A stretch of 64,000 bases of DNA from Fidelibacterota bacterium (lineage in GTDB: Bacteria > Verrucomicrobiota > Kiritimatiellia > JAIPIQ01), in contig JAIPIQ010000001.1 in assembly GCA_021734645.1 (NCBI GenBank), positions 3,422 through 67,421 of the forward strand, in the 5' to 3' direction. The translations under genes were made by a program, and so were the position numbers. This document shows, piece by piece, positions 1 through 64,000 of this stretch. Below the pieces are notes generated by a model. That model ran no database searches. It was not told the origin of the DNA and saw nothing but the letters and a program-made list of their open reading frames with translations. Within the stretch, counting starts at the first letter, position 1. Each line of letters opens with the position of its first letter.

Positions 1-1
1 C

Positions 2-328
2 AACATCATGGAGTTCTGCAAGCAGTTCAATGCGGCCACGCAGGCCCAGGCGGGGTTGGTGGTGCCGGTGGTGATCACGGTCTACCAGGATCGGTCGTTT
101 ACCTTTGTGCTCAAGAGCCCGCCGGCGGCGGTGCTGCTGAAAAAGGCGGCCGGGATCGCCAAGGGGTCGGCGCAGCCCAACCGCGAGAAGGTGGGCACGG
201 TCACCCGGGCGCAGCTCGAGGAGATCGTGAAGGCCAAGCAAGCGGATTTGAATGCCACGGGGCTGGACCAGGCGGTGCGGATCATCGCCGGCACGGCCCG
301 GAACATGGGCCTCGAGATTGTGGAGTAA
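2..328 (+). CDS. rplK: 50S ribosomal protein L11, 5'-truncated by window edge
   Basis: Translation ...[35 protein letters not shown]... is typical of the L11 C-terminal half. It is followed by rplA. Confidence 0.9.
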
Positions 329-334
329 AGCGTC

Positions 335-1030
335 ATGGCGAAACATGGTAAAAAGTATTTGGCGGTCAGCAGGAAACTCGAGCCGGGGCGGGTTTTTGAG
401 TTGGACGAGGCGTTGACCTTTTTGAAGGAGCATGCCACGGCCGGGTTTGATGAGACCGCGGAGATTGCGTTCCGGCTGGGGGTGGATCCGCGCAAGTCGG
501 ACCAGATGGTGCGGGGCACGGTGGCGTTGCCGCACGGCACGGGCAAGGCGGTGCGCGTGGCGGTGTTTGCGACGGGCGAGGCGGCCGAGGCCGCGCAGGC
601 GGCGGGGGCCAGCGCGGTGGGCATGGATGATTTGATTGAGAAGGTCAAGGGCGGGTGGACGGACTTTGATGTGGCCGTGGCGACGCCCGAGGCCATGAAG
701 GAAGTGCGCAAGCTGGGCAAGGTGCTCGGGCCGCGGGGCCTGATGCCCAATCCCAAGACGGGGACGGTAACCGACGACACGGCCGCGGCGGTCAAGCAGT
801 GCCTGGCCGGCCGGGTCGAGTTCAAGCTGGACCGGCACGGCAACATCATGGCGCCCTTCGGCAAGCTCTCGTTCGAGCTGTCCCAGTTGGCGGACAATGC
901 CAAGGCGGTGATCGAGGCGGTGCGGGCGGCCAAGCCCAGCGCGGCCAAGGGAATTTACATCAAGCGCTGCACGCTGACCTCGACCATGGGGCCGGGGCTG
1001 ACATTGAATCTGCGCGAGCAAGCGGCGTAA
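335..1030 (+). CDS. rplA: 50S ribosomal protein L1
   Basis: 231 aa, MAKHGKKY...GTGKAVRVAVFA. Canonical L1 features and position after L11. Confidence 0.95.
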   Translation: MAKHGKKYLAVSRKLEPGRVFELDEALTFLKEHATAGFDETAEIAFRLGVDPRKSDQMVRGTVALPHGTGKAVRVAVFATGEAAEAAQAAGASAVGMDDLIEKVKGGWTDFDVAVATPEAMKEVRKLGKVLGPRGLMPNPKTGTVTDDTAAAVKQCLAGRVEFKLDRHGNIMAPFGKLSFELSQLADNAKAVIEAVRAAKPSAAKGIYIKRCTLTSTMGPGLTLNLREQAA

Positions 1031-1040
1031 GGAGCACATT

Positions 1041-1556
1041 ATGAGACCGGAAAAAGCATCCTATTTGGCCGAGTTGCAGGCGGACGTGGCGGGGGCCGAC
1101 TATTTATTGTTGACGGACTTCACCGGGCTGACGGTCAGCCAGGCGACGGAGTTGCGGCGGCGGTTATGGGAGCGCCAGGCCCGGTGCAAGGTGGTCAAGA
1201 ACAGCATTCTGCGGTTGGCGGCGGCGCACAAGGGGATCAACGGCCTGGAGGCGCTGCTGCAGGGGCCGAGCGCGATGATTTACGGCGCTGGCGATGTGGC
1301 CGAGGTGGCCAAGGTCGTCAAGCAGTTTCAGATTGAGTTCAAGAAGACACCCTGGAAGGGCGCCGTGCTGGGCGATCAGATGCTAACGGGGGCGGATGCC
1401 ACGGCGTTGGCGGATTTGCCGGGGCGGATGGTTCTGCTGGCGCAGGTGGTCGGCACGATTGCGGCGCCCATGACGCAACTGGTGGGCGTGCTGCAGCAGA
1501 AGGTGGCCAGCGTGGTGTATGTACTCAAGGCCGTAGCGGACAAGAAGCAAGCGTAA
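1041..1556 (+). CDS. rplJ: 50S ribosomal protein L10
   Basis: 171 aa. L10-like sequence located between L1 and L7/L12. Confidence 0.92.
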   Translation: MRPEKASYLAELQADVAGADYLLLTDFTGLTVSQATELRRRLWERQARCKVVKNSILRLAAAHKGINGLEALLQGPSAMIYGAGDVAEVAKVVKQFQIEFKKTPWKGAVLGDQMLTGADATALADLPGRMVLLAQVVGTIAAPMTQLVGVLQQKVASVVYVLKAVADKKQA

Positions 1557-1611
1557 GTAATGGATTGGCCGTGGGTGGCATCCACCGGCGGCAGAAGCAA
1601 CACAGGAGAAA

Positions 1612-2022
1612 GTGGCAATCATGGAAGCGAACGAGAACGCCGTCCAAGCGGATGGCAAAATGGACGAGTTTGTCAGTTGGATCGAGAACCTGACGGTGCT
1701 GGATCTGTCGAAGCTCGTGAAGGTGCTGGAAGATCGGTTGGGCGTTAGCGCGGCGGCGCCGATGGCGGTGGCGGCGGCCCCGGCCGCGGCGGTGGCGGCC
1801 GAGGAAGAGCAGACCGAGTTCACTGTCATGCTGACGGGCGCGGGCTCGCAGAAGATTCAGGTGATCAAGGAGCTGCGGGGCTTGACCTCGCTGGGGCTCA
1901 AGGAAGCCAAGGACCTGGTGGACAATGCGCCGAAGCCGGTCAAGGAAGGCATTACCAAGGACGAGGCCGAGCAGATCAAGGCCAAGCTCGAAGCGGTCGG
2001 GGCGACGGTCGAGATCAAGTAG
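1612..2022 (+). CDS. rplL: 50S ribosomal protein L7/L12
   Basis: 136 aa with an Ala-rich hinge and a C-terminal ...[40 protein letters not shown]. Confidence 0.95.
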
Positions 2023-2103
2023 ACGGCCCGAAACCCGAGAGAGTCAAACCGCGGCGGCGGCTGGTGGGTAACCGGCTGACGGCGCAGAGCAAATGGGTGC
2101 GGC

Positions 2104-5859
<3,756 letters not shown>

Positions 5860-5872
5860 GCGGAGGCAGACA

Positions 5873-10066
<4,194 letters not shown>

Positions 10067-10131
10067 TTGCCAGCGGGGCGCGTTCCTGTTACGTTGCGCG
10101 GCTTTGGCCACATTCAGCAAGGGAAAAGAGT

Positions 10132-10509
10132 ATGCCGACAATTAATCAGTTAGTGCGCCACGGGCGCCAGGTGACGGTAAAGAAGCGCAAGGCGCCGGCG
10201 TTGGAGAGCTGCCCGCAGCGGCGGGGCGTGTGTTTGCTGGTGAAGACGCAGACGCCCAAGAAGCCGAATTCCGCGTTGCGGAAGATCGCGCGGGTGCGGC
10301 TGACCAACGGCATGGAAGTCACTGCGTATATTCCGGGCGAGGGGCACAACCTGCAGGAGCACAGCATGGTGCTGGTGCGGGGGGGCCGCGTGAAGGATTT
10401 GCCGGGCGTGCGGTATCATATCGTGCGCGGGGCGTTGGACTGCGTGGGCGTGGACGGCCGCAATCGCGGGCGTTCCAAGTACGGCACTAAGAAACCAAAA
10501 GCGAAGTAG
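10132..10509 (+). CDS. rpsL: 30S ribosomal protein S12
   Basis: 125 aa, [12 protein letters not shown]...[10 protein letters not shown]. Confidence 0.96.
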
Positions 10510-10521
10510 GCGGGTGAAGTC

Positions 10522-10989
10522 ATGAGGAGACGTAAAGCGGAGAAGCGGGAAGTCCGGCCGGACACGAAGTTCGGGCACCCCATTTTGGGGCGCCTGGTGG
10601 TGACGGTCATGCGCTGCGGCAAGCGTTCCGTGGCGGAACGGGTGATTTACACGACCCTGGACGAGCTCAATCGCAAGACCAATGAGGACCCCCTGAAGGT
10701 TTTCGAGCAGGCCTTGGAGAACGTCAAGCCGCGCCTGGAGGTCAAGTCGCGCCGGGTGGGTGGCGCCACGTACCAGGTGCCGCTGGAAGTGCCGGCTGAG
10801 CGCCAGGTTTCCCTGGCCTTGCGCTGGATTGTCCAATATGCCAATGCGCGCAAGGGGATGGGCCTGAGCCGCGCCCTGGCCATGGAATTGCTGGATGCCT
10901 ACAACAACACGGGCAACAGTGTCAAGAAGCGGGACGATACGTACAAGATGGCCCAGGCCAACAAGGCGTTTGCCCACTACCGCTGGTAG
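10522..10989 (+). CDS. rpsG: 30S ribosomal protein S7
   Basis: 155 aa, S7-like, in str operon order. Confidence 0.94.
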   Translation: MRRRKAEKREVRPDTKFGHPILGRLVVTVMRCGKRSVAERVIYTTLDELNRKTNEDPLKVFEQALENVKPRLEVKSRRVGGATYQVPLEVPAERQVSLALRWIVQYANARKGMGLSRALAMELLDAYNNTGNSVKKRDDTYKMAQANKAFAHYRW

Positions 10990-11010
10990 GCGGACCGAGG
11001 ATACCGTGTC

Positions 11011-13137
11011 ATGAGGATGGTCGCAGAGAAACACAGCATGCGCGCCGCGCCGGCCCCCGCCGGCGGGGAAGCGGCTGAGTGTGCTCTGGCGCTGATCCGC
11101 AATTTTGGCATTGTGGCCCACATTGACGCGGGCAAGACCACGGTCTCGGAGCGGATGCTGTTTTACACCGGCAGGACGCATCGCCTGGGCGAGGTGCATG
11201 AAGGCACCGCGACCATGGATTGGATGGACCAGGAGCAGGAGCGGGGCATTACCATTGTCAGCGCGGCGACAACCTGCCAGTGGCGCGGCTGCCAGTTCAA
11301 TCTGATTGATACGCCGGGCCACGTGGATTTCACGGCGGAAGTCGAGCGATCCCTGCGGGTGCTGGACGGCGCCGTGGGCGTGTTTTGCGGGGTGGGCGGC
11401 GTGCAGCCCCAGTCGGAAACGGTCTGGCGGCAGGCGGACAAGTACCAGGTGCCGCGGCTGGCCTTTGTGAACAAGCTGGACCGCAAGGGCGCGCGGCTCG
11501 ACGCGGTGGTGGCCGAGCTGCGCAGCAAGCTGGCGGCGCCGGCCGTGGCGGTACAATTGCCCCTGGGCGCGGAAGAACACTTTGCCGGCGTGGTGGATTT
11601 GGTGACCGAAGAAGCCGTGACCTTCGACGAGGAGAGTTTTGGCGGCAAGGTGCTGCGGACCCCCGTGACCGGGGCGCTGGCGGAGCGCGCCGCGGCGGCC
11701 CGCCAACAGTTGGTGGAAGCGGTGGCGGAGTGCGACGAGGAGCTGCTCGAAGCGTACCTGGCGAATGCGCAGGTCAGTCCGGCGGCCTTGCGGGCGGCCC
11801 TGCGGCGCCAGACGCTGGCCCTGCGGATTGTGCCGGTGCTGTGCGGCGCGGCCTTCAAGAACAAGGGAATTCAGCCGCTGATGGACGCGGTGGTGGATTA
11901 CCTGCCGGCGCCCACGGAAGTGCCGCCGATCGCCGGCGTGCACCCCAAGACCGGTGAGCCGGAAACCCGGCCGGCCAGCGAGCAGGCGCCCCTGGCCGCC
12001 CTGGTCTTTAAAATCGCCACCGATCCCTTCGTGGGCAAGCTGGCCTTCGCCCGGGTCTACAGCGGGCGGCTGGCCCGCGGTCAGAATATTTTCAACCCGC
12101 GCTTGCAGAAGCGTGAGCGGGTGGGACGGATCGTGCGGCTCCACGCCAACCAACGCGAGGAAGTCGAGTCCCTGGGCGCCGGCGAAATCGGCGGCCTGGC
12201 AGGCATCAAGCTCTTTACGACCGGCGACACGCTCTGTGTCGAAAACAAGCCCCTGGTCCTCGAAACCATCCATTTCCCCGAGCCCGTGATCGCCATGGCC
12301 ATCGAGCCCCATTCCCAGGCCGACCGCGCTGACCTGGACGCGGCCCTGCGATCCTTGTCGGATGAGGACCCGACCTTCCGGATCGCGACAGATCCGGAGA
12401 CGGGTCAGACGTTGATCCGGGGGATGGGCGAGCTGCATCTGGAGGTCTTGAAGGAGCGCATGCTGCGCGAGTTCAAGGTGCGGGCGACGGCGGGCCGTCC
12501 CATGGTGGCCTACCGCGAAACGATTACGGTTCCGGCGCAGGGGACGGAGCGCTTCGAGCGCGAGCTGGGCGGGCATGGGCAATTCGCGGAAGTGACCGTG
12601 GCGGTAACGCCGCGGGACCGCGGGACCGGCAACGAGATCCAATGGCAGGTTTCGCCCGAGCTGATTCCCCACGCTTTTCGCGCCGCGGTGGGGGCGGGCA
12701 TCGAGGATGCCCTGGCCACGGGCGTGGTCGGCAATTTCCCGCTGGTGGACGTGGCAGTGGCCATTGTGGGCGGCCAGTTTCATCCGGTGGATTCCTCCGA
12801 GCTGGCGTTCCGGTCGGCGGCGGTGTTGGCGCTGCGCCAGGCGGCGCAGGCGGCGCAGCCCGTCCTGCTGGAACCCATCATGGAACTGGAAGTGATCACC
12901 CCCGAGGCGCACCTCGGGGACGTGTTGGGCGATGTGAGCGCCCGGCGCGGGCGGGTGCGCGAGTTGGACGCCCGGGCCGACGCCCAGGTAATTACAGCGG
13001 ACGTGCCGCTGGCGGAGCTGTTCGGTTATACGACGGCGCTGCGTTCGCTGACAAAAGGCCGGGCGTCCTGTACGCTCGAACCACGGTTATTCGAGGTAGT
13101 GCCGCCCGCCATGCAGGCGGCCATTTTGAACCGATGA
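11011..13137 (+). CDS. fusA: Elongation factor G (start codon uncertain: 11011 or 11038)
   Basis: G-domain AHIDAGKTT...DTPGHVDF...NKLD. 708 aa. Located after rpsG. Confidence 0.92.
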
Positions 13138-13144
13138 GGACAGT

Positions 13145-13453
13145 ATGAACGGACAAAGAATACGGATCAATTTACGGGCGTACGATCACCGGGTGCTGGA
13201 TCAATCGGCACGGGAAATCGTCGAAACGGCCAAGCGCACGGGCGCCATTGTGGCCGGGCCGATTCCCATGCCCACCCGCATCGAACGCTATTCGGTCAAT
13301 CGCAGCCCGCACGTGGACAAGAAGTCCATGGAACAGTTTGAGATTCGGACGCACAAGCGCCTGCTGGACATCATCAATCCCACGGCCAGCACGGTGGATG
13401 AGCTGAAGAAACTCAATTTGCCCGCGGGTGTGGACATCAACATCAAGATTTGA
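13145..13453 (+). CDS. rpsJ: 30S ribosomal protein S10
   Basis: 102 aa, [19 protein letters not shown]... Starts 7 nt after the fusA stop, with no tuf in between. Confidence 0.95.
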
Positions 13454-14106
13454 GGCACGTCATGGACAGCATGTTGGGAATCAAGCTCGGGATGACCCGG
13501 GTGTTCGATGAGCAAGGCAATCAAGTGCCGGTCACGGCCATTCAGGCCGGCCCCTGCACGGTGGTGCGGCGCAAGACGGCCGCCACGGACGGTTATGAAG
13601 CCGTCGAGCTGGCCCTGTTGCCGCAGAAGCCCCAGCGCCTGAGCAAGGCCCAGGTGGGGCACTATGCCCGGCACAACGCGCCGCCGCACCGGATTCTGCG
13701 GGAAGTGCGGGTGGCGGCCGATGAGGCGGTGACGGCGGGCCAGGTGGTGGACGCGGCTCTGTTCACGGGCGTCGAGTTCGTGGACGTCATCGGCGAAACC
13801 AAGGGGCGCGGTTTTCAAGGGGTGGTCCGGCGGCACGGGATGGCCGGCGGGCGCGCGTCTCACGGCGGCAAGAGCACGCTGCGCGGGCCGGGCTCGATCG
13901 GCCAGCGCGAGTTTCCGGGGCGGATTTTCAAGAATAAGCGCATGAGCGGCCATATGGGCCAGGTGCAGATCACGACCCAGAACCTGCGGTTGGTGCAGAT
14001 TCGGGACGCGGACAGCGTCCTGCTGGTGCGCGGGTCGGTGCCTGGCCCGGTGGGCGCCGTGGTGCTGGTGCGCAAAGCGTTGAAAAAGGCGGCGAAGGAA
14101 TCATGA
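13450..14106 (+). CDS. rplC: 50S ribosomal protein L3 (true start probably a few codons downstream)
   Basis: [25 protein letters not shown]... L3 signature. Confidence 0.92.
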
Positions 14107-14747
14107 GCAAGTTACCGATATATACAATGGCCGGCGAGCAGGTCGGCGAATATGAATTGGCCGATGACCTGTTGGTGTTTGACAAAGGGCTGCCGGCCGT
14201 GCATGAAGTGATCCGCGCGTACCTGGCGAATCAGCGCCAGGGATCGGCGGCGACCAAGACCCGGGCGTTTGTGGCCGGCACGGGCAAGAAGCCCTGGAAG
14301 CAGAAGGGCTCGGGCCGGGCGCGCGCGGGGGCCAAGCAGTCGCCCGTGTGGCGGGGGGGCGGAGTGGCCTTCGGGCCGCAGCCGCGATCATTCCGCAAGG
14401 ACGTCAACAAGAAGACGGCCCGGCTGGCGTTCCGGCGGGCGCTGAGCGACAAGGTGGCGGCGGGTGATGTGGTGGTGTTGGAGCGGTTGGAATTGCCGGC
14501 GCCCAAGACCCGCGAGCTGGCCCAGATCGCCAAGAGTTTGCAGGCGGAGACCAAAGGGTTGTTCCTGGTGGACCAGGTAGCGCCTGAGCTGGGGCGCGCG
14601 GCGCGGAATCTGGCGACGGTGGCGGTGGCCCGGGTGGGCCAGACGCCCACCTACCAGTTGCTGAACGCGCGGCGGATTGTGGTGACCCAGGCGGGCATGG
14701 CGGAATTGGAAAAGCGGCTGCGCAGCGCGGCCGGGAGGCAGGCATGA
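14103..14747 (+). CDS. rplD: 50S ribosomal protein L4
   Basis: 214 aa, L4-like, in S10 operon order. Confidence 0.92.
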   Translation: MSKLPIYTMAGEQVGEYELADDLLVFDKGLPAVHEVIRAYLANQRQGSAATKTRAFVAGTGKKPWKQKGSGRARAGAKQSPVWRGGGVAFGPQPRSFRKDVNKKTARLAFRRALSDKVAAGDVVVLERLELPAPKTRELAQIAKSLQAETKGLFLVDQVAPELGRAARNLATVAVARVGQTPTYQLLNARRIVVTQAGMAELEKRLRSAAGRQA

Positions 14748-15028
14748 GAGCGGCGGAGGATATTATCCGGACGGTGCAATTGACCGAAAAGGGCACCTTG
14801 TTGACCGAACAGGCCAACCAGTACCTTTTCGAGGTGGACCGGACGGCGACGAAACCAGAGATCGCGCGGGCAGTGACCCAGTTGTTCAAGGTGCATGTTA
14901 CCCAGGTCCGGACCTTGAATCAACGGGGCAAACTGAAGCGGGAACGCACCGCGCATTTCGGGCGGACGGCCCGGCGCAAGCGGGCGATTGTGACCCTGCG
15001 CGCGGGCGACAAAATTGATTTGACCTGA
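14744..15028 (+). CDS. rplW: 50S ribosomal protein L23
   Basis: 94 aa, position and sequence. Confidence 0.9.
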
Positions 15029-15041
15029 GCGGGAGCGAGAT

Positions 15042-15869
15042 ATGGCACTTAAGAAAAGACGACCGACCACGGCCAGCAACCGGCATACGGAGCTGAGCGA
15101 ACGGGGCGGTTTGAGCAAGAAGAAACCGGAAGGGCGGCTGCTGAAGCGGCAGACGAACCGGGCTGGCCGTAACGCCCACGGGCGGATTACCGTGCGGCAT
15201 CGGGGCGGCGGCAGCCGGCAGCATTACCGTCAGATTGACTTCAAGCGTGACAAGATCGGGATTCCCGCCACCGTGGCGGCGCTCGAATACGATCCGAACC
15301 GCTCGGCGCATTTGGCCCTGCTGCACTATGCGGATGGCGACAAGCGCTACATTCTGGCGCCCCTGGGCCTGGAAGTGGGGGCCACGGTCGTCTCCGGCCC
15401 CACGGCGGAGCCCACGGCGGGCAATGCGCTGCCCCTGGGCAAAATCCCCATCGGCATGTCCATTCACAATATTGCGCTCAAAGTGGGCAGCGGCGGGCAG
15501 ATTGTCCGCTCGGCCGGCACGGCCGCCCAGCTCATGAGCCGGGATGGCGTCCGGGCCACCCTGCGCCTGCCCTCCGGCGAAATTCGCACGGTGGATGAGC
15601 GCTGCTATGCGACCATCGGGCAGGTGGGCCACATCGAGCACGAAAGCCAGTCCCTGGGCAAGGCGGGCCGGGCGCGGTGGCTCGGGCGGCGGCCGACGGT
15701 GCGGGGCGTGGCCATGAATCCGGTGGACCATCCCATGGGGGGCGGCGAAGGCCGGACCTCGGGCGGCGGCCATCCGGTCTCGCCCTGGGGCCAACTGGCC
15801 AAGGGCAAGCGGACGCGTTCGAAGAAGAAAGCGTCCAGCCAGTTTATTGTGCAACGGCGGAGGAAGTAA
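15042..15869 (+). CDS. rplB: 50S ribosomal protein L2
   Basis: 275 aa, ...[15 protein letters not shown]... L2 signature. Confidence 0.95.
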
Positions 15870-15872
15870 GTT

Positions 15873-16157
15873 ATGGCGCGTTCGATTAGCAAGGGTCCGT
15901 ATGTCGAAGCCAAACTGGCGCTCAAGGTGGAGCGGCTGAACCGGAGCGGCGAGAAGCGGGTGATCAAGACCTGGTCCCGGCGCTCCATGATTCTGCCTGA
16001 TTTCATCGGGCATACCTTTGCCGTGCATAACGGCAAGCAATTCATCACCGTGTTTGTGACCGAGAACATGGTCGGGCATCGCCTGGGCGAGTTTTCACCC
16101 ACGCGGACGTTCCGCCGCCATGGTTCGGCAACGGACAAGACGGTTTCATTGAAGTAG
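15873..16157 (+). CDS. rpsS: 30S ribosomal protein S19
   Basis: 94 aa, [15 protein letters not shown]... Confidence 0.95.
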
Positions 16158-16259
16158 GCGGAGGCGGCGGAATAATAAAAGATTGCGACCGGGGCGAACG
16201 CGCGCTAGGATGCGCGGCTTTGGGATGATCCGGCGCAAGCAGCGAGCAGGGCAAATATC

Positions 16260-16607
16260 ATGGAAGTCAAGGCAGTAACAAAATATGTGCGTTTGGCGCC
16301 CAGTAAGGCGCGGGATCTGGCGCGTTCGATTCAGGGCCTGGGGGCGGAAGCCGCCCTCAACCTGACGCAGCATAGCCGCCGGAAAGCGGCCGTGCAACTG
16401 GGCAAGACGCTCAAGTCGGCGCTGGCGAACGCGGAGCATAACGCGGAACTGGCGCCGGAGAATATGTACGTCAAGGAAGCCGTGATCGAACCGGGGCCGA
16501 CGTTGAAGCGGTTCTGGCCCCGTTCGCGCGGCATGGTCAGTCCGATCAAGCGCCGGAGCTGTCATATCCGGGTCATATTGGCTGAACGGGCAGAGCGGAG
16601 CCGCTAA
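16260..16607 (+). CDS. rplV: 50S ribosomal protein L22
   Basis: 115 aa, MEVKAVTKYVRLAPSKARDLARSIQG... Confidence 0.92.
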   Translation: MEVKAVTKYVRLAPSKARDLARSIQGLGAEAALNLTQHSRRKAAVQLGKTLKSALANAEHNAELAPENMYVKEAVIEPGPTLKRFWPRSRGMVSPIKRRSCHIRVILAERAERSR

Positions 16608-16630
16608 GGCGGCGCGAAAGGAGACCGACT

Positions 16631-17302
16631 TTGGGTCAGAAAGTAAATCCGATTGGGCTGCGAGTGAGCGTCACGAAAAACTGGCGTTCGCGCTGGTATG
16701 CGGGCAAGCGCCAGTTTGGCGACTTGCTGCACGAGGACCTGCTGATTCGCAACAGGGTGCAGGAGCGCTTGAAGGACGGCGCGTTGGCGGACATCATCAT
16801 CGAGCGGTATGCGAACCGGGCGCGGGTCACCCTGCACACGGCGCGGCCGGGCATTGTGGTGGGGCGGCGCGGCGCGGATCTAGAGCGCTTGCGCGAGGAG
16901 TTGGGGCGTTTGACGGGTAAGGATGTGTACCTGGATGTGGTCGAGGTCAAGAACCCGGACACCCAGGCGCAATTGATTGCCGAGCAGATTGCCGTGCAAC
17001 TGGAGCGGCGCGTGTCGTTTCGCCGGGCGTTGAAGCGCGCGGTGCAGATGGCCATGGAGCTGGGTTGCCTGGGGGTGCGCGTGCGGGCCTCGGGGCGGCT
17101 GGGGGGCTCCGAGCTGGCGCGCACGGAAGGGTATCGCGAGGGCAAAGTGCCTTTGCACACTCTGCGGGCCAACGTCGAATATGGTTTTGCCGAGGCCAAG
17201 ACCATGGCGGGGCTGATCGGGGTCAAGGTATGGACATGCAAGGAGCCGGAGGCTGTCGAGGCCACGAATCCGCGGGAGAAGACCTATGCCGCTTATGCCT
17301 AA
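16631..17302 (+). CDS. rpsC: 30S ribosomal protein S3 (TTG start)
   Basis: 223 aa, [11 protein letters not shown]... KH domain. Confidence 0.94.
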
Positions 17303-17705
17303 AAGAGTGAAGCACCGTAAAGTGCAGAAGGGACGGGTGCGCGGTTTGGCGCATTCGGGCAATACCGTGGCCTTCGGGGACTTTGCCTTGCAGGGGCTCG
17401 AGGCCGCCTGGCTGACGAACATCCAGATTGAAGCCTGCCGGATTGCGATCAACCGCGCCATGAAGCGTAAAGGCAAGCTTTGGATTCGGATTTTCCCCGA
17501 CAAACCGTATACGAAGAAGCCGCTCGAAGTCCGGATGGGCAAGGGGAAGGGCGCGGTCGAGGGCTGGGTCGCGGTGGTGCGGCCGGGCAATGTGTTGTTT
17601 GAAGTCAACGGCGTGCCGGAGTCCGTGGCGCGGGAGGCCATGCGGTTGGCCTCCGCCAAGCTGCCGATTCCCACCCGCTTTCTGCAGCGGCACGGGCAAA
17701 TATAG
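17286..17705 (+). CDS. rplP: 50S ribosomal protein L16
   Basis: 139 aa, [14 protein letters not shown]... Confidence 0.94.
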
Positions 17706-17717
17706 GAGCAGGGACAG

Positions 17718-17909
17718 ATGAAAGCCGCGGCATTAAGAGAATTAACCCCCGAAGAGTTGGCCCAACGCGGGCGCGAGTCACGGGAAGAACACTTCCGTTT
17801 GCGGGTCCAGCAGGCCAGCAGCCAGCTTGAAAAACCGTTGCGGTTACGGGTGGTGCGGCGCGATTTGGCGCGGGTGGCCACGGTCCAGCGCGAACGGGAA
17901 AAGAGGTAG
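17718..17909 (+). CDS. rpmC: 50S ribosomal protein L29
   Basis: 63 aa, [19 protein letters not shown]... Confidence 0.88.
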
Positions 17910-17916
17910 AAGAGAT

Positions 17917-18189
17917 ATGAGCGAAGAGCCTCGTAAGAATGTCAAACGGTTCCTGGAGGGCGTGGTGGTCAGCAACGCGCCGGACAAGACGATTGTCGTG
18001 CGGGTGACGCGCCGGGTGCGCCATCCCCTGTACGGCAAGGTGATCACCCAGGTCCGGAAGGCCCATGCGCATGACGAAGCCAACACCGCCCAGGTGGGGG
18101 ATCGGGTGCGGCTGGTGGAATGTCGTCCCCTGAGCCGGTTGAAACGCTGGCGCCTGGTGACGGTGGTGACCCCGGCCCAACCGGCCTGA
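17917..18189 (+). CDS. rpsQ: 30S ribosomal protein S17
   Basis: Internal start MSEEPRKNVKRFLEGVVVSNAPDKTIVVRV inside track ORF 17827..18189. Confidence 0.9.
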   Translation: MSEEPRKNVKRFLEGVVVSNAPDKTIVVRVTRRVRHPLYGKVITQVRKAHAHDEANTAQVGDRVRLVECRPLSRLKRWRLVTVVTPAQPA

Positions 18190-18211
18190 GGGCGCTAAAG
18201 GATAAATTGCA

Positions 18212-18577
18212 ATGATACAGGTACAAACCAATTTGAATGTGGCGGATAACACGGGCGCCCGCCGGGCCATGTGTATCCGGGTGCTGGGCCAGCGCAAGCG
18301 CATGGCTCACATTGGCGATTTGATCGTCGTGACGATCAAGGATGCCCAGCCGCGCGGTATGGTCAAGAAGGGGGAGGTGCGCAAGGCGGTCATCGTGCGC
18401 ACGGCCAATCCCATCCGGCGCGCGGACGGTTCCGAGCTGCGTTTCGATCATAACGCGGTGGTGCTGGTGGACGACCAGCTCAATCCGCGCGGGACGCGGA
18501 TTTTCGGGCCGGTGGCGCGGGAACTGCGCGACCGGAACTACATGAAGATCATATCCCTGGCCCCGGAGGTGTTGTGA
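18212..18577 (+). CDS. rplN: 50S ribosomal protein L14
   Basis: 121 aa, [17 protein letters not shown]... Confidence 0.95.
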
Positions 18578-18858
18578 TGGCGCACGGCAGGCGATTGAAG
18601 GCGCGGTTCAAGCGCGGCGACGAGGTCACGGTTTTGTCCGGCGATGAGGCCGGGAAAAGCGGGAAGATTTTGCAGATGCTGCCGAGCCAGGGCCGGGCAG
18701 TGGTCGAGGGGTTGAACTTGGTCACCAAGCACATGCGCAAGACCCAGGACAATCCCCAGGGCGGGCGGCCGACCAAGGAAGCGCCGCTGCGCCTGTGCAA
18801 ACTGGCGCTGAAGGAACAGGGCAAAGGGGCCGGCGCGACCGGCGGACAAGCGAGGTAA
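18574..18858 (+). CDS. rplX: 50S ribosomal protein L24
   Basis: 94 aa with a KOW motif. Located between L14 and L5. Confidence 0.88.
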
Positions 18859-18863
18859 TTCAG

Positions 18864-19424
18864 ATGGCGTCGCGTTTACAAGAGAAGTACGAGCAACAGG
18901 TGAAGCCGGCCCTGCAGGCCGCCAACCAGTATGCGAATCCCATGCAGGTGCCAAGGATCAAGAAGGTCGTGGTCAACATGGGGGTCAAAACCTCGCTGGA
19001 CAAGGATGCCCTGCAGATCCTGGCCAACGACCTGGGCAAGATCACGGGCCAGAAGCCCGTGATTGCCAAGTCCCGGTTGAGCATTGCCAATTTTCGCCTG
19101 CGCGAGGGCATGCCGGTGGGCATCAAGGTGACCCTGCGCGGTCAGCGCATGTATGAATTTCTGGACCGGCTGATCAACACGGCGTTGCCGCGCATTCGCG
19201 ATTTTCGCGGGATCTCGGCCACGGGGTTTGATGGCCGGGGCAACTTCAGCCTCGGGTTGCGCGAGCAAACCATCTTTCCGGAGATTGACCCGGACAAGAT
19301 CAAGGCCACCCAGGGCATGAACATAACCATCGTTACGGATGCGGCCAGCGATGCCGAGGCGCGCGAGCTGTTGCGCGGCCTGGGCATGCCGTTTGCCGCG
19401 GCGCAGAACGTCGGGCGCGCGTAG
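18864..19424 (+). CDS. rplE: 50S ribosomal protein L5
   Basis: Internal start MASRLQEKYEQQVKPAL... within track ORF 18795..19424. Confidence 0.93.
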   Translation: MASRLQEKYEQQVKPALQAANQYANPMQVPRIKKVVVNMGVKTSLDKDALQILANDLGKITGQKPVIAKSRLSIANFRLREGMPVGIKVTLRGQRMYEFLDRLINTALPRIRDFRGISATGFDGRGNFSLGLREQTIFPEIDPDKIKATQGMNITIVTDAASDAEARELLRGLGMPFAAAQNVGRA

Positions 19425-19452
19425 GCGCGCCCCTGAATGAGGAGAAGGTCTC

Positions 19453-19638
19453 TTGGCCAAGAAATCATTGATTGAAAAGTCGAACCGGACGCCGAAATTC
19501 AAGGTGCGCACCTATACGCGCTGCCGGAAGTGCGGACGTCAGCGGGCGTATATGCGGAAGTTTCAAATGTGCCGGATTTGTTTTCGAGAGCTGGCCTCCG
19601 AGGGCAAGATCCCGGGTGTCATCAAGGCCAGTTGGTAA
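19453..19638 (+). CDS. rpsN: 30S ribosomal protein S14, Zn-binding type Z
   Basis: 61 aa with CRKCGR...CRIC, the four-Cys Zn-ribbon form. Confidence 0.9.
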
Positions 19639-19668
19639 GGGGCGCGTAAGCGCCAAGGTGGTGAATTC

Positions 19669-20064
19669 ATGAGTGTATCGGATCCGATTGCGGATATGTT
19701 AACGCGCCTGCGCAACGGCCTGGCGGCCGGGCAGGAGACCGTCCTGGTGCCGCGCTCGAAGCTCAAGCGCGACTTGGCGGAGATTCTGCGGCGCGAGGGG
19801 TTGATTTTGAGCTGCGAGGAAGAGGACGGGCAGATGCCGCCCATGTTGCGGCTGCGGTTGAAGTACGTGGGCGGCGAGTCGGTGATTCGCGGCCTGCGGC
19901 GGATCAGCCGGCCCGGCTTGCGGCGTTATGTGCCGGCCGCGGAAGTGCCGCGCGTGCTGCGGGGGTCCGGCCTGGCCATTTTGACCACGTCGGCCGGACT
20001 CATGACCGATAGCGAGGCGCGGCGCCGGCATCTCGGCGGCGAAGTACTCTGCTACGTATGGTAA
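19669..20064 (+). CDS. rpsH: 30S ribosomal protein S8
   Basis: 131 aa, SDPIADMLTRLRNG... Confidence 0.94.
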   Translation: MSVSDPIADMLTRLRNGLAAGQETVLVPRSKLKRDLAEILRREGLILSCEEEDGQMPPMLRLRLKYVGGESVIRGLRRISRPGLRRYVPAAEVPRVLRGSGLAILTTSAGLMTDSEARRRHLGGEVLCYVW

Positions 20065-20089
20065 GGCGATTTAGGACGAGGATGTAACC

Positions 20090-20626
20090 ATGTCAAGAAT
20101 TGGAAAAGCGCCGGTGACGATTGTGCCGGGGGTGACCGTAACCCTGGCGGGTCGGCAGGCGAACGTGAAAGGGCCCAAGGGGGAATTGCCGGTGGCATTG
20201 CCCGTGGGCATCGAAGTTAAAGTCGAGGACGGGGTGGCGACGGTCACCCGGGCTGACGACAGCGCCCGGCTGCGCGCCTTGCACGGCACGGTGCGCAGCC
20301 TGCTGGCGAACTGCGTTCAGGGCGTCTCTCAGGGTTTCAGCAAGACGCTGGAAGTGGAGGGCGTCGGCTATCGCGTGAAGCTCGAGGGGGCGCAACTGGT
20401 CATGAGCTTGGGGTATTCCCATCCCATAGAATTTGCGGTTCCGCCGGGCATTCAGATCCAGTTGCCGAGCGCGGGCACGATTGAAGTCAGCGGGTGCGAC
20501 AAGCAGCAGGTGGGCGAGGTCAGCGCGCGCCTGCGCGGCTTCGCGCCCGCGGAGCCCTACAAGGGCAAGGGTGTTAAATACAAGGGTGAGCGAATCCGGC
20601 GGAAGGCCGGCAAGACGGTGGCGTAA
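20090..20626 (+). CDS. rplF: 50S ribosomal protein L6
   Basis: 178 aa, MSRIGKAPVTI... Confidence 0.93.
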   Translation: MSRIGKAPVTIVPGVTVTLAGRQANVKGPKGELPVALPVGIEVKVEDGVATVTRADDSARLRALHGTVRSLLANCVQGVSQGFSKTLEVEGVGYRVKLEGAQLVMSLGYSHPIEFAVPPGIQIQLPSAGTIEVSGCDKQQVGEVSARLRGFAPAEPYKGKGVKYKGERIRRKAGKTVA

Positions 20627-20628
20627 TC

Positions 20629-20991
20629 ATGAAAGTACGAACAAAATCCGAGGCCCGGCGGCGGCGGCATCTGCGGCTGCGGCAAAAAGTGAGCGGCACG
20701 GCCGACCGGCCGCGTATGGCGGTCTATTGCTCGAACACGGCGTTGTATGTGCAGTTTATTGACGACGTGGCCGGCCACACGCTGGCCGCGGCCAGCACCC
20801 GCAGCGCCGCGATGGCCGAATGGGCGGGGCAACAGAACCAGGCGGCGGCGAAGCAGTTGGGCGCCGTGGCGGCGGCGGCCGCGCTGGCGGCGGGCATCGA
20901 GGCGGTGGTTTTTGATCGGGGCGGTTTTACCTATGGCGCGCGGTTGCGCGCGTTGGCTGACGGCGTGCGGGCCGGCGGCCTCAAGTTGTGA
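20629..20991 (+). CDS. rplR: 50S ribosomal protein L18
   Basis: 120 aa, position and sequence. Confidence 0.9.
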
Positions 20992-21512
20992 AAGGCGGAA
21001 TGGGCATGGCAAGAGAGCGCAGCAAGAGTCGGCGGCCGGAAGCGGAAGCGCCGGTTTCGGAATATGAAGATCGGGTTGTGGCGGTCAATCGGTGCTCGAA
21101 GGTGGTCAAGGGCGGCCGGCGCTTCAGTTTCAGCGCGTTGGTTGTGAGCGGTGATCGCAAGGGGCACGTGGGCTATGGTTTGGGCAAGGCCAATGAAGTG
21201 GCCGATGCCATTCGCAAGGGCACGGATCTGGCGCGCCGCAATCTGATCAGTGTGCCGCTGGACGGCAAGACGATTCCCCATGAAGTGACGGGGGCGTTTG
21301 ATGGCGGGCGCGTGCTGTTGCGGCCGGCGTCGCCGGGCACGGGCGTGATTGCGGGCGGCGCGGCCCGGGCGATCCTGGATTTGGCGGGGGTGCGGGATGT
21401 GCTGGCCAAATCGTTGGGCAGCAGCAATCATATCAATGTAACCAAGGCCACGGTGCTGGCCATTCAGCAGTTGCGGACCCGGGAAGAGCTGCGCGGATTG
21501 CGCGGGGTTTAA
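20988..21512 (+). CDS. rpsE: 30S ribosomal protein S5
   Basis: 174 aa, ...[27 protein letters not shown]... Confidence 0.93.
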
Positions 21513-21539
21513 ACCGGTTCCACGAGGATTTGAGCCATT

Positions 21540-21983
21540 ATGAAATTACAGGCAATACAGAAGTCGCAGGGTTCCACGCATCGGCGCAAGCGGGTCGGGC
21601 GGGGCGAGGGCTCGGGGCTGGGTAAGACCAGCGGCCGGGGACACAAGGGGCAGCATTCGCGCTCGGGCAGCGGCTATCGGCCGGCCTTCGAGGGCGGCCA
21701 GATGAGTTTGGTGCGCCGGGTGGCCAAGCGCGGGTTCAACCATGCGCACGGGCGGGTCTTGATCCCGGTCAATCTGGCCGATCTGGCGCGCCTGGGCGAC
21801 GTGGCGGAAATCACGCCGGAGTTGCTGCGGGCCCAAGGTTTGGCCAAAGGCGTGGCCGATGGCATCAAAATTCTGGCCCGGGGTGAAATCACCCGGGCCG
21901 TAACCATCAAGGCCCAGGCCTTCAGTGCCGCGGCGCAGGCCAAGATCGAAGCCGCCGGCGGACGCTGGGAAGTGCTGACCTGA
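21540..21983 (+). CDS. rplO: 50S ribosomal protein L15
   Basis: 147 aa, Gly/Arg-rich N-terminus. Follows S5 after 27 nt, with no L30 gene. Confidence 0.9.
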   Translation: MKLQAIQKSQGSTHRRKRVGRGEGSGLGKTSGRGHKGQHSRSGSGYRPAFEGGQMSLVRRVAKRGFNHAHGRVLIPVNLADLARLGDVAEITPELLRAQGLAKGVADGIKILARGEITRAVTIKAQAFSAAAQAKIEAAGGRWEVLT

Positions 21984-22002
21984 AGACCGCGGGGATTGAC
22001 CC

Positions 22003-23349
22003 ATGCTTTCTGCCTTTAAAAACAGTTTCAAAATTCCGGAATTACGGCAACGGATTCTCTTTACCTGCGGGTTGATTTTCATCTGCCGGGTGGTGAGCCG
22101 GGTGCCGACGCCCGGCGTGGATACGGAGGCCTTGCGCCTGTTTATCGAGCGCATGCAGGCCACGACCGGCGGGAGTTTTCTGGGGTTGTTCGATCTGTTC
22201 AGCGGCGGCGCCATGAGCAATGTGGCCGTCGGCGCATTGGGGATCATGCCCTATATCAGCGCCTCGATTATCATCCAGTTGTTGACGGCGGTGATTCCGG
22301 GGCTCGAGCGGTTGGCGCGCGAGGGGGATACGGGCCGTCAGAAGATCACCCAGTATACGCGCTACCTGACCCTGCTGTTGTGCGTGATTCAGGGGTATGC
22401 CATGGCCGTCGCGCTGGAGAATCCGGGGGCTCTGGGCATTGATGCGCGCATTGTCACCATGCCGGGCTGGGGTTTTCGGCTGTTGACGGTGCTGACGATG
22501 ACGACCGGCACGATGCTGATGATGTGGCTGGGCGAGCAGATGACGGAGCGGGGGATCGGGAATGGCATTTCCCTGATCATCACGGTCAACATTGTGAGCA
22601 GCCTGCCGGAAGCCGTGCAGGTCATGATCCGCATGTTCCGTCCGATTGACGGGGTGGCGCAGTTCAATATCTTTCACTTGGTCGGTTTGTTGACCATGAT
22701 CGTGCTGGTGATTGCGGGGGTGATCGCCGTCACCCAGGCGCAGCGCAAGATTCCGGTGCAGTATGCCAAGCGGGTGGTCGGGCGCAAGGTGTACGGCGGC
22801 CAGAGCACCTACATGCCCCTGCGGGTCAATTATGCCGGCGTCATGCCCATCATTTTTGCCCAGGCGATTCTCATGTTCCCGCCGCGGGTCCTGAACATGA
22901 TGCCCTTTGACTTTGCCAAGCGCATGGCCGCCCTGCTGAATTTCGGCACGCCGCTGTATAACACCATCTATGCCCTCATGATTCTGTTCTTCTCCTACTT
23001 CTGGGTCGCCACCCAGTTCAATCCCGTGCAGATTGCCGACGACCTGAAGAAGTATGGCGGCTATGTGCCGGGCATCCGCCCCGGCAAGCCCACGGCCGAG
23101 TTTCTGGACCGCACCATGACCCGGATCACCCTCGCGGGCGCCATCTTCCTGACCTTGATCGCGGTGACCCCGACGATCATGGCCCAGCAATTCAATATTC
23201 CATGGATCGTGGCGTCGTTCTTCGGCGGCACCAGCGTGCTGATCATGGTGGGCGTGATGCTCGATACCATGCGTCAGGTGGAATCCCACCTGTTGATGCG
23301 GCACTACGACGGCTTCCTTAAAAAGGGCAAGCTGCGCTCGAGGAGATAA
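22003..23349 (+). CDS. secY: Preprotein translocase subunit SecY
   Basis: 448 aa, multi-TM. Canonical position after rplO. Confidence 0.95.
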   Translation: MLSAFKNSFKIPELRQRILFTCGLIFICRVVSRVPTPGVDTEALRLFIERMQATTGGSFLGLFDLFSGGAMSNVAVGALGIMPYISASIIIQLLTAVIPGLERLAREGDTGRQKITQYTRYLTLLLCVIQGYAMAVALENPGALGIDARIVTMPGWGFRLLTVLTMTTGTMLMMWLGEQMTERGIGNGISLIITVNIVSSLPEAVQVMIRMFRPIDGVAQFNIFHLVGLLTMIVLVIAGVIAVTQAQRKIPVQYAKRVVGRKVYGGQSTYMPLRVNYAGVMPIIFAQAILMFPPRVLNMMPFDFAKRMAALLNFGTPLYNTIYALMILFFSYFWVATQFNPVQIADDLKKYGGYVPGIRPGKPTAEFLDRTMTRITLAGAIFLTLIAVTPTIMAQQFNIPWIVASFFGGTSVLIMVGVMLDTMRQVESHLLMRHYDGFLKKGKLRSRR

Positions 23350-23353
23350 GCCC

Positions 23354-24004
23354 ATGGATGCCATTATTCTTTTAGGGGCGCCGGGCGCCGGCAAGGGGAC
23401 CGTGGCGGGCGCGGTCGAGCGGGAGACCGGGTATGCGCATGTATCGACCGGGGATCTGCTGCGGGCGGCGCTGAAGGCGGGTACGCCGGTGGGTTTGCAG
23501 GCCAAGGCGTACATGGATGCCGGCGAGCTGGTGCCCGATGATGTGATTCTGGGCATCGTGCGCGAGCGCCTTGAGACGGCCGGCCCGGACGGGCGCGTGC
23601 TGTTTGACGGGTTTCCGCGCACGACGGTACAGGCCGAGCAACTGGCGGCCGTATTGGCCGAACAGGGCGGCCAGGTCTCGCACGTTTTTCTGTTGGATGT
23701 GCCGGAAGCGGTGCTGATTGACCGCTTGGCCGGCCGGCGGGTGTGCCGGGCCTGCGGCGCGGTGTATCACGTGCGCAATATTCCGCCGCGGGTTGCGGGG
23801 ATCTGCGACCGGTGCGGGGGCGAGCTGTTTCAGCGGCCGGATGACACGGAAGAGACCGTGCGCAACCGGTTGGTGGTCTACGAGCAGCAAACGGCCAGCC
23901 TGATTGAATTTTATGACGCGCGCGGGTTGCTGGTGCGGATACCGGCGGCCGGCGAACGGTCGGCAACGGAAGCGGCAATCGTCGCCCAAGTCACAGCCGG
24001 CTGA
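23354..24004 (+). CDS. adk: Adenylate kinase (Zn-lid type)
   Basis: GAPGAGKGT P-loop and a CRACG...CDRCGG lid. Confidence 0.93.
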   Translation: MDAIILLGAPGAGKGTVAGAVERETGYAHVSTGDLLRAALKAGTPVGLQAKAYMDAGELVPDDVILGIVRERLETAGPDGRVLFDGFPRTTVQAEQLAAVLAEQGGQVSHVFLLDVPEAVLIDRLAGRRVCRACGAVYHVRNIPPRVAGICDRCGGELFQRPDDTEETVRNRLVVYEQQTASLIEFYDARGLLVRIPAAGERSATEAAIVAQVTAG

Positions 24005-24011
24005 TTGTTCT

Positions 24012-24767
24012 ATGATTAAGATTAAATCGCCGGCGGAACTGGAGCGCATGCGCGCCAGTGGCCGCCTGGCCGCTCAATTGCGGGAAGCCGTGGTGGCGCG
24101 GGTGGCGCCCGGGGTTACGACCCGGGAGCTGGATGCCTATGCCCGGGAATGGCTGGCCCAGCATGGGGCCCGCAGCGCCTTTCTCGGCTATCGGGGGTAT
24201 CCCGGTTGCATCTGCATTTCGGTGAACGACGAAGTGGTGCACGGCATCGGGGGCGACCGGCAGGTGCTTATGGGCGATCTGGTCAGCCTGGATTTCGGCG
24301 TGAGTTATGAGGGCTATGTGGGAGATACGGCGAAAACCGTGCTGGTGGGCGCCCTGCAGCCGGAGAGCCTGCACTTGGTGCAGACCGCGGAAGCGGCGCT
24401 GCAAGCCGGCATCGCGGCGGCCCGGCCCGGTAACCATGTGGGCGATATCGGCCATGCGGTGGAGCAGGTGGCCCGGCGGGCCAGGATGAGTGTCGTGCGT
24501 GACTTCGTGGGGCATGGCGTGGGGCGCCACTTGCATGAGGATCCGCAGGTGCCCAACTATGGCCGCCCCGGGCAAGGCGCCCGCCTGCGGCCCGGGATGA
24601 CCCTGGCCATTGAGCCCATGCTCAACCGGGGCGGCGCCGCGGTGCGGGTGCTGGCCGATGGCTGGACCGTCGTGACCCGCGACGGCAGCCTGTCGGCCCA
24701 TTGCGAGCATACGGTGGCCATCGGGCCTGAGGGGCCCGAAATATTGACATGCACGGCGGCGAATTAA
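24012..24767 (+). CDS. map: Methionine aminopeptidase type I
   Basis: Internal start MIKIKSPAELERM... Metal ligands present. Confidence 0.92.
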   Translation: MIKIKSPAELERMRASGRLAAQLREAVVARVAPGVTTRELDAYAREWLAQHGARSAFLGYRGYPGCICISVNDEVVHGIGGDRQVLMGDLVSLDFGVSYEGYVGDTAKTVLVGALQPESLHLVQTAEAALQAGIAAARPGNHVGDIGHAVEQVARRARMSVVRDFVGHGVGRHLHEDPQVPNYGRPGQGARLRPGMTLAIEPMLNRGGAAVRVLADGWTVVTRDGSLSAHCEHTVAIGPEGPEILTCTAAN

Positions 24768-24973
24768 TTTTGCTGGACGCGGAGGTCCGGCAGGTGGTAA
24801 AGATGGGTGTTTATCGCGTCCAGTTGGAAAACGGACACGAGTTGACGGCTTTTTCCGGGCCGGGCGCAGTACGTGTGGCCGACCTGGGTGAACGAGTGCG
24901 CATGGCGGTTGCGCCGTGGGATTTTTCCCGCGGGCGGTTGCTGTCGGCGACGAAACAGATGGTGGAGTCATGA
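24749..24973 (+). CDS. infA: Translation initiation factor IF-1
   Basis: 74 aa, [14 protein letters not shown]... Aligns with the IF-1 S1-like fold. Overlaps the map 3' end by 19 nt. Confidence 0.8.
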
Positions 24974-25083
24974 AAGTAAGAAGTTCGGTAAAAAGAGTGT
25001 GCGAGCGCTGCAAGGTGATTCGCCGCAAAGGGGTGGTGCGGGTGATCTGCACCAATCCCCGTCACAAACAACGTCAGGGTTGA
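24970..25083 (+). CDS. rpmJ: 50S ribosomal protein L36
   Basis: Found by reading: [37 protein letters not shown]. The ATG overlaps the infA stop (ATGA). Not in the ORF track because it is under 60 aa. Confidence 0.88.
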
Positions 25084-25094
25084 GGAGTTTTGCC

Positions 25095-25493
25095 ATGCCG
25101 AGAGTGATGGGCATTGATATTCCGGGGCGCAAGCGGATCGAGTACGCGTTGCGTTACATTCATGGAATTGGACCGGCGCGCGCGCGTCAGATCGTGGCCA
25201 AGGCCGGGCTCGACCCGGCGCAGAAAGCCGATAGCTTGGGCGACGAGGAAATCACGCGCCTGGCCGGTATTTTGCAGGCCGAGTACCATATCGAGGGGGA
25301 TCTGCGGCGCGAAGTGGCGCAGAACATTCGCCGCTTGATGGGGATTGGCTGTTACCGTGGTTTGCGGCATCGGCGCGGGTTGCCCTGCCGGGGTCAGCGC
25401 ACGAGTACCAACGCCCGGACGCGGAAGGGGCCCCGCAAAACAATCGGCGCGGTGCGCGGCAAAGATGCCCGTGCGGCCGCCGCCAAGAAATAG
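25095..25493 (+). CDS. rpsM: 30S ribosomal protein S13
   Basis: Internal start MPRVMGIDIPGRKRIEYALRYIHGIG... Confidence 0.93.
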   Translation: MPRVMGIDIPGRKRIEYALRYIHGIGPARARQIVAKAGLDPAQKADSLGDEEITRLAGILQAEYHIEGDLRREVAQNIRRLMGIGCYRGLRHRRGLPCRGQRTSTNARTRKGPRKTIGAVRGKDARAAAAKK

Positions 25494-25510
25494 ATGGCAG
25501 GGAGTAAACA

Positions 25511-26014
25511 ATGGCTGAAGAAATAGAACAGAATGTGCCGGTGGCGGCGCCGCCGGTTGTTGCGGAGGCGGAAACGCCGCCCGCCACGCCGGAGCCGGAC
25601 GCCGGGTCCGCGGGTGAGGCCGAAGGCGAAAAGGTGGTCAAGCGCAAGCTGGCCAAGGGGGCGAAGAATATCGCCATCGGCCTGGCCCACGTGAATGCCT
25701 CGTTCAACAATACCATGGTCAGTTTTTCCGACTTGCGGGGCAACGTGATTTCGTGGGCCAATGCGGGCCGGTGCGGTTTCAAGGGGTCGCGCAAGAGCAC
25801 GGCCTTTGCGGCCACCACGGTGGCGCAGGAGGCGGCCCGGGTGGCGACGGGCCATGGGCTGCGCGAGGTCGAAGTGTTGGTGCAGGGTCCCGGTTCGGGG
25901 CGGGAGTCGGCCGTGCGCGCGATTCAAGCAGCCGGCATCAATGTGACCGCCATCAAGGATGTAACCCCGATTCCCCACAATGGCTGCCGCCCGCGCAAGC
26001 GGCGCCGGGTATAA
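25511..26014 (+). CDS. rpsK: 30S ribosomal protein S11 with a roughly 35-aa Ala/Pro/Glu-rich N-terminal extension
   Basis: 167 aa. Conserved S11 core after residue ~40. Confidence 0.92.
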
Positions 26015-26048
26015 TCAGCGCGCCCTTTGGGCCGCTACGGAGTAAGCG

Positions 26049-26675
26049 ATGAGTAGATATACGGGACCCGCATGTAAACAATGCCGCCGCGAAGGCCTGA
26101 AGCTGATGCTGAAGGGCCAGCGCTGCCAGCAGGCCAAGTGTGCTAGTGACCGGGGGCGGCCGCTGCCCGGCGGCCAGCCCAAGCGCCGGCCGAAAACCTC
26201 CGACTATGGCATGCAGTTGCGCGAGAAGCAGCGCCTGAAACGCATGTATGGCCTGTCCGAGGCCCAGTTCCACCTGTTTTTTGACCGGGCGGCCCGGACG
26301 CGCGGCTTGACCGGCGAGCAGTTGCTGCAAATGCTGGAATTGCGCCTGGACAATATCGTCTACCGGCTGGGCTTTGCCGATTCGCGCCGGGCGGCGCGCC
26401 AGTTTGTCAATCATGGCCACGTCCAGGTCAATGGGCGCAAGGCGTCCATTCCCTCGATGGTCCTGGGTGTCGGGGACGTGATTGAGGTCCGGACGCGCGA
26501 CGCCAGCCAGGGCTATGCCAAGGGGGCGGAAGACCGCGCCGAGAGCCGGGAGCGGGTCGGCTGGCTGCTGTTCGATGCGGCCACCCTGCGCGGCGAAGTG
26601 CTGCACGTGCCTTCCCGCGACGAGATCGGGCCGATTGTGAATGAACAGATGATCGTCGAGTTGTATTCGAAATAA
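26049..26675 (+). CDS. rpsD: 30S ribosomal protein S4
   Basis: 208 aa with an N-terminal Cys cluster MSRYTGPACKQCRREG. Confidence 0.93.
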   Translation: MSRYTGPACKQCRREGLKLMLKGQRCQQAKCASDRGRPLPGGQPKRRPKTSDYGMQLREKQRLKRMYGLSEAQFHLFFDRAARTRGLTGEQLLQMLELRLDNIVYRLGFADSRRAARQFVNHGHVQVNGRKASIPSMVLGVGDVIEVRTRDASQGYAKGAEDRAESRERVGWLLFDAATLRGEVLHVPSRDEIGPIVNEQMIVELYSK

Positions 26676-26739
26676 ACCAATCCGGCCTGGCCGGTTCACC
26701 ATACGGGTCGGTTAACGACCGATTCTGGGAGAAGTAGAT

Positions 26740-27744
26740 ATGCCTATTCGACTTGGCCGGTTCGAGATGCCCAAGCGCATCGTCGCCGACGAGACCATTG
26801 CGGAAACCAATTACCGGCGCTTCATTGCCGAGCCTTTCGAGGCCGGTTATGGCCGGACCATCGGCAACTCGCTGCGGCGGGTGCTGCTGTCGTCCCTCGA
26901 GGGCGCCGCCGTTTCGAGCGTCAAGATTGAGGGCGCCCTGCATGAGTTCTGCACGCTGCCGGGCATGGTTGAAGACGTGACGGACGTGATCCTGAACTTG
27001 AAGACGGTGTTGTTCAAGTCCTTCAGCCGCGAGCCGCGCAGCCTCAAGATTGATGTCAAGGGGCCGGCGACGGTGACGGCCGCGGACATTCAGGCGGATG
27101 GCACCGTCGAGGTGTTGAACCCCGAGCAAGTCATCTGCACGCTCGATCAGGGCGGTGTCTTCCGGGCGGAACTCGAAGTGCGGGTGGGCCGTGGCTATTG
27201 CCCCGCCGAGGGCAACAAGCAGCCCAACCAGCCGATCGGGGTCATTCCGGTGGACTCCCTGTATTCGCCGGTGCGCCGCGTGCGCTATGAAGTGGAGAAC
27301 ACGCGGGTGGGCCAGCATACGGATTATGACCGCCTGATCCTGGAGGTCTGGACTGATGGCCGCGTGACCCCGGATGATGCCCTGACGCTCTCGGCCTCGA
27401 TTCTGCGGCACCACATGGATGTTTTTGTCGAGTATGATCAGCATACGGTTGAATTCGAGGAGACCGAGCGGGTTCACGACGCCGAGCGCGACGAACTGCG
27501 CGCCAAGCTGGCCGTCAGCGTGAATGAGATCGAGTTGAGCGTGCGGGCGGCCAATTGCCTGAACAACGCCAACATCACGACGGTGGGCGAACTGGCGCAG
27601 AAGACCGAGGCGGAGATGTTGAAGTACCGCAACTTCGGCAAGAAATCACTGAACGAAATCAAGGACAAGCTGGCGGAGAAGGGGCTTTCATTGGGAATGA
27701 CGTTTGATTCCGATCTTTTGCCCCCGAAGCCGGAAGAGGATTGA
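26740..27744 (+). CDS. rpoA: DNA-directed RNA polymerase subunit alpha
   Basis: 334 aa, NSLRRVLLSS motif and alpha-CTD. Confidence 0.95.
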   Translation: MPIRLGRFEMPKRIVADETIAETNYRRFIAEPFEAGYGRTIGNSLRRVLLSSLEGAAVSSVKIEGALHEFCTLPGMVEDVTDVILNLKTVLFKSFSREPRSLKIDVKGPATVTAADIQADGTVEVLNPEQVICTLDQGGVFRAELEVRVGRGYCPAEGNKQPNQPIGVIPVDSLYSPVRRVRYEVENTRVGQHTDYDRLILEVWTDGRVTPDDALTLSASILRHHMDVFVEYDQHTVEFEETERVHDAERDELRAKLAVSVNEIELSVRAANCLNNANITTVGELAQKTEAEMLKYRNFGKKSLNEIKDKLAEKGLSLGMTFDSDLLPPKPEED

Positions 27745-27772
27745 CCCCTGCGGGGGGAACGGAGATGAAGCG

Positions 27773-28177
27773 ATGAGGCATCGCAAGTTGACCATGAAAT
27801 TGGGGCGCAACAGCGCCCAGCGCACGGCGTTGTTGCAGTCGGTGGTTACCGGCCTGATCACGCGCCGTCAGGTGCGGACCACGCTGGGGCGCGCCAAAGC
27901 CGCGCAGCGGGTGGCCGAGCGCATGATGACCCTGGGCAAGCAGGGGACGCTGGCGGCGCGGCGGCGGGTGATTGCCCGGCTGCGTTCCCCGCGGGCGGCG
28001 GCCATTCTCTTTGACGAGCTGGCGCCCGCCTTCCAGGATCGCCAGGGCGGCTACACCCGCCTGATTCAATTGGAACCGCGTCCCGGCGACAATGCGCCCC
28101 AGGCCATTTTGGAATGGACCGAGACCGCGTTGCCGGCGCCGGCGCCCGACGCCGCGCCCGCCCCGGAAACCAAATAG
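27773..28177 (+). CDS. rplQ: 50S ribosomal protein L17
   Basis: Internal start MRHRKLTMKLGRNSAQR... Confidence 0.9.
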   Translation: MRHRKLTMKLGRNSAQRTALLQSVVTGLITRRQVRTTLGRAKAAQRVAERMMTLGKQGTLAARRRVIARLRSPRAAAILFDELAPAFQDRQGGYTRLIQLEPRPGDNAPQAILEWTETALPAPAPDAAPAPETK

Positions 28178-28262
28178 ACCGGGGTCAAGCGGGCGCGACC
28201 CGACGGTCGGCCGGTGACATATTGACTTGACAGGGGATCGCTCACGATAGAAAGTTCCGCGC

Positions 28263-29291
28263 ATGTTCGGACGCTTGTTAGGATTATTCTCTAACGATAT
28301 CGGGATTGACCTCGGTACCGCCAATACCCTTGTGTTCGTCCGGGATCGCGGCATTGTGCTGCGGGAGCCTTCCGTGGTGGCGGTGCAGGCGGGCACCAAT
28401 CGCGTGCTGGCGGTGGGAGAGGAAGCCAAACGCATGCTGGGGCGTACGCCGGGCAGCATCGTGGCCATTCGCCCCCTGAAGGCCGGGGTGATTGCCGATT
28501 TTGAGATCACCGAGCGGATGATGCGCTATTTCATCACGAAGGTGCATAACCGCCGCAAGTTGGTCAGGCCGCGGGTGATCATTGCCGTGCCCAGCGGCAT
28601 TACGGAAGTGGAGAAGCGGGCGGTCAGGGAAGCGGCTTCGCACGCCGGCGCGCGCGAGGTATTTTTGATCGAGGAGCCGATGGCGGCAGCCATCGGCGTG
28701 GGTTTGCCCGTACAGGAACCGGCCGGCAACATGATTGTTGACATCGGTGGCGGCACCACCGAGGTGGCGCTGATTTCCTTGGCGGGTATTGTGTTTAGTA
28801 AGAGTGTGCGGGTGGGCGGCGACGAAATGGATGACGCCCTCATTCAATACATGAAGCGCGTTTACAATTTGATGATCGGTGAGCGCACCGCGGAAGAGAT
28901 TAAAATGACCATCGGCTCGGCGTATCCTCTGGAAGAGGAGATGACCATCGAGGTCAAGGGCCGCGATCTGGTGGCCGGGTTGCCCAAGACGCTGACGGTA
29001 ACCAGCGAAGAAATCCGCGAAGCGTTGAAGGAGCCGATTGCTGCCATCGTGGATGCCGTGCGGGTGACCCTTGAGCGGTGTCCGCCGGAGTTGTCCGCCG
29101 ATCTGGTGGACCGGGGTTTGATTCTGGCCGGGGGCGGTTCCTTACTGCGCGGGCTGGATAAGCTGGTGGCCGAGCAGACCGGTTTGCCGGTTCATGTGGC
29201 CGATGATCCCCTCAGTGCGGTGGCGGAGGGTACCGGCGTGGTGCTCAACGAATTGAATTTCCTGCGCAAGGCCGGCGCGGATCGAATCTGA
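28263..29291 (+). CDS. mreB: Rod shape-determining protein MreB
   Basis: 342 aa actin-like, [12 protein letters not shown]... Confidence 0.93.
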
Positions 29292-29381
29292 CCGGCTTAT
29301 GCCCGGCCGCTGGCCGGGGCTTCGTGGCTCATGCGCACCCAGTGGGGCCGCCGATGAACGGCGCCCGACAGGTGGGATGTT

Positions 29382-30254
29382 GTGAGGCAAACGCAAGCCA
29401 GGCTTTGGATTGGCGCGGGACTTCTGGTTCTGTTGCTGCTGAATCTGCCGAGCGCGGGCACCCGGCGGATGCGCTGGGGGCTGCGCGAGGTATTAGCCCC
29501 GTTGCAGCATGGCTGGGCGGCCTTGGCGTTGCGCGCCCGGGAGACGGCCGCGGTGGCGCGGGGGCTGGGGGGATTGGCGCGGGAGAACCGCGAGCAGGCC
29601 GAGGAGCTGATTCGTTTGCGTCAGCAGGTTGCCGCCTTGGCCACGGTGGCCGAAGAGAACCGGGCCTTGCGTTCCCAACTGGGGTTCCAGCGCGAGCAGG
29701 CCCCCCAATTGATCGCCGCCGAGGTCATCGCCCGGGACGCAGTCGGCTGGTGGGAAGCCTTGCGCATCGGGCGGGGCCTGCTGGACAATGTCCGGCCGGA
29801 TCAGGCGGTGGTGACCGCCGAGGGCCTGGTGGGCCGGACGCAGGCGGTTTCGCCGCGGACGGCCGAAGTGCTGCTGTTATCTGATCCGCGTTGCCGGGTC
29901 GGGGTTCAGGTGGCGCGGACGGGGGGCTACGGCATTTTGATGGGGCGGGGGTCGTCGCCGACCGGGCGCGCGGTCTGCCGGGTGGATTTCATCAACCGGA
30001 ATCTGGCGCCACGCCTGGGCGACGCGGTGGTGACCTCCGGGTTGGGGCAGGTGTTTCCGCCGGGGATTCTGATCGGATATATCGAGCGGGTGTATCAGGA
30101 TGCCTCGGGTCTGTATCTTGCCGCCGAAGTGACGCCCAAGGCGGATCTCAGCCGGTTACGTTATGTCTTTGTCCTGACGACGGATGAATTTGATCCGGCG
30201 GTGCATTTGGAGCGGGTCGGGGCGCGCAGCGCCCGCATCGAGGGCGGGCCATGA
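29382..30254 (+). CDS. mreC: Rod shape-determining protein MreC (GTG start)
   Basis: N-terminal TM segment and coiled coil. Located after mreB. Confidence 0.85.
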   Translation: MRQTQARLWIGAGLLVLLLLNLPSAGTRRMRWGLREVLAPLQHGWAALALRARETAAVARGLGGLARENREQAEELIRLRQQVAALATVAEENRALRSQLGFQREQAPQLIAAEVIARDAVGWWEALRIGRGLLDNVRPDQAVVTAEGLVGRTQAVSPRTAEVLLLSDPRCRVGVQVARTGGYGILMGRGSSPTGRAVCRVDFINRNLAPRLGDAVVTSGLGQVFPPGILIGYIERVYQDASGLYLAAEVTPKADLSRLRYVFVLTTDEFDPAVHLERVGARSARIEGGP

Positions 30255-30760
30255 GAACGCTGGTCACGCTCTTCATGCTCTGGTTGGCGGCGGGTTTACA
30301 GACCATCTGGCCGCCGTGGGCCGTGCTGGCCGGCGCCCGCCCGCCCTGGCTGTTGGGCTTGAGCGTGTACTACGCATTGAGCGCCCGCCCCCCGCGCGCC
30401 TTGGTGGGGGCGCTGCTGACCGGTTTGGTGCAGGATGCCCTGAGCGCGACCCCGATGGGCTACAGCGCCGCGTGCCATTTGCTGCTGGCCGCATTCATCC
30501 TGCGGGTGCGCGCCGAGGTATTCGTGCGCCATTGGGCCACCCAGGCCCTCTTCGGCGCCCTCGGCGCCCTGACCACGGCCACGGCCCTCCTGTTTCTCCT
30601 GGCGCCCGCCGGGGCGGCCCATTGGCCGCCGGGACTCGTGTTGTGGCGCCTGGCGGGGTGGACGGTGGCCGGGTTGTTGGTCACGCCGCTGGCCTGTGCC
30701 CTGGCGTTGCGTCTCGAGCGCCTCCTGGGGCTGGGCGTCTATGTTGAGGCGCGCCCATGA
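30251..30760 (+). CDS. mreD: Rod shape-determining protein MreD (polytopic membrane protein)
   Basis: 169 aa, hydrophobic. Positioned between mreC and mrdA with 4-nt overlaps. Confidence 0.7.
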   Translation: MRTLVTLFMLWLAAGLQTIWPPWAVLAGARPPWLLGLSVYYALSARPPRALVGALLTGLVQDALSATPMGYSAACHLLLAAFILRVRAEVFVRHWATQALFGALGALTTATALLFLLAPAGAAHWPPGLVLWRLAGWTVAGLLVTPLACALALRLERLLGLGVYVEARP

Positions 30761-32574
30761 GCCCCCCTCTGACCCGCTCCCAGATCCCTTTCCTGCGGTT
30801 GCATCTGCTCATAGCCGGCATGGCCGCAACCGGTATTCTGCTGGTGGCCATGCTCTGGCGGATTCAGGTCGCCCGCGGCCCGCGCTATGAACATGATCTG
30901 GCCTTGCAAAGCCTGCGCCGGATTCGGGTGCCGGGCATGCGCGGCCGCATGTTCGACCGGCACGGGATGGCCCTGGCCGATAACCGCCCCAGTTACGCTG
31001 TGGCCCTCTATCTCGAAGAGTTGCGCCTGGCGGGACGCCGCAGCAGCACGGAGATCGAAGCGTTGGTCAAAGAGTTGAGCGAGCGCCTGCAGTTGCCGCC
31101 GACCCTCACGCGGCAGGATATTCTGACGCATCAGCGGCTGCGCCTGCCCTTGCCCCTGGTGGCCTGGCGCAACCTGGACGACGCGGCCCTGGCGCGCTGG
31201 GCCGAACGGGCGGCGGACTTGCCGGGGGTGGGGCTGCTGATCGAAGCCGAGCGGATGTATCCCCAGGGGGCGCTGGCTGGGCACACGCTCGGCTACGTGG
31301 GCCGGGCGGATCCGGTTCAGGATGGCGACCAGCCTTATCACTATCATTTGCCGGAAATGGAAGGGCGCCGCGGGCTGGAGCGGCAGTTTGACGCGCTCCT
31401 GCGCGGGCAGCCCGGGGGCCGATTGGTGCGGGTGGATGTGGCGGGATTCCGGCACGATGATTTGGGTGTGCGTGCGCCGGAGGCCGGGGCCGACCTGCTC
31501 CTGACCTTGGACCATCGTATTCAGGCCCTGGCGGAGGAAGCACTGGCCGGCCAGGTGGGGGCCGCGGTGGTGCTGGATCCGCGCAACGGGGATGTGCTGG
31601 CGCTGGCCAGCGCCCCGGGTTTTGATCCGAATCTGTTTGTGCCGCGCGTGTCGGCGGCCCTATGGCGCGAGTTGCTGGCCGATGAGGATAAGCCCCTGAT
31701 CCATCGGGCCGCGGCGGGTCAGTATCCGCCCGGCAGCACATTCAAGCCGGTGGTCGCGCTGGCCGGTCTGGAGCTGGCTGGCCAGCGCCCGGCGACCCGC
31801 TATGATTGCCCGGGGTACATTCAGATGGGGCGCCGCCGCTTTGCCTGCTGGTATCACGCCGGTCATGGATCGCTCGACATGCGTCAAAGTCTCCAGCATT
31901 CCTGCAATGTATACTACTATCGCCTGGCCTTGGAAATCGGTCCGGAGCCCATTGTGCGCATGGCCGAGCGCCTGGGGCTGGGCGCGCGCACCGGGATCGA
32001 GCTGGACTATGAAGCGCCCGGCCTGCTGCCCTCGCCGACGTGGAAGCGTGAAACCCAGGGGGATGCCTGGCGCGAGGGGGATACCTGCAATTTTTCCATC
32101 GGCCAGGGCGCCTTGACGGTTACGCCGCTGCAAATGGCGGCCTTGACCGCCGCCATTGCCAACGGCGGGCGCTTGTACCGGCCCCGGCTGGTGCAGGGCA
32201 TCCGCGCGCCGGAGGCGGAGCGGTTCGTCGAGCAACCGATTGAATTGTCCCGGCGGATGGCCTGGACGCCCGCCCACCTCGATATTATCCGCGGGGGGAT
32301 GCGGGATGTGGTCATGGCGCCCCGGGGGACGGGCCGGTTGGCGGCGATTCCCGGGATCCCGGCGGCCGGCAAGACCGGCACCGCCCAGTATGGCCGCCTC
32401 GAGGCCGGGCTCAAGTACGGCTGGATGATCGCCTATATCCCCGCCGAGCACCCGCGTTATGCGGTGGCGATCGTGGTGGACCGCGCGCTCAGCGGCGGCA
32501 GCACCGTGGCCCCGCTGATGCGAAGGTTGTTCGAGGGGCTGTTCGCCCTGCACCCTACAGGAGAGGCCGGATGA
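30757..32574 (+). CDS. mrdA: Penicillin-binding protein 2 (peptidoglycan D,D-transpeptidase)
   Basis: STFKP (SxxK), SCN (SxN) and KTGT motifs. 605 aa. Confidence 0.9.
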   Translation: MSPPLTRSQIPFLRLHLLIAGMAATGILLVAMLWRIQVARGPRYEHDLALQSLRRIRVPGMRGRMFDRHGMALADNRPSYAVALYLEELRLAGRRSSTEIEALVKELSERLQLPPTLTRQDILTHQRLRLPLPLVAWRNLDDAALARWAERAADLPGVGLLIEAERMYPQGALAGHTLGYVGRADPVQDGDQPYHYHLPEMEGRRGLERQFDALLRGQPGGRLVRVDVAGFRHDDLGVRAPEAGADLLLTLDHRIQALAEEALAGQVGAAVVLDPRNGDVLALASAPGFDPNLFVPRVSAALWRELLADEDKPLIHRAAAGQYPPGSTFKPVVALAGLELAGQRPATRYDCPGYIQMGRRRFACWYHAGHGSLDMRQSLQHSCNVYYYRLALEIGPEPIVRMAERLGLGARTGIELDYEAPGLLPSPTWKRETQGDAWREGDTCNFSIGQGALTVTPLQMAALTAAIANGGRLYRPRLVQGIRAPEAERFVEQPIELSRRMAWTPAHLDIIRGGMRDVVMAPRGTGRLAAIPGIPAAGKTGTAQYGRLEAGLKYGWMIAYIPAEHPRYAVAIVVDRALSGGSTVAPLMRRLFEGLFALHPTGEAG

Positions 32575-33689
32575 GTTCCCTGGCCGCCCAAACCCTGGCC
32601 ACCTGGCGCCGACTCCATTGGAGTTCCCTGTTGTGCCTTCTGCTGCTGACCATCGGCGGGGTGGCGTTTGTCTATAGCGCCTGCTATCGCGGGGATGGCC
32701 TGCCGGTCGCGCCCTTCTACCGCAAACAGATGTACTGGGCCGTGGCCGGCTGGAGCGCGCTGTTCGTGGCGGCTGCCGTGGATTACCGGCGCCTCGAGGA
32801 ACTCGCGCCCTGGCTGTATGGCGCGGTGATCGTGCTGCTGATTATGACGTTGGTTATGGGGGTGACCATGAACCGGGCCCAGCGCTGGATTTCGCTGTTC
32901 GGCATGCAGGTCCAGCCCTCTGAATTCGCCAAGCTCGGACTGATTCTCATGGGCGCCTTCTTTTTGAGCCGTCCGGGGCGCGACTTGGAATCGCCCTGGG
33001 TGCCCTTGCAGGTTCTGCTGTTGCTGGGGCCGCCCTTCGTTTTGATCATGAAGCAACCGGATCTGGGCACGGCGATGGTGCTGGTACCGATTGCCGTGGC
33101 CCAACTGTGGGTGGCCGGCGTGCCGGTGCGTTATCTGTTGCGCTGGGCGCTGGCGGCCGTGCCGGTGCTGCCCATGGGGTGGCTGATGCTCGGGGAATAT
33201 CAACGCAACCGACTGCTGGTCTTTATTGACCCCGGCCGGGATCCGCTCGGCGCCGGCTGGAACAAGATCCAGTCGGAAATTGCCGTGGGGTCGGGCGGGC
33301 TGTGGGGCAAGGGATTTCTGAACGGAACCCAGAACGTGCTCGGCTTTCTGCCCCGTTCGGTCGCGCCCACGGATTTCATCTATTCGGTCGTGGCCGAGGA
33401 GACGGGCTTTGTCGGTTCTGTGGTATTGGTTTTGTTGTATGGCGGGGTGTTGTGGGGCTGCTATCGGGCCGCCGTGCGGGCGCGCGATGCCTTCGGGCGC
33501 CTGTTGGCGGTGGGCGTGACGACCCTCTTGTTCACGCACTTGTTCATCAACCTGGCCATGACGATCGGGCTGATGCCGATCACGGGCTTGCCCCTGCCCC
33601 TGATTAGCTACGGCGGTTCATTTATGCTCAGCACCCTGCTCGCACTCGGGCTGGTGCAAAGCGTGTACTCGCGGAGGACGCGCGCCTAG
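32571..33689 (+). CDS. rodA: Peptidoglycan glycosyltransferase RodA (SEDS family)
   Basis: 372 aa multi-TM protein of the FtsW/RodA family. Follows mrdA. Confidence 0.9.
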   Translation: MSSLAAQTLATWRRLHWSSLLCLLLLTIGGVAFVYSACYRGDGLPVAPFYRKQMYWAVAGWSALFVAAAVDYRRLEELAPWLYGAVIVLLIMTLVMGVTMNRAQRWISLFGMQVQPSEFAKLGLILMGAFFLSRPGRDLESPWVPLQVLLLLGPPFVLIMKQPDLGTAMVLVPIAVAQLWVAGVPVRYLLRWALAAVPVLPMGWLMLGEYQRNRLLVFIDPGRDPLGAGWNKIQSEIAVGSGGLWGKGFLNGTQNVLGFLPRSVAPTDFIYSVVAEETGFVGSVVLVLLYGGVLWGCYRAAVRARDAFGRLLAVGVTTLLFTHLFINLAMTIGLMPITGLPLPLISYGGSFMLSTLLALGLVQSVYSRRTRA

Positions 33690-33731
33690 CGCGCCCCCGC
33701 CTTAATAACGGAAAGAGAGAGAGAAGATAAA

Positions 33732-35294
33732 ATGTTATTCAATAAGAAGATCAGCAAGGAAATTGTGATCAATGTCGAAAGCCTGGAAACCCGCGTGGCG
33801 GTGCTGGACCAGGGGCGCCTCGAAGGATTTTTTGTCGAGCGCAACAGTGAGGAGCGGATGGTCGGCAGCATTTTCAAGGGCCGGATTCAGAACCTCGAGG
33901 ATGGCCTGCAGGCCGCGTTCGTGGATATCGGGGCGCGCAAGAATGCGTTCATCCACTATTGGGATATGATTCCCGAGGATGCCGCCCGGCTGGAAGCCGA
34001 GGAGGGCGTCAAGACCAAGACCAACCGCAAGAAGCGTTATGAACCCGGCGAAATGGCCAAGCAGTTCCCGCAGGGCTCGGAGATCATTGTGCAGGTTACC
34101 AAGGATGCCATTGGCACCAAGGGGCCTCGCGTGACCGCCAACTTGAGTATTCCCGGCCGCTACCTGGTGATGATGCCCGGCAGCGAACTCAAGGGGGTGT
34201 CCAAGAAAATTGATGATGCCAAGGAACGCGAGCGCCTGAAGAAGATTCTGGTGCGTCTGCCGGCCTTGCCGGGCATGGGGCTGATTGTGCGGACGGCCGG
34301 CGCGGGCGCGCGCAAGACCAGTTTCGTGCGCGATGTGCAGGCTTTGGTGGCAACCTGGAAAGAGATTGAAGAAGGCACGAAGAACACTCCGGCGCCCTGC
34401 CGGCTTTACCAGGAACCGGATCTGATCGAACGGATCGTGCGCGATGCCCTGACGGAGGAGATTGACCGGATCGTGGTGGATTCCCGCGAGGAATACGAAC
34501 GGCTCAAGGTGATCGTCAGCCGGTTTTCCCGGCGCGGCAAACACCGGCTTAAGCTCTATGACGGCGAAGCGCCGGTCTTCGAGCATTGCCAGGTGGACCA
34601 ACAGCTCGAAAACGCCTTCCGCCGCAAGGTCTGGCTCAAGTCCGGCGGCTACATCGTGTTTGACGAGACGGAGGCCCTGGTGGCGATTGACGTCAATACC
34701 GGCCGCCACAAGGGGGCCGCCACCCAGGAGGAGGCCATTCTCGAAGTCAATCTCGAGGCGGCCGATGAAGTGGCCCGCCAGATGCGTTTACGCAACATCG
34801 GCGGCCTGGTGGTGATTGACTTCATTGATATGCGTCACCGGCGGAACCAGAACCAGGTGTACAAGGCGCTCAAGGAGGCCCTGGCCAGTGATCGGGCGCG
34901 CACCAACGTGCTGCCCGTTTCCTCCCTGGGCTTGGTGGAAATGACCCGCCAGCGCGTCGAGGAAAGTATTCGTGCGGCCAATTACATGGATTGTCCCTAC
35001 TGTCGCGGACGCGGCAAAGTGCTGTCGGATCTGAGCATGAGCGTCGAGGTGCAGCGCCGCTTGATCGAGGTGCTCAAGCGCCATCGCAAGGAACCGGGTT
35101 TGCCCGTGCGGGTGATCGTCAACCCGGAGATCCTGGCCCGCCTCCAGCGCGAGGATGAAGATCTGCTGGTGGAAATCGAGAAGAAATACGATGCCCATTT
35201 GGCCTTTGCCGTGGATCCGCAACTGCACATTGAGCAGTTTGTGATTCAGCACGCCCAGTCTGGGGACGTCCTCTACCGGCACGAGGAGAATTGA
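33732..35294 (+). CDS. rng: Ribonuclease G/E family endoribonuclease
   Basis: 520 aa with an S1 domain and a DNase-I-like catalytic core. Classic neighbour of the mre cluster. Confidence 0.88.
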   Translation: MLFNKKISKEIVINVESLETRVAVLDQGRLEGFFVERNSEERMVGSIFKGRIQNLEDGLQAAFVDIGARKNAFIHYWDMIPEDAARLEAEEGVKTKTNRKKRYEPGEMAKQFPQGSEIIVQVTKDAIGTKGPRVTANLSIPGRYLVMMPGSELKGVSKKIDDAKERERLKKILVRLPALPGMGLIVRTAGAGARKTSFVRDVQALVATWKEIEEGTKNTPAPCRLYQEPDLIERIVRDALTEEIDRIVVDSREEYERLKVIVSRFSRRGKHRLKLYDGEAPVFEHCQVDQQLENAFRRKVWLKSGGYIVFDETEALVAIDVNTGRHKGAATQEEAILEVNLEAADEVARQMRLRNIGGLVVIDFIDMRHRRNQNQVYKALKEALASDRARTNVLPVSSLGLVEMTRQRVEESIRAANYMDCPYCRGRGKVLSDLSMSVEVQRRLIEVLKRHRKEPGLPVRVIVNPEILARLQREDEDLLVEIEKKYDAHLAFAVDPQLHIEQFVIQHAQSGDVLYRHEEN

Positions 35295-35312
35295 AGCGGC
35301 GGCGGCGTGGGG

Positions 35313-35322
35313 CGCCCGGGCG
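35313..35322. terminator. GC palindrome CGCCCGGGCG in the 31-nt gap between convergent rng and TPR genes. Possible bidirectional terminator stem, with no U-tract.
   Basis: Seen in sequence. Self-complementary 10-mer. Confidence 0.2.
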
Positions 35323-35325
35323 GGT

Positions 35326-35997
35326 TCAATCCAGGATATCGAAAGCGCGGACCGCCTGGGTGCAGCGTTCGACCTGCTGCACATAGACGTTCAGGCGGTC
35401 GCCCTGGGGGAAACGTGCTCGATACAACTCGTAGGCTTTGAGGGCGGCCCGCCGGGCGGCTTCGAATTCCCCGGCGGCGAAATAGGCTTCGGCGAGGGTG
35501 CTCCACACGTGGTGGTCCTCCGGGGCGAGGATCATGGCGTTGCGGGCCAGGTCCAGGGCGCGCGCCGGATCACGGATTTCCGGTTCCAGGGTGGTGGCCA
35601 ACAGCCAGGCGTAGTTATTCAGCACAGCGTGGTCTTCCGGGAAATCCACGAGCATCTTTTCCCACAGGCCGACGGCCTGCCGGGCGTAGCCCTTTTCCAC
35701 GAAGACGGTACTCAGACCGAAACGCGCCGACCGGTTCATCCTGTCGGCCAGCAGTACGCGCTCGAATGCATGCGCGGCCTCATCGAGGTTTCTTTCGCCC
35801 AGTTGCGCAAAACCCCACCGCACCACTTCCTCCGTTTGGCCTTCGTTCAGTTCCGCCACATCCGCGAAGGGCGCCGTCAACCGGGCGGCAGGGGCAGGTT
35901 GCTGGCTCACGGCCAGGGTCTGCGCGCCCGCATCCCGTCCAAGCAGTCCGAGCAGCAGGCCCAGGCCAAGACCCGCGACCAATGGTTTGCTGTTCAT
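35326..35997 (-). CDS. Secreted tetratricopeptide-repeat protein
   Basis: Signal-peptide-like N-terminus and TPR-like repeats. Its start overlaps the cdaR stop by 4 nt. Confidence 0.7.
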   Translation of the reverse strand: MNSKPLVAGLGLGLLLGLLGRDAGAQTLAVSQQPAPAARLTAPFADVAELNEGQTEEVVRWGFAQLGERNLDEAAHAFERVLLADRMNRSARFGLSTVFVEKGYARQAVGLWEKMLVDFPEDHAVLNNYAWLLATTLEPEIRDPARALDLARNAMILAPEDHHVWSTLAEAYFAAGEFEAARRAALKAYELYRARFPQGDRLNVYVQQVERCTQAVRAFDILD

Positions 35998-37001
35998 GGT
36001 GTTCCTTCACTTTCTTCGTTGAGATGATTGTTGGCGCCCGTGCCTTCGGGGGGCGCGCCATTGGGCGGCGGGGGATCGAGCAGGACTTCGGCCACGGGGG
36101 GGGTGATGGCCGTGGCGCGCAAGCCGGACGGCAAGGTGACCCGCACCGGGAGTTGGTATTGTCCCGTGGGCAGATCGGAAAATTCGACGAAGGCCGTGAC
36201 TTCGTTGGATTGCAAGGTTTCCAGTTGCTCCGGCTGGCCCATGACCTCGACCGTCACCCGCAGGGGACGCAAGCCAATCCGTTGGGCCTCCTGGGGACTG
36301 GTGAGCAGGCGGACCGGTACATCCGCGATCAGGCGGCGGGCGGAGCGCTCGATGATCTTCACCTCGACGCTGATGCGGTTGGGGTCCACTGTGGCGTCAA
36401 TGGCGTCCGGCGGCAGGACAACATTTTCGCGGCTGCGGAATGAGCGGATGCGGCCATCCAGAGTAATGGGCGTCAGGCGGAGATGGTCCACCTCGCGCAG
36501 GCTGGCTTCCGGCCCGCTGAGCTGCACGATGGCGGGCGTACACTCGAAGCGCTCGAGGGCGAAACCTGGTTCAGGCAGCCCGCTGAATTCGGCTTTGACG
36601 GGCACCAGTTTCTCGATTTTCCGATCCAGCATCAGGCTGATTTGCGCGGGGCGCAGGCGGACGACGCGGGCCGCCGTCGCGGCCCGGACGTCCGAAGGCC
36701 GCAGGGTGACCATCTGCGCGCCGGCCGCCGTCATTCGCCGGGCGTCCACCAGGACCCGGACCTGATCGCGATGCAGTCGCAGCAGGTCATCCTGGGCGCC
36801 GCGGAACGTTACGTCCACGGTCGTTTCCGAACTGTCGAGCACGGCCCAACCGTCTTCGGTTTCGATTTGCAGGGCGATATCCGTGATTTCCCGTTCGGCG
36901 TTGATCGTGCCCTGAATGGCGTACCACGAGATTGTGGCCAAACCCAGCGCCAGCAATTTCAGGCGCTTGCGGCCCAGCACCTTTGACCAGAACGGGCTCA
37001 T
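35994..37001 (-). CDS. cdaR: YbbR-domain protein (CdaR, regulator of diadenylate cyclase)
   Basis: 335 aa with an N-terminal TM segment and repeated YbbR-like beta domains. Immediately downstream of cdaA. Confidence 0.78.
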   Translation of the reverse strand: MSPFWSKVLGRKRLKLLALGLATISWYAIQGTINAEREITDIALQIETEDGWAVLDSSETTVDVTFRGAQDDLLRLHRDQVRVLVDARRMTAAGAQMVTLRPSDVRAATAARVVRLRPAQISLMLDRKIEKLVPVKAEFSGLPEPGFALERFECTPAIVQLSGPEASLREVDHLRLTPITLDGRIRSFRSRENVVLPPDAIDATVDPNRISVEVKIIERSARRLIADVPVRLLTSPQEAQRIGLRPLRVTVEVMGQPEQLETLQSNEVTAFVEFSDLPTGQYQLPVRVTLPSGLRATAITPPVAEVLLDPPPPNGAPPEGTGANNHLNEESEGTP

Positions 37002-37870
37002 GCGCCTTCCCCCCGGCCGGCTTCAGCGTTATGGGAGCGCGCCTCGGCCCGCGCCAGGCCCTCCGGGGTCAAATCCAGTTCGCCCTGGGCGCGGGACAGC
37101 CGGCTGCGCCGGGCCATCCGGCGCAGAATACCGGTCAGGATTCGCTGGAGCCGCTGTTCATCGAGGCCCCGGATCAGGCGGCCGCGATAGGCCACCGAGA
37201 TCGTGCCCGTTTCCTCGGAGACCACCACCACCACGGCGTCGGATTCTTCGCTCAACCCGATGGCGGCCCGATGCCGCGTGCCCAGGGAACGGCTGATCTC
37301 GCTGCGCTGACTGAGGGGAAATACGCAGCCGGCGGCCGCAATCCGATTCTCGCGCAGAATGGCGCCCCCGTCGTGCAGCGGGGTATGGGGAAAGAAGAGG
37401 GTGGCCAGCAGCTCGGCGCTCAGTTGGCTGTCCAGCCGGACCCCGGTTTCCTGGATGCCGCGCAGGCCGATATCGCGTTCGAGGGCGATCAGCGCGCCGA
37501 TTTTCTGGGCGGCGAGCAGGTGGACGGCCTTGACGACCTGCTCGACCAGATCCTGCCGGTCCTTGGGCGAAGCGAACATGCGCTGGGTCCCCAGTTGCGC
37601 GAGGGCGCGGCGAACCTCCGGCTGGAAGATGATCACAAAGGCGATGGCCAGGTATACGGACAGGCGGCTGATGATCCAGTTGAGGGTGGCCAGGGTGAAG
37701 ACCTCGGTGATAATGAGCAGGGCGAAGAGGGCGAGGACGAAGCCGGAGAGCACGGAGGCGCCGCGGGTGCCGTGGAAGAAAAGCATGACATAGTAAAGCG
37801 CCACGGCCAGAACCAGGATTTCGAGCATCCCGTCCCATTTGGGCCAATTGACTACGGACAACACGTTCAC
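36998..37870 (-). CDS. cdaA: Diadenylate cyclase CdaA (c-di-AMP synthase)
   Basis: Three N-terminal TM helices and a DAC domain with LHDGGAIL (DGA) and GTRHRAAIG (RHR) motifs. Confidence 0.9.
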   Translation of the reverse strand: MNVLSVVNWPKWDGMLEILVLAVALYYVMLFFHGTRGASVLSGFVLALFALLIITEVFTLATLNWIISRLSVYLAIAFVIIFQPEVRRALAQLGTQRMFASPKDRQDLVEQVVKAVHLLAAQKIGALIALERDIGLRGIQETGVRLDSQLSAELLATLFFPHTPLHDGGAILRENRIAAAGCVFPLSQRSEISRSLGTRHRAAIGLSEESDAVVVVVSEETGTISVAYRGRLIRGLDEQRLQRILTGILRRMARRSRLSRAQGELDLTPEGLARAEARSHNAEAGRGEGA

Positions 37871-38727
37871 GACAAGGCTTCCTCTCGGGCGATTCTAGCC
37901 ACAAGGGTCAGCAGATCGCAAGTTTCTTCTACATCATGCACGCGCAGCATGTCGGCGCCGTGCAGGGCGGCCCAGGCGGCGGCGCCCAAGCTGCCCGCCA
38001 GCCGCCCGCCGACTTCCCGGCCGGTCAATTCACCGAGGAATCGTTTGCGGGAGACGCCGACGGCGAGTGGGCGCCCGGCGATGCGGAGTTCCGGCAGGTG
38101 GGCCAACAGGGCCAGATTGTGTTCGAGACGTTTGCCGAAACCGATGCCGGGATCCAGGGCGAGCTGTTCGGGCGCCAGTCCGGCGGCGAGGCAGGCGTCC
38201 ACCCGCGCCGCCAGCCAGGCGCGCACGTCCTGGGGCGCATGGGTGTAAGCGGGGGCGGTTTGCATGGTTTCCGGCTGGCCCTGCATGTGCATCAGGATGA
38301 CGCCCGCGCCGCTGTCGCGGGCCAGGGCGGGCATGGCCGGGTCGGCGGTCAGGGCTGAGATGTCATTGATAATCCGGGCGCCGGCGGCCAGGGCCACGCG
38401 GGCGACCGCCGCCTTGCGGGTGTCAATCGAAAGGGGGATGCGGAGCCGGCCGGCCAGAGCCTCGAGGACAGGGCCGACGCGCGCCAGCTCCTGGTCCGCC
38501 GTCACCGGCCGGGCGCCGGGGCGCGTGGACTCCCCGCCGATATCAATCAGGTCCGCGCCCTGGGCCTCCATTTCGAGCGCGCGCGCCACCGCGGCCGCCG
38601 GTTGGTCAAACCGGCCGCCGTCTGAAAACGAATCCGGCGTGCAATTCAATACACCCATAACCAGGGGGCGCGCGCCGGGCCGCAGGGTCCGGTCGCCGCA
38701 GCGCCACACCCAGGCGCCGGGGCCCAC
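37867..38727 (-). CDS. folP: Dihydropteroate synthase
   Basis: [18 protein letters not shown]... pterin-binding domain. Confidence 0.9.
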
Positions 38728-40709
38728 GCCCGGTTTTCCGTTGATTGCCCCGCCTCGTCAGTGGGCGGCTTGGCCATGGCTGGTTCTGCTTCCGTGCGTT
38801 CGGCCGGGTCGAGGATTCTGCAGTGGGCCAGGATGTCCATGACCTCGCGACCATCCAGGGTTTCCCGTTCGAGGAGGAGCTGGGCGATCTGATCGAGGGC
38901 CTCGCGGCGCTGGGTCAGAATGGCGGTGGCGCGTTCGAAGGCTTCGTTGAGCAGGCGGCTGATTTCCTGGTCAATCTGGCGGGCCGTATTATCGCTGTGG
39001 TCTATATGGCGGGCGACCTCGCGCCCGAGGAAGAGGAGTTCTTCGCGTTCGCCAAAGGATTGGGGGCCCAGCAAGGGGCTCATGCCCCATTCGCAGACCA
39101 TCATGCGGGCGATATGCGAGGCCTGGCGCAAATCGCTCTGGGCGCCGGTGGTAATGTCGTTCAAGGCCAGGGTTTCGGCGGCGCGGCCGCCCATCAGGCC
39201 CGCCATCATATCGAGCAGTCGGCTGCGGCTCTGGGTATAACGGTCCTTCTCCGGCAATTGCATCGTCGAGCCCAGGGCCGCGCCCCGGGGAATGATCGTC
39301 ACCTTGTGCAGGGGCTCGCTCTCGGGGACATCGTGCAGCACGATGGCATGCCCGGCTTCGTGATAGGCCGTCAACTTCTTCTCTTGATCGTCCAGGGTCC
39401 GGCTGCGCCGCTCCCGGCCCCAGCGCACCTTGTCGCGCGCTTCCTCGAGATCTTCCAGATCAATTTGTTTGGCGCCGCGGCGCGCCGCCAGCAGGGCGGC
39501 TTCGTTGATCAGGTTCATCAGGTCGGCGCCGGAAAAGCCCGGCGTGCCCCGGGCGACCCGGTGCAAATCCTTGGTCGAGCCCAGCTTGACCCGTTTGGCG
39601 TGCAGCCGCAAAATCTCCTCGCGGCCCTCGACGTTGGGCAGGTCCACGACGATCTGCCGGTCAAAGCGCCCGGGCCGCAACAGGGCCGGATCGAGGACGT
39701 CAGGCCGGTTGGTGGCCGCGACAATGATCACGCCCTCCTGGGTCTCGAAGCCGTCCATTTCCACCAGCAGCGCATTCAGGGTCTGTTCCCGTTCGTCGTG
39801 GCCGCCGCCGATGCCGGAGAAGCGGCTGCGGCCCACCGCGTCAATCTCATCAATGAAGATGATGCACGGCGCATGTTTCTTGCCCTGTTCAAACATGTCC
39901 CGGACGCGCGAGGCGCCCACGCCCACGAACATTTCCACGAAATCGGAGCCGCTGATGCTGAAAAAGGGCACCTGGGCTTCGCCGGCGATGGCGCGGGCCA
40001 GCAGGGTCTTGCCTGTGCCGGGCGAGCCCATCAATAGCACCCCTTTGGGAATCCGGCCGCCCAGACGCTGAAACCGCTTGGGATCTTTCAGAAACTCGAT
40101 GATTTCCTGCACTTCTTCCTTGGCCTCTTCGACCCCCGCCACATCCTCGAAGGTGACCTGGTTTTTCTCGCGGTTCAGCATCCGCGCCCGGCTCTTGCCA
40201 AAACTCATGGCGCCCCGGCCGGCCATGCGCATCTGGCGCGCGAACAGGAAGTAGAGCAGCCCCACGAAAAGCAGGAAAGGCAGGACGCTGCTCACCAGTT
40301 GGGACCAGAAGGGATTGGGCGAGGTGAACTTGAAGGCGATGCCCTGGGCGCGCAGCTCGCCGATCAAGTCGTCGGTGACCACAATATCCACCCGGAAGAG
40401 GCGCGGCTTGCCGGTGGCCTCATCAATTTCATTGAGCTGGCCGCGGATCTGCTGGGTGCCGCCGGGTTCGAGCACCACTTCGCACTCGCGCACCCGGTTC
40501 TGGGTCATGTATTCCGTAAAATCCGGATTGAAGGGAATTGTTTCGTAGCGGGGCTGGCGCGGGGCCACCGTGTGATAGACGATGGCGACGACGGCGACCA
40601 GCAGCAGCCAGACGGCCAACCCGCGCAGGGCGGGCGGCGGCGGGGTGGGCTTGCCCGGCGGCGGCGTGGGCGGCTTGGCCGCCGGGGGCGCTTCATTCAT
40701 CTCGGTCAT
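38646..40709 (-). CDS. ftsH: ATP-dependent zinc metalloprotease FtsH
   Basis: Walker [12 protein letters not shown] region, HEAGH zinc site and a Pro-rich N-terminus. Start taken at MTEMNE. Confidence 0.93.
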
Positions 40710-40902
40710 GTCAAAATCCTTTCCCGGTCCCAACGCGGGCGGATCACCAACCGCACGGGTCCATACGTTTCGTAGTCTGTCCACCTTACCCCGTCCCGCG
40801 CGCGCTGGCAACCTTGACCTCGCGCTCCCCCATCAACCCGAATTCCGGGACGGAACGTGAATAGGGGGGCGGGGGGTTGCGTCAGTGGGTGTGGAGGCAG
40901 TC

Positions 40903-41334
40903 ATGATGAAGACGAAGAGCGTTTGGCGCGGTGGATGGCGGGTGAGCATGCTGGTCCTTGCGGGTCTGGCGGCCGCGGGGTGCGATGAGAGTGGCCGCAC
41001 CACCTACTACTCGGAGACGGAGGTGGTCGAAGAGGTCGTGGTGGATGCGCCTGGGGAGGCGGTGCAGGCCTATGCCCTCGATGTGCTGGTGCTGGATCCG
41101 TGGGGCGAGCCCCATCCGGCGGCCGCGGTCGAGGTGCACGTCACGACGTATCCCCAGCAGCGCTTCGCGAGCCGCACGGCGCCTGACGGCGCGGCCCGGT
41201 TCTCGTTCCAGGCCCCGCCGGGCACCGCCGTGCTGGCCTATGCCCGGGATGACCAGGGCGCCCAGGGCCTGATAGAAACCTACACCGACGCTCTCCCCGG
41301 ACTGATCACCCTGCGCCTGCCCATCGGCTACTGA
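40903..41334 (+). CDS. Hypothetical lipoprotein (signal peptide plus lipobox LAAAGC)
   Basis: MMKTKSVWRGGWRVSMLVLAGLAAAGC... An upstream alternative start lies at 40885. Confidence 0.5.
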   Translation: MMKTKSVWRGGWRVSMLVLAGLAAAGCDESGRTTYYSETEVVEEVVVDAPGEAVQAYALDVLVLDPWGEPHPAAAVEVHVTTYPQQRFASRTAPDGAARFSFQAPPGTAVLAYARDDQGAQGLIETYTDALPGLITLRLPIGY

Positions 41335-41385
41335 CCGCCCGCTGGCGCCTCGCCGTCCCGCCAGACAGCAGTGACGATCGGCATA

Positions 41386-41414
41386 TTGACAGCATAGCGT
41401 TATGATGTTATTGT
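41386..41414 (+). promoter_or_regulatory. Near-consensus sigma70-type promoter (TTGACA, 17-nt spacer, TATTGT) in an AT-rich patch upstream of the antitoxin gene
   Basis: Read directly. GAGG Shine-Dalgarno 6-9 nt before the ATG at 41436. Confidence 0.4.
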
Positions 41415-41435
41415 GCGGCCGGAAATGAGGGAACC

Positions 41436-41669
41436 ATGACGACACTGACCAAACGCGCGACCATTTATCTGGAGCCGAACCTGCATCGCGCCCTGCGCCT
41501 GAAGTCTATAGAGACTTCCCGCTCCCTGTCGGATTTGCTTAACGAGGCGGTACGCACCGAGCTCGCCGAGGACGCCGATGACCTCGGGATTTTCGACGCC
41601 CGGAAAAATGAGCCCACGATCAAATTCGAGGACTTTGTGAAGGAACTCAAGCGCAATGGCACAATATGA
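41436..41669 (+). CDS. Ribbon-helix-helix (CopG/ParD-like) antitoxin
   Basis: 77 aa. Overlaps the downstream RelE/ParE gene by 14 nt. Confidence 0.7.
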   Translation: MTTLTKRATIYLEPNLHRALRLKSIETSRSLSDLLNEAVRTELAEDADDLGIFDARKNEPTIKFEDFVKELKRNGTI

Positions 41670-41916
41670 GATTGTCTTGCGCCAGTCCGTGCGCCAGGAT
41701 CTGGCCCCCATCCCCAAACGCGATGTCCGCCGGATTCTGACTGTCATTGCCAGGTTGGCTGACGATCCCCGCCCGCCGCAAAGTCGCAAGCTCTCTGGAT
41801 CGGAGAAATATCGCTTACGATGTGGCGCGTATCGCGTGCTATACGAAATCCAAGATGCCGTTCTGATTGTCTGCGTCGTGAAAGTCGGACACCGTAGAGA
41901 AGTCTACCGATCATGA
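41656..41916 (+). CDS. RelE/ParE-family type II toxin
   Basis: 86 aa, ...KYRLRCGAYRVLYEIQDAVLIVCVVKVGHRREVY family signature. Confidence 0.8.
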   Translation: MAQYEIVLRQSVRQDLAPIPKRDVRRILTVIARLADDPRPPQSRKLSGSEKYRLRCGAYRVLYEIQDAVLIVCVVKVGHRREVYRS

Positions 41917-42067
41917 AGCCGCGGTGAGGTGGCCCGGCGCACGGCACAAATGTGCGTGTCCTTTTATCTTTATCTTTTTATCTTTCGCCGCGCTGAATTT
42001 TTTGCGTGACCGCGGGCCGGTTTGCGCTTTTGATAGGAGCGGACCCGCAAATCAGGAGCAAGAGCCC

Positions 42068-42916
42068 ATGGCCCATGAAATCAGTCCCGCCGCCGAAGAA
42101 CTGCTGGACCGGGAAATCCCGGTGCTGGATCACGGTTTTGTGCGCCTGGTGGATTACCTGGGGGGCGATCAGCGGATTGTCGAGGCGGCGCGGGTTTCTT
42201 ATGGCGCGGGCACGCGCAATCTCCGGCGGGACGAAGCGCTGATTGACTACCTGCTGGCGCACCGTCACACGTCGCCCTTCGAGCACGTGGTGCTCGAGTT
42301 CCATTGCAAGTTGCCGATTTTTGTGGCGCGGCAGTGGATCCGGCACCGGACGGCGCGGGTCAACGAGATTTCCGGCCGGTACAGCATTCTGGAGAACGAG
42401 TTCTATGTTCCGCCGGCGGATCAGGTTTGTATGCAGAGCACGGATAACAAGCAGGGGCGTTCGCCGGCGGAGGTGCCGGCGGCGTTGCGGTCCAAGGTGC
42501 TCGAGCTGCTGCGCCGGGATCAGGGCGCGATTTACGGATCGTATGAGGAGCTGCTCGAGGATGGTGTGGCGCGCGAGTTGGCCCGGATCAATCTGCCGGT
42601 TTCCTTGTATACCCAGTGGTACTGGCAGATGGATTTGCACAATCTGCTCCACTTTCTGGCCCTGCGGCTCGATTATCACGCCCAATGGGAGATCCGGCAG
42701 TACGCGGAGGCGATTGGCCGCCTGACCCAGGCCGTGGCCCCGTTGGCGTATGCCGCCTTCGAGCGCCATTATCTGAACGCCCGGACCTTCAGCGCCGACG
42801 AAATGGAGGCCCTGCATGAGCTGCTGGCGGGCCGGGATAATCCCCTGACGGGCATTGTGCGCGAGGAGTTTGACCGCAAGCTGGCGCGTGGCGCGCCCGG
42901 GGCGCGCGCGTCATGA
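42068..42916 (+). CDS. thyX: FAD-dependent thymidylate synthase ThyX
   Basis: [14 protein letters not shown] (RHRxxxxxxxSxRY ThyX motif). Internal start [12 protein letters not shown]. Confidence 0.9.
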
Positions 42917-43068
42917 AATACGTGTGCACGTCCTGTGGCTACATCTACGATCCCGAGGCCGGTGATCCCGGCCAGGGGATTGCGCCGGGCACGTCGTTCG
43001 CGGCCCTGCCCGAGACGTGGCGTTGTCCGCTCTGCTATGCCGAAAAGGAAGCGTTCGATCCGTTGTGA
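42913..43068 (+). CDS. Rubredoxin
   Basis: Found by reading: [51 protein letters not shown], 51 aa with CxxCG...CPxC. The ATG overlaps the thyX stop (ATGA). Confidence 0.88.
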
Positions 43069-43078
43069 GTGCCGGGTG

Positions 43079-44437
43079 ATGAACGATCAGCTACTGGTGG
43101 TGAACGGCACGGTGGCGCCCTTGGGGGAGCGGCCGCGCCTGATTGCCGACGGGGCGGTCTGGATCGAGCGGGGGGTCATCCGGCGCGTGGGGCGCCGGGC
43201 GGTCGTTCAGCGGGCCGCGCCCGCCCGGATTCCGGAGCTGGATGCGGGGGGGGGCGTGATCCTGCCGGGCTTCATCAATGCCCATACCCATCTGTATTCC
43301 GCGCTGGCGCGGGGACTGGCGCCGAAGCCCCCGGCCCCCAAGGCGTTCACGGATATTCTCAAGCAGCTCTGGTGGCCCCTGGACCGCGTCTTGACGCCGG
43401 CGGATCTCGAAGTCGGCGCCCGGGTGACCCTGGTGGAAAGTATTCGCGCCGGGGTGACGACCCTGGTGGATCATCATGAGAGCCAGGGCTGCCAGCGCCG
43501 CGCCATGGAGGCGCTGAGCGCGGCGGTCGCTCGATCCGGTCTGCGCGCCCTGCTGGCCCTGGGCCTGTCGGATCGGTATGGCCGCGGCGCCAAGGGGCTG
43601 GCGGAAACCGAGACGTTCCTGGCGCGGCACCAGGCCGGCCATTCGGGCCGCAAGCGTGTGACCCCCATGCTGGGTCTGCACGCGCTGTTTACGGTCAATG
43701 ACGAAACCCTGGCAGCCGTGGCCGAGCTGGCGCGCGCCACCGGGCTGGGGTTGCATGTGCATGTGGCCGAGGCCGCCGCCGACGGGCGGCTGTGTCGCGA
43801 GGCGTACGGGTTGACACCCCTCGAACGTCTGGACCGGGTCGGCCTGCTGAATGAGCGCACCCTGGCCATTCATGGCGTCCATCTCGATGCGGCCGCCCAA
43901 CGGCTGCTGGCCCGGCGCGGCGCCGCCTTGATTCATAATCCGCAGTCCAACATGAACAACGCGGTCGGTACCGCCCCCGTGCCGGAGCTGCTGCGTCGCG
44001 GCGTCCAGGTCGGTCTCGGCACGGATGCCATGACCGCCGATGTGCGCCTCGAAGCGCGTGTGGCCCACCTGCTGCATAAACAGGCCGCCGGTGATCCCCG
44101 CATCTTTTTTGTGGAAGCCTGTGAACTGCTCCTGCGCAACAATGCCCAAATCTGCAATCGGTTTCTGCCGCGGCCCATCGGTATGCTGCAACCCGGCGCC
44201 TGCGGCGACATCGCCGTGCTCGACTACGATCCGCCCACGGCCATGACGGCCGCCAATTTCTGCGCCCACTTTCTCTATGGCCTGGCCGGGGCGCCGGTCC
44301 GCGCCACCATCTGCGACGGCGCCGTGCTGCTGGCGGATGGGCGCCTCACCCAGCTCGATGAGCGCGCCATTATGGCTGCCGCCCGACAACACGCCCGACG
44401 TCTCCACCGCCGCTTTGCCGCAACCCCCGCCGGCTGA
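43079..44437 (+). CDS. Metal-dependent amidohydrolase (TRZ/ATZ nucleobase-deaminase / SsnA-like family)
   Basis: ILPGFINAHTHL HxH metal motif and 452 aa length. Confidence 0.72.
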   Translation: MNDQLLVVNGTVAPLGERPRLIADGAVWIERGVIRRVGRRAVVQRAAPARIPELDAGGGVILPGFINAHTHLYSALARGLAPKPPAPKAFTDILKQLWWPLDRVLTPADLEVGARVTLVESIRAGVTTLVDHHESQGCQRRAMEALSAAVARSGLRALLALGLSDRYGRGAKGLAETETFLARHQAGHSGRKRVTPMLGLHALFTVNDETLAAVAELARATGLGLHVHVAEAAADGRLCREAYGLTPLERLDRVGLLNERTLAIHGVHLDAAAQRLLARRGAALIHNPQSNMNNAVGTAPVPELLRRGVQVGLGTDAMTADVRLEARVAHLLHKQAAGDPRIFFVEACELLLRNNAQICNRFLPRPIGMLQPGACGDIAVLDYDPPTAMTAANFCAHFLYGLAGAPVRATICDGAVLLADGRLTQLDERAIMAAARQHARRLHRRFAATPAG

Positions 44438-44763
44438 TGCCCCCCACCGTGGTGACCCCCTATGCCGCCCGCGTCTACGCGGTCGTGCGGACCATTCCGG
44501 CCGGGCGCGTGGCCTCCTACGCCTGGGTGGCGGCCCGCGCCGGCGGATCACCCCGCGCCGTGGGGCAGGCCTTGCGTCGGAATCCCTTCGCCCCGGAGGT
44601 CCCCTGCCATCGCGTGATTGCCGCCCAAGGCGCCCCCGGTGGGTTTCAGGGGCGGGCGGAAGGCGCCGCGCTGGCCCGCAAGTTGCGCCTGCTGGCCACC
44701 GAGGGAGTTTGCTTTCACCGGGGCCGACTCGTCAACCCCGCCGTTCTCCTGAAAGCGGAGTAA
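44437..44763 (+). CDS. Minimal methylated-DNA-protein-cysteine methyltransferase (Ogt/MGMT active-site domain only)
   Basis: PCHRVI active-site motif, 108 aa. The start overlaps the amidohydrolase stop. Confidence 0.75.
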   Translation: MPPTVVTPYAARVYAVVRTIPAGRVASYAWVAARAGGSPRAVGQALRRNPFAPEVPCHRVIAAQGAPGGFQGRAEGAALARKLRLLATEGVCFHRGRLVNPAVLLKAE

Positions 44764-44794
44764 CAGGCGGCCCGCCCGACTGGCGACAAAGACC

Positions 44795-45595
44795 TCAGGC
44801 TGGGGGCGCCAGCCAGCGGCGCACAAACAGGAGCACGCCCGCGCCCAGTAGCAGGGACAGGGTCCCCGGCTCGGGAACAATATCGAAGGAGAGTGTCGGT
44901 CGTTTATAGTCCTCGTCCAGCGTGACGGAATTCTCGTCATTCTGGAACCACCAATTTCCCGGACTGATGTCGTTCCACGGGCCGTCGGGATAGTCCTTGT
45001 GCCATATGCGCAGCGCGAAGGAAACGTGGGCGGCCGAAGTGCCCGCATAATCGTTCAGATACGACGTCAACGCGTTGTTATTCGTTGATACCTGAAAGAA
45101 AGTGCCGGCGTTGGCCACAACCAGCGATGACGCGCCATTCATCTCCCCGATTTCACTGCCAATGGTCCCCTGTCGGTTCCAGGTGATATTGGTGGCGGTG
45201 GTGGTATCGGTGCCCCAGTCCTCGTCCCCCCAGGGGGTTGTCCCGTCGGACTGCACATTGCTCGCCTCATAGAGATACAACCGACCGTCCGAGGTAGACC
45301 CGCCACGCGCCCACTCGAAGTGCGCGTTGGCGATGGATTGGCCGGCGGACAGGGCGGGTAGCTCGAACTTGAGCCAGATGCGAGTGGTAGACCTGCCCGT
45401 AGTGTTCGTCATCCACTCATGCTGATTGATGTAGTTATTCCGGGCGTTGGCGTCCGTGTTGTCCGGAGTGTCCGCTCTAACCACGGCATCCTCACTGCAG
45501 TACAAGGAGTAATCGAAATCGTATACATCCGCCACCGCGGTGAATGTCAGCGCCCACGCCACCGTCCCCAGTATCCAGCACATGTTCTTGCGCAT
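44795..45595 (-). CDS. PEP-CTERM-anchored secreted protein
   Basis: Signal peptide. C-terminal VPEPGTLSLLLGAGVLLFVRRW (PEP motif, TM segment and basic tail). Confidence 0.75.
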   Translation of the reverse strand: MRKNMCWILGTVAWALTFTAVADVYDFDYSLYCSEDAVVRADTPDNTDANARNNYINQHEWMTNTTGRSTTRIWLKFELPALSAGQSIANAHFEWARGGSTSDGRLYLYEASNVQSDGTTPWGDEDWGTDTTTATNITWNRQGTIGSEIGEMNGASSLVVANAGTFFQVSTNNNALTSYLNDYAGTSAAHVSFALRIWHKDYPDGPWNDISPGNWWFQNDENSVTLDEDYKRPTLSFDIVPEPGTLSLLLGAGVLLFVRRWLAPPA

Positions 45596-45672
45596 CTTCT
45601 CTTCCTCCGTTTATGGCCCTGCTCGAATGCGAGCCCGTCATTCAATATCAGTATTATTTGAATAAGAACCTC

Positions 45673-46956
45673 TCATCCCGGTGGTGACAAGTTCTTTCTG
45701 GTTTGTTGTTGCGCATTAGTGGTGCGATATTGCGCAAGGGACACCGGAGGTTCGCGCAGATCCCAGACGAGGCCGAGGCGTTCGAGGGCGCGCAGGATGG
45801 CGTAGGTGATATCCATTTCGCCGGGTCGGAAGCCCTGGCGGGTGGCAATGGGGTAGCGATGGTGGTTGTTGTGCCAACCTTCGCCGAACGTCAGCAGGGC
45901 GAGGATCAGGTTGTTGCCGCTGGTATCCGGGGTGTCGTAGGGGCGGCGCCCGACCAGATGCATGAGGGAGTTGATGCAGAAGGTTGCGTGATAGACCAGG
46001 ACGGTGCTCAGGAAGAAGCCCCAGGCGAGCATCTGGGGGCCGGTGACGTTCCCGGCGGGCCGCGTGGCGGCCAGGGCGGCGCCCAGGCCATACAGGGCGC
46101 CGGCCAGGAGCAGGGGGGGCAGATAGGCGTGGCGGTCAAGCCAGCGCAGTTCGGGAAACCGGGCGAAATCGGGAATGCGTTCGAGGCGGGTGGCCGTATG
46201 GCGGGAACAGAGCAGCCAGCCGATATGCGCCCACCAGAAACCGTCCCGCACGGGCGAATGGATATCCGCATCCTGATCGGCATGCTGGTGGTGGTGACGG
46301 TGATGGGCGGCCCACCAGAGGGGGCCCAGTTGCGCGGCGGTGGCGCCGATGAACGCCAGGACGAACTGGAAGCCGCGGCTGGTGCGGTAGCTCTTATGGG
46401 CGAAGTACCGGTGGTAGCCGCCGGTCAGGGCGAAGACACGCAGGGCATAGAGCAACAGGCAGGCGCTGAGCGCGGCCCAACTGAAACCGACCCAGAACAC
46501 GCTCAGGGCGGCCAGGTGCATCAACAGCAGGGGGGCGGCATCGCGGACGGTGATGCGTTCGTCCGGGCGGCGCGCGCGCCGGGGCGCCGCCGGGGCTTCG
46601 GGATCCGGCGCGCTCGTCAAGCGCTGGCCCGTCTCCAGCTCCAGTTCCGCGGCCCGGCCCGCCGGCAGTTCCAAGGCTTGGCGGGTGCCGCGCGGCGCCC
46701 GGATCAACCGGCCCGGCGGGACATCGGCCCGGATCTTCAGGATTCGGCCCTCGCGGTCCAGGAATACGGCATCAAGCGGGAAGCGCATGGCCAGAGTGTG
46801 CAGGCTGCCGCCGGGCACAAACAACAGGCCGGCCTCCGGCGGGCACGGAAAGCCGAGCCAGCCGCGCAGGCGCGCGCTCAAGGTCCGCGCCCTGCGCACC
46901 CCGCGCAACAACCCAACGCCGTCCCGGTCTATCCTGAGCTTGTCCATACGTTGCAT
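45673..46956 (-). CDS. DUF192 (COG1430) domain fused to a membrane acyl-CoA/lipid desaturase
   Basis: N-terminal ~110 aa match the DUF192 pattern. C-terminal HRYFAH, HHRHHH and HNNHH histidine boxes. Confidence 0.78.
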   Translation of the reverse strand: MQRMDKLRIDRDGVGLLRGVRRARTLSARLRGWLGFPCPPEAGLLFVPGGSLHTLAMRFPLDAVFLDREGRILKIRADVPPGRLIRAPRGTRQALELPAGRAAELELETGQRLTSAPDPEAPAAPRRARRPDERITVRDAAPLLLMHLAALSVFWVGFSWAALSACLLLYALRVFALTGGYHRYFAHKSYRTSRGFQFVLAFIGATAAQLGPLWWAAHHRHHHQHADQDADIHSPVRDGFWWAHIGWLLCSRHTATRLERIPDFARFPELRWLDRHAYLPPLLLAGALYGLGAALAATRPAGNVTGPQMLAWGFFLSTVLVYHATFCINSLMHLVGRRPYDTPDTSGNNLILALLTFGEGWHNNHHRYPIATRQGFRPGEMDITYAILRALERLGLVWDLREPPVSLAQYRTTNAQQQTRKNLSPPG

Positions 46957-47042
46957 TATTCTCTAGCGCCGCCCAGCCCCGAACGCCAGCCCAATCTGTC
47001 CGCTCGACAGTGCCGGCCGACATGCTATGCTGGCCCCGGAAT

Positions 47043-47127
47043 GGGCGAGTGGTGGAATTGGCAGACACGCAAGACTTAGGATCTTGTGCCGCAAGGCGTG
47101 CGGGTTCGAGTCCCGCCCCGCCCACCA
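47043..47127 (+). tRNA. tRNA-Leu (anticodon TAG), type II with a long variable arm, CCA encoded
   Basis: Manually folded. One A-C mismatch in the acceptor stem, T-loop TTCGAGT, anticodon loop CTTAGGA. Confidence 0.8.
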
Positions 47128-47134
47128 ACCCCCG

Positions 47135-47160
47135 GGGCGAACAGAACCCCGTGTTCGCCC
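47135..47160 (+). terminator. Stem-loop (8-bp stem GGGCGAAC/GTTCGCCC, 10-nt loop) directly after tRNA-Leu. Could be a tRNA 3' terminator or an attachment-site remnant.
   Basis: Seen in sequence. Confidence 0.3.
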
Positions 47161-47176
47161 AAAGGACTTTGTGAAC

Positions 47177-48772
47177 ATGTATGAGATGAAGTTCGCCATG
47201 CAGGGCGCGCAGGACAACGGCGAGTTCTTCACCCCGCCCGCGCTCGTCAAGACCCTCGTCAACGTCATCGAGCCGGACCACGGCATCGTCTTCGATCCCG
47301 CCTGCGGCTCAGGCGGCATGTTCGTCCAGTCCAGCCACTTCATCGAGCGCCGTGGCGACCGCGCCGCCCACAAGGTCACTTTCTACGGGCACGAGTACAA
47401 GACGAGCAACATCCGGCTGGCTCTGATGAACCTCGCCGTCCACGCCCTCGAGGGCTCGATCAAGGAGGCCAACACCTTCTATGACGATCCGCACGAGCTG
47501 TTCGGGAAGTGCGACTTCGTCATGGCCAATCCGCCGTTCAACGTGGACAAGGTGGATGCAGGGAAGATCAGGACTGACCGACGCCTGCCGTTCGGATTGC
47601 CGGGCGTGAACAAGGACAAGCAGGTCAGCAACGGGAACTACCTGTGGATCTCGTTCTTCTGGAGCTACCTGAACCAGACCGGCCGCGCCGGGTTTGTCAT
47701 GTCGTCCCAGGCCAGCAGCGCTGGCCACGGCGAGGCCGAAGTCCGCCGCAAGCTCGTCGAAACCGGCGACGTGGACGTGATGATCTCCATCCGCTCCAAC
47801 TTCTTCTACACGCGAACCGTGCCCTGCGAACTCTGGCACTTCGACAAGGGCAAGCCCGCCGCCCGGCGCGACCAGGTGCTGATGATTGACGCCCGGAACA
47901 TCTATCGCAAGGTCACCCGCAAGATTTACGACTTCTCCCCGGAGCAGCAGCAGAACCTCGCCGCCATCGTCTGGCTTTACCGCGGCCAGCCCGACCGCTT
48001 TGTCGGGCTGGTGCAGCAGTACCTCGACCGCACTCTCGCCGAAGCCGCCGCAATAGCCGCTAAGATCGAATCCTTCCGCAAAGCGTGCGCCGCCCTCGCA
48101 ACTGCCGCCGCACCCTTTTTCAAGACCCTGCCCAAAGATTCGCCCCTGCGCGATGGGATCAAGGAACGTGACGATGCGGCCAAGGTTTGTTTCCAAGGCC
48201 TGGATGATCTGATTGCGCGAGTCTCCAAGGATTGGAAGAACTCCTGCGAACCTAACCTCACCGCACAGAAGAAACGGCAGGCCAGCCTGGACGAGCTCGC
48301 CGCTGCCTGCCGGGACCTGGTGAAGGACGCCGACCTCGTCTACAAGCTCGCAGCCCGCGTCTCGGACGCAGCAGAAAAGGATGCCGGGGCCAAGGAGCAC
48401 GACGACTGGGACGGCCGCGCCATCGGGCGGCTGGAGAAAGAACTCGACGCCCGCCGCAAGGAACTGGTCGAACAACTCAAGACCGCCGCCTACTTCGAGC
48501 GGCAGGCCCACTGGCTCCTCTCGCGCTTTCCGGACGGGAAGCTCGTCGCCGTCCCCGGCCTCGTGAAGCTGGTGGACCGCAAGGAAATCGAAGCCGCCGA
48601 CTGGAGCCTCACCCCCGGTCGCTACGTCGGCGTCGCCCCCGTCGAGGACGACGAGGACTTCGACTTCGAGCAGACCCTGCGCGACATCCACACCGAACTC
48701 GCCGACCTGAACAAGGAGGCGGCGGAGTTGGCGGCGACGATTCAGAAGAACTTCGAGGGGCTGGGGATATGA
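47177..48772 (+). CDS. hsdM: Type I restriction-modification N6-adenine DNA methyltransferase subunit, lacking the N-terminal HsdM_N domain
   Basis: Begins at MYEMKF (equivalent to DMYEGLL of EcoKI M). Motif X FFTPP, motif I FDPACGSGGM, motif IV NPPF and the long coiled-coil C-terminal tail ...LTPGRYVG... Confidence 0.85.
   Translation: MYEMKFAMQGAQDNGEFFTPPALVKTLVNVIEPDHGIVFDPACGSGGMFVQSSHFIERRGDRAAHKVTFYGHEYKTSNIRLALMNLAVHALEGSIKEANTFYDDPHELFGKCDFVMANPPFNVDKVDAGKIRTDRRLPFGLPGVNKDKQVSNGNYLWISFFWSYLNQTGRAGFVMSSQASSAGHGEAEVRRKLVETGDVDVMISIRSNFFYTRTVPCELWHFDKGKPAARRDQVLMIDARNIYRKVTRKIYDFSPEQQQNLAAIVWLYRGQPDRFVGLVQQYLDRTLAEAAAIAAKIESFRKACAALATAAAPFFKTLPKDSPLRDGIKERDDAAKVCFQGLDDLIARVSKDWKNSCEPNLTAQKKRQASLDELAAACRDLVKDADLVYKLAARVSDAAEKDAGAKEHDDWDGRAIGRLEKELDARRKELVEQLKTAAYFERQAHWLLSRFPDGKLVAVPGLVKLVDRKEIEAADWSLTPGRYVGVAPVEDDEDFDFEQTLRDIHTELADLNKEAAELAATIQKNFEGLGI
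48704..48772 (+). repeat. hsdM 3'-terminal segment, copy A (authentic end). Its TGA overlaps the ATG of the next gene.
   Basis: Roughly 69 nt, repeated at 49863-49928 and 50673-50741. Confidence 0.8.
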
Positions 48773-49797
48773 GCGACGCACCCGCAAAACTTCCTGGTGA
48801 CTATGCCGCGCTACTGGTCGAGATCAAGGAACGCGTCCGCTCCGCGCAACTCGCCGCTTTCCGGGCGGTCAACAAGGGGCTGGTCGGGCTGTATTGGGAT
48901 ATCGGGCTGATGATTGTCGAACGGCAGGCCGGGGAAACATGGGGGAAGGCAATTGTCCAACAACTGGCTGGAGATTTGCAGCGGGAGTTCCCGGACGTCG
49001 GCGGGTTTTCGGCCTCCAATCTGTGGCGGATGAAGGGATTCTACGAGGCGTATCGCGCCTCCGGAAAACTCGCACCACTGGTGCGAGAAATCGCCTGGAG
49101 TCACAACCTCATCATCTTGGAGCGGTGCAATGAACCGCTGGAGCGCGAGTTCTACCTGCGGATGACCCGCAAATTCGGCTGGTCCAAGAACGTGCTGATC
49201 CACCAGATCGAGAACCAGACCTACGAAAAGAGCCTGCTCGGCCAGACCAACTTCGATAAGGTCTTGACGCCCGAATTGCGCGCCCAGGCCAAGCTGGCCG
49301 TCCGGGATGAGTACAGCTTTGACTTTCTGGAATTGAGCGCAAAGCATTCCGAACGCGAACTCGAACGGGCACTGATTGCGCGCATCGAGCATTTCCTCCG
49401 CGCCATGGGCGGCATGTTTGCCTTTGTCGGCAGTCAGTTCCGGCTGGAAGTCGAGGGCAAGGAGTATTTCATAGACCTGCTCCTGTTCCATCGCCGCCTC
49501 AAATGCTTGGTCGCCATCGAGCTCAAGATCGGCGAGTTCGAGCCCGAGTTCATCGGCAAGATGCAGTTCTATCTGACGGCCCTGGATAAGCAGGTTCGCG
49601 AGGAGGGCGAGAACCCGGCCATCGGCATCATCCTCTGCAAGGAAAAGAAACGCACCGTCGTGGAATACGCCCTCGCACCCGTCAACAAACCCATCGGTGT
49701 CGCCACCTACCAGATCGTCAAACGACTGCCCAAAGCCCTCAAAGGCCAACTCCCCAGTCCCGAACAGATCGTCAAATTGCTGGAGGAGGGCGTGTGA
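48769..49797 (+). CDS. DUF1016/YhcG-family PD-(D/E)xK nuclease inserted between hsdM and hsdS
   Basis: DUF1016_N-like N-terminus (LYWDIGLMIVERQ...GFSASNLWRMKGFY). C-terminal D...ELK core (FIDLLLFH...VAIELKIGEF). Confidence 0.82.
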   Translation: MSDAPAKLPGDYAALLVEIKERVRSAQLAAFRAVNKGLVGLYWDIGLMIVERQAGETWGKAIVQQLAGDLQREFPDVGGFSASNLWRMKGFYEAYRASGKLAPLVREIAWSHNLIILERCNEPLEREFYLRMTRKFGWSKNVLIHQIENQTYEKSLLGQTNFDKVLTPELRAQAKLAVRDEYSFDFLELSAKHSERELERALIARIEHFLRAMGGMFAFVGSQFRLEVEGKEYFIDLLLFHRRLKCLVAIELKIGEFEPEFIGKMQFYLTALDKQVREEGENPAIGIILCKEKKRTVVEYALAPVNKPIGVATYQIVKRLPKALKGQLPSPEQIVKLLEEGV

Positions 49798-49862
49798 AAG
49801 ACGGCAAATCATCCTGCCGCGCCAATGGTGCAAGACACACTGGCACAATTATATCGCCCGCC

Positions 49863-49928
49863 GCCCTGAAGACTCAGGTGGCGGAACTGGCCGCGACGAT
49901 TCAGAAGAACTTCGAGGGGCTGATGTGA
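49863..49928 (+). repeat. hsdM 3'-terminal segment, copy B (partial, diverged). Encodes ...AELAATIQKNFEGLM*
   Basis: A 30-nt identical core, gcgacgattcagaagaacttcgaggggctg, shared with copy A. Confidence 0.8.
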
Positions 49929-49940
49929 AGAGGGTCATGC

Positions 49941-50017
49941 AAAGGACAAAAAGGACGAAAAGGACAAAAAACGCCGCGGCGCCACTCTTTTTCGTTTCTC
50001 TGGTCCTTTTTGTCCTT
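49941..50017. repeat. Long imperfect inverted repeat / hairpin (AAAGGACAAAAAGGAC ... CGCCGCGGCG ... GTCCTTTTTGTCCTTT) immediately upstream of the four-helix-bundle gene
   Basis: Seen in sequence. The palindromic centre lies at 49972-49981. Confidence 0.6.
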
Positions 50018-50031
50018 TCAGTCCCTTTCTT

Positions 50032-50619
50032 ATGGAGTTCTCCATGACAACCGACGGCTTCATTCCGGCGCATGGCGGGTTCCAGGCATTGAAATCCTAT
50101 CAGAAGGCGGTCATTGTCTATGATGCCACCGTGCGATTCTGCGACCGGTTCATCGCCAAGCGTGGCGACCGCACGCGCGATCAGATGATCCAGGCGGCGC
50201 GGTCGGGCAAGCAGAACATTGTCGAGGGCAGCCAGTTCTCCGGCACATCTAAGGAAATAGAATTGAAGCTGACCAATGTGGCCCGCGCCAGCCTGGCGGA
50301 GCTGGCGGAAGACTACCGCGACTTCCTGCGCTTACGTGGCGCGGAGGAATGGCCAGCCACGCATCCGTATGCCCAACGCCTGCGCGCGCTCAACCGGCAG
50401 CCCGGCGCCGGCTATGAGACGTTTCGCAAAGGGATCGAGCATGAAGACCCACTTATCGCCGCGAACGTCATCCTGGGACTGACCCGCGTGACCTGCTTCC
50501 TGCTGGACCGCCAGCTCAAGCATCTGGAAAAGGCCTTTATTGAAGAGGGCGGTTTGCGCGAACGCATGACCCGCGCCCGCCTCGACCGCCGAGCCCAACA
50601 ACGAGGCCACACCCCATGA
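50032..50619 (+). CDS. Four-helix-bundle protein (TIGR02436 / 23S rRNA intervening-sequence protein family)
   Basis: KSYQKAV...NIVEGSQFSGTSKEIELKLTNVARASLAEL family signature. Flanked by the direct repeat TCCTTTTTGTCC (50004-50015 and 50636-50647). Confidence 0.72.
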   Translation: MEFSMTTDGFIPAHGGFQALKSYQKAVIVYDATVRFCDRFIAKRGDRTRDQMIQAARSGKQNIVEGSQFSGTSKEIELKLTNVARASLAELAEDYRDFLRLRGAEEWPATHPYAQRLRALNRQPGAGYETFRKGIEHEDPLIAANVILGLTRVTCFLLDRQLKHLEKAFIEEGGLRERMTRARLDRRAQQRGHTP

Positions 50620-50672
50620 CCCCCACCCCCTTCCGTCCTTTTTGTCCCTTGGCCCCAAATGACGCCCCGGCT

Positions 50673-50741
50673 GACCTGAACAAGGAGGCGGTGGAGTTAG
50701 CGGCAAAGATTCAGCGGAACCTCGAGGGGTCGGGGATATGA
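50673..50741 (+). repeat. hsdM 3'-terminal segment, copy C (diverged, ...DLNKEAVELAAKIQRNLEGSGI*). Its TGA overlaps the hsdS ATG.
   Basis: Aligned by eye to copy A. Confidence 0.8.
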
Positions 50742-51910
50742 AGTGGCGACCGCACCAACTCCGAGATCTCTGCTGTCAGGTAGTCTCCGGCGGAACACCG
50801 TCAACAAGCCAATCTCATTTCTATGGCGGCCCAATTCCATGGCTCCGAACACAGGAGGTCACTTTCAACCGTATAGCGGAAACAGAAATGACCATCACGG
50901 AGGATGGATTGGCGAACTCAACAGCCAAATGGGTCCCCGAGAACAGCGTCATCGTCGCGATGTACGGCAACTCTGCAGGCCGCGTTGCAACCAATTTGAT
51001 TCCCCTGACCACGAATCAAGCCTGCTGTAACCTCATTATCGATTCCAGCAAAGCTGACTACCGCTTCATCTTCTACCGGCTAATGCTCGATTACAACGTG
51101 CTGCACCAGATGGCAAAAGGGGCCGCTCAAAACAATCTCAACGCAGGACAGATCAAAGCATACACAATACAAGCGCCCTCCGTGTCTGAACAGGGCGCGA
51201 TTGCTGAAGTTGTGTCCGCCTACGACGATCTGATCGAAAACAACCGGCGGCGGATGAAGCTGCTGGAGGAGGCCGCCCGGCAGTTGTACCGCGAGTGGTT
51301 CGTCCGCCTCCGCTTTCCCGGCCATGAACGCGCCAAGATCAAGAATGGCCTGCCCGAGGGGTGGGAGAGACAACCATTGGGAGACTTGGCCGATGTCACG
51401 ATGGGCCAAAGTCCCGAATCATCGTACTACAATGAGACTGGCGAAGGGCTTCCATTCCACCAAGGCGTTGCCGATTTCGGAGATCGTTTTGTTTCTCACC
51501 GCGTATTCACCACAGCCCTGAACCGTCTTGCTGAACCCAGCGATATCCTTTGTAGCGTTCGCGCTCCGGTTGGTCGGCTCAATCTGACGCTCGACAAGAT
51601 AGTGATCGGGCGGGGCCTCTCCGCTATCCGAAGTCGCACAAACCATCAGTCGCTGTTGTTCTACCAACTGCGGAACCACTTCTTCAAAGAGGATTTGATC
51701 GGCGCGGGATCAATCTTCGCATCGGTAACGAAAGCGGAGTTTCTTCGACAGGAGATTCTTGTCCCACCCAAGCATGTAGCCGATGCATTCGAAGATGTGT
51801 CCCGCCCACTTGACGACCAACTGCGGCTACAGAATGAGCAGAACCAGAAGCTCCGCTCTGCCCGTGATTTGCTGCTGCCGAAGCTGATGAGCGGGGAGCT
51901 TGCGGTATGA
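50738..51910 (+). CDS. hsdS: Type I restriction-modification specificity subunit with two target-recognition domains
   Basis: 390 aa with a central conserved coiled-coil repeat (IENNRRRMKLLEEAARQLYREWFVRLRFPGHE) and a repeat of it at the C-terminus. Visibly lower GC than the flanks. Confidence 0.87.
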   Translation: MKWRPHQLRDLCCQVVSGGTPSTSQSHFYGGPIPWLRTQEVTFNRIAETEMTITEDGLANSTAKWVPENSVIVAMYGNSAGRVATNLIPLTTNQACCNLIIDSSKADYRFIFYRLMLDYNVLHQMAKGAAQNNLNAGQIKAYTIQAPSVSEQGAIAEVVSAYDDLIENNRRRMKLLEEAARQLYREWFVRLRFPGHERAKIKNGLPEGWERQPLGDLADVTMGQSPESSYYNETGEGLPFHQGVADFGDRFVSHRVFTTALNRLAEPSDILCSVRAPVGRLNLTLDKIVIGRGLSAIRSRTNHQSLLFYQLRNHFFKEDLIGAGSIFASVTKAEFLRQEILVPPKHVADAFEDVSRPLDDQLRLQNEQNQKLRSARDLLLPKLMSGELAV

Positions 51911-52000
51911 GAGGTATGAGGGGTCTGAGGGCCTGCGGAGCAGGGCCATTGGGCTTGTCGCCGCGGAAGCAACCGGTGTATGATTGAACCCGGGTGAGAA

Positions 52001-52780
52001 ATGAGCACGGTACGGACTATAGAATTCGTTCTTCGAGGAAAGGTCGGTGGCGTCGAACTGACGCCGCGCATGATCGGTTTGTCGCAATTTAACGAGTTCA
52101 ACCAGCAGGTCGAAGCGTTTATCGCGGGTTCCCAGCGGGGCAAGCAGAACGAAACGCATGTGGAGGTCGCCGAGGGTTCCTACAAGCTCCGGGTTACGCT
52201 GGCCGCGGCGGCGGCGCTGGCGCTCCAACCGGACCTCGTGCTCATGGCGCGCGACGACGCGCTCGGCGAGCTGGACCCGAAGCGGGCCGAGGTGGTGTCC
52301 AAGTGGCAGGCGTCCGCCCGGCGGGATGACGGCTATGAGTACGAGATCCGGCCCGATCTGGAGGCCCTGCCCAAGGTCATGTTGACGAAAAGGACCGACT
52401 ACCGGATCGGGGCGGCGAGCCCCTGGGTGACGGTCGAAAAATACCTTTTTGGGGTGGTCGAGGACATGGGTGGGGCGCAGAAGGCGAACATTCACCTGCG
52501 GTTGCGCGATACGGGGCAGACCGTGATTGTCGGCGCGTCTCAGGACTTCCTCCGCGATCAGTCCGAAAACCGTGTCTATCGGCAGGCGCTCTTGCGCGTC
52601 AAGGCTGAACAGCACTTCAAAACCGGTCAGTTGCGCAATGTCCGCCTCCTTGCGTTCGAGGATTACGCTCCCTCCTACGACGAGAACGCGCTCAATGCGT
52701 TTTCGTACCAGGGAACTCAGGCGTGGCGCGACATTCCGGATGCCGTGGCTTGGGTCCGCGAGCAGAGGGGAGGTCGCTGA
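52001..52780 (+). CDS. Uncharacterised 259-aa protein embedded between hsdS and hsdR. No recognisable family. Appears to have an internal two-fold repeat.
   Basis: Intact ORF, co-oriented. Its stop lies 3-28 nt before the hsdR start. Confidence 0.5.
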   Translation: MSTVRTIEFVLRGKVGGVELTPRMIGLSQFNEFNQQVEAFIAGSQRGKQNETHVEVAEGSYKLRVTLAAAAALALQPDLVLMARDDALGELDPKRAEVVSKWQASARRDDGYEYEIRPDLEALPKVMLTKRTDYRIGAASPWVTVEKYLFGVVEDMGGAQKANIHLRLRDTGQTVIVGASQDFLRDQSENRVYRQALLRVKAEQHFKTGQLRNVRLLAFEDYAPSYDENALNAFSYQGTQAWRDIPDAVAWVREQRGGR

Positions 52781-52808
52781 TGGGTGCCGGGGATTGAACG
52801 GCGTTCTG

Positions 52809-55800
52809 ATGGCCTACACCGACATCAACAGCGAGGACCGGCTGGTGCAGGTGACCTTCGCCGAGCATCTGGAACGGCAGCTTGGTTGGGAGAGCGTGTT
52901 TGCCTGGAATGAGGAAACCTTCGGGCCTAACGGTACGCTGGGGCGGGCAGACACGCGCGAGGTGGTCCTGACCCGCGATTTGCGGGCGGCTGTGGGCCGA
53001 CTCAACCCCGACCTGCCCGCGACGGCCCTGGACGAGGCAGTACGCACGATGTCGCGACACGACTTCACGCGGTCGTTGCTACAACACAACCAGGATTTCC
53101 ACGGCTTCATGCGCGACGGCGTGCCGGTCTCCTATCGCGACGCGCAGGGAGTTCTGCGCGAGGAACGGGCGCGGGTGCTTGACTTCCGCAACGCGGCGAA
53201 CAACCGGTTCCTGGCGGTGCGCGAGCTGAAGCTCACCAGTCTGCGCATGCCGAGCTACAACCGCCGGGCGGACCTGGTCTACTTCGTCAACGGCCTGCCG
53301 CTGGTGTTTATTGAGCTGAAAGCCGTTTACAAGAATATTCGGGCCGCTTTTGATGGCAACCTGCGCGATTATATGGACGAGCACATCGTCGCCCACGCCT
53401 TTCATCACAATGCGTTTCTGGTCGTCAGCAACGGACACCGCGCCCGGTACGGAGCGATCACCAGTGCGTGGGACCATTTCGCGGAGTGGAAACGCCTCGA
53501 TGAGGCGGACAAGGGCAGCGTCGAGGCAGAGGTGCTCCTGAACGGGATGCTGGCGCATGACCGCCTGCTGGACATTGTCGAGAATTTCATCCTGTTCGAC
53601 GCCAGCAAACCGGGCCAGACCCGCAAGATCGTGGCACGCAACCACCAGGTTCACGGGGTCAACCAGGCGGTGGCGGCGGTGCGGCGGCAGGAGGAGTTGA
53701 AACAGGCGTTTCCGCCTGAGCTGCGCCTGAAGTCCCGCACCATTGAACTGCTGCCGCGCATGGCGGCCGAAGTCTCGCCAAGGGGCGACGCCCTGTACGA
53801 AGATCCGGTCGTCGAGTGGCCCGAGATGGCCGAGTCATTGAGCCTGCTTAAATACGTCGAACCGGCCCATCCGGACCTGGGAAGACTGGGCGTGTTCTGG
53901 CATACGCAGGGCAGCGGCAAGTCCTACTCGATGGCCTTTTTCGCGGAGAAGGTCCGACGCACGATATCGGCCAAGTTCACCTTCCTGCTGATGACCGACC
54001 GCCAGGATCTCGACGGCCAGATATTCGACACGTTCCGCGGCTGCGGCGTGGTGGACGAGAAGTCCCCCCGCGCCGCGACGGGCGAAGATCTCAAGCATCT
54101 CCTGGGAGAGAACCACCGCTATATCTTCAGCCTGATCCACAAGTTCAACCAGGATGTGGACCCGCGCAAGCCCTACAGTCCGCGGGACGACATCATCGTG
54201 ATCTCCGACGAGGCCCACCGGACGCAGGCCGGCAAACTGGCCCGCAACATGCGGCTGGCTCTGCCGAATGCCTCCTTTATCGGGTTCACCGGCACACCCC
54301 TGTTCAAGCACGACCACCTCACCCGGCGCATTTTCGGCACCTACGTCTCGCGCTACGACTTCAAACGGTCCGAGCAGGACGGCTCGACCGTCAAACTCGT
54401 GTACGAGAACCGGGGCGAGAAACTGGGCCTGGCCCGGCTCGACCTTAACGACCGCATCGCCGCCGCCATTGCCAAAGCTGAACTGAACCCCGACGAGGAA
54501 CTCCTGCTGGAGAAACTGCTCGGGCAGGACTACGAGGTGATCACGGCCCGCAATCGCCTCAATAAAATCGCATTCGATTTCGTCGAACACTGTGCCACCC
54601 GGTGGGAATCGGGAAAATCCATGTTCGTCTGCCTGGATAAGATCACCTGCGGCCGCATGCTCAAACGGGTCAGGCGCCTCTGGAAACTCAAATTGGCGCG
54701 GGTGCAGCAGGTGCTCAACCGCAAGCAAACCGCGCTGGCGACCCAGACCAACGAAGACCATCGTGAACGCATTGCAAAAGAAGTGGCTTGGTTGCGAGGA
54801 CAGGCGAACTGGCTGCGGGAGACGATGGTTGAACTCGTGGTATCCGAGGGGCAGAACGAAATCGCCGACTTCAAGAAGTGGGGGATTGACATCCTGCCGC
54901 ACCGGGCGCTGATGAAGCAGGGGTTCGAGACCCCGGACGGCAAGCGGGTGGATGTGGAAACCGCTTTCAAGGATCCGGCCCATCCGTTCCGCGTGGCGAT
55001 TGTCTGCGCCATGTGGCTGACCGGTTTCGATGTCGAATGTCTCTCTACGCTGTACATAGACAAGCCCATGAAGGCGCACACGCTCATGCAGGCCATCGCG
55101 CGGGCCAACCGGGTTTATCCCGGCAAGGATTTCGGCCTGATTGGGGCAAAGGGCTTCGCCAAAATTGCGGCGCTCGCCGACGGCGTGGAAGCGGTCACCA
55201 GCGCCCGAGACGAGGGACGGCGGCGGTTCGAAATCATGGCGCGCCAGGTCTTCGACCGTTTCAAGGCGCTGCTCATGGAACCGGCCGCCTTTGCTTTCGC
55301 AGAGCGGCACGACAACATTGAGGCGATTTACAAGAAACTTCAGGAACGGCGCGATACCGCTGACGTTACCGAGTTGCTCAAGGAACTACAGCGGGTGGTC
55401 AACGAGGCCATTCGTGCCGCCGCCCCCGGCGCCGACCAGGCGGATGCCAAACTTTACGACTTGAGCGCCGTGGACCTGGAAAAACTGCGCGCCGAGTTTG
55501 CCAAGAAGGCCACGCACAAGGCCACGGTCCTGGAGGACATCCGGCAGATCGTCGAAAAGAAACTGGCGCAGATGCTCGCCCGGAACCCGCAGCGCATGGA
55601 CTATTACAAGAAGTACTCCGAAATCATTGCCGACTACAACCACGACAAGGATCGGGTTACGATTGAAGAAACCTTTGCCCGGCTGGTTGACTTGGCTGCG
55701 AGCCTGGACGCCGAATCCCGGCGCGCCGCCGAAGAAGGCCTGAGCGAAGAAGAATACGCCCTGTTCTGCCTGCTACAGAAGGACCGTATCAGCAAGGCTG

Positions 55801-56045
55801 ACCGGGACCGGATCAAACTCGCCAGCCGCCAGCTCTACGATTCGCTCCGAGCATTGCTCGCCCGACGCGAGCAATGGACCCAGAAGGAACAGACGCAGGC
55901 GGAAGTCGAGACCCTGATTCTGGACCACCTGTTTGTGGCGCTGCCGACGCCACCCTACACGGAAGCAGAGAAACAGGCTGCGGCAAAACAGGTCTACCAG
56001 TTCGTCTGGCAGCAATCCGCCAGTGGGGTGTTTGTGGCGGCTTGA
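52809..56045 (+). CDS. hsdR: Type I restriction enzyme endonuclease/helicase subunit (alternative TTG start at 52794)
   Basis: HsdR_N-like N-terminus, Walker A HTQGSGKS, DEAH VISDEAHRTQ, roughly 1078 aa. Confidence 0.9.
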   Translation: MAYTDINSEDRLVQVTFAEHLERQLGWESVFAWNEETFGPNGTLGRADTREVVLTRDLRAAVGRLNPDLPATALDEAVRTMSRHDFTRSLLQHNQDFHGFMRDGVPVSYRDAQGVLREERARVLDFRNAANNRFLAVRELKLTSLRMPSYNRRADLVYFVNGLPLVFIELKAVYKNIRAAFDGNLRDYMDEHIVAHAFHHNAFLVVSNGHRARYGAITSAWDHFAEWKRLDEADKGSVEAEVLLNGMLAHDRLLDIVENFILFDASKPGQTRKIVARNHQVHGVNQAVAAVRRQEELKQAFPPELRLKSRTIELLPRMAAEVSPRGDALYEDPVVEWPEMAESLSLLKYVEPAHPDLGRLGVFWHTQGSGKSYSMAFFAEKVRRTISAKFTFLLMTDRQDLDGQIFDTFRGCGVVDEKSPRAATGEDLKHLLGENHRYIFSLIHKFNQDVDPRKPYSPRDDIIVISDEAHRTQAGKLARNMRLALPNASFIGFTGTPLFKHDHLTRRIFGTYVSRYDFKRSEQDGSTVKLVYENRGEKLGLARLDLNDRIAAAIAKAELNPDEELLLEKLLGQDYEVITARNRLNKIAFDFVEHCATRWESGKSMFVCLDKITCGRMLKRVRRLWKLKLARVQQVLNRKQTALATQTNEDHRERIAKEVAWLRGQANWLRETMVELVVSEGQNEIADFKKWGIDILPHRALMKQGFETPDGKRVDVETAFKDPAHPFRVAIVCAMWLTGFDVECLSTLYIDKPMKAHTLMQAIARANRVYPGKDFGLIGAKGFAKIAALADGVEAVTSARDEGRRRFEIMARQVFDRFKALLMEPAAFAFAERHDNIEAIYKKLQERRDTADVTELLKELQRVVNEAIRAAAPGADQADAKLYDLSAVDLEKLRAEFAKKATHKATVLEDIRQIVEKKLAQMLARNPQRMDYYKKYSEIIADYNHDKDRVTIEETFARLVDLAASLDAESRRAAEEGLSEEEYALFCLLQKDRISKADRDRIKLASRQLYDSLRALLARREQWTQKEQTQAEVETLILDHLFVALPTPPYTEAEKQAAAKQVYQFVWQQSASGVFVAA

Positions 56046-56188
56046 TGCGCGGCGCGGCGCAGGCTGCCGGACGCGGACGGTGAATGGAAAGTGGGCCGCG
56101 GGAACAGCAACCCCCCAATAGCGAAAAACCGCGCACTTTTTACTTGACGGGGCTGGCGGCGCTGCATAGGGTGCCCGTCGCCTCAGAC

Positions 56189-56264
56189 GCCCCTATCGTC
56201 TAGTGGCCCAGGACGCCGGGTTCTCATCCCGGAAACAGGGGTTCAATTCCCCTTGGGGGTGCCA
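56189..56264 (+). tRNA. tRNA-Glu (anticodon CTC), CCA encoded
   Basis: Manually folded. D-arm GTCTAGTGGCCCAGGAC is typical of tRNA-Glu. T-loop TTCAATT. Confidence 0.75.
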
Positions 56265-56269
56265 TTGCT

Positions 56270-56515
56270 TCATTCCGGATCGGGAATCCATTCGAAAACC
56301 ACGGTGGGATCGTGTCCGGTGGCGGGGCAGGTCGCGCAGGCGCCCGGGATGGCCCGGCCGCCGCACCCCACCAGCCGCCGCTGGATGCGGCCGTGCCGAC
56401 AGGCCATGGCCAGCATGTCGTCCAGCGCCTCCGGCGCGATTTCCAGTATCCGGGCCAGCTCGTCCAGGGTCACCTTCTGGCGGGTGGCAATTTCTCTCAA
56501 GGCGGCTCTCAGCAT
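56270..56515 (-). CDS. FeoC-like winged-helix / Cys-cluster regulator, orphan (no feoAB nearby)
   Basis: Aligns with FeoC: ...LDELARILEIAPEALDDMLAMACRHGRIQRR...GCGG...CATCP. Track ORF extends to 56536. Confidence 0.55.
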   Translation of the reverse strand: MLRAALREIATRQKVTLDELARILEIAPEALDDMLAMACRHGRIQRRLVGCGGRAIPGACATCPATGHDPTVVFEWIPDPE

Positions 56516-56673
56516 CGGTCTCCCTCCATCGTTCATGCGTTCCCATACAGTTTACCCGCGGCGGGCGCGAACGCAAGCGCCGAGCGCGCGCCGGGTGTTT
56601 CGGGTCGGGGGCGGACATTTTTTTGTGGCCATCACCGCGCGCTGTGTTATATTGGTGGTCGTTGACGGGAACC

Positions 56674-56748
56674 AGGCGCGGTAGCCAAGTGGTAAGGCGG
56701 AGGTCTGCAAAACCTTTATTCAGCGGTTCGAATCCGCTCCGCGCCTCC
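56674..56748 (+). tRNA. tRNA-Cys (anticodon GCA), CCA encoded
   Basis: Manually folded. Acceptor GGCGCGG/CCGCGCC, anticodon loop CTGCAAA. Confidence 0.8.
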
Positions 56749-56780
56749 AATTATTCCCTTTTCACCCGAAAGGAAGCGCA

Positions 56781-58106
56781 ATGGAACGACCCAACATACT
56801 GTACATTCTGGCGGACGACCTGGGCTGGGGCGATTTGAGTCTGCACGGCTCGCCCATTCGCACGCCGAACATTGACCAGTTGGCGCGGGAAGGGGTCGAG
56901 CTGACGCAGCACTATGTTTGCCCCATGTGCACGCCGACGCGCGCCTCGCTGTTGACGGGCCGGTATCCGAGTCGTTTCGGCCCCCATGGCACGGTGCCGT
57001 CGAATGCGCCGGTGTTCCCGGACGGCTACCAGACGCTGGCCACGATCCTGCGCGACGCGGGGTACGACACGGGTCTGTTCGGCAAATGGCATTTGGGCTC
57101 CGCCCCGCAGTATGGTCCGAATCAGTACGGGTTCAATACGGCCTACGGCAGTCTGGCGGGCGGGATTGATCCGTACAGCCATCGGTACAAGCGCGGCGAG
57201 TTTTCGGTGGCGTGGCATCGCAACGGCACGCTGGTGGAAGAGCGGGGGCATGTCACCGATTTGATCCTGAACGAGGCCCGGGAGTGGATCGAGACCCGGA
57301 ATCAGCCCTGGTTCTGTTATGTGCCGTTCACGGCCGTGCATATTCCCATCAAGCCGACACAGGAGTGGATGGCGCGGTACTATCCCGAGCAGTTCGACGA
57401 CGATCCGTTGAAGGACCGTTCGTACAAGATGTATGCGGCCTACACCAGCCATATGGATCATGCCATCGGGCAACTGCTCGAGACCCTCGAGCAATTGGGC
57501 CAGCGCGAGAACACGATCATCGTGTTTTCTTCGGACAATGGCGCGGTCAACGAAACACCGCTGCATGCCACGGACCAATATCCCGGTTGGCAGGAAGCGT
57601 ATCCGCGGCTGGGATCGAACGCGCCCTGGCGCGGGGTCAAGGCACAATTGTACGAGGGCGGCATCCGCACGCCCACCCTCGTCAACTGGCGCAGTCGGCT
57701 GACGCCGGGGCGGATGGAACACCCCGTGCAGGTCACGGATTGGATGCCCTCGTTCAGCGCGCTGGTCGGCGCGCCGCCCAAGGAAGATCCCCGGTACGAT
57801 GGCCGGGACATCTGGCCCTTGATCACGGGGGAAACCAAGACGCCCGCGCCGCGGCATCTGTTCTGGAACTTCAAGGGCGATCAGCATCTCGGGTTGCGGC
57901 TGGGCGACTGGAAACTGATCGTCAACCACAAGCAGGGCCATTCGAAACAGGAGCTGTTCAACCTGGCGGACGATCCGTATGAGCAGAATGACCAAGCCAG
58001 CGATCGGCCCGACAAGGTCGCGGAGCTGGCGGCGTTGATTGCGGCAGAGCGGCAAGCGGACAATTCGTCGGCCCGGTCTGATGTGGCCGGGCCCCGGATG
58101 CCCTAA
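56781..58106 (+). CDS. Arylsulfatase-family sulfatase with no obvious signal peptide
   Basis: CPMCTPTRASLLTGR (C-x-P-x-R formylglycine signature) and the sulfatase N-terminal LADDLGWGD. Confidence 0.88.
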   Translation: MERPNILYILADDLGWGDLSLHGSPIRTPNIDQLAREGVELTQHYVCPMCTPTRASLLTGRYPSRFGPHGTVPSNAPVFPDGYQTLATILRDAGYDTGLFGKWHLGSAPQYGPNQYGFNTAYGSLAGGIDPYSHRYKRGEFSVAWHRNGTLVEERGHVTDLILNEAREWIETRNQPWFCYVPFTAVHIPIKPTQEWMARYYPEQFDDDPLKDRSYKMYAAYTSHMDHAIGQLLETLEQLGQRENTIIVFSSDNGAVNETPLHATDQYPGWQEAYPRLGSNAPWRGVKAQLYEGGIRTPTLVNWRSRLTPGRMEHPVQVTDWMPSFSALVGAPPKEDPRYDGRDIWPLITGETKTPAPRHLFWNFKGDQHLGLRLGDWKLIVNHKQGHSKQELFNLADDPYEQNDQASDRPDKVAELAALIAAERQADNSSARSDVAGPRMP

Positions 58107-58112
58107 GCGCCT

Positions 58113-59288
58113 TCAGCCATTGTCCGGCCGGGCGTCCTTGCGGGCCAGCTTCTGGGCCACGGCCTCGACGACCTGCTCGACTGTGAGATGCTGCATGCAG
58201 TGGGCTTGGTCCGTGCAATAGCGGTCCCCGTAATGCGGGCAGGTGTGTGCCTGGCGGTCATACACGCAGTTGGCGGGATAGGTGGCGGGTTGCACGACGG
58301 TATTGAACGCGCCGGTGGGATCATAGGGGCGGCAGAACACGGGATTGGTGGGGCCGAACAGGGAAACCGTATGATGGGCCCGGTACCAGCGGCCGTTGGC
58401 GGCCTGAACCGCGCCGGGCGCGTCGGGCGCCGTCTCGCTGGCGGAACCGGCCATGTGATTGGCGAAGCTGTCATTCCCGACGGAGACCGTGAAGGCGCCG
58501 GAATGCAGCAGGCAGGCGTCAACCGCCAGGGTGGTTTCCTCGACCAGGTTGGTGACCAGGCCATCTTGAAAATGAGTGCGGGCGACCTGGCGGTCATAGT
58601 CCTGATTGGGGGCGAAGCGGCCGGCGCCCATGAGCACCACTTTGCACCCCAGGTCGTGCACAAGGATTTCGGCCAGGCGGCGGAAATGGGTCGCCGGCCA
58701 GATTTTACTGAACTGCGCGGATCCGGGATTGAGCGCCACGCTTTTCACTTCGCGCAGGCCCTCGCGCCGCGCAATGGCCTCGGCGGCGTCCATGGTCTGC
58801 GGGCTGAAAGGCAGGGCAAAGGAAACCGGGGTGTGCGCCACGCCCAGGTCGCGCAGGCCGCTCAGGTAGGCCTCAACCATGTGGCCGTCGGTCCGGCGCG
58901 GCAGGCACTGAGCCCGGGGGTGCAGCAGGCGCGCCAGCAGATACTCGCGCGCATCGCGCCGGTGCGGAATCAGCACCGTGCGGTCTCCTCCCCAGGGCAT
59001 GTACAGGCCCGTCTTGCCGCGGCCCTTGAGGTCGAGGAAGGTGGCGGTGCCGTCGGCCCGGGTTTGTCGGCGCACGGCCCGCGCCGTCGCCCGCCGCGTC
59101 GCCGGGCAGTCCACGTAGACGGCCTCGAGCAGGCCGTTCTTCATGATCTCGGCCAGGGGCTGCTGGACCTGCGAGACAACCAGTGAAACCGACTCGAACC
59201 GGGTCTTGAGGGCGTGAATGGTCGGCACGATCCAGACCAGGTCGCCCAGCCAGCCGGAATAGACAATCAGGATCCGATTCGGGTTCAT
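58113..59288 (-). CDS. Glycosyltransferase family 9 (heptosyltransferase-like) with a C-terminal Cys/His-rich extension
   Basis: Start at MNPNRILIVYSGWLGD, ...SLFGPTNP..., tail C..C..CPHYGDRYC..HC. Confidence 0.78.
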   Translation of the reverse strand: MNPNRILIVYSGWLGDLVWIVPTIHALKTRFESVSLVVSQVQQPLAEIMKNGLLEAVYVDCPATRRATARAVRRQTRADGTATFLDLKGRGKTGLYMPWGGDRTVLIPHRRDAREYLLARLLHPRAQCLPRRTDGHMVEAYLSGLRDLGVAHTPVSFALPFSPQTMDAAEAIARREGLREVKSVALNPGSAQFSKIWPATHFRRLAEILVHDLGCKVVLMGAGRFAPNQDYDRQVARTHFQDGLVTNLVEETTLAVDACLLHSGAFTVSVGNDSFANHMAGSASETAPDAPGAVQAANGRWYRAHHTVSLFGPTNPVFCRPYDPTGAFNTVVQPATYPANCVYDRQAHTCPHYGDRYCTDQAHCMQHLTVEQVVEAVAQKLARKDARPDNG

Positions 59289-60436
59289 GGGCGTGGCGCC
59301 ATTTCGGTTACGGCGGCCAGCACCCGTTCGGGCGTCAGGCCGCGCATACAGGATTTGGGCGGGCAACCGCGCCGGTAACAACGGCAGGCTTCCCGGGCGC
59401 CGCGGGGACCGCACGGCGCGTCCAGCGCGAGCACGCGATTCCACTGGCCCGCAGGCTGGTCCGGGAAATGCCGGGAGGGATCATAGGGCGCGTAGCGGCC
59501 CCAGTTGGTGGGCCCGAACAGAGAGACCGTGCGGTTGCGGGCATCCTCGCCCACTGAGCCAGCCATATGCATCGGTCCCGTATCGCAGCCGACGACCACG
59601 GCCGGAACGCCTGAATACCGCAGGAAATGGGCGTCGCGCTGCAGATGCAACGCCGGGGAGAGCCCGTTCGCGGTCACCAAATCGAGGCAGCGCTCGCCGT
59701 CTATCAGGCCCGCGGCGGTGAAGCGCTCGATTGTGTGGCGATCATAGTCGCCGTCGGCCGCAAAGGCCTGGGCGCCGGTCAGGGCCACGCGGTATCCCTG
59801 GGCGATGAGGTTTTGAGCCAGCGTTTGGATGTGTTCGGCGGGCCAGCGTTTGGTGTCGCGGCTTGCGCCCAGATTGATGGCCACCACGACGCCCGCGCGC
59901 AGATCGTGCCGGGCGATCAGGGCTTCGCATGCCGCGACGGCCTGCTCGGGCAGGGTGATTCGGAAGGAAAGGACGGGATCCGGCGCGCCCAGGAAGCGGG
60001 CCAAGGCCAGCAGTTCGTCCACCCGGTGCTGGCCGGCGGCCAGGCGGGGCATGGCCGTCGCCCAGGGGGTGTACAGCGCGCACAGACCCTTGCAATCCGC
60101 GCGGTGCGGGCGGAAGCGTTGGCCCCGGCGGCCGGTGAGCAACAGGCCGGCCTGGTCGTTCCCGGCCAGATCCAGCAGCGTGTCCACGCGCAGGGCCGTC
60201 AGTTTCCGGCGCACCTCCCAGGGGCTTGTCCCGCCGCCGATCACCAGCACTTCATCGGCCAGCAGGCCCTTTTGCGGTACCGCCAGCGGGGCCTGTTTTC
60301 GTTTGACCACCCAGGTGATATGCGCCTGCGCGAAGGCGCGGCGCAGGGTGTGGAGCGCCGGCAGCGCAAAAAAGAAGTCCCCGATGGCCTTCGGGTAGAC
60401 AATGGCCAGGCGCCGGATGGATTCCACGGAATGCAT
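59285..60436 (-). CDS. Glycosyltransferase family 9 paralogue (heptosyltransferase-like) with a C-terminal Cys-rich extension
   Basis: Start at MHSVESIRRLAIVYPKAIGDF, ...SLFGPTNW..., tail CGPRGAREACRCYRRGCPPKSC. Overlaps the downstream paralogue by 4 nt. Confidence 0.78.
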   Translation of the reverse strand: MHSVESIRRLAIVYPKAIGDFFFALPALHTLRRAFAQAHITWVVKRKQAPLAVPQKGLLADEVLVIGGGTSPWEVRRKLTALRVDTLLDLAGNDQAGLLLTGRRGQRFRPHRADCKGLCALYTPWATAMPRLAAGQHRVDELLALARFLGAPDPVLSFRITLPEQAVAACEALIARHDLRAGVVVAINLGASRDTKRWPAEHIQTLAQNLIAQGYRVALTGAQAFAADGDYDRHTIERFTAAGLIDGERCLDLVTANGLSPALHLQRDAHFLRYSGVPAVVVGCDTGPMHMAGSVGEDARNRTVSLFGPTNWGRYAPYDPSRHFPDQPAGQWNRVLALDAPCGPRGAREACRCYRRGCPPKSCMRGLTPERVLAAVTEMAPRP

Positions 60437-60500
60437 AATGCGGCGCAGCCTAGCAACCGGGGCATCGGGCGTAAAGTGAAAAGGCGTTCGCCGATTGACC

Positions 60501-60859
60501 GGGCGCAATCACGATTCACTGACCTGTGTTAGGCAGCGTTTGCGGCGTCGTCCCGATTCGAGCATACAGAATCACAAACGAACGCGGGAACGGACAAAGA
60601 AGCATGGGACCCGTTCCCGGGGTTCATTGGCCAACGCTTTGGAGTGCGGCAGCGTGGGCTGCCGCTTTGAGCGGCGAAGCGCTGCTTCGCTGCGGACCTG
60701 ACCAGGCGCCCGACCTGTCACTGATCCAAGCACCATGAAAAGCGGCAGCTCACGCTGCCGCACTCCATAGAACGCTCGCGGTCATCCCCCGCCTTCTATG
60801 TATTTTTTGCCTCTTTGGCCCCAATGACGGCCCACAGTCAGTGAATCGTGATTGCGCCC
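60501..60859. mobile_element. MITE-like non-coding element. Perfect 22-bp terminal inverted repeats (GGGCGCAATCACGATTCACTGA / TCAGTGAATCGTGATTGCGCCC) flank a 315-bp, highly hairpin-rich interior. Flanked by an 8-9-bp direct repeat (C)GATTGACC that looks like a target-site duplication.
   Basis: Read directly. It occupies the divergent intergenic region between the GT9 gene and the heptose-kinase-like gene. An invertible promoter switch is an alternative reading. Confidence 0.5.
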
Positions 60860-60897
60860 GATTGACCGGCGGGGGGATTTCCATTACTTTCAGGGCC

Positions 60898-61920
60898 ATG
60901 AAATGGCTGACGGTGGCGGAACTGGAAATATTGCTGGGGCGCCTGCCCGGTTTGCGGGTCGGCGTGCTGGGCGATTTTGCCCTGGATTGCTACTGGCCGG
61001 TGGCGCCGGCGGCGGCCCAGCACTCGGTCGAGACCGGCCGGTTGACCCGCCCGGTGGCGGGTCAGCGCTACGCCCCCGGCGCGGCGGGGAATGTGGTCGT
61101 GAATCTACTGGCGCTGGGGTGCGGCCGCGTATCGGCTTTCGGGGTGCTCGGGCGCGATCCGTGGGGGGCTGAACTCCGGCGGTTGCTGCGGGCGCGCAAG
61201 GCGGATACGACGGGCCTGCCCCGGCAGGCCGCTGATTGGGAAACGGTGGCCTACGTGAAACCGCATCGGCGAGGCGTCGAACAGAACCGGTTTGACTTCG
61301 GCGATTTCAACCGGTTGCATGACGACGTGGCCGATCAACTGGTCCAGCTCCTGGCGGACGCTTTGCCCGGTCTGGACGCAGTGGTGGTCAATGCGCAGGC
61401 GCGCGCCGGGATACATAGCGCGTATCTTCGCCGGCGCCTGGCGGCCCTGATCGGGCGGCATACGGCGCGCCTGTTCATTGTGGACAGCCGGGAACGGGGG
61501 GCGCTGTATCCCGGATGCCTGCTCAAGATCAACAACCTGGAGGCGGCGCGTTGTACGGGGCGGGTGAGTCCCGCCGGGGGCGCGCTGTCGCGCCGCCAGT
61601 CCCTCGCGGCGGCTGCGGCGCTGTTTGCCGAGCGGGACCGCCCGGTATTCGTCACCTGTGGCGCCCGGGGCATGCTGGTGCAGGATCAGACCGGCGTCAC
61701 GGAGGTGCCCGCCATTCCGCTGGGCGCAGCGGGCGACACCACTGGCGCGGGGGATGCCGCGCTGGCCGGCATCACGGCCGCGCTGGCTAGCGGCGCGCCG
61801 CCGGTCGCGGCGGCCGGCCTGGGCACCCTGGCCGCTGCGGTGTGCGTCGGCAAGCTGCGCCAGACCGGAACCGCCAGTCCCGACGAGATCCGGGCGCTGC
61901 TGCGCCGCCGTTCAGGCTAG
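60898..61920 (+). CDS. PfkB-family sugar kinase resembling the kinase domain of HldE/RfaE (D-glycero-beta-D-manno-heptose-7-phosphate kinase)
   Basis: Start at MKWLTVAELEILLG...VGVLGDFALDCYW. The GAGD motif is present. The annotated ORF start at 60841 lies inside the inverted repeat and is rejected. Confidence 0.72.
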   Translation: MKWLTVAELEILLGRLPGLRVGVLGDFALDCYWPVAPAAAQHSVETGRLTRPVAGQRYAPGAAGNVVVNLLALGCGRVSAFGVLGRDPWGAELRRLLRARKADTTGLPRQAADWETVAYVKPHRRGVEQNRFDFGDFNRLHDDVADQLVQLLADALPGLDAVVVNAQARAGIHSAYLRRRLAALIGRHTARLFIVDSRERGALYPGCLLKINNLEAARCTGRVSPAGGALSRRQSLAAAAALFAERDRPVFVTCGARGMLVQDQTGVTEVPAIPLGAAGDTTGAGDAALAGITAALASGAPPVAAAGLGTLAAAVCVGKLRQTGTASPDEIRALLRRRSG

Positions 61921-62616
61921 CCGCAGGGTTTCTTCGAGTACCGGGCGCCATTCATCCCCGGGCGGTATCTCGCGGAAAAGCCGTTCGAGCTGGAGCACCG
62001 TCTCCTCCGCGTGCGTCGGCACGCAGCCGACGACGGAGCAGAGATCAATGACGTATCCCCGCACCTGCTGGCGCAGGCAACTGCCGAGCCGGTCGGGCAC
62101 GACCCCCGCCTGCCGCAGTTGGGACGACAGGCCCGGCAATTTGCGCGGCATCCGGAAGACATTTTCCGACAGCAATCCGCAGGTCGGGCCCAGCGCGCGG
62201 GCGTCGCGCACGAAATGCTCGACGAAACAGACGCCCAGCGGCTGGGGGCCGAGTCCCGCCTGCCAGAGGCGGGCGCTGACCAGCCAGATTTCCGCCAACC
62301 GGCGCGCGAGCGGGGTCGCCAAGGCCCGGCGCCAATCGTCGGTCGTGTACCGGTTCTCGAGTATGGATCGCGGATCATTCAGCACATAATCCGGCGGGCG
62401 TGAGCTGTGAATGCAATCTGTCCGGCCGTTGGCCGCATAGAAGAGTTTCGCCTGCAATTTGGGCAGATAGAACATCCAGCTTCCCAACTTGATCCGCTGC
62501 CGCACCCCGTCGAGTGCCGCGGTCTTCCGGCGGCAATCAATAAGTAGTTCGTGGGCGTGGAGGATCCGCAGGGGATGACGGTGGGTTGGCGGAAGCCGGC
62601 GGCGAAACCTGATCAT
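61912..62616 (-). CDS. Hypothetical protein (possibly WbqC-like polysaccharide-cluster protein)
   Basis: 234 aa ORF with 4-nt overlaps to its neighbours. Weak family guess only. Confidence 0.4.
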   Translation of the reverse strand: MIRFRRRLPPTHRHPLRILHAHELLIDCRRKTAALDGVRQRIKLGSWMFYLPKLQAKLFYAANGRTDCIHSSRPPDYVLNDPRSILENRYTTDDWRRALATPLARRLAEIWLVSARLWQAGLGPQPLGVCFVEHFVRDARALGPTCGLLSENVFRMPRKLPGLSSQLRQAGVVPDRLGSCLRQQVRGYVIDLCSVVGCVPTHAEETVLQLERLFREIPPGDEWRPVLEETLRLA

Positions 62617-63323
62617 GATCCCTCGTTATGACTGCGTTGCCTGGAACCGTTGACGCAGCGGGCGCCCGGCACGGGATCCATCCGTGAGAACAGGTAAAAA
62701 TAATTGCACCGCGACGCATTGCGGAAGATCAAGCGTCGCGCCTCCATTTTCCAGCAACGCTCGCGCAGTCCCTCGATAAACGCCGATTCATCATGCACGT
62801 ACTGGGTTTTCCCTCCCGCGCGAATATTCCTGGCGGCCAGTACGGTTTTCATGCACAAGCGGGTCATCGCGCCGGCCCCGGCGGGAATCACGCTGCAGCC
62901 GGCGACGAGGAAACCGGCGCCGGACAACCCCAGGCGGGACACCGCCTGCATGGCTTTGTCGAAGGGCACCCAGTTCAGAAAACGCACGCAAACGGCCAGG
63001 TCCGCCTGGATCGCCGAAAAGTCATAATCAAAAATGCTGCCGACGGTCAGCGTGTACCCGGCCGTGCGCGGCCGTTTCGCGCCGGCTTGTTGCAGCATGT
63101 CGGCGGATATATCCACGCCATGCACCGTCGCCTGGATCCGGTCATACGCCGGAATCCAGCGTCCGGTGCCAAACGGGCAGTCAAGGATGACCGCTGGTTT
63201 CACGCAGTCGAGAAAGTGGTCGAAGGCCGCATTCTCGTTGCGCCAGCGCGGCGAGGTCGAGCGCTGTGAATCGTAGGTCGCCGCCACGGGCCCCTGGTAT
63301 CGTTTCTCGAGTGATTCAGGCAT
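62613..63323 (-). CDS. Class I SAM-dependent methyltransferase
   Basis: Motif I VILDCPFGTGRW followed by GVDIS (motif II region). Confidence 0.68.
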   Translation of the reverse strand: MPESLEKRYQGPVAATYDSQRSTSPRWRNENAAFDHFLDCVKPAVILDCPFGTGRWIPAYDRIQATVHGVDISADMLQQAGAKRPRTAGYTLTVGSIFDYDFSAIQADLAVCVRFLNWVPFDKAMQAVSRLGLSGAGFLVAGCSVIPAGAGAMTRLCMKTVLAARNIRAGGKTQYVHDESAFIEGLRERCWKMEARRLIFRNASRCNYFYLFSRMDPVPGARCVNGSRQRSHNEGS

Positions 63324-63936
63324 GATGTCCTTTCAGATAAATTTGGAGGATCCGCCGGGCCAAGCCCAGATCCATCGTACCGCACGCCACCAGCGGCCAT
63401 TGTTCCGCCGTCCGGGCGTCAACGACCGGGGGGCCTCTGCGCCGGAAAACGACGGGAACGTGTGTATTGCCCAATTCCACAAGCGCGGCTGCCCGGTGCT
63501 TGCCGCCGTTGACGAAAAAGCAAACGTCCTGGCCGTCCGTCATGAAATGCCCGTGGATATCCGCATGCCGGTCAGGCTGGTAACCACGTTTTCTTATGGC
63601 GGCGGCGACCTTGCAAAGCCGGCGGTACTCGAGGGTGATCTTGCGTGGCGTTGCCGGTCCGTAGAACGAGGTCCCGTCCTCGCCCGCAAGTCCCCGCTCG
63701 CCTCTGGGGGGCTTACGTTGATGCCGCATGGTCCAGGGCAGTTCCCACGGGGGCAACGTTTCGCCCCGGCAGCCCGTGGGGCGGAGGCCGTACATCTGCG
63801 CGATGTTCCCGGGGGTAAAGCGTTGATAGAAGGATTCCAGGCAAGCCGGACCTTCCCGCAAGGCCTGGACGAAGGGATGCGTGTCGTCGTACACGAACGC
63901 GCCCTGCATGCGCAGCATGTCCGCGGGCAAGACCAA
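63316..63936 (-). CDS. Hypothetical protein. The ORF may extend beyond the window edge.
   Basis: 206+ aa ORF co-oriented with the two downstream genes. No recognisable motifs. Confidence 0.35.
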   Translation of the reverse strand: MVLPADMLRMQGAFVYDDTHPFVQALREGPACLESFYQRFTPGNIAQMYGLRPTGCRGETLPPWELPWTMRHQRKPPRGERGLAGEDGTSFYGPATPRKITLEYRRLCKVAAAIRKRGYQPDRHADIHGHFMTDGQDVCFFVNGGKHRAAALVELGNTHVPVVFRRRGPPVVDARTAEQWPLVACGTMDLGLARRILQIYLKGHHA

Positions 63937-64000
63937 ACGGACGGGCGTTCTCTCAATCCAGTAGGTGTAGAGCAGTGCCTCGCGGGGATCGTGTATCGCG

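Follow-up and report, generated by a model that had tools for sequence, protein, structure and literature searches.

Closest described systems

Type I restriction-modification (R-M) loci with nested genes include the Campylobacter jejuni hsd loci, which carry rlo genes. Accessory or guardian genes also lie between the hsd genes, and travel with them, in EcoprrI with its prrC gene (PMC12707154). The same arrangement is found in the locus described here, which lies within a window of 64 kb (the whole stretch of DNA analyzed) of a 71.6-kb contig. Unlike in EcoprrI, none of its three nested genes encodes PrrC or RloC, and its R-M core is damaged. DUF1016 genes between Type I core genes have been noted before (PMC9881135). 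One example is the finished plasmid pMC64A of Aeromonas media, with the order hsdM - PDDEXK/DUF1016 - hsdS - RhuM - hsdR. As in our locus, DUF1016 of pMC64A lies in the hsdM-hsdS slot and overlaps each neighbour by 4 nt, the sequence of the junction between hsdM and the next gene is repeated at the DUF1016/hsdS junction, and cargo precedes hsdR. In pMC64A, however, the repeat is only ~18 nt long, there are neither mini-ORFs nor a four-helix-bundle (4HB) gene, and hsdM is annotated as 519 aa, a usual HsdM length. The two DUF1016 proteins are 44% identical.

The closest relative locus (L175) is found on contig PWTM01000302.1 of the metagenome-assembled genome (MAG) GCA_003563855.1. It shares 81-87% DNA identity with hsdM, orf259 and hsdR of our locus and likewise has an OB-fold gene before hsdR. 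It differs in its full-length hsdM, its intact PIN gene, the presence of DUF4326 and an hsdR split in two; where our locus has the DUF1016 and 4HB genes, its hsdM-hsdS slot has a REP-associated tyrosine transposase-like gene. The OB-fold/PIN pair resembles VapBC-type pairs, as two tightly linked genes of which the second encodes the PIN nuclease, but the partner here is a predicted OB-fold protein of 259 aa and not a small DNA-binding antitoxin. This pair occurs alone or inside defence loci, and neither of its proteins matches any PADLOC model or reaches the NCBIfam cut-off.

The 4HB protein belongs to the 23S rRNA intervening-sequence/four-helix-bundle family, with matches above cut-off to TIGR04258 (71.1 bits, cut-off 40) and TIGR02436 (26.9 bits, cut-off 24). 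Its gene is bracketed by inverted repeats like the intervening-sequence ORFs, but it lies in an hsd operon rather than in rRNA, and the match to Pfam 23S_rRNA_IVP (26.5 bits) remains under the gathering cut-off of 33.8. The accessory protein Avd of DGRs is related to the TIGR02436 family.

Gene order between the two tRNAs

The interval from tRNA-Leu(TAG) to tRNA-Glu(CTC) is filled by six long ORFs in the same orientation, which run over 9 kb without any frameshift or stop codon. Its features are:

47043-47127, +, tRNA-Leu(TAG), left landmark (ARAGORN; Rfam tRNA, 52.7 bits)
47128-47184, +, junction segment from tRNA-Leu to the start of hsdM homology (RNA fold, alignment, blastn)
47177-48772, +, hsdM, 5'-truncated, 531 aa (profile matches to N6_Mtase / MTase_I)
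48769-49797, +, DUF1016/YhcG PD-(D/E)xK nuclease, 342 aa, first cargo gene of the hsdM-hsdS slot (Pfam, PADLOC)
49794-49928, +, mini-ORF 1, 44 aa, GTG start (ORF listing, repeat search, in-register alignment)
49940-50028, +, long purine-rich hairpin just 5' of the 4HB gene (inverted repeats I1, I3, I9)
50044-50619, +, 4HB protein, second cargo gene of the hsdM-hsdS slot (TIGR04258, TIGR02436)
50616-50741, +, mini-ORF 2, 41 aa (ORF listing, repeat search, alignment)
50738-51910, +, hsdS, 390 aa, two target-recognition domains (Pfam Methylase_S; PADLOC Specificity_I)
52001-52780, +, 259-aa ORF, predicted OB-fold protein, orphaned first gene of an OB-fold + PIN pair
52780-52808, +, deletion scar of the PIN gene (three-way DNA alignment, blastn)
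52809-56045, +, hsdR, 1078 aa (Pfam; TIGR00348, 412.7 bits)
56189-56264, +, tRNA-Glu(CTC), right landmark (ARAGORN, Rfam)

A tRNA-Cys follows tRNA-Glu at 56675-56749. The six co-oriented genes and both tRNAs lie where the initial annotation had placed them (ARAGORN, Rfam, ORF listing), and its family assignments were confirmed by profile searches with Pfam, NCBIfam and PADLOC. It had also reported no integrase, and indeed no recombinase is encoded in the interval or in the neighbouring genes. Its picture of three slots with one cargo gene each needs correction: there are only two inter-hsd slots, with the DUF1016 and 4HB genes sharing the hsdM-hsdS slot and the 259-aa ORF in the hsdS-hsdR slot. 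The ORF listing also returned the two mini-ORFs (49794-49928 and 50616-50741), which the initial annotation had missed. Overlaps of 4 nt occur at the junctions hsdM/DUF1016, DUF1016/mini-ORF 1, 4HB gene/mini-ORF 2 and mini-ORF 2/hsdS, and this chain is interrupted at one point only, by the hairpin before the 4HB gene.

The methylase gene is truncated close to tRNA-Leu

The hsdM gene encodes 531 aa, compared to ~693 aa in its relatives, which carry the HsdM_N domain (PF12161). Homology to these full-length relatives begins at 47185, corresponding to codon 165 and 57 nt past tRNA-Leu, and the first ~164 codons, that is the entire HsdM_N domain, are missing. The blastn homology to L175 starts at the same position, and alignment upstream of it returned only weak similarity to full-length hsdM genes. 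Profile matches begin only at position 164 of 653 in PADLOC MTase_I, at 191 of 515 in TIGR00497 and at 16 in Pfam N6_Mtase, of which ~15 starting positions are missing. Residue 9 aligns to residue ~141 of EcoKI HsdM (PDB mapping). No HsdM_N coding sequence was found by tblastn within the window, which covers 64 kb of the 71.6-kb contig, and a displaced 5' part of hsdM may lie elsewhere in the genome. Still present are the catalytic domain, with its DPACGSGG and NPPF motifs, and the long C-terminal region. The gene annotated as hsdM is a member of the expected family (N6_Mtase / MTase_I) but is 5'-truncated at 531 aa.

The junction segment contains a 9-bp hairpin without a T-run (47135-47160; fold -24 kcal/mol, z = -2.6). 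Next comes AAGGA-N10-ATG, a possible new ribosome-binding site and start codon for hsdM, and the Logan gene call for the truncated gene starts at 47177. A promoter scan returned a sigma-70-like match at 47004-47031, by tRNA-Leu. With a plausible new start directly behind a tRNA promoter, the truncated hsdM may be expressed and active. In M.EcoKI, residues 1-153 of HsdM form the M-M bridge over DNA, and the N-terminal region carries the m* mutations that alter methylation preference, some of which abolish restriction (PMC2647291, PMC12707154). Judging from its sequence, the truncated methylase retains the catalytic and HsdS-binding parts and has lost the N-terminal M-M bridging domain. HsdR needs a properly formed M2S core, and restriction by this R-M operon is therefore probably disabled.

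A deletion between the 259-aa ORF and hsdR

The 259-aa ORF has no family match among Pfam, NCBIfam and PADLOC profiles, and a promoter-like match lies 5' of it at 51955-51984. In all six other contexts examined, its homologue is followed by a PIN gene, and the ORF is predicted to be the OB-fold member of a conserved two-gene OB-fold/PIN nuclease pair. What is left of the PIN gene at the scar is its initial 13 nt (ATGGGTGCCGGGG, 52780-52792), which run directly into the final ~14-17 nt of the pre-hsdR spacer, and ~536 bp of L175 are missing in the three-way DNA alignment. The blastn blocks against L175 stop at 52790 and restart at 52796, skipping positions 15601-16136 of L175, and no PIN homologue occurs anywhere in the window. 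These alignments point to a clean deletion that removed the PIN gene of the pair and left the 259-aa ORF orphaned. The PIN protein would be the toxic partner and its loss first would be a harmless order of decay, by analogy with the safe order in which a toxin-antitoxin pair decays.

In hsdS, Pfam Methylase_S is matched in two stretches, and DNA-level similarity to L175 is confined to the conserved regions in the centre and at the C-terminus. The 1,078 residues encoded by hsdR (1-1078) align end to end with relatives, with Pfam matches to HSDR_N, SWI2_SNF2/ResIII, T1R_D3-like and T1RH-like_C, and with the nuclease D...ELK motif, Walker A (GSGKS) and a DEAH box all present. hsdR is apparently intact. 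The open ORFs over 9 kb and the catalytic motifs of hsdR speak against decay, and imply that it is very recent or that the genes are under selection.

Cargo and HsdM tail repeats in the hsdM-hsdS slot

The DUF1016 nuclease matches DUF1016_N (1.6e-44) and YhcG_C (3.6e-62) in Pfam, as well as the PADLOC candidate PDC-S02 (1.2e-147), and a D...ELK motif is visible in its translation. Its ATG overlaps the hsdM stop as ATGA. A DUF1016 gene in this slot is also found in the related loci L102-104, L114, L128 and L160, in addition to plasmid pMC64A.

Mini-ORF 1 starts with a GTG that overlaps the DUF1016 stop as GTGA, and over its final 22 codons it repeats the C-terminal tail of an HsdM; this copy is of a foreign 'EGLM*' type, nearest to the hsdM tails of L133/L134 (repeat copy 49860-49931; repeat family D1, 81%). 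After mini-ORF 1 comes GTGAAGAGG, similar to the opening three codons of hsdS. In mini-ORF 2, whose ATG overlaps the 4HB stop and whose stop overlaps the hsdS ATG (ATGA in both cases), the final 24 codons are a copy of the tail of the resident HsdM, to which they are nearest (repeat copy 50670-50741; D1, 86%). A gene caller independently predicted both mini-ORFs as genes, of 44 and 41 aa, in Logan contig L162, and L001 has an ORF of 35 aa equivalent to mini-ORF 2.

The hairpin at 49940-50028 pairs AAAGGAC repeats with GTCCTTT repeats (fold -43.9 kcal/mol, z = -3.8), and a further GTCCTTTTTGTCCC copy lies 3' of the 4HB gene at 50628-50651. A similar hairpin in L001 shows matching changes on both arms. 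The 4HB protein, of 191 aa from the ATG at 50044 or 195 aa from 50032, has a C-terminal 'suffix' domain and is 92% identical to the product of the same-slot gene of L001. Remoter copies occupy the hsdS-hsdR slot of L131, L133 and L134. Neither the 4HB nor the 259-aa protein matches a PADLOC model.

Overall, the repeat search detected three copies of the HsdM tail in the window. Among related loci, 8 of the ~11 whose hsdM-hsdS slot holds cargo have extra copies, against none of the ~63 in which it holds no cargo. The hsdS-hsdR junction, at which genes do not overlap, has no repeat of this kind. Translational coupling of hsdM and hsdS is documented in EcoKI (PMC3510504). By analogy, we infer that the tail repeats serve translational coupling: they would tie the translation of hsdS to that of an ORF before it, and they would also supply homology for the swapping of cargo between loci.

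Composition and related loci

The initial annotation had described parts of the interval as markedly AT-rich. This is true of hsdS, with the lowest GC content of the interval (55%, as originally estimated; GC3 0.63), and does not extend to the interval as a whole, where the shift is small (60.6% GC versus 64.6% in the rest of the window) and hsdS is the only outlier. GC3 is 0.85 in hsdM, 0.77 in DUF1016, 0.76 in the 4HB gene and 0.79 in hsdR, as compared to 0.79 +/- 0.065 outside the interval. Relatives of HsdM with 80-88% identity occur in MAGs of Verrucomicrobiota, Nitrospira, Acidobacteriota and Deltaproteobacteria. For the host desaturase adjoining the interval, by contrast, a search of 5.8 billion proteins returned no relative above 64%, and no genome closely related to the host turned up. 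Similarity to L175 sets in within hsdM and ends exactly at the stop codon of hsdR, and the flanks are unrelated. These comparisons support a foreign and mosaic hsd operon, and tRNA-Glu is outside the transferred DNA.

Accessory and defence genes had been expected to nest in Type I loci, and this is typical of the family. Around three quarters of the related loci have genes between hsdS and hsdR, among which are Schlafen/AlbA, GmrSD, AAA+OLD/RloB, TIR, DUF488 and Mrr; RloB-like, AAA/OLD, GmrSD and similar genes occupy this slot.

Origin and present state of the locus

We consider it probable that the interval is a horizontally acquired Type I R-M operon of a phylum-crossing family, with nested accessory genes and in early decay. 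The initial annotation had instead suggested that the locus may behave as a composite defence module. In a working module of this kind, all six proteins would be made and cooperate, the R-M core would restrict, and the DUF1016, 4HB and 259-aa proteins would add to the defence or guard it. The open ORFs, several of them joined by stop/start overlaps, the match of DUF1016 to a PADLOC defence candidate, the recognised defence genes in the same slots of related loci and the precedent of PrrC as a guardian inside a Type I locus (PMC12707154) would all fit such a module. We nevertheless regard it as unlikely, given that HsdM has lost the whole N-terminal domain that EcoKI needs to close its clamp, and in which point mutations can abolish restriction; moreover, the 259-aa protein has been orphaned by deletion of the PIN partner seen in every other context, and neither it nor the 4HB protein matches a PADLOC model. 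The same truncation could instead have produced a re-purposed orphan methyltransferase: HsdM and HsdS, expressed from the tRNA-Leu promoter and uncoupled from HsdR, would have lost the preference for hemimethylated DNA and would serve as an epigenetic enzyme that does not restrict, while hsdR was carried along silently. In EcoKI, mutations of the N-domain can confer de novo methylation and remove restriction (PMC2647291, PMC12707154), the catalytic motifs and the HsdS-binding C-terminal region are kept, and the segment just 5' of the homology break, which resembles diverged hsdM, now supplies an ATG and a possible start signal behind the tRNA promoter. We find this reading doubtful, since the ~15 first positions of the methylase profile are missing too, the N-domains complete the clamp around DNA in the EcoKI model (PMC2647291), and an intact hsdR is not expected to last long as a passenger.

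The position of the operon had also suggested a tRNA-bounded island. With such an origin, tRNA-Leu would have been the insertion site of an integrative element, and its integrase would have been lost later, together with the start of hsdM, in a deletion from the attachment site. The operon is foreign and lies on the 3' side of tRNA-Leu, leuX-type tRNA genes anchor enterobacterial defence islands (PMC12707154), and L175 has a tRNA-Leu(TAG) 1.9 kb from hsdM. That tRNA, however, faces the opposite way with another gene in between, and a tRNA is nearby in only ~5 of 50 related loci. With no integrase, no further copy of the ends of either tRNA in the window (threshold 80% identity), a break that lies outside tRNA-Leu by 57 nt, and no extra island DNA evident to the right of the hsdR stop codon, this origin is improbable. 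A chimeric join of tRNA-Leu to a partial hsdM might be suspected in a MAG contig, as tRNA genes are common misassembly sites. Two Logan contigs from run SRR12088349, however, match the window at 42607-47993 and 49620-58512 with 100% identity, the first (5.4 kb) spanning the desaturase, tRNA-Leu and 817 nt of hsdM. A second assembler therefore reproduces the junction with the truncated hsdM and the right half of the interval, including the PIN deletion, and the break lies in unique sequence rather than in the conserved tRNA. An assembly artefact is hence extremely improbable.

In the decaying, horizontally acquired operon that we favour, the break at tRNA-Leu would have arisen through illegitimate deletion or through integration of an already truncated fragment, and not through a tRNA-specific integrase. 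The locus represents a known kind of mosaic R-M locus, to which the relay of HsdM tail repeats and the uncharacterised OB-fold/PIN pair add modestly new detail. The DUF1016 and 4HB genes within it may remain active independently.

Gene content and composition of the interval

Six co-oriented genes lie between tRNA-Leu(TAG) and tRNA-Glu(CTC), as the initial annotation had it, and ARAGORN, Rfam and the ORF calls agree on this layout. The gene families assigned there were also borne out by profile searches.

Features of the interval and its right edge
47043-47127, tRNA-Leu(TAG) (ARAGORN, Rfam)
47177-48772, hsdM, 531 aa, N6 methylase of the Type I kind
48769-49797, DUF1016 gene, 342 aa, DUF1016_N and YhcG_C nuclease, PADLOC candidate PDC-S02
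49794-49928, first mini-ORF, 44 aa, GTG start overlapping the DUF1016 stop
50044-50619, four-helix-bundle (4HB) gene, 191 aa, with a TIGR04258 suffix domain
50616-50741, second mini-ORF, 41 aa, ATG overlapping the 4HB stop and own stop overlapping the hsdS ATG
50738-51910, hsdS, 390 aa, specificity subunit
52001-52780, orf259, 259 aa, no family match
52809-56045, hsdR, 1078 aa, restriction subunit
56189-56264, tRNA-Glu(CTC) (ARAGORN, Rfam)
56675-56749, tRNA-Cys (ARAGORN, Rfam)

HsdR matched HSDR_N, ResIII/SWI2_SNF2 and TIGR00348 (412.7 bits, cut-off 284.55), and its translation holds the D...ELK, GSGKS and DEAH motifs of an N-terminal PD-(D/E)xK nuclease and an SF2 ATPase motor. HsdS matched Methylase_S in two stretches and PADLOC Specificity_I over its full length, which corresponds to two target-recognition domains. 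The DUF1016 protein matched the Pfam profiles DUF1016_N (151.8 bits) and YhcG_C (209.3 bits) as well as PADLOC PDC-S02 (490 bits), which is a candidate system only; its translation contains FIDLLLF...IELK, a D...ExK motif, and an exact-protein look-up returned no identical record. The 4HB protein was assigned through the NCBIfam profiles TIGR04258 (71.1 bits, cut-off 40) and TIGR02436 (26.9 bits, cut-off 24), and its score against Pfam PF05635 (26.5 bits) lies under the cut-off of 33.8. PDB sequence searches with the 4HB, DUF1016 and 259-aa proteins gave no match.

Parts of the interval, above all hsdS, had also been described as AT-richer than the flanks, and hsdS is the one clear outlier. 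Overall GC is 60.6% in the interval and 64.6% in the remaining window. Outside the interval, GC3 averages 0.79 (sd 0.065, 48 ORFs), and hsdS alone (0.63) lies more than 2 sd off this mean, the other values being 0.85 for hsdM, 0.77 for DUF1016, 0.76 for 4HB and 0.79 for hsdR. Since several host genes have 59-62% GC, composition alone would not flag an island. Two low-GC patches (55-60%) occur outside the interval, at 41250-42250 and 44750-46000, one around the start of the ThyX gene and the other covering an ORF with a weak PEP-CTERM match, so low GC is not peculiar to the R-M interval.

The neighbouring genes are of ordinary kinds. The left flank encodes ThyX, an amidohydrolase, the protein weakly matching PEP-CTERM and, next to tRNA-Leu, a fatty-acid desaturase with a fused DUF192 domain (45673-46956, minus strand). 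Among the homologues listed, this fusion occurs in the source MAG only; the others are about 270-400 aa long and match the desaturase part alone (61-72% of the query). On the right, a small gene for a FeoC-like regulator (56270-56515, minus strand) stands alone between tRNA-Glu and tRNA-Cys, and a sulfatase gene is also present. The 259-aa protein of the interval and the desaturase match proteins of the source MAG at 100% identity. The NCBI label of the MAG, Candidatus Marinimicrobia, looks doubtful because the nearest named homologues of the desaturase come from Kiritimatiellae and Verrucomicrobiota, and because of the 64% GC of the window, its sulfatase gene and its weak PEP-CTERM match.

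A foreign operon beside a tRNA gene

Comparison with related loci marks the operon as foreign. Its hsd genes are 81-87% identical to those of the closest relative locus (L175, from MAG GCA_003563855.1), while the flanks are unrelated, and near-identical HsdM proteins are found across several phyla. Homology to L175 ends exactly at the hsdR stop codon. The host desaturase outside the operon has a best non-self relative of 64% identity in a search of 5.8 billion proteins and of 54% among species-representative genomes, and no tRNA lies beside its relatives in the species-representative loci scanned.

The proposal that the two tRNA genes bound an island found no support. No integrase adjoins a tRNA, and no recombinase domain was detected in the six ORFs of the interval or in the flanking ORFs scanned, in agreement with the earlier statement that an integrase is absent. 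The last 20-30 nt of tRNA-Leu and tRNA-Glu have no copy of at least 80% identity on either strand of the window, and a repeat search was likewise negative. The homology break lies 57 nt beyond tRNA-Leu, and a tRNA occurs within the fetched flanks of only about 5 of 50 related loci. A tRNA-Leu(TAG) is also present in the closest relative (L175 8037-8120, minus strand; L176 1147-1230), 85% identical to that of the window. In L175 it lies 1.9 kb from hsdM on the other strand, with an MscS-like channel gene in between, and its proximity to hsdM is probably a coincidence.

The methylase gene lacks its N-terminal domain

All Type I methylase profiles matched hsdM only from about position 150-190 on (164-653 of 653 in PADLOC PDLC03035 and 191-440 of 515 in TIGR00497), and the match to Pfam N6_Mtase starts at profile position 16. 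Most of the closest HsdM relatives (74-88% identical) are about 690-750 aa long and carry the HsdM_N domain PF12161, which corresponds to EcoKI residues 1-153 and is missing here. When the N-terminal 185 residues of four relatives were compared with the window, the ORF's first 20-22 residues were the only match. At the DNA level, homology to L175 starts at window position 47185, which is hsdM nucleotide 495 (codon 165), and an alignment with four full-length hsdM genes gave the same break. Solved structures place residue 9 of the window protein at about residue 141 of EcoKI HsdM and residue 6 at residue 188 of EcoR124I HsdM. The protein keeps its catalytic motifs, DPACGSGG and NPPF, as well as its long C-terminal region. 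The segment from the tRNA to the break contains a 9-bp hairpin and AAGGA-N10-ATG, and a promoter-like site lies upstream of the tRNA.

The junction of tRNA-Leu with the truncated hsdM is real, as a second assembler agrees. Two contigs of the independent Logan assembly (run SRR12088349) reproduce window 42607-47993 and 49620-58512 with zero mismatches, the first running across the desaturase and tRNA-Leu and 817 nt into the truncated hsdM, where its gene call starts at 47177. An inversion was considered as the cause of the truncation because the tRNA-Leu(TAG) near hsdM in L175 has the opposite orientation; it was rejected, as 5' coding sequence of hsdM is absent from the window and a different gene from that in L175 lies upstream of the window's tRNA. 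A 528-aa HsdM relative with the same start residue (P0001) had seemed to share the truncation and is actually a frameshift-split gene, with the HsdM_N part directly upstream.

In M.EcoKI, two N-terminal domains (residues 1-153) bridge over the DNA and close the clamp, and they are the site of m* mutations, some of which also abolish restriction (PMC2647291; PMC12707154). By analogy with EcoKI genetics and structure, restriction is probably disabled in the present locus; the methylase may still be active or may have been re-purposed.

Two metagenome contigs carry another rearrangement of this family: in L156 (381-3546) and L157 (371-3536), hsdM residues 2-313 run straight into hsdR from residue 369 on. 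A large internal deletion seems to have joined hsdM to hsdR here, in a further decayed family member.

Nested genes in related loci

Nested genes are the rule in the present R-M family. In some 45 related loci, hsdS and hsdR could both be located at their facing ends; about a quarter of these loci have a gap of at most 40 nt between the two genes, and in the others it measures 0.35-7.3 kb. The ORFs in these gaps match Schlafen/AlbA_2 with HATPase_c_4 (6), GmrSD (4), AAA_21/AAA_15 with OLD-TOPRIM or RloB, DUF488 (PADLOC PDC-M19), TIR, CHAT, Mrr, an S8 peptidase with AAA, and two 4HB proteins. The hsdM-hsdS slot is less often occupied (about 12 of 70 loci) and contains DUF1016, 4HB or IS200/RAYT-like transposases; PMC9881135 had already noted DUF1016 between core genes of Type I systems. 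The IS200-like or REP-associated tyrosine transposase genes lie in this slot at L109 12019-12471 and L175 12079-13185. In several relatives (L085, L098, L127, L129, L148, L156, L157 and L159) the hsdR match is split at about residue 777 by approximately 160-220 nt of extra sequence, which suggests a variable HsdR insertion at this point.

Copies of the hsdM end follow genes inserted before hsdS

A repeat search showed that the 72 nt at the 3' end of hsdM, with the ATGA stop/start overlap among them, are present three times in the window.

Copies of the hsdM tail
48701-48772, true end of hsdM
49860-49931, second copy, 81%
50670-50741, third copy, 86%

Both extra copies are in frame within the two mini-ORFs, which were also called by an independent gene caller, and an equivalent 35-aa ORF is called in the related locus L001 after its 92%-identical 4HB gene. 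In a scan of the 74 loci that have the end of hsdM complete, namely the window and 73 relatives, we found extra tail copies only where a cargo gene lies between hsdM and hsdS: in L001, L104, L109, L114, L160 and the window, with shorter or weaker copies in L128 and L102. After the transposase insertion of L109, an hsdM-tail copy again follows. In these loci the repeats span about 30 to more than 96 nt, and with the plasmid described below the lower end falls to about 18 nt; a single fixed recombination site was rejected because of this variation. The third copy of the window is nearest to the resident hsdM tail, and the second belongs to another tail type that also occurs in other lineages of hsdM and behind the 4HB gene in L001, which suggests that cargo and tail travel together between loci.

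In EcoKI, hsdM and hsdS share a one-nucleotide overlap, and their translation is coupled (PMC3510504). A similar arrangement to that of the window is seen in the finished Aeromonas media plasmid pMC64A, where hsdM-DUF1016-hsdS-RhuM-hsdR are joined by 4-nt overlaps and the same approximately 18 nt occur at both junctions flanking DUF1016. The hsdS-hsdR junction has a spacer of 5-36 nt and no overlap, and a search for an hsdS-tail repeat before hsdR found none. From these junctions we infer that the tail repeats would maintain coupled translation of hsdS and provide homology for cargo exchange. Our literature searches returned nothing on duplicated hsdM tails or on R-M loci that carry 4HB proteins.

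Upstream of the 4HB gene, runs of AAAGGAC and GTCCTTT motifs (49940-50028) fold into a hairpin of very high stability (-43.9 kcal/mol), to which Rfam gave no match. Together with a further copy downstream (50628-50651), they bracket the gene with inverted repeats of 24 nt. L001 shares the conserved hairpin, with both of its arms altered; as it was found in the window and L001 only, we discarded it as a general feature of 4HB cassettes.

The 259-aa ORF is one half of a gene pair

The 231 homologues of orf259 are all unnamed and none has a Pfam match, nor has the 259-aa protein itself, for which an OB fold is predicted. In all six independent contexts examined (L131, L163/164, L165-167, L168-171, L172-174 and L175), a PIN-domain gene of about 170 aa starts 0-9 nt after the orf259 homologue. 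The only Pfam match of the PIN protein is PF01850, and the pair has no PADLOC match. It is solitary in two contexts, lies just before hsdR of a Type I locus in three, and in the remaining one has a fused methylase-specificity gene on one side and an HsdR-like gene on the other, so that two different R-M architectures have it immediately before HsdR-like genes.

OB-fold/PIN pairs in related loci
L163, 8001-9293
L165, 8001-9292
L168, 8001-9293
L172, 800-2088
L175, 14811-16102

After the orf259 stop in the window, 13 nt from the start of the PIN gene remain, joined to the last 14-17 nt or so of the spacer before hsdR. L175 positions 15601-16136 are absent from the window, which contains no PIN homologue anywhere. 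The conserved regions of hsdS match those of L175 at 80-91%. In the window, orf259 is an orphan of the OB-fold/PIN pair. The PIN protein would be a toxin-like nuclease under the control of its OB-fold partner, and loss of the PIN gene first would be the harmless order of decay.

Interpretation of the locus

The locus is of a known kind: a Type I R-M operon that is mobile, has accessory genes nested in it and is apparently in early decay. Decay is indicated by the methylase without its N-terminal domain and by the halving of one nested pair; all remaining ORFs are still open. These same two losses speak against reading the locus as an intact composite defence module. What is modestly new is the relay of tail repeats and mini-ORFs at the hsdM-hsdS junction, together with the unnamed OB-fold/PIN pair.

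A broader joint reading, which we regard as tentative and rather unlikely to hold as a whole, is that the tail mini-ORFs are a general docking device and not scars, and that the OB-fold/PIN pair is a new nucleic-acid-sensing toxin module. Each gene entering the hsdM-hsdS junction would bring or make a copy of the hsdM 3' end with its stop/start overlap, and the copied end would preserve translational coupling of hsdS. Homology of 20-110 nt per side would let cassettes loop out and move between Type I loci, and the OB-fold/PIN module would settle repeatedly just upstream of hsdR-like genes.

The locus is a routine example of a mosaic R-M operon, and a census of defence systems should not score it as intact: annotation at the domain level reports hsdM, hsdS and hsdR as present despite a methylase that lacks one whole domain. 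The tail repeat with its mini-ORF is a signature of insertion between hsdM and hsdS. Genome surveys for this signature offer a means of studying how R-M operons take up cargo and yet keep hsdS from being silenced. The OB-fold/PIN pair, a two-gene family that is widespread and has no name, is a candidate toxin or defence module for testing.

Follow-up and report, generated by a model that had tools for sequence, protein, structure and literature searches.

Organisation of the hsd locus

In the window, by which we mean the whole 64-kb stretch of DNA analysed, the genes hsdM, hsdS and hsdR of a Type I restriction-modification (R-M) system are encoded together in one locus bordered by tRNA genes on both sides, and related islands are likewise tRNA-adjacent (Table 1). 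The hsdM gene is present in a short form, referred to here as hsdM', and is followed by a gene for a YhcG/DUF1016-type nuclease, two remnants of an hsdM 3' end, a gene for a four-helix-bundle protein flanked by inverted repeats, hsdS, a conserved open reading frame and hsdR. A literature search for cassettes combining a four-helix-bundle gene with an hsdM tail returned nothing relevant. The G+C content of the island is 55–64%, as against 66–72% in the upstream flank, and an independent Logan contig confirms the junction at its downstream end.

Table 1. Features of the tRNA-Leu to tRNA-Glu stretch, in window coordinates.
Feature	Position	Strand	Remarks
Sigma-70-like promoter candidate	47004..47031	+	TCGACA-16-TATGCT with TG, just 5' of tRNA-Leu; from a consensus scan, putative function
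tRNA-Leu (anticodon TAG)	47043..47127	+	CCA encoded; ARAGORN; Rfam tRNA, 52.7 bits
9-bp G+C-rich hairpin	47134..47160	+	GGGCGAACA-N8-TGTTCGCCC; no T-run; unique in the window
SD-like AAAGGA	47161..47166	+	10 nt 5' of ATG 47177; read from the sequence, putative function
hsdM'	47177..48772	+	531 aa; NCBI MCF7837058.1; without family residues 1–165
Left breakpoint	47183..47184	+	homology to full-length hsdM starts; orthologue codon 166
yhcG/DUF1016 PDDEXK nuclease gene	48769..49797	+	PADLOC candidate PDC-S02; ATG overlaps hsdM stop
hsdM 3' remnant, copy 1	49860..49931	+	81% to last 72 nt of hsdM
Inverted repeats	49940–49963 and 50628–50651		flank the four-helix-bundle gene
Four-helix-bundle protein gene	50032..50619	+	TIGR02436 and TIGR04258 suffix domain
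hsdM 3' remnant, copy 2	50670..50741	+	86% to last 72 nt of hsdM; ATGA overlaps hsdS start
hsdS	50738..51910	+	390 aa; two target-recognition domains; apparently intact
Conserved ORF	52001..52780	+	259 aa; function unknown; between hsdS and hsdR; also in L002
hsdR	52809..56045	+	1078 aa; nuclease, Walker A (GSGKS), DEAH and motif VI present; in-frame 62-aa deletion
hsdR deletion junction	55138..55143	+	186-nt in-frame loss, GLI|GAKGFA; orthologues have TGATYG at both ends
tRNA-Glu(CTC)	56189..56264	+	downstream island border; ARAGORN, Rfam; 143 nt 3' of hsdR

hsdM lacks its 5' end

The first-pass annotation proposed that hsdM starts at the catalytic domain, that the HsdM_N region is gone and that tRNA-Leu lies just upstream, all of which is confirmed by Pfam, PADLOC and ARAGORN. 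The distance from the tRNA gene to the first ATG is 49 nt, and two starts are plausible, ATG 47177 (MYEMKF...) first and then ATG 47186 (MKFAMQG...). In the Pfam search that the annotation had suggested, N6_Mtase (PF02384) is the sole domain, residues 5–264 covering profile positions 16–271 of 311 (E=2e-60), and HsdM_N (PF12161) is absent; profile positions 1–15, the start of the first helix of the catalytic domain, are missing as well. The PADLOC MTase_I model PDLC03035 is matched over profile positions 164–653 of 653 only, and the score against the NCBIfam equivalog TIGR00497 (66.2 bits, cut-off 242.75) carries little weight for a family this divergent. The remainder of the protein has the makings of a gamma-class N6-adenine methyltransferase, with the N6_Mtase domain and, read in the translation, motif I (DPACGSGGMF) and motif IV (NPPF). 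Also kept are the long, helical C-terminal part and the tail that is predicted to bind HsdS; right up to its final residue this tail is collinear with the tails of orthologues, and the WSLTPGRYVG motif is included. An AlphaFold2 model based on a 32-sequence alignment has a mean pLDDT of 66.9, with values below 50 over much of residues 1–250, and its catalytic half is too unreliable for use.

The closest HsdM homologues (the best 120 listed; 75–88% identity) are almost all about 690–750 aa long, typically about 693 aa, and carry both PF12161 and PF02384; in the full-length orthologue P0002, for instance, HsdM_N spans residues 12–135 and N6_Mtase begins at residue 153. The segment missing from hsdM' is nearly invariant across 31 orthologues. 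Homology to the orthologues at the DNA level begins abruptly, in the middle of a helix, at about position 47183 (47185 in blastn). Residue 9 of HsdM' corresponds to EcoKI residues 141–143 and residue 6 to residue 188 of EcoR124 HsdM, in agreement with the earlier alignment of the N-terminus to EcoKI HsdM around residues 125–160. The HsdM_N region is thus wholly gone, as had been proposed, but the loss amounts to 165 aa in this family and not to about 125. One related contig, L088, begins inside hsdM and is uninformative for that reason.

The hsdM reading frame is open from position 47027 and runs through tRNA-Leu and the hairpin, and it was rightly noted that no N-terminal domain can be encoded there. 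A tblastn search with orthologue N-termini over the whole 64-kb window found no trace of HsdM_N, and a profile of 112 orthologue N-termini run against its six frames gave a best E-value of 8.1, which leaves no upstream in-frame HsdM_N start in any frame of the window.

The retained part of the gene shows no sign of extra decay. HsdM' deviates at one of 219 conserved columns (median 2), pairwise dN/dS over the retained 528 codons is 0.08–0.15, as among intact orthologues, and no excess of dN was found on the branch leading to the window's hsdM. Hence, the truncation happened recently, or constraint on the stump persists.

The tRNA-Leu junction

The breakpoint in hsdM' sits 56 nt 3' of tRNA-Leu. 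It had been suggested that the 5' part of the gene was lost when the island recombined at the tRNA, a proposal that gains no support from these data: no integrase is encoded between the two tRNA genes, where every ORF is accounted for, the direct repeat of the tRNA-Leu 3' end that would be expected as an att site at the far border of a tRNA-integrated island was not found with up to 3 mismatches in 26 nt, and the searches returned no relative close enough to rebuild the ancestral junction from. The 8-nt CAACCCCC match in front of tRNA-Glu is too small to be taken for an att site, and no attR was found in the related contig L086. The A6:C67 mismatch in the acceptor stem of tRNA-Leu was also considered as an integration scar and set aside, the tRNA-Leu of L002 being mismatched at 6:67 too (U:U). 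An integrase and a direct repeat could have been lost in the same deletion. When the upstream desaturase gene was used as query of genome contigs to find a relative with the ancestral tRNA-Leu junction, none of the matches listed exceeded 54% identity; metagenome scans with the spacer hairpin and with the tRNA-Leu core gave 0 matches, and the spacer had no match in a plasmid collection. The junction between the tRNA gene and hsdM is known from a single MAG assembly, the independent Logan contig (run SRR12088349) spanning positions 49620–58512 only; this contig is identical in sequence, and the run is therefore probably the source. Judged by its sequence, the sigma-70-like candidate 5' of tRNA-Leu is a possible source of read-through into hsdM'.

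An in-frame deletion in hsdR

HsdR had been taken to be intact, and it looks so until it is aligned to its homologues. Alignment to L002 reveals a 62-aa gap just past helicase motif VI. The 119 best HsdR homologues are 1121–1172 aa long, compared with 1078 aa here, and none of the 119 has 20 or more gap columns in the larger block, of 40 columns, of the missing segment, which is strongly conserved among them (VDYNGxLKSLREALAQYA...EEIVAPIEERV). All HsdR domains are found by Pfam, with the T1R_D3-like match stopping at position 153 of 158 and the T1RH-like_C match beginning at profile position 39, so that the full-length architecture of PD-(D/E)xK nuclease, two RecA-like motors and C-terminal helical domain is interrupted. 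To judge from where it lies and how conserved the lost residues are, the deletion most probably inactivates the motor or uncouples it. A further 11 deviations occur at columns conserved in at least 97% of the sequences (median 3), the third highest count among 120; this excess of substitutions is modest. Like the lesion in hsdM, the one in hsdR leaves the reading frame open. The hsdR gene of L002 is itself broken, by a 190-aa deletion and a frameshift.

The damage to hsdR bears on an argument made in the first-pass annotation, namely that a crippled methyltransferase combined with an intact hsdR would be toxic. With 62 conserved residues lost from HsdR itself, the argument loses its force and no toxicity paradox arises.

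Comparison with characterised Type I systems

The locus shares its gene set, hsdM, hsdS and hsdR, with the classical Type I R-M systems EcoKI and EcoR124I. The catalytic domain of HsdM' can be aligned with M subunits of solved structure (3khk, 7vru, 7bst and 2y7c), and HsdR with its EcoR124I counterpart over the nuclease, the motor and motif VI. In contrast to EcoKI, in which the N-terminal domain comprises residues 1–153, HsdM' has no equivalent of approximately residues 1–136, and HsdR is missing 62 residues after motif VI. The HsdM family as such also differs from the classical M subunits, by a helical insertion of about 170 aa that precedes the C-terminal tail, an intact member having 693 aa.

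PacII M1M2S (PDB 7VRU/7VS4; PMC9613975) ranks second among the solved relatives of the catalytic domain (E=7e-33), and its M subunit, with an N-terminal domain, a catalytic domain and a C-terminal tail, has the same architecture as the family. Full methylation by PacII requires an interface that the two M subunits build from their N-terminal and catalytic domains, and point mutations at this interface, including some that lie in the N-terminal domain, lower methylation (PMC9613975), whereas HsdM' has no N-terminal domain at all. More generally, the N-terminal domains of Type I M subunits bridge the two M subunits, close the clamp over the DNA and influence coupling to restriction, and the r-m* mutations map to this domain (PMC2647291). 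According to the accounts in PMC2647291 and PMC12707154 of the EcoKI HsdM m* and r-m* point mutants (Kelleher et al. 1991), the domain governs sensing of the methylation state, and some of the mutations abolish restriction; methylation is retained in these mutants.

Probable erosion of a Type I island and alternative explanations

Taken together, we hypothesize that the 9-kb tRNA-Leu(TAG)–tRNA-Glu(CTC) stretch is a horizontally acquired Type I R-M island that is being eroded, with a truncated M and a damaged R subunit, a reading to which we assign a probability of roughly 0.75. A deletion or illegitimate recombination would have ended on the right at hsdM codon 166 and on the left 56 nt 3' of tRNA-Leu, and this same event would have removed HsdM's N-terminal domain, part of the first catalytic helix and the DNA upstream, including the promoter and possibly other island genes. 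The 62-aa loss from hsdR would be a microhomology-mediated in-frame deletion at TGATYG, and the R lesion probably came first. Owing to the AAGGA and the ATG present at the junction, the stump should still be translatable, and transcription may occur by read-through from the tRNA-Leu promoter. It is unlikely that HsdM' makes a competent partner in restriction.

Several other explanations were weighed. That the short form is natural, belonging to a family that never had the N-terminal domain, was one of the two alternatives offered initially, and a few representatives of 50%-identity clusters, of about 546–552 aa, do align from near their N-termini (P0249, P0255). Yet the close relatives, at up to 88% identity, are almost all full-length with HsdM_N, nucleotide homology stops abruptly mid-helix at 47183, and no clade sharing the HsdM' start was seen among the matches inspected. 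The 583-aa relatives P0027 and P0036 were considered as such a family and rejected: in L087, as in L001, the two short relatives inspected, hsdM is split by a 1-nt frameshift, with the HsdM_N ORF directly upstream and the genes otherwise collinear. We give this explanation almost no credence and, going by the alignments, favour the other alternative, a 5' loss by deletion with its right end at codon 166. The presence in L001 and L087 of the HsdM_N part and the rest as two overlapping ORFs might also suggest that HsdM is split and that its N-terminal domain is supplied in trans by a separate gene elsewhere; this is very improbable given that those splits are frameshifts in collinear genes and that the 64-kb window holds no HsdM_N coding sequence. 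A full-length hsdM obscured by misassembly of the tRNA/hsdM junction is hardly more plausible. The source is a MAG contig, the Logan contig starts at 49620 and does not reach the junction, and records of the HsdM' and YhcG proteins come from NCBI only. A chimeric join, on the other hand, would require shared sequence. The tRNA is the sole such element nearby, repeated or conserved, and it lies 56 nt off the breakpoint, so that with a join there, too, sequence other than hsdM would precede hsdM'; in addition, neither the spacer nor the hairpin occurs a second time in the window and the ORF has a clean start at the junction.

The most probable of these alternatives, though still an unlikely one, is that HsdM' is still active, binding HsdS via its C-terminal tail, methylating without the N-terminal domain and being expressed from the tRNA-Leu promoter as a solitary, restriction-free methylase. 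The catalytic motifs and tail are intact, as is hsdS, the gene shows no substitution excess and has the dN/dS of intact orthologues, an SD-like AAGGA and an ATG lie at the junction, and the promoter-like site 5' of the tRNA is followed by no T-run terminator before hsdM'. Moreover, the EcoKI m* mutations in the N-terminal domain leave methylation in place (PMC2647291), but those are point mutations, whereas here the whole domain is deleted. Against activity stand the near-invariance of this domain in the family, its role as the M-M interface in closed complexes, where point mutations reduce methylation (PMC9613975), the partial loss of the first N6_Mtase helix (profile positions 1–15) and the lack of any family of such short forms among the matches inspected, while a recent deletion accounts equally well for the absence of decay. 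From the sequences, the unrelaxed hsdM', the frame-keeping lesions and the intact-looking hsdS also fit a used M'S methyltransferase or very recent events. If HsdM' were active, the N-terminal domain would be dispensable for methylation, and the locus would illustrate how an R-M system can turn into a solitary epigenetic methylase.

Erosion of the island, the reading we prefer, makes the locus a case of ordinary decay and not a new type of short methylase. Truncated hsdM genes have been described in S. aureus islands, e.g. vSa-beta (PMC6805111), where, as here, a Type I modification gene is truncated in a horizontally acquired island near tRNA genes. The present locus differs in organism and family, and in that the truncated ORF is long, undecayed and provided with a start codon, and is paired with an in-frame deletion in hsdR. 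It is a clean case of R-M island erosion, with lesions in both R and M that each leave an open frame, and scoring it as an active Type I defence would be an error. The NCBI record names the protein 'SAM-dependent methyltransferase' without mention of the 5' truncation. Erosion of hsd genes is common in this family, hsdM being frameshift-split in L001 and L087 and hsdR broken in L002.

The 5' end of hsdM is missing

The gene hsdM' is an hsdM that has lost its 5' end, and it lies in a Type I restriction-modification (R-M) island that is decaying and in which hsdR has also been deleted in part. As the first-pass annotation stated, its product starts at the catalytic domain and lacks HsdM_N: Pfam matches N6_Mtase alone (residues 5-264, profile positions 16-271 of 311, E=2e-60) and not HsdM_N, the NCBIfam hsdM profile TIGR00497 aligns from profile position 191, and the top PADLOC Type I methyltransferase model covers HsdM' by positions 164-653 of 653 only. 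Alignments to solved structures agree, with residues 5, 6 and 9 of HsdM' corresponding to residue 215 of 3khk, residue 188 of EcoR124 HsdM and about residue 141-143 of EcoKI HsdM, respectively, the last lying within the block around 125-160 to which the start had been assigned. Proteins of the family read ...SGDVFGRINEYFLMKFAMQGAQDNGEFFTPP, and the window enters at MKFAMQG, residue 166; likewise, DNA homology to the full-length hsdM of two related loci (L002, L001) begins abruptly at ~47183 (G ATG AAG), 5' of which the window is unrelated to either. Hence, 165 residues are absent, comprising the entire N-terminal domain and some 13 residues at the start of the catalytic-domain profile, so that the loss had been recognized correctly and its size, put at ~125 aa, underestimated. 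The region matters to the family, as residues 1-165 are nearly invariant across 31 orthologues. No remnant was found within the 64-kb window, consistent with the earlier view that no HsdM_N is encoded upstream: tblastn with orthologue N-termini matched only 10 shared residues at 47186, and an HMM of 112 orthologue N-termini gave no match in any frame (best E=8.1).

The open frame of hsdM' begins at 47027 and runs through tRNA-Leu and a hairpin, as described before, to the stop at 48772. The earliest usable starts are ATG 47177 (MYEMKFAMQG...), from which NCBI annotates the ORF as MCF7837058.1, 'SAM-dependent methyltransferase', and ATG 47186. The former is preceded by AAAGGA 10 nt upstream and separated from the end of tRNA-Leu by 49 nt, in line with the ~50 nt first reported. 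A sigma-70-like site is present at 47004-47031, directly 5' of tRNA-Leu, and no T-run terminator was found between the tRNA and hsdM', so transcription by read-through past tRNA-Leu is possible.

Features of the R-M island and its borders in the window
Feature	Coordinates	Strand	Remarks
DUF192 (residues 20-114) and fatty-acid desaturase (159-369) fusion gene	45673-46956	-	divergent from tRNA-Leu
tRNA-Leu(TAG)	47043-47127	+	ARAGORN; Rfam tRNA 52.7 bits
9-bp G+C-rich hairpin	47134-47160		without T-run; occurs once in the window
hsdM'	47177-48772	+	531 aa
Terminal 72 nt of hsdM	48701-48772		ADLNKEAAELAATIQKNFEGLGI and stop, ending ATATGA
yhcG/DUF1016 PDDEXK nuclease gene	48769-49797		PADLOC phage-defence candidate PDC-S02, E=1e-147
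hsdM-tail copy, 81%	49860-49931		after yhcG
Four-helix-bundle gene	50032-50619		23S rRNA intervening-sequence protein family, TIGR04258 suffix domain
hsdM-tail copy, 86%	50670-50741		after four-helix-bundle gene, overlapping hsdS start
hsdS	50738-51910
Conserved 259-aa ORF	52001-52780		between hsdS and hsdR
hsdR	52809-56045
In-frame 186-nt deletion in hsdR	55138-55143		unique among 119 homologues
tRNA-Glu(CTC)	starts 56189

Truncation, short family or assembly error

A naturally N-truncated M subunit had been offered as the alternative to a lost 5' part, and the abrupt end of homology to full-length genes argues for the loss. The best 120 homologues are 75-88% identical across the entire query, and nearly all are ~690-750 aa long with both PF12161 (HsdM_N) and PF02384; such full-length relatives include P0002 (693 aa, 87% identical), with HsdM_N at 12-135 and N6_Mtase from 153. 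The short relatives inspected are 1-nt frameshift splits. P0001 (528 aa) immediately follows a 164-aa HsdM_N ORF in L001, where a 1-nt gap relative to L002 splits hsdM at codon ~150-165 (L001 1446-3526), and P0036 (583 aa) follows a 110-aa HsdM_N ORF in locus L087, where a 1-nt deletion shifts the frame at codon ~110 (L087 7672-9752), the position at which the homologue P0027 also begins. Full-coverage relatives among 1.84 billion cluster representatives align from their own residues ~161-182, a couple of isolated 546-552-aa forms being the sole exceptions. We therefore reject a naturally short HsdM family.

That the junction between tRNA-Leu and hsdM is an assembly artefact is very improbable. 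It is known from the assembly of a single MAG, and an independent Logan contig of run SRR12088349, 100% identical to 49620-58512, confirms the deletion in hsdR as well as the island's downstream border but starts 3' of the tRNA-Leu/hsdM junction. However, a chimeric join requires shared sequence, and the only conserved element, tRNA-Leu, lies 56 nt from the breakpoint; a join at tRNA-Leu would, moreover, still give a truncated hsdM.

The MAG is labelled Candidatus Marinimicrobia/Neomarinimicrobiota. The window's G+C is 60-72%, it contains a sulfatase gene, and the nearest sequences to its R-M genes come from Verrucomicrobiota/Opitutaceae. Among the matches listed, the desaturase neighbour has none above 54% identity in GTDB representatives, and the best genome matches to the DUF192-desaturase fusion cover the desaturase part only. 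Possibly the MAG is mislabelled, or its lineage has been sampled poorly.

A second lesion, in hsdR

The downstream hsdR, previously taken as intact, encodes 1078 aa, compared with 1121-1172 aa in the best 119/119 homologues. Between GKDFGLI and GAKGFAKIAALADG of the window's HsdR, L002 carries 62 extra residues (VDYNGILKSLREALAQYALGDEEGDGEEIVAPIEERVKALNDAIEETEKHLRACGFDPARLP), a segment present in 8/8 and 6/6 homologues in two alignments; none of the 119 homologues has at least 20 gap columns in its larger (40-column) block. The deletion removes a conserved strand and linker, starting in the strand after helicase motif VI (QAIARANR), where the alignment to EcoR124I HsdR ends (FGNIV 699-703); correspondingly, the T1R_D3-like Pfam match ends at position 153 of 158 and T1RH-like_C begins only at 39. 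In orthologues, TGATYG is present at either end of the 186 nt, pointing to a microhomology-mediated deletion. Among HsdR columns with at least 97% conservation, 11 deviate in the window's protein (family median 3; third highest of 120), and its dN to an outgroup is raised only slightly. We infer that HsdR is disabled or uncoupled, which removes the argument that a crippled methyltransferase beside an intact HsdR would be toxic.

Origin of the truncation

The island has 55-64% G+C, compared with 66-72% in the upstream flank, and occupies exactly the interval from tRNA-Leu(TAG) to tRNA-Glu(CTC). Related hsdMSR islands likewise adjoin tRNA genes: tRNA-Leu(TAG) is located 1.9 kb upstream in L002 (8037-8120) and L003, tRNA-SeC about 770 nt upstream in L085 (9132-9228), and tRNA-Glu(CTC) plus a neighbouring tyrosine integrase gene about 5 kb upstream in L086 (4966-6403). 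Such tRNA neighbours occur in four genomes unrelated to one another, with tRNA-Leu(TAG) in two of them and tRNA-SeC or tRNA-Glu(CTC) in one each. A tRNA-associated mobile island may have occupied the tRNA-Leu/tRNA-Glu interval, its tRNA-proximal part and the hsdM 5' end being deleted later. The window's island has no integrase gene, no repeat of the tRNA-Leu 3' end was found in the window, and no close relative showing the ancestral tRNA-Leu junction is among the listed desaturase matches (0 metagenome matches to the hairpin or to the tRNA core). Erosion is common at loci of this family: L001 and L087 have an hsdM split by frameshifts, and hsdR of L002 is broken by a 190-aa deletion and a frameshift (16150-18995). 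Truncated hsdM genes are also known from S. aureus islands (PMC6805111), and the window's locus represents ordinary genome erosion, an already known kind of event.

Condition of the remaining hsdM

HsdM' deviates in 1 of 219 highly conserved columns (family median 2), its pairwise dN/dS over the retained 528 codons (0.08-0.145) is in the range among intact orthologues, and its branch has no excess dN; judged from these rates, the truncation is recent relative to dS ~0.5, or else selection still acts on the stump. An AlphaFold2 model was not interpreted, its pLDDT being <50 across large parts of the catalytic half. In the M.EcoKI model, the M-M interface, which bridges DNA and closes the clamp, is made up of the N-terminal domains (aa 1-153) of HsdM; the EcoKI m* mutations are located in this domain, some being r- and hinting at contact with HsdR, and the C-terminal region is required for assembly with HsdS (PMC2647291). 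In PacII M1M2S, N-terminal and catalytic domains jointly form an interface present in the closed state, at which point mutations lower methylation (PMC9613975), and the N-terminal domain acts in maintenance preference and coupling to restriction (EcoSal review, PMC12707154). Since HsdM' keeps the C-terminal assembly region, it could still bind HsdS. Closing the clamp should be difficult for it, and its coupling to restriction should suffer too, since some N-terminal-domain mutations abolish restriction. Methylase activity of the stump in the absence of an N-terminal domain, the sole reading of the locus with some novelty, is unlikely.

Possible cassettes between hsdM and hsdS

The order hsdM-yhcG-hsdS recurs in the contig of P0027, yhcG being embedded in the R-M operon. 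The 259-aa ORF has 82% nucleotide identity to L002 14811-15590 and, apart from one sub-threshold NCBIfam match, no match in Pfam, NCBIfam, PADLOC, PHROG or PDB sequences; it is an accessory gene, as yet uncharacterised, of this family of Type I systems. The 72-nt hsdM tail is repeated behind both genes that separate hsdM from hsdS in the window, and L001 has a remnant after its four-helix-bundle gene (about 4257-4322); in every copy, this remnant included, homology begins at the identical base (GCnGACCTGAAC). No remnant occurs in L085-L087, where hsdS directly follows hsdM, or in L002, where the intervening gene overlaps both. A gene plus hsdM tail looks like a modular cassette swapped at the M/S junction via tail recombination. 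The four-helix-bundle gene is flanked by 24-nt inverted repeats (88% complementary; within 49940-50028 and at 50628-50651), with a long A/G-rich hairpin upstream, and the entire unit (50002-50728) shares 83% identity with L001 3601-4312. This stem-flanked organisation, similar to that of rRNA intervening sequences, suggests that the unit is a mobile cassette.

Follow-up and report, generated by a model that had tools for sequence, protein, structure and literature searches.

Why should the 3' end of hsdM stand three times in a single type I restriction-modification (R-M) operon, around two other genes lying between hsdM and hsdS? The operon is located in a DNA stretch of 64,000 nucleotides, called the window below, and its features are collected in Table 1. 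Related loci are denoted by our own numbers (L001 and so on).

Table 1. Features of the hsdM-hsdR region in the window (peptide ends are given up to the stop codon)
Feature	Position	Strand	Evidence and remarks
tRNA-Leu(TAG)	47043..47127	+	ARAGORN; Rfam tRNA 52.7 bits
hsdM, 5'-truncated	47180..48772	+	Pfam N6_Mtase (PF02384) 8.7e-61; PADLOC MTase_I 5.6e-192
Copy A, true hsdM 3' end (ADLNKEAAELAATIQKNFEGLGI, stop)	48701..48772	+	TGA overlaps DUF1016 ATG (48769) as ATGA
Cargo 1, DUF1016/YhcG PD-(D/E)xK nuclease	48769..49797	+	Pfam YhcG_C 3.6e-62, DUF1016_N 1.6e-44
Bridge ORF 1, 44 codons	49794..49928	+	GTG overlaps DUF1016 stop (GTGA); ends in copy B
Copy B, second hsdM 3' terminus (AALKTQVAELAATIQKNFEGLM, stop)	49860..49931	+	Stop 49926-49928
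Bridge ORF 2, 40 codons	49925..50047	+	GTG overlaps stop of B; crosses hairpin; TGA overlaps four-helix-bundle ATG (ATGA)
Four-helix-bundle cassette, discrete ~710-nt unit	49941..50651	+	Left hairpin, ORF, right GTCC array
Cargo 2, four-helix-bundle protein, TIGR04258 suffix domain	50044..50619	+	NCBIfam TIGR04258 5.1e-20, TIGR02436 4.3e-6
Bridge ORF 3, 41 codons (MTPTPFRPFCPL...LEGSGI, stop)	50616..50741	+	ATG overlaps four-helix-bundle stop (ATGA)
Copy C, hsdM 3' remnant (DLNKEAVELAAKIQRNLEGSGI, stop)	50670..50741	+	Carries hsdS Shine-Dalgarno GAGGGG and ATGA
hsdS, two target-recognition domains	50738..51910	+	Pfam Methylase_S 1.2e-27, two stretches; PADLOC Specificity_I 5.9e-68
259-aa ORF, no family assigned, between hsdS and hsdR	52001..52780	+	Conserved in L039 (83%)
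hsdR	52812..56045	+	TIGR00348 5e-123; Pfam HSDR_N, SWI2_SNF2, T1RH-like_C

Three copies of the hsdM 3' end

A repeat search reveals one family of 72-nt direct repeats in the window, consisting of copies A, B and C. Compared with A without gaps, copy B is identical at 58 of 72 positions (81%) and copy C at 62 of 72 (86%), while the next-best match to the hsdM 3' end in the window reaches 38/72 and 100 Markov-1 simulated windows yield at most 40/72. Both copies are also matched by a profile built from the final 78 nt of hsdM in 62 relatives, with E-values of 1.3e-9 for B and 5.7e-14 for C. These values reject a chance resemblance between G+C-rich coding sequences, in favour of which only the high G+C of the window speaks. 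As for an assembly artefact, the copies have diverged and thus are not collapsed or duplicated reads; they are in register with the reading frames and the stop/start overlaps, and the pattern recurs in independent assemblies. Chance or artefact therefore retains hardly any probability.

An earlier reading of the bare letters (the sequence-only reading) had claimed three copies and a 30-nt core identical between A and B, both of which the alignments bear out. The comparison of A with B shows a mosaic, in which 9 mismatches within 33 nt (the 5' third of B) are followed by the 30 identical nt (P = 0.016). The mismatches between A and B, B and C, and A and C involve all four bases, and the substitutions in B and C look coding-type, i.e. 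synonymous or conservative. Copy B had been described as partial; it ends in ...ELM before the stop, an ending native to the family, as it closes the real hsdM of L046 and a remnant in L044, and B thus reads as a complete variant terminus without truncation. The copies had also been said to abut the start of the next gene. This is correct for A and C, the stops of which overlap the ATGs of the DUF1016 gene and hsdS (50738) as ATGA, but not for B, which is linked to the four-helix-bundle start at 50044 only via bridge ORF 2. At copy C the GAGGGG Shine-Dalgarno sits 8 nt 5' of the ATGA at 50738-50741, which closes bridge ORF 3; that is, the hsdS start overlaps the preceding stop and has its Shine-Dalgarno inside the preceding ORF, the arrangement of a coupled junction.

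The operon and its first cargo gene

Domain matches to an N6-adenine methyltransferase (HsdM), a specificity subunit with two target-recognition domains (HsdS) and a helicase-nuclease (HsdR) mark the operon as type I, with an HsdM that is not full-length. The PADLOC MTase_I alignment covers profile positions 165-653, and the window hsdM corresponds to residues 164-693 of the 693-aa HsdM of L039, so that the N-terminal ~165 residues (HsdM_N region) are missing; a search of the whole window finds no trace of them. Their position is occupied by tRNA-Leu, and hsdM homology starts 53 nt past its end, while in almost all relatives with upstream contig the frame stays open for ~120-290 more codons, typically 160-220. 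Because of this truncation, the operon here may no longer function. The sequence-only reading had overlooked the truncation against tRNA-Leu.

The DUF1016 nuclease is the PADLOC candidate PDC-S02 (PDLC04831 at 1.2e-147, residues 3-340 on model positions 3-339 of 346), a full-length match on the same strand between hsdM and hsdS, as expected for an embedded gene. A PDC label denotes a candidate only, and the anti-phage activity of PDC-S02 is putative. The HsdM proteins of L031 and L033 are 92% identical, but their DUF1016 genes show 40% and 72% identity to that of the window.

The junction in related loci

Among the related loci, 70 have an hsdM whose 3' end is complete. A direct 4-nt overlap of hsdM with hsdS, as ATGA or GTGA, occurs in 52 of the 70, where a conserved TTYGAGGRGYTGGGRRTATGA precedes hsdS; in 16, cargo occupies the junction, including DUF1016/PDC-S02, four-helix-bundle, IS200-like (Y1_Tnp), DUF559 and toxin (PIN) genes. 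Thirteen of the 16 retain an hsdM-end remnant of 17-105 nt stopping exactly at the hsdS ATG, while in L055 cargo is present with no visible remnant. The 3' boundary is fixed at the hsdS ATG and the 5' boundary varies, for DUF1016, four-helix-bundle, Y1_Tnp, DUF559 and PIN cargo alike, and what every remnant holds at the least is the Shine-Dalgarno GAGGRG, a spacer of 8 nt and ATGA. Extra hsdM-end copies are found in 8 of 16 cargo loci against 0 of 52 direct-overlap loci (Fisher p = 1.7e-6), or in 13 of 16 when the 17-22 nt remnants are counted (p = 1.8e-11); all lie on the + strand, downstream of hsdM and in cargo loci. Both expectations of the sequence-only reading, a single junction in cargo-free loci and a duplicated one around different cargo in other genomes, hold accordingly. 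The target-site duplication of a classical transposon (2-15 bp, fixed length) is rejected, the repeats being 17-105 nt and variable and neither window cargo being a transposase.

Four-helix-bundle genes stand alone between hsdM and hsdS in L001, L083 and L084. The order in L001 is hsdM, four-helix-bundle gene, remnant and hsdS, and it aligns with the window from B through the cassette to C. The HsdM proteins of the window, L039 and L001 are 86-87% identical with differing cargo, and the nearest outgroups have the direct overlap. L001 thus likely represents an intermediate state, which makes plausible the claim that the two cargo genes were inserted sequentially.

The further claim, that the junction was duplicated at each insertion, stands in that the copies are limited to cargo loci; in-situ duplication is not the sole reading, because of the A/B mosaicism and because the remnants of L045, L044 and L009 are nearer to other hsdM alleles than to their own hsdM end (in L045 and L044 even the terminus type is unlike that of their own hsdM). 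By contrast, the remnant of L084 has its nearest match in the hsdM end of the same locus; the two share the lineage-specific residues IKK, which speaks for in-situ duplication or gene conversion rather than import. The copies could instead be what is left of complete second and third hsdM genes, from tandem or fused type I loci reduced by deletion until only the stretch serving the next gene's start was retained. The remnants of L045, L044, L009 and L001, which resemble hsdM ends of other lineages, and the coding-type substitutions of B and C agree with such an origin. Against it, no hsdM remnant above ~110 nt and no intermediate of several hundred nt is seen across ~18 cargo loci, and the boundaries of the cassette do not change between R-M and non-R-M contexts; we consider it quite unlikely.

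The four-helix-bundle cassette

The second cargo protein matches TIGR02436 above the cut-off and PF05635 (7.6e-6, 26.5 bits) below the gathering score of 33.8; the PF05635/TIGR02436 family includes Avd of diversity-generating retroelements (DGRs). Its true start is probably MTTDGFIPAHGG, judging from L001 and L081-L084. The left hairpin of the cassette is made of GGAC(N5) 9-mers, with 49941-49971 pairing with 49988-50027 (predicted RNA fold -46.7 kcal/mol, z = -4.6), and the right GTCC array lies at 50628-50651; the GGAC(N5) motif occurs 7 times versus 0.9 expected, and the inverted-repeat arms 49940-49963 and 50628-50651 are 88% complementary. The cassette is also found outside restriction loci with identical boundaries: the homology shared with L081, a non-R-M locus, is confined to the cassette span, which is 90% identical there. 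The same architecture is repeated in L086, L087, L089, L093 and L098, with 9-mer arrays reaching ~35 units in L086. No recombinase or transposase is encoded in the cassette.

These features raise the possibility that the insertion machinery itself makes the duplication, i.e. that the cargo cassettes, or at any rate the four-helix-bundle one, are small non-autonomous mobile elements inserting directly behind a stop codon with an unusually long target-site duplication of ~45-105 nt, selection for the hsdS start only preserving the copies. Besides the discrete cassette with its array-defined ends, the duplicated 3' ends come from three genes that are unrelated to one another: hsdM in the window, L083 and L084; in L088, an aminotransferase-like gene (45 nt at 91%, extending to ~80 nt); and in L114, an opposite-strand DnaK-like gene (56 nt at 96%). 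In L088 and L114 no downstream start signal is involved, which hints that a mechanism generated the duplication; the likeness of the L084 remnant to its own hsdM end and the absence of remnants above ~110 nt point the same way. On the other hand, the cassette brings no recombinase or transposase, flanking duplications are absent from most of the ~25 four-helix-bundle loci outside R-M, like remnants flank unrelated cargo (DUF1016, Y1_Tnp, DUF559), remnant length varies, and certain remnants have the allele type of a different hsdM. We therefore regard machinery-made duplication as possible but doubtful, and the dedicated modular insertion mechanism at the M/S junction that the sequence-only reading proposed is not established.

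Like 23S rRNA intervening sequences and DGR Avd modules, the unit has a PF05635/TIGR02436 ORF between inverted repeats able to form a long stem. Unlike rRNA intervening sequences, its ORF stands outside an rRNA gene and is flanked by GGAC(N5) 9-mer arrays; tRNA is the sole Rfam match above the gathering score in 46900-52100, which excludes a 23S rRNA context in this protein-coding operon. A decayed or reverse transcriptase-less DGR-like module would consist of the gene 3' end as VR, the hairpin, the Avd-like gene and a TR-like repeat. In its favour, the locus is laid out in this order, proteins of PF05635 are similar to Avd (PMC10053308), and the hairpin is directly 3' of copy B. However, Pfam and NCBIfam give no reverse transcriptase match in the six ORFs scanned from hsdM to hsdR (hsdM, DUF1016, four-helix-bundle, hsdS, ORF259, hsdR), the differences among copies (B/C, A/C) extend beyond adenines with no adenine-specific variation, and copies flank DUF1016 and other cargo without any Avd-like gene. 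A DGR origin is thus highly improbable.

Bridge ORFs between the genes

From hsdM to hsdS the window shows an unbroken chain of ORFs with 6 ATGA/GTGA links, although spurious overlapping chains of at least 6 links also run from 1-8% of long-ORF stops in this window of 65% G+C. The last link is that of bridge ORF 3, which ends in copy C with its TGA overlapping the hsdS ATG. L001, L028, L031, L033 and L039 likewise have a strict relay of overlaps between hsdM and hsdS, and the remnant forms the very end of the cargo ORF (...EELGV) in L031 and L030. The arrangement of bridge ORF 2 recurs in L001 with 38 sense codons (40 counting start and stop), the indels between the two totalling 3 nt, and bridge ORF 3 has counterparts of 41 codons in L083 and 84 codons in L001; L001 and L083 retain the bridge ORFs with indels in multiples of 3. 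Of the earlier claim that coupling was preserved, the kept stop/start overlaps are observed, while actual translational coupling through the bridge ORFs is putative.

Proposed explanation and known systems

We favour, as rather likely, an account with two insertions, in which the hsdM terminus doubles as the hsdS start region and was copied around each cargo gene. In this type I R-M family the last ~20-100 nt of hsdM encode the HsdM C-terminus (...IQxNFEGLG[IV], stop) and would serve at the same time as the hsdS initiation region, with GAGGRG, an 8-nt spacer and an ATG overlapping the stop as ATGA. Because of this double role, an embedded gene would survive only with the segment on both sides, one copy completing hsdM and the other delivering ribosomes to the downstream gene. 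The ~710-nt four-helix-bundle cassette may have entered the junction in the first event, giving an L001-like state flanked by B and C, and the DUF1016 gene later, at the hsdM stop, flanked by A and B. Three hsdM ends would thus exist because two genes were inserted, each leaving a copy for downstream translation, and the bridge ORFs with their ATGA/GTGA overlaps would now pass translation on from hsdM via the two cargo genes to hsdS. Recombination at the conserved hsdM terminus may have produced the duplication, perhaps as homology-facilitated illegitimate recombination or when a circle with cargo and an hsdM end integrated in the Campbell manner; the copies would then have been shaped by gene conversion among the repeats and by selection on the hsdS start signals. 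The repeats would also permit precise loss of cargo, restoring the coupled hsdM-hsdS junction.

Integrative elements of the Campbell type, such as tRNA-targeting islands, target the 3' end of a gene and carry a replacement copy. Here too direct repeats of the target 3' end flank the insert and the upstream gene is intact at that end, and in such elements the repeat copies can differ, one being donor-derived. Unlike them, the present loci have no integrase, inserts of just 0.7-1.1 kb and repeats whose length varies by locus, and the repeat also provides the start signals of the downstream gene. In EcoKI the overlapping hsdM and hsdS are translationally coupled, as documented by Roberts et al. 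(2012, PMC3510504), and there likewise the hsdS start overlaps the hsdM end, with the ribosome-binding region within hsdM codons. The overlap described for EcoKI is 1 nt versus 4 nt in the family of the window, and, unlike in EcoKI, the window junction is present in three copies with cargo between them, so that coupling would need a relay through cargo and bridge ORFs. Genes 'embedded' in multi-gene defence systems, e.g. PrrC in EcoprrI, are treated in a preprint by Payne et al. (2024, 10.1101/2024.01.29.577857), and the window resembles these in having same-strand cargo inside an hsdMSR operon, with DUF1016 being PDC-S02 and diverse small defence-like or toxin genes filling the slot in relatives. 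Searched by keyword, that preprint mentions hsdM once, regarding PrrC, and neither duplication of the junction nor coupled translation. What the present loci would add is a structural footprint of tolerated embedding: an hsdM end that is duplicated, an hsdS start region that is kept, and a relay of overlaps.

A more tentative proposal, to which we give a low probability, is that the four-helix-bundle unit is a previously undescribed small mobile cassette, laid out like rRNA intervening sequences and inserted behind stop codons with target 3'-end duplications of 45-105 nt, its embedding being reversible and integrase-free. If this is true, the in-frame repeats would recombine to release a circle with the cargo and one hsdM end, and this circle could integrate again at any related hsdM terminus, regenerating ATGA coupling on both sides. 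Such reversible embedding would cover the duplications around DUF1016, IS200-like and DUF559 cargo too, and type I R-M operons would hold a system of defence-gene cassettes that needs no integrase.

The repeated hsdM terminus and its locus

A repeat search of the window returns a 72-nt direct-repeat family with three members, of which A is the real end of hsdM and B and C lie downstream. Ungapped identities to A are 58/72 for B and 62/72 for C; the runner-up in the window reaches 38/72, and the maximum over 100 composition-matched simulated windows is 40/72. In addition, a profile of the last 78 nt of hsdM from 62 relatives gives E-values of 1.3e-9 for B and 5.7e-14 for C. The three copies described in the sequence-only reading are thus upheld, and chance or G+C similarity, the alternative raised there, is ruled out by the simulated windows and the profile E-values. 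Also as described, the stop codon of A shares an ATGA with the start codon of the DUF1016 nuclease gene, and that of C with the start codon of hsdS. Two details have to be amended. Copy B had been called partial; its translation is AALKTQVAELAATIQKNFEGLM, a complete variant terminus, because ...ELM endings are natural among these HsdM proteins (one closes hsdM itself in the related locus L046, another the remnant, i.e. the extra hsdM end near hsdS, of L044). The copies were further said to abut the next gene each, which holds for A and C; B passes by GTGA to a short bridge ORF, and the four-helix-bundle gene starts at 50044. Compared with A, B has 9 mismatches in the first 33 positions and then a run of 30 identical nt, which has P = 0.016. 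A search of the other loci gave no homologue of the 62-nt spacer that separates DUF1016 from B.

Features of the type I R-M locus in the window (+ strand, between tRNA-Leu and tRNA-Glu at 56189)
Feature	Position	Strand	Overlap with next ORF of the relay	Remarks
tRNA-Leu	47043-47127			left border of R-M locus
hsdM	end at 48772	+	ATGA (DUF1016)
Copy A	48701-48772			real hsdM end
DUF1016/YhcG nuclease gene	48769-49797	+	GTGA (bridge ORF 1)	PADLOC PDC-S02, E = 1.2e-147
Bridge ORF 1	49794-49928		GTGA (bridge ORF 2)	ends in B
Copy B	49860-49931			81% identity
Bridge ORF 2	49925-50047		ATGA (four-helix-bundle gene)	across hairpin
Whole cassette	49941-50651
9-mer arrays before the ORF	49941-49971, 49988-50027
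Four-helix-bundle gene	true start 50044	+	ATGA (bridge ORF 3)	TIGR02436 family with TIGR04258 suffix domain
Bridge ORF 3	50616-50741		ATGA (hsdS)	ends in C
9-mer array after the ORF	50628-50651
Copy C	50670-50741			86% identity
hsdS	50738-51910	+
259-aa ORF	52001-52780	+		between hsdS and hsdR
hsdR	52812-56045	+

In the window locus hsdS, hsdR and both cargo genes (those between hsdM and hsdS) are intact, and hsdM is 5'-truncated, aligning only to residues 164-693 of the 693-aa HsdM of L039. In nearly all relatives with contig sequence further upstream, the reading frame stays open for ~120-290 more codons. Since the N-terminal ~165 codons are not found anywhere in the window and tRNA-Leu lies 53 nt upstream of the start of hsdM homology (window 47043-47215), the R-M operon is judged to be rearranged, and it may be inactive. 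The tRNA-Leu 3' end was looked for elsewhere in the window as a repeat marking an island att site, and, with no second copy found, that reading was rejected. The G+C content is 0.64 in hsdM, 0.58 in DUF1016, 0.60 in the cassette and 0.55 in hsdS, with flanks of 0.65, differences that are compatible with a mosaic origin. A search of a plasmid collection for annotated close relatives of the window HsdM gave distant matches only, lacking the C-terminal region. The 259-aa ORF, 83% identical to one at the same position in L039 and without a match in Pfam, NCBIfam or PADLOC, may be another embedded gene. Elsewhere in the window, the ORF at 44795-45595 (- strand) ends in what we take to be a PEP-CTERM-like sorting signal (PEPGTLSLLLGAGVLLFVRRW...), and that at 56781-58106 is presumably sulfatase-like. 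The two would point to a host of Verrucomicrobiota/PVC type, which agrees with the closest HsdM relatives.

Extra copies at occupied junctions

An HsdM protein scan of species-representative genomes gave 80 loci, 70 of them with a complete hsdM 3' end. A 4-nt hsdM/hsdS overlap (ATGA or GTGA) occurs in 52 of the 70. Ahead of it stands the conserved TTYGAGGRGYTGGGRRTATGA, in which a GAGGRG Shine-Dalgarno is followed by an 8-nt spacer leading to the start codon, and an additional hsdM-end copy is found in none of these 52. Among the 16 loci with more than 300 nt of cargo at the junction, eight have profile-significant extra copies (the window, L001, L009, L031, L033, L044, L045 and L079), all on the + strand and all downstream of hsdM, the final copy stopping exactly at the hsdS ATG in seven and one base short in L044. 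Five further cargo loci (L026, L028, L030, L039 and L043) have only a remnant of 17-22 nt, which is precisely Shine-Dalgarno, spacer and ATGA. The difference from the direct-overlap loci is significant by Fisher's test for the profile-significant copies (8/16 vs 0/52, p = 1.7e-6) and with the short remnants included (13/16 vs 0/52, p = 1.8e-11). Relatives with the direct overlap have the single junction, and duplicated junctions surround different cargo elsewhere, the two comparisons that the sequence-only reading had proposed.

The cargo varies by locus, including DUF1016 (two distinct lineages), the four-helix-bundle gene, DUF559, IS200-like Y1 transposase or RAYT genes, PIN toxin-antitoxin genes and zeta toxin. 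HsdM is 86-87% identical among the window, L039 and L001 and the cargo is different in each (DUF1016 and the four-helix-bundle gene in the window, a RAYT-like gene in L039, the four-helix-bundle gene alone in L001), with direct hsdM/hsdS overlap in the nearest outgroups; the junction is hence a recurrent insertion site. From these comparisons, we take the hsdM-end copy to be the footprint of insertion there.

Several loci have further structures. In L039, the closest relative of the window hsdM, a 368-aa IS200-like (Y1_Tnp) ORF at 11584-12690 makes ATGA overlaps with both hsdM and hsdS, and its two ends are made of repeated G/S/A-rich units. L045 has at 4201-4642 three tandem ~185-nt units, ATGA-linked mini-ORFs with REP-like sequence, each terminating in an hsdM C-terminus remnant; the group adjoins an IS200-like/RAYT gene and is directly before hsdS. 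Extra copies of the hsdS 3' end occur downstream of hsdS, past cargo, in L004 (13113-13144, 14416-14482), L059 (7181-7252) and L064 (3370-3436 and 10081-10144). The hsdS/hsdR junction may thus bear a duplicated-terminus footprint of this kind too, with additional partial hsdS genes as the alternative.

The four-helix-bundle cassette and the order of insertions

Scanning metagenomes with the four-helix-bundle protein yielded 48 loci. Relatives of the protein typically lie between arrays of 9-nt GGAC(N5) units, in the order array(+), array(-), ORF, array(-), and do so in many unrelated contexts. The arrays reach ~35 units each in L086 (3284-3631, 3672-3978, 4592-4869) and are also found around TIGR02436 + TIGR04258 genes in L081, L087, L089, L093 and L098; L096, L104 and L114 have a like array/ORF layout with different 9-mer motifs. 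In L081 a 90% identical cassette stands behind an unrelated gene and its homology to the window ends at the array ends, showing that the cassette is a discrete unit changing context. The hairpin upstream of the window ORF folds at -46.7 kcal/mol (z = -4.6), with compensatory changes of the stem in L001; it has no Rfam family, all matches being sub-threshold miRNA or riboswitch noise, and a known RNA family was rejected.

The cassette locus resembles a DGR in its order of VR, hairpin, avd and TR, and PF05635 proteins are similar to Avd (PMC10053308). The six scanned ORFs of the hsdM-hsdR locus give no Pfam/NCBIfam match to reverse transcriptase and the copy mismatches are not adenine-specific, so the DGR reading was rejected.

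L001 has the layout hsdM, hairpin, four-helix-bundle gene, remnant, hsdS, with HsdM 86% and four-helix-bundle protein 90% identical to the window. When the two are aligned, the real L001 hsdM end corresponds to copy B and the L001 remnant to copy C. The metagenomic L083 and L084 have the L001-type layout, with hsdM-end repeats of 31 nt and ~105 nt around the four-helix-bundle gene. We infer, as the most economical history, that the four-helix-bundle cassette would have entered the junction first, giving B and C, and that DUF1016 would have followed at the hsdM stop, with A and B as the result.

An overlap relay from hsdM to hsdS

Every ORF of the window between the two genes is joined to the next by a 4-nt overlap of stop and start, so that the chain has no gap. 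The same relay is also present in L001, where the indels that distinguish it from the window add up to multiples of 3, and the counterpart of bridge ORF 3 in L083 has 41 codons. Other loci differ in form: the cargo ORF of L031 and of L030 continues into the remnant, ending ...EELGV* on the hsdS ATG, in L033 the link is a 16-codon mini-ORF, and the cargo of L028 and L039 directly overlaps the gene on either side. In this window, with its 65% G+C, 1-8% of long-ORF stops are the starting point of an overlapping chain with 6 links or more. As such chains are fairly common here, the relay was dropped as a stand-alone statistic, and its support comes mainly from its conservation (L001, L083) and its exact arrival at the hsdS ATG. 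The arrangement predicts that the relay maintains coupled translation to hsdS. In EcoKI, translational coupling is documented for an overlapping hsdM/hsdS pair (PMC3510504).

Origin of the duplication

In L009 the remnant matches the resident hsdM at every base for 33 nt before the two diverge; in L045, where hsdM ends in ...SELF* with a TAG stop, all three remnants have the canonical ...ELGI*/ATGA ending; and in L044 the remnant ends in ...EELM*, a type that differs from the resident hsdM end. Together with the A/B run, these patterns are evidence for a mosaic or recombinational origin. In L084 the remnant and the hsdM end of the locus have lineage-specific residues (IKK) in common, which speaks for gene conversion or for duplication in situ. 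Remnants longer than ~110 nt are absent among the loci compared, which counts against decayed second hsdM genes. In the occupied/empty pair L028/L037 the hsdM ends are ~93% identical to the very end, with no recombination breakpoint resolved.

The main rival explanation is that the insertion mechanism itself makes a long target duplication. Its strongest hint comes from outside R-M, where the 3' end of a neighbour gene is duplicated: in L088 that of an aminotransferase-like gene (3835-3879 / 4822-4866, 45 nt at 91%, possibly extending to ~80 nt), the downstream gene having its own ribosome-binding site, and in L114 that of an opposite-strand DnaK-like gene (2267-2322 / 3179-3234, 56 nt at 96%). 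The flanking repeat is absent from most other four-helix-bundle loci, and the sister locus L089 has the aminotransferase context of L088 without it. The duplication may be made by insertion and persist only where useful or recent. Taking together the mosaic copies, the L084 residues and the lack of long remnants, we favour recombination: events anchored in the conserved hsdM terminus would produce the duplication, and selection for the hsdS start region would afterwards retain the copies. The proposal of a junction duplicated at each cargo insertion is thus supported in part; the tie between duplication and cargo stands, and the mechanism of duplication fares less well, given the mosaic copies in L009, L044 and L045.

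Significance

Genes embedded in defence operons, those of type I R-M included, are known, PrrC being an example (Payne et al. 2024 preprint); keyword matches in that preprint comprise one hsdM mention, on PrrC, and none on junction duplication or coupling. Already known, then, are embedding in defence operons, DUF1016 as a PADLOC candidate and hsdM/hsdS coupling. What appears to be new is the duplicated hsdM terminus plus hsdS start region as a structural signature of embedding, and likewise its reduction to a minimal Shine-Dalgarno + ATGA, the overlap relay and the 9-mer-array four-helix-bundle cassette. Embedded defence genes in R-M and immune operons are a recent discovery principle, and no explanation has so far been given of how an operon survives when a gene is placed between two translationally coupled ones. 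A duplicated terminus at occupied junctions only is a searchable sequence footprint of past insertions; it marks module boundaries in mosaic type I loci and predicts how cargo is lost precisely or exchanged between loci. The cassette, as a discrete moving unit, offers a lead on the long-unexplained PF05635/TIGR02436 family.

Follow-up and report, generated by a model that had tools for sequence, protein, structure and literature searches.

An orphaned first gene of a PIN-nuclease cassette at the hsdS-hsdR junction of a damaged Type I restriction-modification locus

What is an intact gene that resembles no catalogued family doing between the specificity and restriction subunits of a Type I restriction-modification (R-M) system? 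The question is raised by ORF259, which lies in a 64-kb stretch of bacterial DNA (the window: the whole stretch analysed here; Table 1). The first-pass annotation had described it as an intact, co-oriented ORF wedged between hsdS and hsdR, with its stop 3-28 nt before the hsdR start; coordinates and context hold, and the distance from the ORF259 stop to the hsdR ATG is 28 nt. This short gap contains no terminator-like site. The sigma-70-like match just 5' of the gene is weak, and such sites around ORF259 are not more numerous than shuffled sequence would lead one to expect. The gene had been offered as a candidate for a novel R-M-linked accessory or defence gene. It is indeed undescribed and R-M-linked, but it is half of a pair, a cassette whose second gene encodes a PIN-domain nuclease, and here that second gene has been deleted. 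The reading developed below, which taken whole we hold to be probable, is that ORF259, first gene of a widespread but undescribed PIN cassette that resembles a toxin-antitoxin (TA) or abortive-infection module, survives at this locus as an orphan. The steps taken as shown (pairing of the two genes, the D-E-D-D quartet of the nuclease, mobility and the hsdS-hsdR address, deletion of the PIN gene, loss from hsdM) are jointly close to certain; the toxin-antitoxin-like mechanism, judged by itself, is only slightly favoured.

Table 1. Features of the Type I R-M locus around ORF259 (positions are those of the window)
Feature	Position	Strand	Remarks
tRNA-Leu	47043..47127	+	abuts truncated hsdM
hsdM, 5'-truncated	47177..48772	+	lacks the N-terminal 163 residues (HsdM_N) of the L010 orthologue
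DUF1016/YhcG PDDEXK nuclease gene	48769..49797	+	hsdM-hsdS insert; PADLOC candidate PDC-S02
Four-helix-bundle protein ('23S rRNA intervening sequence protein' type, 4helix_suffix)	50032..50619	+	hsdM-hsdS insert
hsdS, Type I specificity subunit	50738..51910	+	Pfam Methylase_S, 1.2e-27
Weak sigma-70-like promoter match	51955..51984	+	TTGTCG-18-TATGAT, just 5' of ORF259; consensus match only
ORF259	52001..52780	+	intact, ATG start, 259 aa, between hsdS and hsdR
Remnant of deleted PIN-nuclease gene	52780..52797	+	ATG overlaps ORF259 stop (TGATG); 5-codon ORF MGAGD*
Deletion junction	52791..52795	.	5 nt vs 536 nt in L010 (PIN body + 3' spacer)
hsdR, Type I restriction subunit	52809..56045	+	intact, 1078 aa; Pfam HSDR_N, SWI2_SNF2, ResIII, T1R_D3-like, T1RH-like_C

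The protein had been called unassignable to any family, and the collections bear this out: Pfam, PADLOC and PHROGs gave zero matches at E<=1, NCBIfam gave far-sub-threshold noise only, and the sequences of the PDB gave none, whether searched with the single sequence (phmmer) or with a profile. Literature searches found no published description of the family. This family without a Pfam, NCBIfam, PADLOC or PHROG model is large. A word-indexed search returned 231 proteins at E<=1e-3, nearly all of 256-262 aa and unnamed or 'hypothetical', from MAGs of Verrucomicrobiota, Lentisphaerota and others of the PVC group; an identical protein (P0001) belongs to a MAG that NCBI labels 'Candidatus Marinimicrobia bacterium'. 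A phmmer scan of 1.84 billion representatives extended the family to 502 clusters (at 50% identity) from several phyla, 85 of them at E<=1e-30; length is conserved at ~258 aa, and relatives down to ~25% identity align end to end.

An alignment of 83 family members shows S60, G157, G158 and R256 to be invariant, and conserved motifs run along the protein: GS, DPKRA, WQ, WVxVExYLxG..D.GG...N.H, NxLY and TGELR, with AWxDV.D...WVxxxRG at the C-terminus. The closest relative is found at locus L010, where a homologue with 83% aa identity occupies the same operon. Between these two copies dN/dS is 0.14 at a dS of 0.62, and because dS is that high the low ratio is no evidence that the orphan was kept up since the deletion described below. 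Lineage-specific substitutions number 9 in the window copy against 16 in that of L010, and none of the nine falls at an invariant position. Homologue number, conserved length and the dN/dS ratio together mark ORF259 as more than a chance ORF: a real, conserved gene, by these measures under purifying selection and without an excess of window-specific changes. The same ratio, the substitution counts and the intact invariant residues mean that the window copy gives no sign of decay. A phage origin of the cassette was considered and rejected: it is not a phage gene family, since 50,697 phage records hold no match and IMG/VR holds one contig only.

The AlphaFold2 model of the protein, built with the 83-sequence alignment, is confident (mean pLDDT 92.6) and opens with a ferredoxin-like alpha+beta N-domain (~1-135). 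A five-stranded OB barrel follows (~140-220), and then the conserved helical tail, with two helices (228-255), which ends W..R-G. The OB segment has a basic pI of 9.2, the C-terminal segment an acidic one of 4.9. The first-pass annotation had seen two similar halves, as of a duplicated beta-rich domain. This does not survive: hhalign of the halves gave 2-5% probability, BLASTP gave nothing, and the model assigns the halves two unlike folds, ferredoxin-like against OB; internal duplication was therefore rejected. Structural matches of the OB-fold are to nucleic-acid binders of the SSB, PriB, RPA and IF1 types, at identities of just 3-15%. The predicted five-stranded barrel is what ORF259 has in common with these binders; besides the low identity, it differs from them in lacking any match to the Pfam SSB model (PF00436) and in having additional N- and C-terminal domains without counterpart. 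A canonical antitoxin DNA-binding domain (RHH, AbrB, HTH or Phd) is absent from the model.

The neighbours of the homologues show what accompanies the gene elsewhere. In L001-L009 a gene of ~170 aa with a Pfam PIN domain lies directly 3' of the ORF259 homologue, at a gap of 0-4 nt. When the survey was made with one genome per species (38 loci, 35 of them informative), a PIN gene followed in 33 of the 35, intact in 31 and frameshifted in two (L034 and L044), and was absent from two (L025 and L040). The reverse search, starting from the PIN protein in metagenomes, found an ORF259-family gene directly upstream in 73 of 74 informative loci. At nearly all loci the two genes share an overlapping stop and start (TGATG/ATGA) or are separated by at most 6 nt. 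P0004, a relative at ~85% identity whose contig is short, also has a downstream gene, of 176 aa, and the partner is kept by distant members of only 27-31% identity, whose settings include a Saprospiraceae MAG (Bacteroidota), a position beside an MmeI-type R-M system and a polysaccharide gene cluster. A plasmid of Bordetella bronchiseptica carries the pair, both members of which RefSeq names 'hypothetical protein'. Across several phyla the two subfamilies thus nearly always lie side by side, in one orientation and with coupled translation: ORF259 is not a stand-alone accessory; it opens a cassette of two genes, the other of which encodes a PIN-domain nuclease. As for the earlier remark about 'no TA motifs', it is correct for the ORF259 protein itself, but it overlooks the toxin-type PIN nuclease that is the conserved partner of the family.

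The partner belongs to PF01850, scoring above threshold in three of four proteins tested, and its alignment has D8, E49, D98 and D117 invariant, the catalytic quartet of PIN domains. Beyond the domain runs a conserved C-terminal extension of ~45 aa that ends in an acidic tail. PADLOC models gave no significant match to it, and among solved structures its profile found no VapC with a significant E-value. The settings of the cassette are scattered, from housekeeping to defence-island; some copies adjoin MmeI R-M genes, a dCTP-deaminase-like gene or HipA, and one contig (L082) bears two copies in tandem.

At the locus studied here the second gene is gone. What survives of it is the first 11 nt (52780-52790, ATGGGTGCCGG), homologous, in DNA alignment, to the start of the PIN genes of L010 and L011. 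By blastn the window from 51924 to 52790 corresponds to L010 7927-8790, and from 52796 onward to L010 9327 onward, so that homology resumes ~14 nt 5' of the hsdR ATG. The alignment indicates that a deletion of ~536 nt removed the PIN gene from the window and left its first 11 nt; it is this loss of the partner that orphans ORF259. Relocation of the PIN gene within the 64-kb window was rejected, as tblastn found no homologue elsewhere in it. The orphan is perhaps a remnant of recent date, or it may be maintained, for example as immunity to related toxins.

Decay of the pair is seen in both directions. Counting the window, 36 loci include three in which ORF259 is intact and PIN lost or broken (the window, L025 and L034) and a fourth, L040, in which the case is partial. 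Conversely, three of 74 loci (L076, L117 and L131) have an apparently intact PIN gene beside a broken ORF259; these are short metagenome contigs in which errors are possible, and L076 is identical to L075 until a sharp breakpoint. An asymmetry of loss had been considered as support for a toxin-antitoxin relation and was dropped, since PIN loci with a broken ORF259 exist: because decay goes both ways at similar low rates, it does not favour that relation.

How closely is the cassette tied to R-M systems? The neighbour survey covered 119 loci, 71 of them with enough downstream sequence and 57 of these remaining after dereplication. An hsdR gene lies within 1.5 kb downstream on the same strand in 27 of the 71, or 21 of 57 dereplicated (37%); ~60% of cassettes are not beside hsd genes. 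Two unrelated hsdR lineages are represented, 21 loci having the type found in the window and six that of L001. In a Pfam census the most frequent downstream neighbours were HsdR domains (14/70), followed by DNA methyltransferases and Fic, and the most frequent upstream neighbour was Methylase_S (12/66), followed by MutS_V and N6_Mtase; the remaining neighbours were housekeeping-type singletons. This is a mobile cassette, found more often at the hsdS-hsdR junction of Type I R-M operons than at any other site. The first-pass annotation had suggested asking whether homologues recurrently sit in hsd operons. They do, in the form of the two-gene cassette as a whole, and because they recur there, the observations it had named as telling against the proposal were not made.

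The R-M system that surrounds the orphan is itself damaged. HsdM of the window matches that of L010 in BLASTP at 87% identity over residues 164-693 only, with homology starting at 47180, and Pfam finds the HsdM_N domain in the L010 protein and not in that of the window. Displacement of the missing part within the window was rejected, no N-terminal fragment of hsdM having been found elsewhere in it. In L010 the same tRNA-Leu lies ~1.9 kb upstream of hsdM and is inverted; its different position and orientation therefore place a rearrangement breakpoint inside hsdM. The last 72 nt of hsdM are present as three diverged copies that bracket both genes inserted between hsdM and hsdS, an arrangement that suggests that hsd operons have recombined and exchanged cassettes. 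The Type I locus of the window is damaged, reshuffled and decaying. With the PIN gene deleted and hsdM deprived of its N-terminal domain, what the window holds is an orphaned partner and not an intact new defence system; its interest is as a broken system that exemplifies how defence islands decay and shuffle, not as a working new defence gene.

What might the intact pair do? At the level of the family, a PIN toxin-antitoxin or abortive-infection module embedded in Type I R-M, of which the window copy is a degenerate remnant, is the account we slightly favour. Such a cassette would behave as type II toxin-antitoxin systems or abortive-infection modules do: the PIN protein would be a latent RNase or nuclease and the 259-aa protein would bind and restrain it, or direct it. 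The likely point of contact would be the invariant C-terminal tail of the 259-aa protein (W251...R256-G257), with the ferredoxin-like and basic OB-fold domains serving as a nucleic-acid-binding or sensor part. Placed within an hsd operon, the cassette could make the R-M locus more stable, or provide phage defence with a further layer that works by suicide of the cell. The module of the window would no longer be able to act as a nuclease system; its ORF259 would be an antitoxin-like orphan, either a remnant that has not decayed or a gene kept to neutralise related incoming PIN toxins. The fit to a toxin-antitoxin or abortive-infection module comes from the gene order, the overlapping start and the intact PIN quartet, and also from mobility (across phyla and onto a plasmid), the tandem duplication in L082 and the defence-rich spots in which copies are found. 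Against it, the 259-aa partner is atypically large for an antitoxin and, as modelled, has no classical antitoxin DNA-binding fold. The pair is a testable candidate for a new module of this kind with an unusual OB-fold partner.

The main rival takes the two proteins as subunits of one nuclease, the 259-aa protein being an RNA- or ssDNA-binding adaptor that supplies PIN with its substrate, and the whole an effector alongside Type I R-M; we regard this as unlikely, though to be taken seriously, and the same holds for its corollaries, that the complex degrades, for example, phage transcripts or ssDNA intermediates and that the adaptor left in the window is a functionless remnant. The resemblance of the OB-fold to SSB, PriB, RPA and IF1-type binders, the basic charge of that segment and the absence of a canonical antitoxin DNA-binding domain all suit an adaptor, and strict co-occurrence suits an obligate complex equally well. 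The loci with PIN beside a broken partner (L076, L117 and L131) would, if real, be lethal under a strict toxin-antitoxin scheme; however, all three lie on short metagenome contigs and could be products of assembly or sequencing errors, L076 being the same as L075 up to the sharp breakpoint. Against the adaptor, a small nuclease in second place with an overlapping start, mobility, tandem duplication and scattered contexts are classic for toxin-antitoxin modules, and the orphan evolves without relaxed selection relative to its PIN-bearing sister. A further reading, which we consider rather improbable, makes the ORF259-PIN pair an undescribed anti-phage guard of Type I enzymes: the OB/ferredoxin protein would keep a PIN RNase latent and free it upon encountering phage single-stranded nucleic acid, or once anti-restriction by a phage has put the Hsd complex out of action, a logic like that of PrrC but with a sensor subunit of its own; the solo copy, far from dead, would confer immunity against related PIN toxins that come in.

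Could ORF259 instead serve the R-M system directly, in restriction alleviation, as a regulator or in Hsd assembly, and have been retained for that PIN-independent role? Its tight spacing to hsdR, the recurrent placement in hsd operons and its intact, conservatively evolving state after the loss of PIN would agree with this. Yet ~60% of the family lies far from hsd genes and still has the PIN partner; it is PIN and not Hsd that co-varies with ORF259; the hsdR genes in the association are of two unrelated lineages; and the R-M system of the window is itself without the HsdM N-terminal domain. A direct role is accordingly highly improbable. It is also very unlikely that the missing PIN gene is an artefact of MAG assembly and that the organism has a complete cassette. 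The source is a MAG contig, and collapsed or chimeric joins do happen in MAGs, as L076 may show by comparison with L075; but long colinear homology to L010 flanks the junction (867 nt upstream and 1537 nt downstream), the join contains neither Ns nor repeats, and two further independent loci, L025 and L040, are also without the PIN gene.

The toxin-antitoxin or abortive-infection reading invites comparison with VapBC, the type II systems built on PIN toxins. As in these, the cassette has a PIN protein with four conserved acidic residues (the gene deleted in the window), immediately preceded by a co-oriented, translationally coupled partner gene; the cassette moves, may occur in several copies, and is found at scattered places in genomes and on a plasmid; and the partner has a conserved tail with an invariant Arg. 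That tail recalls the C-terminal toxin-binding segments of VapB and FitA antitoxins. Unlike the antitoxins of VapBC, which are RHH, AbrB, HTH or Phd proteins of ~70-100 aa, the partner has 259 aa and is predicted to combine a ferredoxin-like domain, an OB-fold and a helical tail; and the cassette PIN bears its ~45-aa C-terminal extension with the acidic tail. In VapBC the toxin by itself stops growth, and the bound antitoxin obstructs its active site; a toxicity and neutralisation of this kind would be predictions for the cassette.

RNA-targeting nucleases inside hsd operons have a precedent in PrrC of the EcoprrI system, which the first-pass annotation had also named: a latent anticodon nuclease in a Type Ic R-M operon. 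On this model the nuclease of the cassette would be a back-up, fired when a phage disables restriction. PrrC differs in being one protein, its N-domain ABC-ATPase-like, whose masking falls to the Hsd complex itself and not to a separate partner. The likeness to the present cassette is that of a nuclease gene embedded in an hsd operon; the proteins share no similarity of sequence or domain. Nor did membership in the PrrC, RloC, DarTG or Abi systems show up in the searches: PADLOC gave no significant match for either ORF259 or PIN, and PHROGs gave none for ORF259.

A closer parallel in position is the DarTG2 toxin-antitoxin system, found between hsdS and hsdR in the RRDM island of EPEC, a site at which its authors regard a hotspot of recombination for defence systems as likely (PMC12255303). 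Both modules consist of two genes and occupy the space between hsdS and hsdR in a Type I R-M operon; their proteins are unrelated, DarT being an ADP-ribosyltransferase and DarG a macrodomain protein, and defence by DarTG2 was shown by experiment, whereas the ORF259-PIN cassette is known from its genes. The cassette would then be a second, independent case, after DarTG2, of the hsdS-hsdR junction gathering such modules. The survey of Matelska et al. 2017 (PMC5499597) recorded PIN-like nucleases whose transcription is coupled to that of Type I R-M subunits and which in some cases have no recognisable antitoxin. The ORF259 partner family is not described there; in the present cassette the slot of the 'missing antitoxin' is filled by a conserved 259-aa protein, and the association with hsd genes is quantified, at ~37% of cassettes.

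The final 72 nt of the window hsdM occur three times, in copies that are 81-86% identical; the copies flank both inserted genes that separate hsdM from hsdS, the last copy overlapping the start of hsdS. These repeats look like the footprint of cassette swapping, via recombination among different hsd operons. The first insert, a nuclease gene, overlaps the stop of hsdM and strongly matches the PADLOC candidate system PDC-S02 (E 1e-147); the second encodes a four-helix-bundle protein. In the closest relative, L010, which has the same operon, the equivalent slots carry cargo unlike that of the window, namely a transposase-domain ORF and a DUF4326 gene; an apparent frameshift near 10866 breaks hsdR there into two ORFs.

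Coordinates of features in the window and in related loci
Feature	Locus	Coordinates	Remarks
tRNA-Leu and 5'-truncated hsdM	window	47043-48772	hsdM abuts the tRNA
hsdM-terminal 72-nt repeat, 3 copies	window	48701-48772, 49860-49931, 50670-50741	
DUF1016_N + YhcG_C PDDEXK nuclease gene	window	48769-49797	within hsd operon
Four-helix-bundle protein, '23S rRNA intervening sequence protein' type	window	50032-50619	TIGR04258 4helix_suffix domain
tRNA-Glu and tRNA-Cys	window	56189-56264 and 56675-56749	just 3' of hsdR
IS200-like Y1 transposase-domain ORF	L010	5269-6375	between hsdM and hsdS
DUF4326 gene	L010	7487-7795	between hsdS and cassette
hsdR, split	L010	9340-12185	
ORF259-family gene reduced to its tail, PIN present	L076	4323-4880	cf. 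L075:5953-6510
ORF259-family gene disrupted, PIN present	L117	108-935	in-frame TGA at R84 position
ORF259-family gene disrupted, PIN present	L131	660-1017	residues ~39-214 deleted internally
Two complete ORF259+PIN cassettes	L082	1489-2867 and 4425-5764	
ORF259-family gene + PIN partner	L137	3326-4591	Bordetella bronchiseptica plasmid pA, NZ_CP132331.1

The window hsdM lacks its N-terminal 163 aa (the HsdM_N domain) and starts immediately 3' of a tRNA-Leu gene. In L010 the same tRNA lies ~1.9 kb upstream, inverted relative to the window arrangement; a rearrangement breakpoint therefore lies inside hsdM. With hsdM truncated and rearranged, the R-M system of the window is probably non-functional; hsdR and hsdS remain intact. 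Because the entire hsd island is bracketed by tRNA genes, tRNA-Leu (at 47043) on one side and tRNA-Glu and tRNA-Cys on the other, the arrangement suggests an integration hotspot.

The toxin-antitoxin reading supposes that the ORF259-family protein restrains the PIN-domain nuclease encoded directly downstream. Two loci that keep PIN beside a disrupted ORF259-family gene, one with a premature stop and one with an internal deletion, are counter-examples to strict dependence of this kind, if they are not sequencing errors. A third case is the contig L076: starting 48 nt ahead of the PIN gene, its sequence is the same as that of L075, whereas everything before that point is unrelated. Of the ORF259-family gene it has kept only the 13 codons at the 3' end (PDAAQWVREVRGG), which share a reading frame with a short foreign ORF. 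Either L076 is an assembly chimera, or the arrangement is natural and hints that what PIN needs beside it is the C-terminal tail.

Both complete cassettes (ORF259-family gene plus PIN) of L082 lie on a single metagenome contig, ~3 kb apart. A search of 72,556 plasmids gave one match, on the 39-kb Bordetella bronchiseptica plasmid pA, where nearly all genes are hypothetical; RefSeq labels both cassette genes 'hypothetical protein'. This plasmid could be a handy cultured source of the cassette for experiments. Among the upstream neighbours of the cassette, MutS domain V proteins rank second in frequency (5 of the 66 dereplicated related loci), and their neighbourhood may be a second recurrent insertion site.

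Follow-up and report, generated by a model that had tools for sequence, protein, structure and literature searches.

Classical bacterial MITEs (miniature inverted-repeat transposable elements), such as the Correia/NEMIS elements of Neisseria and the MITEs derived from IS630 and IS200/605, are non-coding sequences of about 100-400 bp with strong hairpin potential, which carry terminal inverted repeats copied from an insertion sequence (IS) together with a target duplication and are often found at intergenic or promoter sites, where neighbouring genes can be affected. The element described here resembles them in these respects but differs in its parent family and in having a duplication of 8-9 bp rather than TA; classical MITE families are moreover defined by a copy number in the tens to hundreds per genome. 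ISKra4-like ISs encode a prokaryotic Mutator-like DDE transposase (Pfam UPF0236). The inverted repeats of prokaryotic Mutator-like elements measure 18-39 bp and have C as their last base, and the duplications generated are 8-9 bp long (PMC3942029). TnGBS/ISLre2 elements and several ISs of the ISKra4 group insert 13-17 nt upstream of sigma-A -35 boxes, measured from the inverted-repeat end, and ISKra4-group elements whose inverted repeats are near-perfect do so with either side toward the promoter (PMC3942029). Three ISKra4-group entries of Table S1 in that paper, ISAcas3 (GGGCGTAGCC), ISAcce1 (GGGTGCATTT) and ISCasp2 (GGGTGCGACT), have ends that start with GGGYGC and 9-bp repeats.

The window analysed here, a 64-kb stretch of DNA (64,000 nt), contains a gene for a family 9 glycosyltransferase (GT9, heptosyltransferase-like; 59285-60436, minus strand; Pfam PF01075, E 6.6e-17) that is transcribed divergently from a gene for a PfkB-family sugar kinase (60898-61920, plus strand; Pfam PF00294, E 1.3e-26), whose homologues go by the name heptose 7-phosphate kinase (rfaE kinase domain) in their sources. 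An earlier note, made from the sequence alone, had read this setting as a GT9 gene starting at 60436 and an HldE-like kinase starting at 60898, and the Pfam matches back that reading. The 461-bp spacer between the two genes holds the whole of a 359-bp element (60501-60859). Its left terminal inverted repeat (60501-60523, plus strand; GGGCGCAATCACGATTCACTGAC), a putative transposase-binding end, is the perfect reverse complement of the right one (60837-60859, minus strand), the two pairing at 23/23 positions. Sequence reading and a repeat finder agree on perfect arms of 23 nt each with 313 nt between them; the repeats had been described as perfect, which they are, but as 22 bp long, and the DNA that they enclose, non-coding and structured as previously stated, is slightly shorter than the 315 bp given for it. 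In 100 dinucleotide shuffles of the window, no match to the repeat was found even when three mismatches were allowed.

Directly outside the inverted repeats lies an exact 8-bp direct repeat, GATTGACC (left copy 60493-60500, right copy 60860-60867), and the earlier reading of the bracketing repeat as a target-site duplication is upheld by this match. The full flanking direct repeat is 12 nt long (CCGATTGACCGG, 60491-60502 and 60858-60869), of which 8 bases fall outside the inverted repeats; the formal length of 12 nt arises because the direct repeat overlaps with the G/C ends of the arms. A 9-bp duplication (GATTGACCG) is obtained only by assigning G60501 to the target, at the cost of a left end that is one G short.

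The 23-mer of the window forms both ends of 1757-bp ISs in the metagenome contigs L003, L049 and L050, with 0 and 1 mismatches at the two ends of the L003 IS and with both arms 23/23 identical in L049 and L050; a further contig, L011, carries a truncated copy of the L003 IS (84% identical over 1352 bp). The L003 IS has two divergent ORFs, encoding a 437 aa transposase and a 110 aa DUF6788 protein. The partner IS transposases are 428-437 aa long and match both NCBIfam NF033572 ('ISKra4 family transposase') and Pfam UPF0236, the latter above its cut-off. NF033572 is the best transposase match (E 2.8e-48, positions 24-413 of 422), with a score of 165 bits that lies below the curated 205, and the NCBIfam ISLre2 model is matched at E 2.5e-20. 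The transposase found on both L049 and L050 (P0081) is 86% identical to that of L003.

Additional ISs of this clade were gathered through seven transposase clusters that are 68-86% identical to the L003 transposase. These ISs are about 1750-1760 bp long, all 11 of the different IS types examined carry the divergent DUF6788 ORF, and their inverted repeats fit the pattern GGGCGCA-N5-G-N-T-N-C-NN-TGAC. Exact 9-bp duplications flank the full-length ISs at four independent sites, compared with 8 bp for the element in the window; duplications were readable at few sites only, since the IS flanks on many short metagenome contigs are chimeric. The clade is abundant in metagenomes, with more than 300 protein clusters and with copies in L018-L064 (for example L045 1057-2815 and L049 312-2068). 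We would also like to note that the first 124 bp of L003 (1-124) recur at the end of the contig (2034-2157), with the IS at 125-1881, and that the sequences on either side of this IS repeat each other in inverted orientation (GGGCAAACGCATCT ... TTTTCGCAAAAACCGC); a further palindromic element may enclose the L003 IS, or the contig could be circular or a tandem assembly.

When set against the ISKra4 group (p-MULT 4; Guerillot et al. 2014, PMC3942029), the element in the window has the same GGG(C/T)GC start and terminal C, its repeat beginning GGGCGCAATC... in the GGGYGC manner of the three Table S1 ISs named above; its near-perfect 23-bp repeats fall inside the 18-39-bp range, and its duplication belongs to the 8-9-bp size class. 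The partner IS encodes a UPF0236 transposase for which ISKra4 is the best match, and insertion takes place upstream of sigma-70-type promoters, with either side possible given the symmetrical repeats. Unlike members of that group, the element in the window has no transposase, as befits a MITE, and its partner transposase comes from a distant clade, sharing about 27% identity with annotated ISKra4 transposases and scoring under the curated NCBIfam cut-off. The clade also differs in carrying the DUF6788 ORF (11/11 IS types examined) and in its spacing to the -35 box, which is 25-27 nt compared with the 13-17 nt reported. The likeness to TnGBS/ISLre2 (p-MULT 3) lies in the related DDE transposase of the partner IS (the ISLre2 match given above) and in insertion at a fixed distance upstream of a -35 box that leaves the promoter intact. 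In contrast, TnGBS are large conjugative elements of Firmicutes, which insert at 15-17 nt in an orientation fixed by asymmetric repeats, whereas the element in the window is 359 bp long, has symmetric repeats and lies at 25 nt. A full-text literature search for ISKra4 together with MITE retrieved no paper with either term in its title or abstract.

An exact-match scan of species-representative genomes for the core of the terminal inverted repeat gave two matches, one of which (L001) is coding, while the other (L002) is real. L002 is a 4.5-kb MAG contig labelled Burkholderiales, and at 4171-4406 it contains a 236-bp element that shares these ends (2 and 0 mismatches) but has an unrelated, hairpin-rich interior; it is flanked by TAATGCGA and TAATGCTG, and its 8-bp duplication has decayed. 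The existence of a second short element with these ends indicates that short foreign inserts are indeed mobilised by them. A short tandem repeat, TGACC(C/T)GAA, is found just upstream of this sibling MITE (L002 4057-4106).

The same scan of metagenome contigs yielded 12 loci. L003 and L011 are the only real ones; at the other 10, which were rejected, the termini are mismatched and no second repeat lies within 3.5 kb. Matches to a single repeat occur at L001 2122-2144 and L014 1462-1484, and also in L004-L010, L012 and L013. L001 and L014 share flanks, the 19-mer within them reads RNHDSLT, which we take to be a GGDEF-type motif, and the L001 match lies within an unbroken reading frame. All single-repeat matches were treated as coding or chance, and because the repeat core occurs alone elsewhere, short exact-match scans for the repeat do catch such matches. 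Within the window, the generalised clade pattern gave a 2-mismatch match at 57546-57568, inside a sulfatase gene, which was set aside as chance because it has neither the GGG end nor a partner.

No second copy of the element is present in the 64-kb window, and the same interior was not found in species-representative genomes, metagenome contigs or viral contigs; the source genome is not among these collections, so little weight attaches to the lack of further copies. A concatenated six-frame translation of the element, searched against a 5.8-billion protein database for spurious ORFs on other copies, returned nothing, a plasmid BLAST with the element gave short matches at chance level only, and scans of viral contigs found neither the terminal inverted repeat nor the inner hairpin. 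As for the search for additional copies that had been proposed in the earlier note, the same 23-mer was recovered in metagenome ISs and a second copy of the interior was not.

At 100% identity, the kinase encoded in the window matches a protein of an NCBI MAG with the label Candidatus Marinimicrobia, and the few named sequences among its next relatives are called Verrucomicrobia; the labels of the window (Marinimicrobia) and of L002 (Burkholderiales) come from binning and should not be over-read. The closest relative (L015-L017) encodes a 68% identical PfkB kinase that likewise diverges from a GT9 gene; the spacer between the two is 93 bp long (L015 3908-4000) and does not contain the element. 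Two further lineages (L026 and L027) encode 63% identical kinases, again in the divergent arrangement, and have 114-bp spacers (2387-2500 in both) without the element. Subtracting the 359-bp element and one 8-bp repeat from the 461-bp spacer of the window leaves 94 bp, and this reconstructed spacer aligns to that of L015 with no gap across the insertion point. In a four-way alignment of the spacers, the duplicated octamer falls on a conserved (G/C)ATTGAC(G/C) block, and the homologous octamer, (G/C)ATTGACG, is present as a single copy in the uninterrupted spacers of the relatives. The empty sites, which are shown at the level of lineages only (three related ones), form together with the octamer match the classical signature of an insertion and exclude a conserved regulatory structure; conservation of the element in distant relatives, which the earlier note listed among the signs that would together have pointed to such a structure, is the opposite of what these three lineages show.

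A domain scan that covered about 22 kb around the element (16 ORFs between 42.9 and 63.9 kb) found no site-specific recombinase. Among the genes in this neighbourhood are a Type I restriction-modification cluster, a sulfatase gene and methyltransferase genes. The Type I cluster (47027-56045) consists of hsdM, a gene for a YhcG/DUF1016 PDDEXK nuclease, hsdS and hsdR; the 23S-rRNA-intervening-sequence protein family is also matched there, weakly and below the cut-off, and the third-position GC of the hsdS ORF is 0.63, lower than that of its neighbours.

From the conserved boxes in the spacers we infer two back-to-back promoters, one for the GT9 gene and one for the kinase gene. These promoters were assigned by conservation in four sequences, and a stricter consensus scan found no promoter across the region. 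On the plus strand, the arrangement TTGAC(C/G)-17-TA(G/C)nnT-7-ATG is kept in 3/4 lineages, with distances of 18 and 13 nt in L027, and on the minus strand TTTACG-17-TAGnnT-9/10-ATG is kept in 4/4. The putative GT9 promoter (60447-60475, minus strand) comprises a -35 box TTTACG (60475-60470), a 17-nt spacer and a -10 box TAGGCT (60452-60447). This -10 box is separated by 10 nt from the start codon (ATG at 60436), and 25 nt lie between the -35 box and the left inverted-repeat end. For the kinase, the working copy of the -35 box would be the TTGACC at 60862-60867 (plus strand), within the right copy of the duplication, followed 17 nt later by the predicted -10 box TACTTT (60885-60890, plus strand), 7 nt before the ATG at 60898. 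The short distance of only 7-10 nt between the -10 boxes and the start codons suggests that both spacer promoters in this lineage would give rise to leaderless or near-leaderless mRNAs.

If these back-to-back promoters are correctly placed, the 8 bp that were duplicated happen to be the kinase -35 box. The left duplication copy would then hold an orphaned copy of that box (TTGACC, 60495-60500), facing into the inverted repeat, whereas the right copy keeps the 17-nt distance to TACTTT, by which the core promoter would have been rebuilt. Both core promoters thus appear to be preserved and now stand 367 bp further apart. A promoter formed by the orphan -35 box (60495-60500) and the terminal inverted repeat was considered and rejected, as inspection by eye revealed no acceptable -10 box 16-18 nt downstream.

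The published spacing of 13-17 nt does not describe the element in the window, which lies 25 nt from the -35 box on the GT9 side (TTTACG-17-TAGGCT in the left flank) and only 2 nt from that on the kinase side. Among 50 distinct junctions between inverted repeat and flank in the clade, 17 have TTG at 25-27 nt from the inverted-repeat end, compared with 2.9 expected (P 1.3e-9), and in 12 of those 17 the TTG is at exactly 27 nt. The full motif TTGnnn-16/18-TAnnnT is present at 25-27 nt in 10 of the 50 junctions (P 2e-12), and the mode for the clade is 26-27 nt between the inverted-repeat end and the -35 box. The L049 IS, which has the exact ends of the window element, faces TTGGCG-17-TATCAT at 26 nt, and the L002 MITE has TTGACG at 27 nt from its inverted-repeat end. 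Measured by the same convention, the spacing of the clade is about 10 nt, or about one helical turn, longer than the published 13-17 nt. As the offset in the window fits the rule of the clade, the position of the MITE can be read as the choice of the clade's transposase, with the GT9 promoter as the target.

The interior of the element (60524-60836) is non-coding, rich in G+C hairpins, and unrelated to the parent IS. As single-stranded DNA, the 359-nt element is predicted to fold at -113 kcal/mol, compared with -65.9 +/- 4.6 for shuffles (z = -10.4). Its most prominent feature is an inner inverted pair whose arms (60637-60668, plus strand, and 60739-60770, minus strand) are 32 nt long and 94% complementary, each arm being itself a hairpin of the form GCGGCAGC-N4-GCTGCCGC. 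The left arm reads GCGGCAGC-GTGG-GCTGCCGC and is followed by TTT, and it could be a weak terminator-like site for rightward transcription, its T-run being below the length used by the terminator scan. The right arm reads, on the minus strand, GCGGCAGC-GTGA-GCTGCCGC followed by TTTTCATGGT; the single terminator-like site reported by the scan within the element lies here (minus strand, 60761-60742), and this arm is a candidate intrinsic terminator for leftward transcription. The hexamer AACGCT brackets the inner inverted pair (60641-60767) at 60633-60638 and 60771-60776, which may mean that the MITE harbours a second, smaller palindromic element, or may be chance. Two further hairpins were found, CGGGAACGG ... 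CCGTTCCCG at 60584-60619, in both the minimum-free-energy and the centroid structure, and GCGGCGAAGC-GCT-GCTTCGCTGC at 60671-60693, by the repeat finder and the fold. The earlier account of the interior holds for these further hairpins, which the repeat finder and the fold place at about the positions given, and for the presence of two mutually inverted, self-palindromic hairpins, whose length had been put at 25 nt.

Stop codons occur in every frame of the element, the longest ORFs through it being 63-70 aa with GTG or TTG starts. Tblastn searches with the IS transposase and the DUF6788 protein gave no match in the element, and the transposase search across the whole 64-kb window revealed no transposase-like coding potential. 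A blastn comparison of the interior with all fetched ISs found no similarity past 23-26 bp at each end, and a simple internal deletion derivative of an IS was rejected because no IS-derived sequence remains inside beyond those 23-26 bp. An Rfam search of 60000-61400 produced sub-threshold matches only, to plant miRNA and other models, which were discarded as being driven by generic long hairpins.

IS ends, a target duplication and no transposase gene together make up the anatomy of a MITE, and the element at 60501-60859 is very probably one, with the 23-bp ends of an ISKra4-like IS and without a transposase gene. The earlier note had left two options standing, and the MITE option has prevailed: the repeats are ISKra4-like IS ends, the duplication is 8 bp, no transposase is present, L002 provides a sibling and the relatives are empty. 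The other option was a fim-like invertible promoter, in which a recombinase would flip the segment between the 23-bp repeats and so switch the surface-polysaccharide genes. The locus does resemble fimS-type invertons in having inverted repeats of suitable length around roughly 300 bp in the divergent promoter region of cell-envelope genes, just as invertons have them around a few hundred base pairs before surface-structure genes. However, the same repeats terminate a transposase-bearing IS, and an inverton would not be expected to share its repeats with IS ends, nor to have an exact target duplication outside them; three related lineages have an orthologous spacer that lacks the segment; the two conserved promoters are located beyond its ends, with no sigma-70-like promoter between the repeats in a strict scan that also missed the conserved outside promoters. 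A cognate transposase or recombinase, for which the earlier note proposed to look, was found neither in the whole window (transposase) nor, as a recombinase domain, among the 16 ORFs between 42.9 and 63.9 kb. We accord an invertible promoter next to no likelihood. It is also very unlikely that the segment is a fixed structured regulatory element or a small-RNA gene of the LPS-core locus: the very strong predicted secondary structure (z = -10.4) and the terminator-like hairpins would suit such a role, but the nested inverted repeats of a MITE account for the structure, no Rfam family is matched at threshold apart from plant miRNA-type hits on generic long hairpins below it, and the 93-114-bp spacers of the relatives do without the element.

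A different kind of alternative is a one-off relic, single-copy and no longer mobile, consisting either of an IS whose interior was replaced or deleted or of host DNA between IS ends. This origin would agree with an interior that is unrelated to every fetched IS and for which no second copy was found in the window, in representative genomes, in metagenome or viral contigs, or in the six-frame protein search, although the collections that were scanned do not include the source genome and the absence of copies therefore counts for little. Against it, inverted repeats and a duplication that are both perfect indicate that the short element transposed as such, recently and cleanly; had an IS been gutted in place, some IS sequence past the matching 23-26 bp would probably still be there; and L002 contains a second short element with the same ends. 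We regard a relic as possible but rather unlikely. On the MITE reading, a transposase from a full-length IS elsewhere would have bound both ends, and the element would have inserted between the divergent GT9 and heptose-kinase genes, in the spacer that they share, with staggered cuts leading to the duplication of the target GATTGACC. The choice of site would reflect the preference of the clade for placing the inverted-repeat end 25-27 nt upstream of a -35 box, here that of the GT9 promoter at 25 nt. The right duplication copy would rebuild the kinase promoter while the GT9 promoter stayed untouched, and the retention of the core elements of both promoters would explain why the insertion was tolerated. 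The internal hairpins, including the convergent pair of terminator-like stem-loops, would be passenger structure, which might block transcription across the element.

The block between the GT9 and kinase genes is best treated as a recent insertion of mobile DNA, and not as a phase switch or a conserved regulator of the LPS core, and it should be annotated as a mobile element accordingly. It provides a clean example of a transposon that sits between back-to-back promoters, one of whose -35 boxes appears to have been rebuilt through the target duplication. A less expected by-product is the rule of a target 25-27 nt upstream of promoters for a widespread and poorly annotated IS clade, which extends the promoter targeting of TnGBS, ISLre2 and ISKra4 to a new spacing and to a non-autonomous derivative. 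Whether this is the first recognised MITE of an undescribed ISKra4-like clade, with a transposase that homes to 26-27 nt rather than to 13-17 nt and hence one helical turn further from the promoter than in any Mutator-like bacterial element described so far, is in our judgement about evenly balanced. If so, insertions of the clade and of its MITEs would serve as markers of active sigma-70-type promoters in uncultured bacteria, and the clade would represent a second, differently spaced system in which to study how DDE transposases sense a promoter or promoter-bound RNA polymerase.
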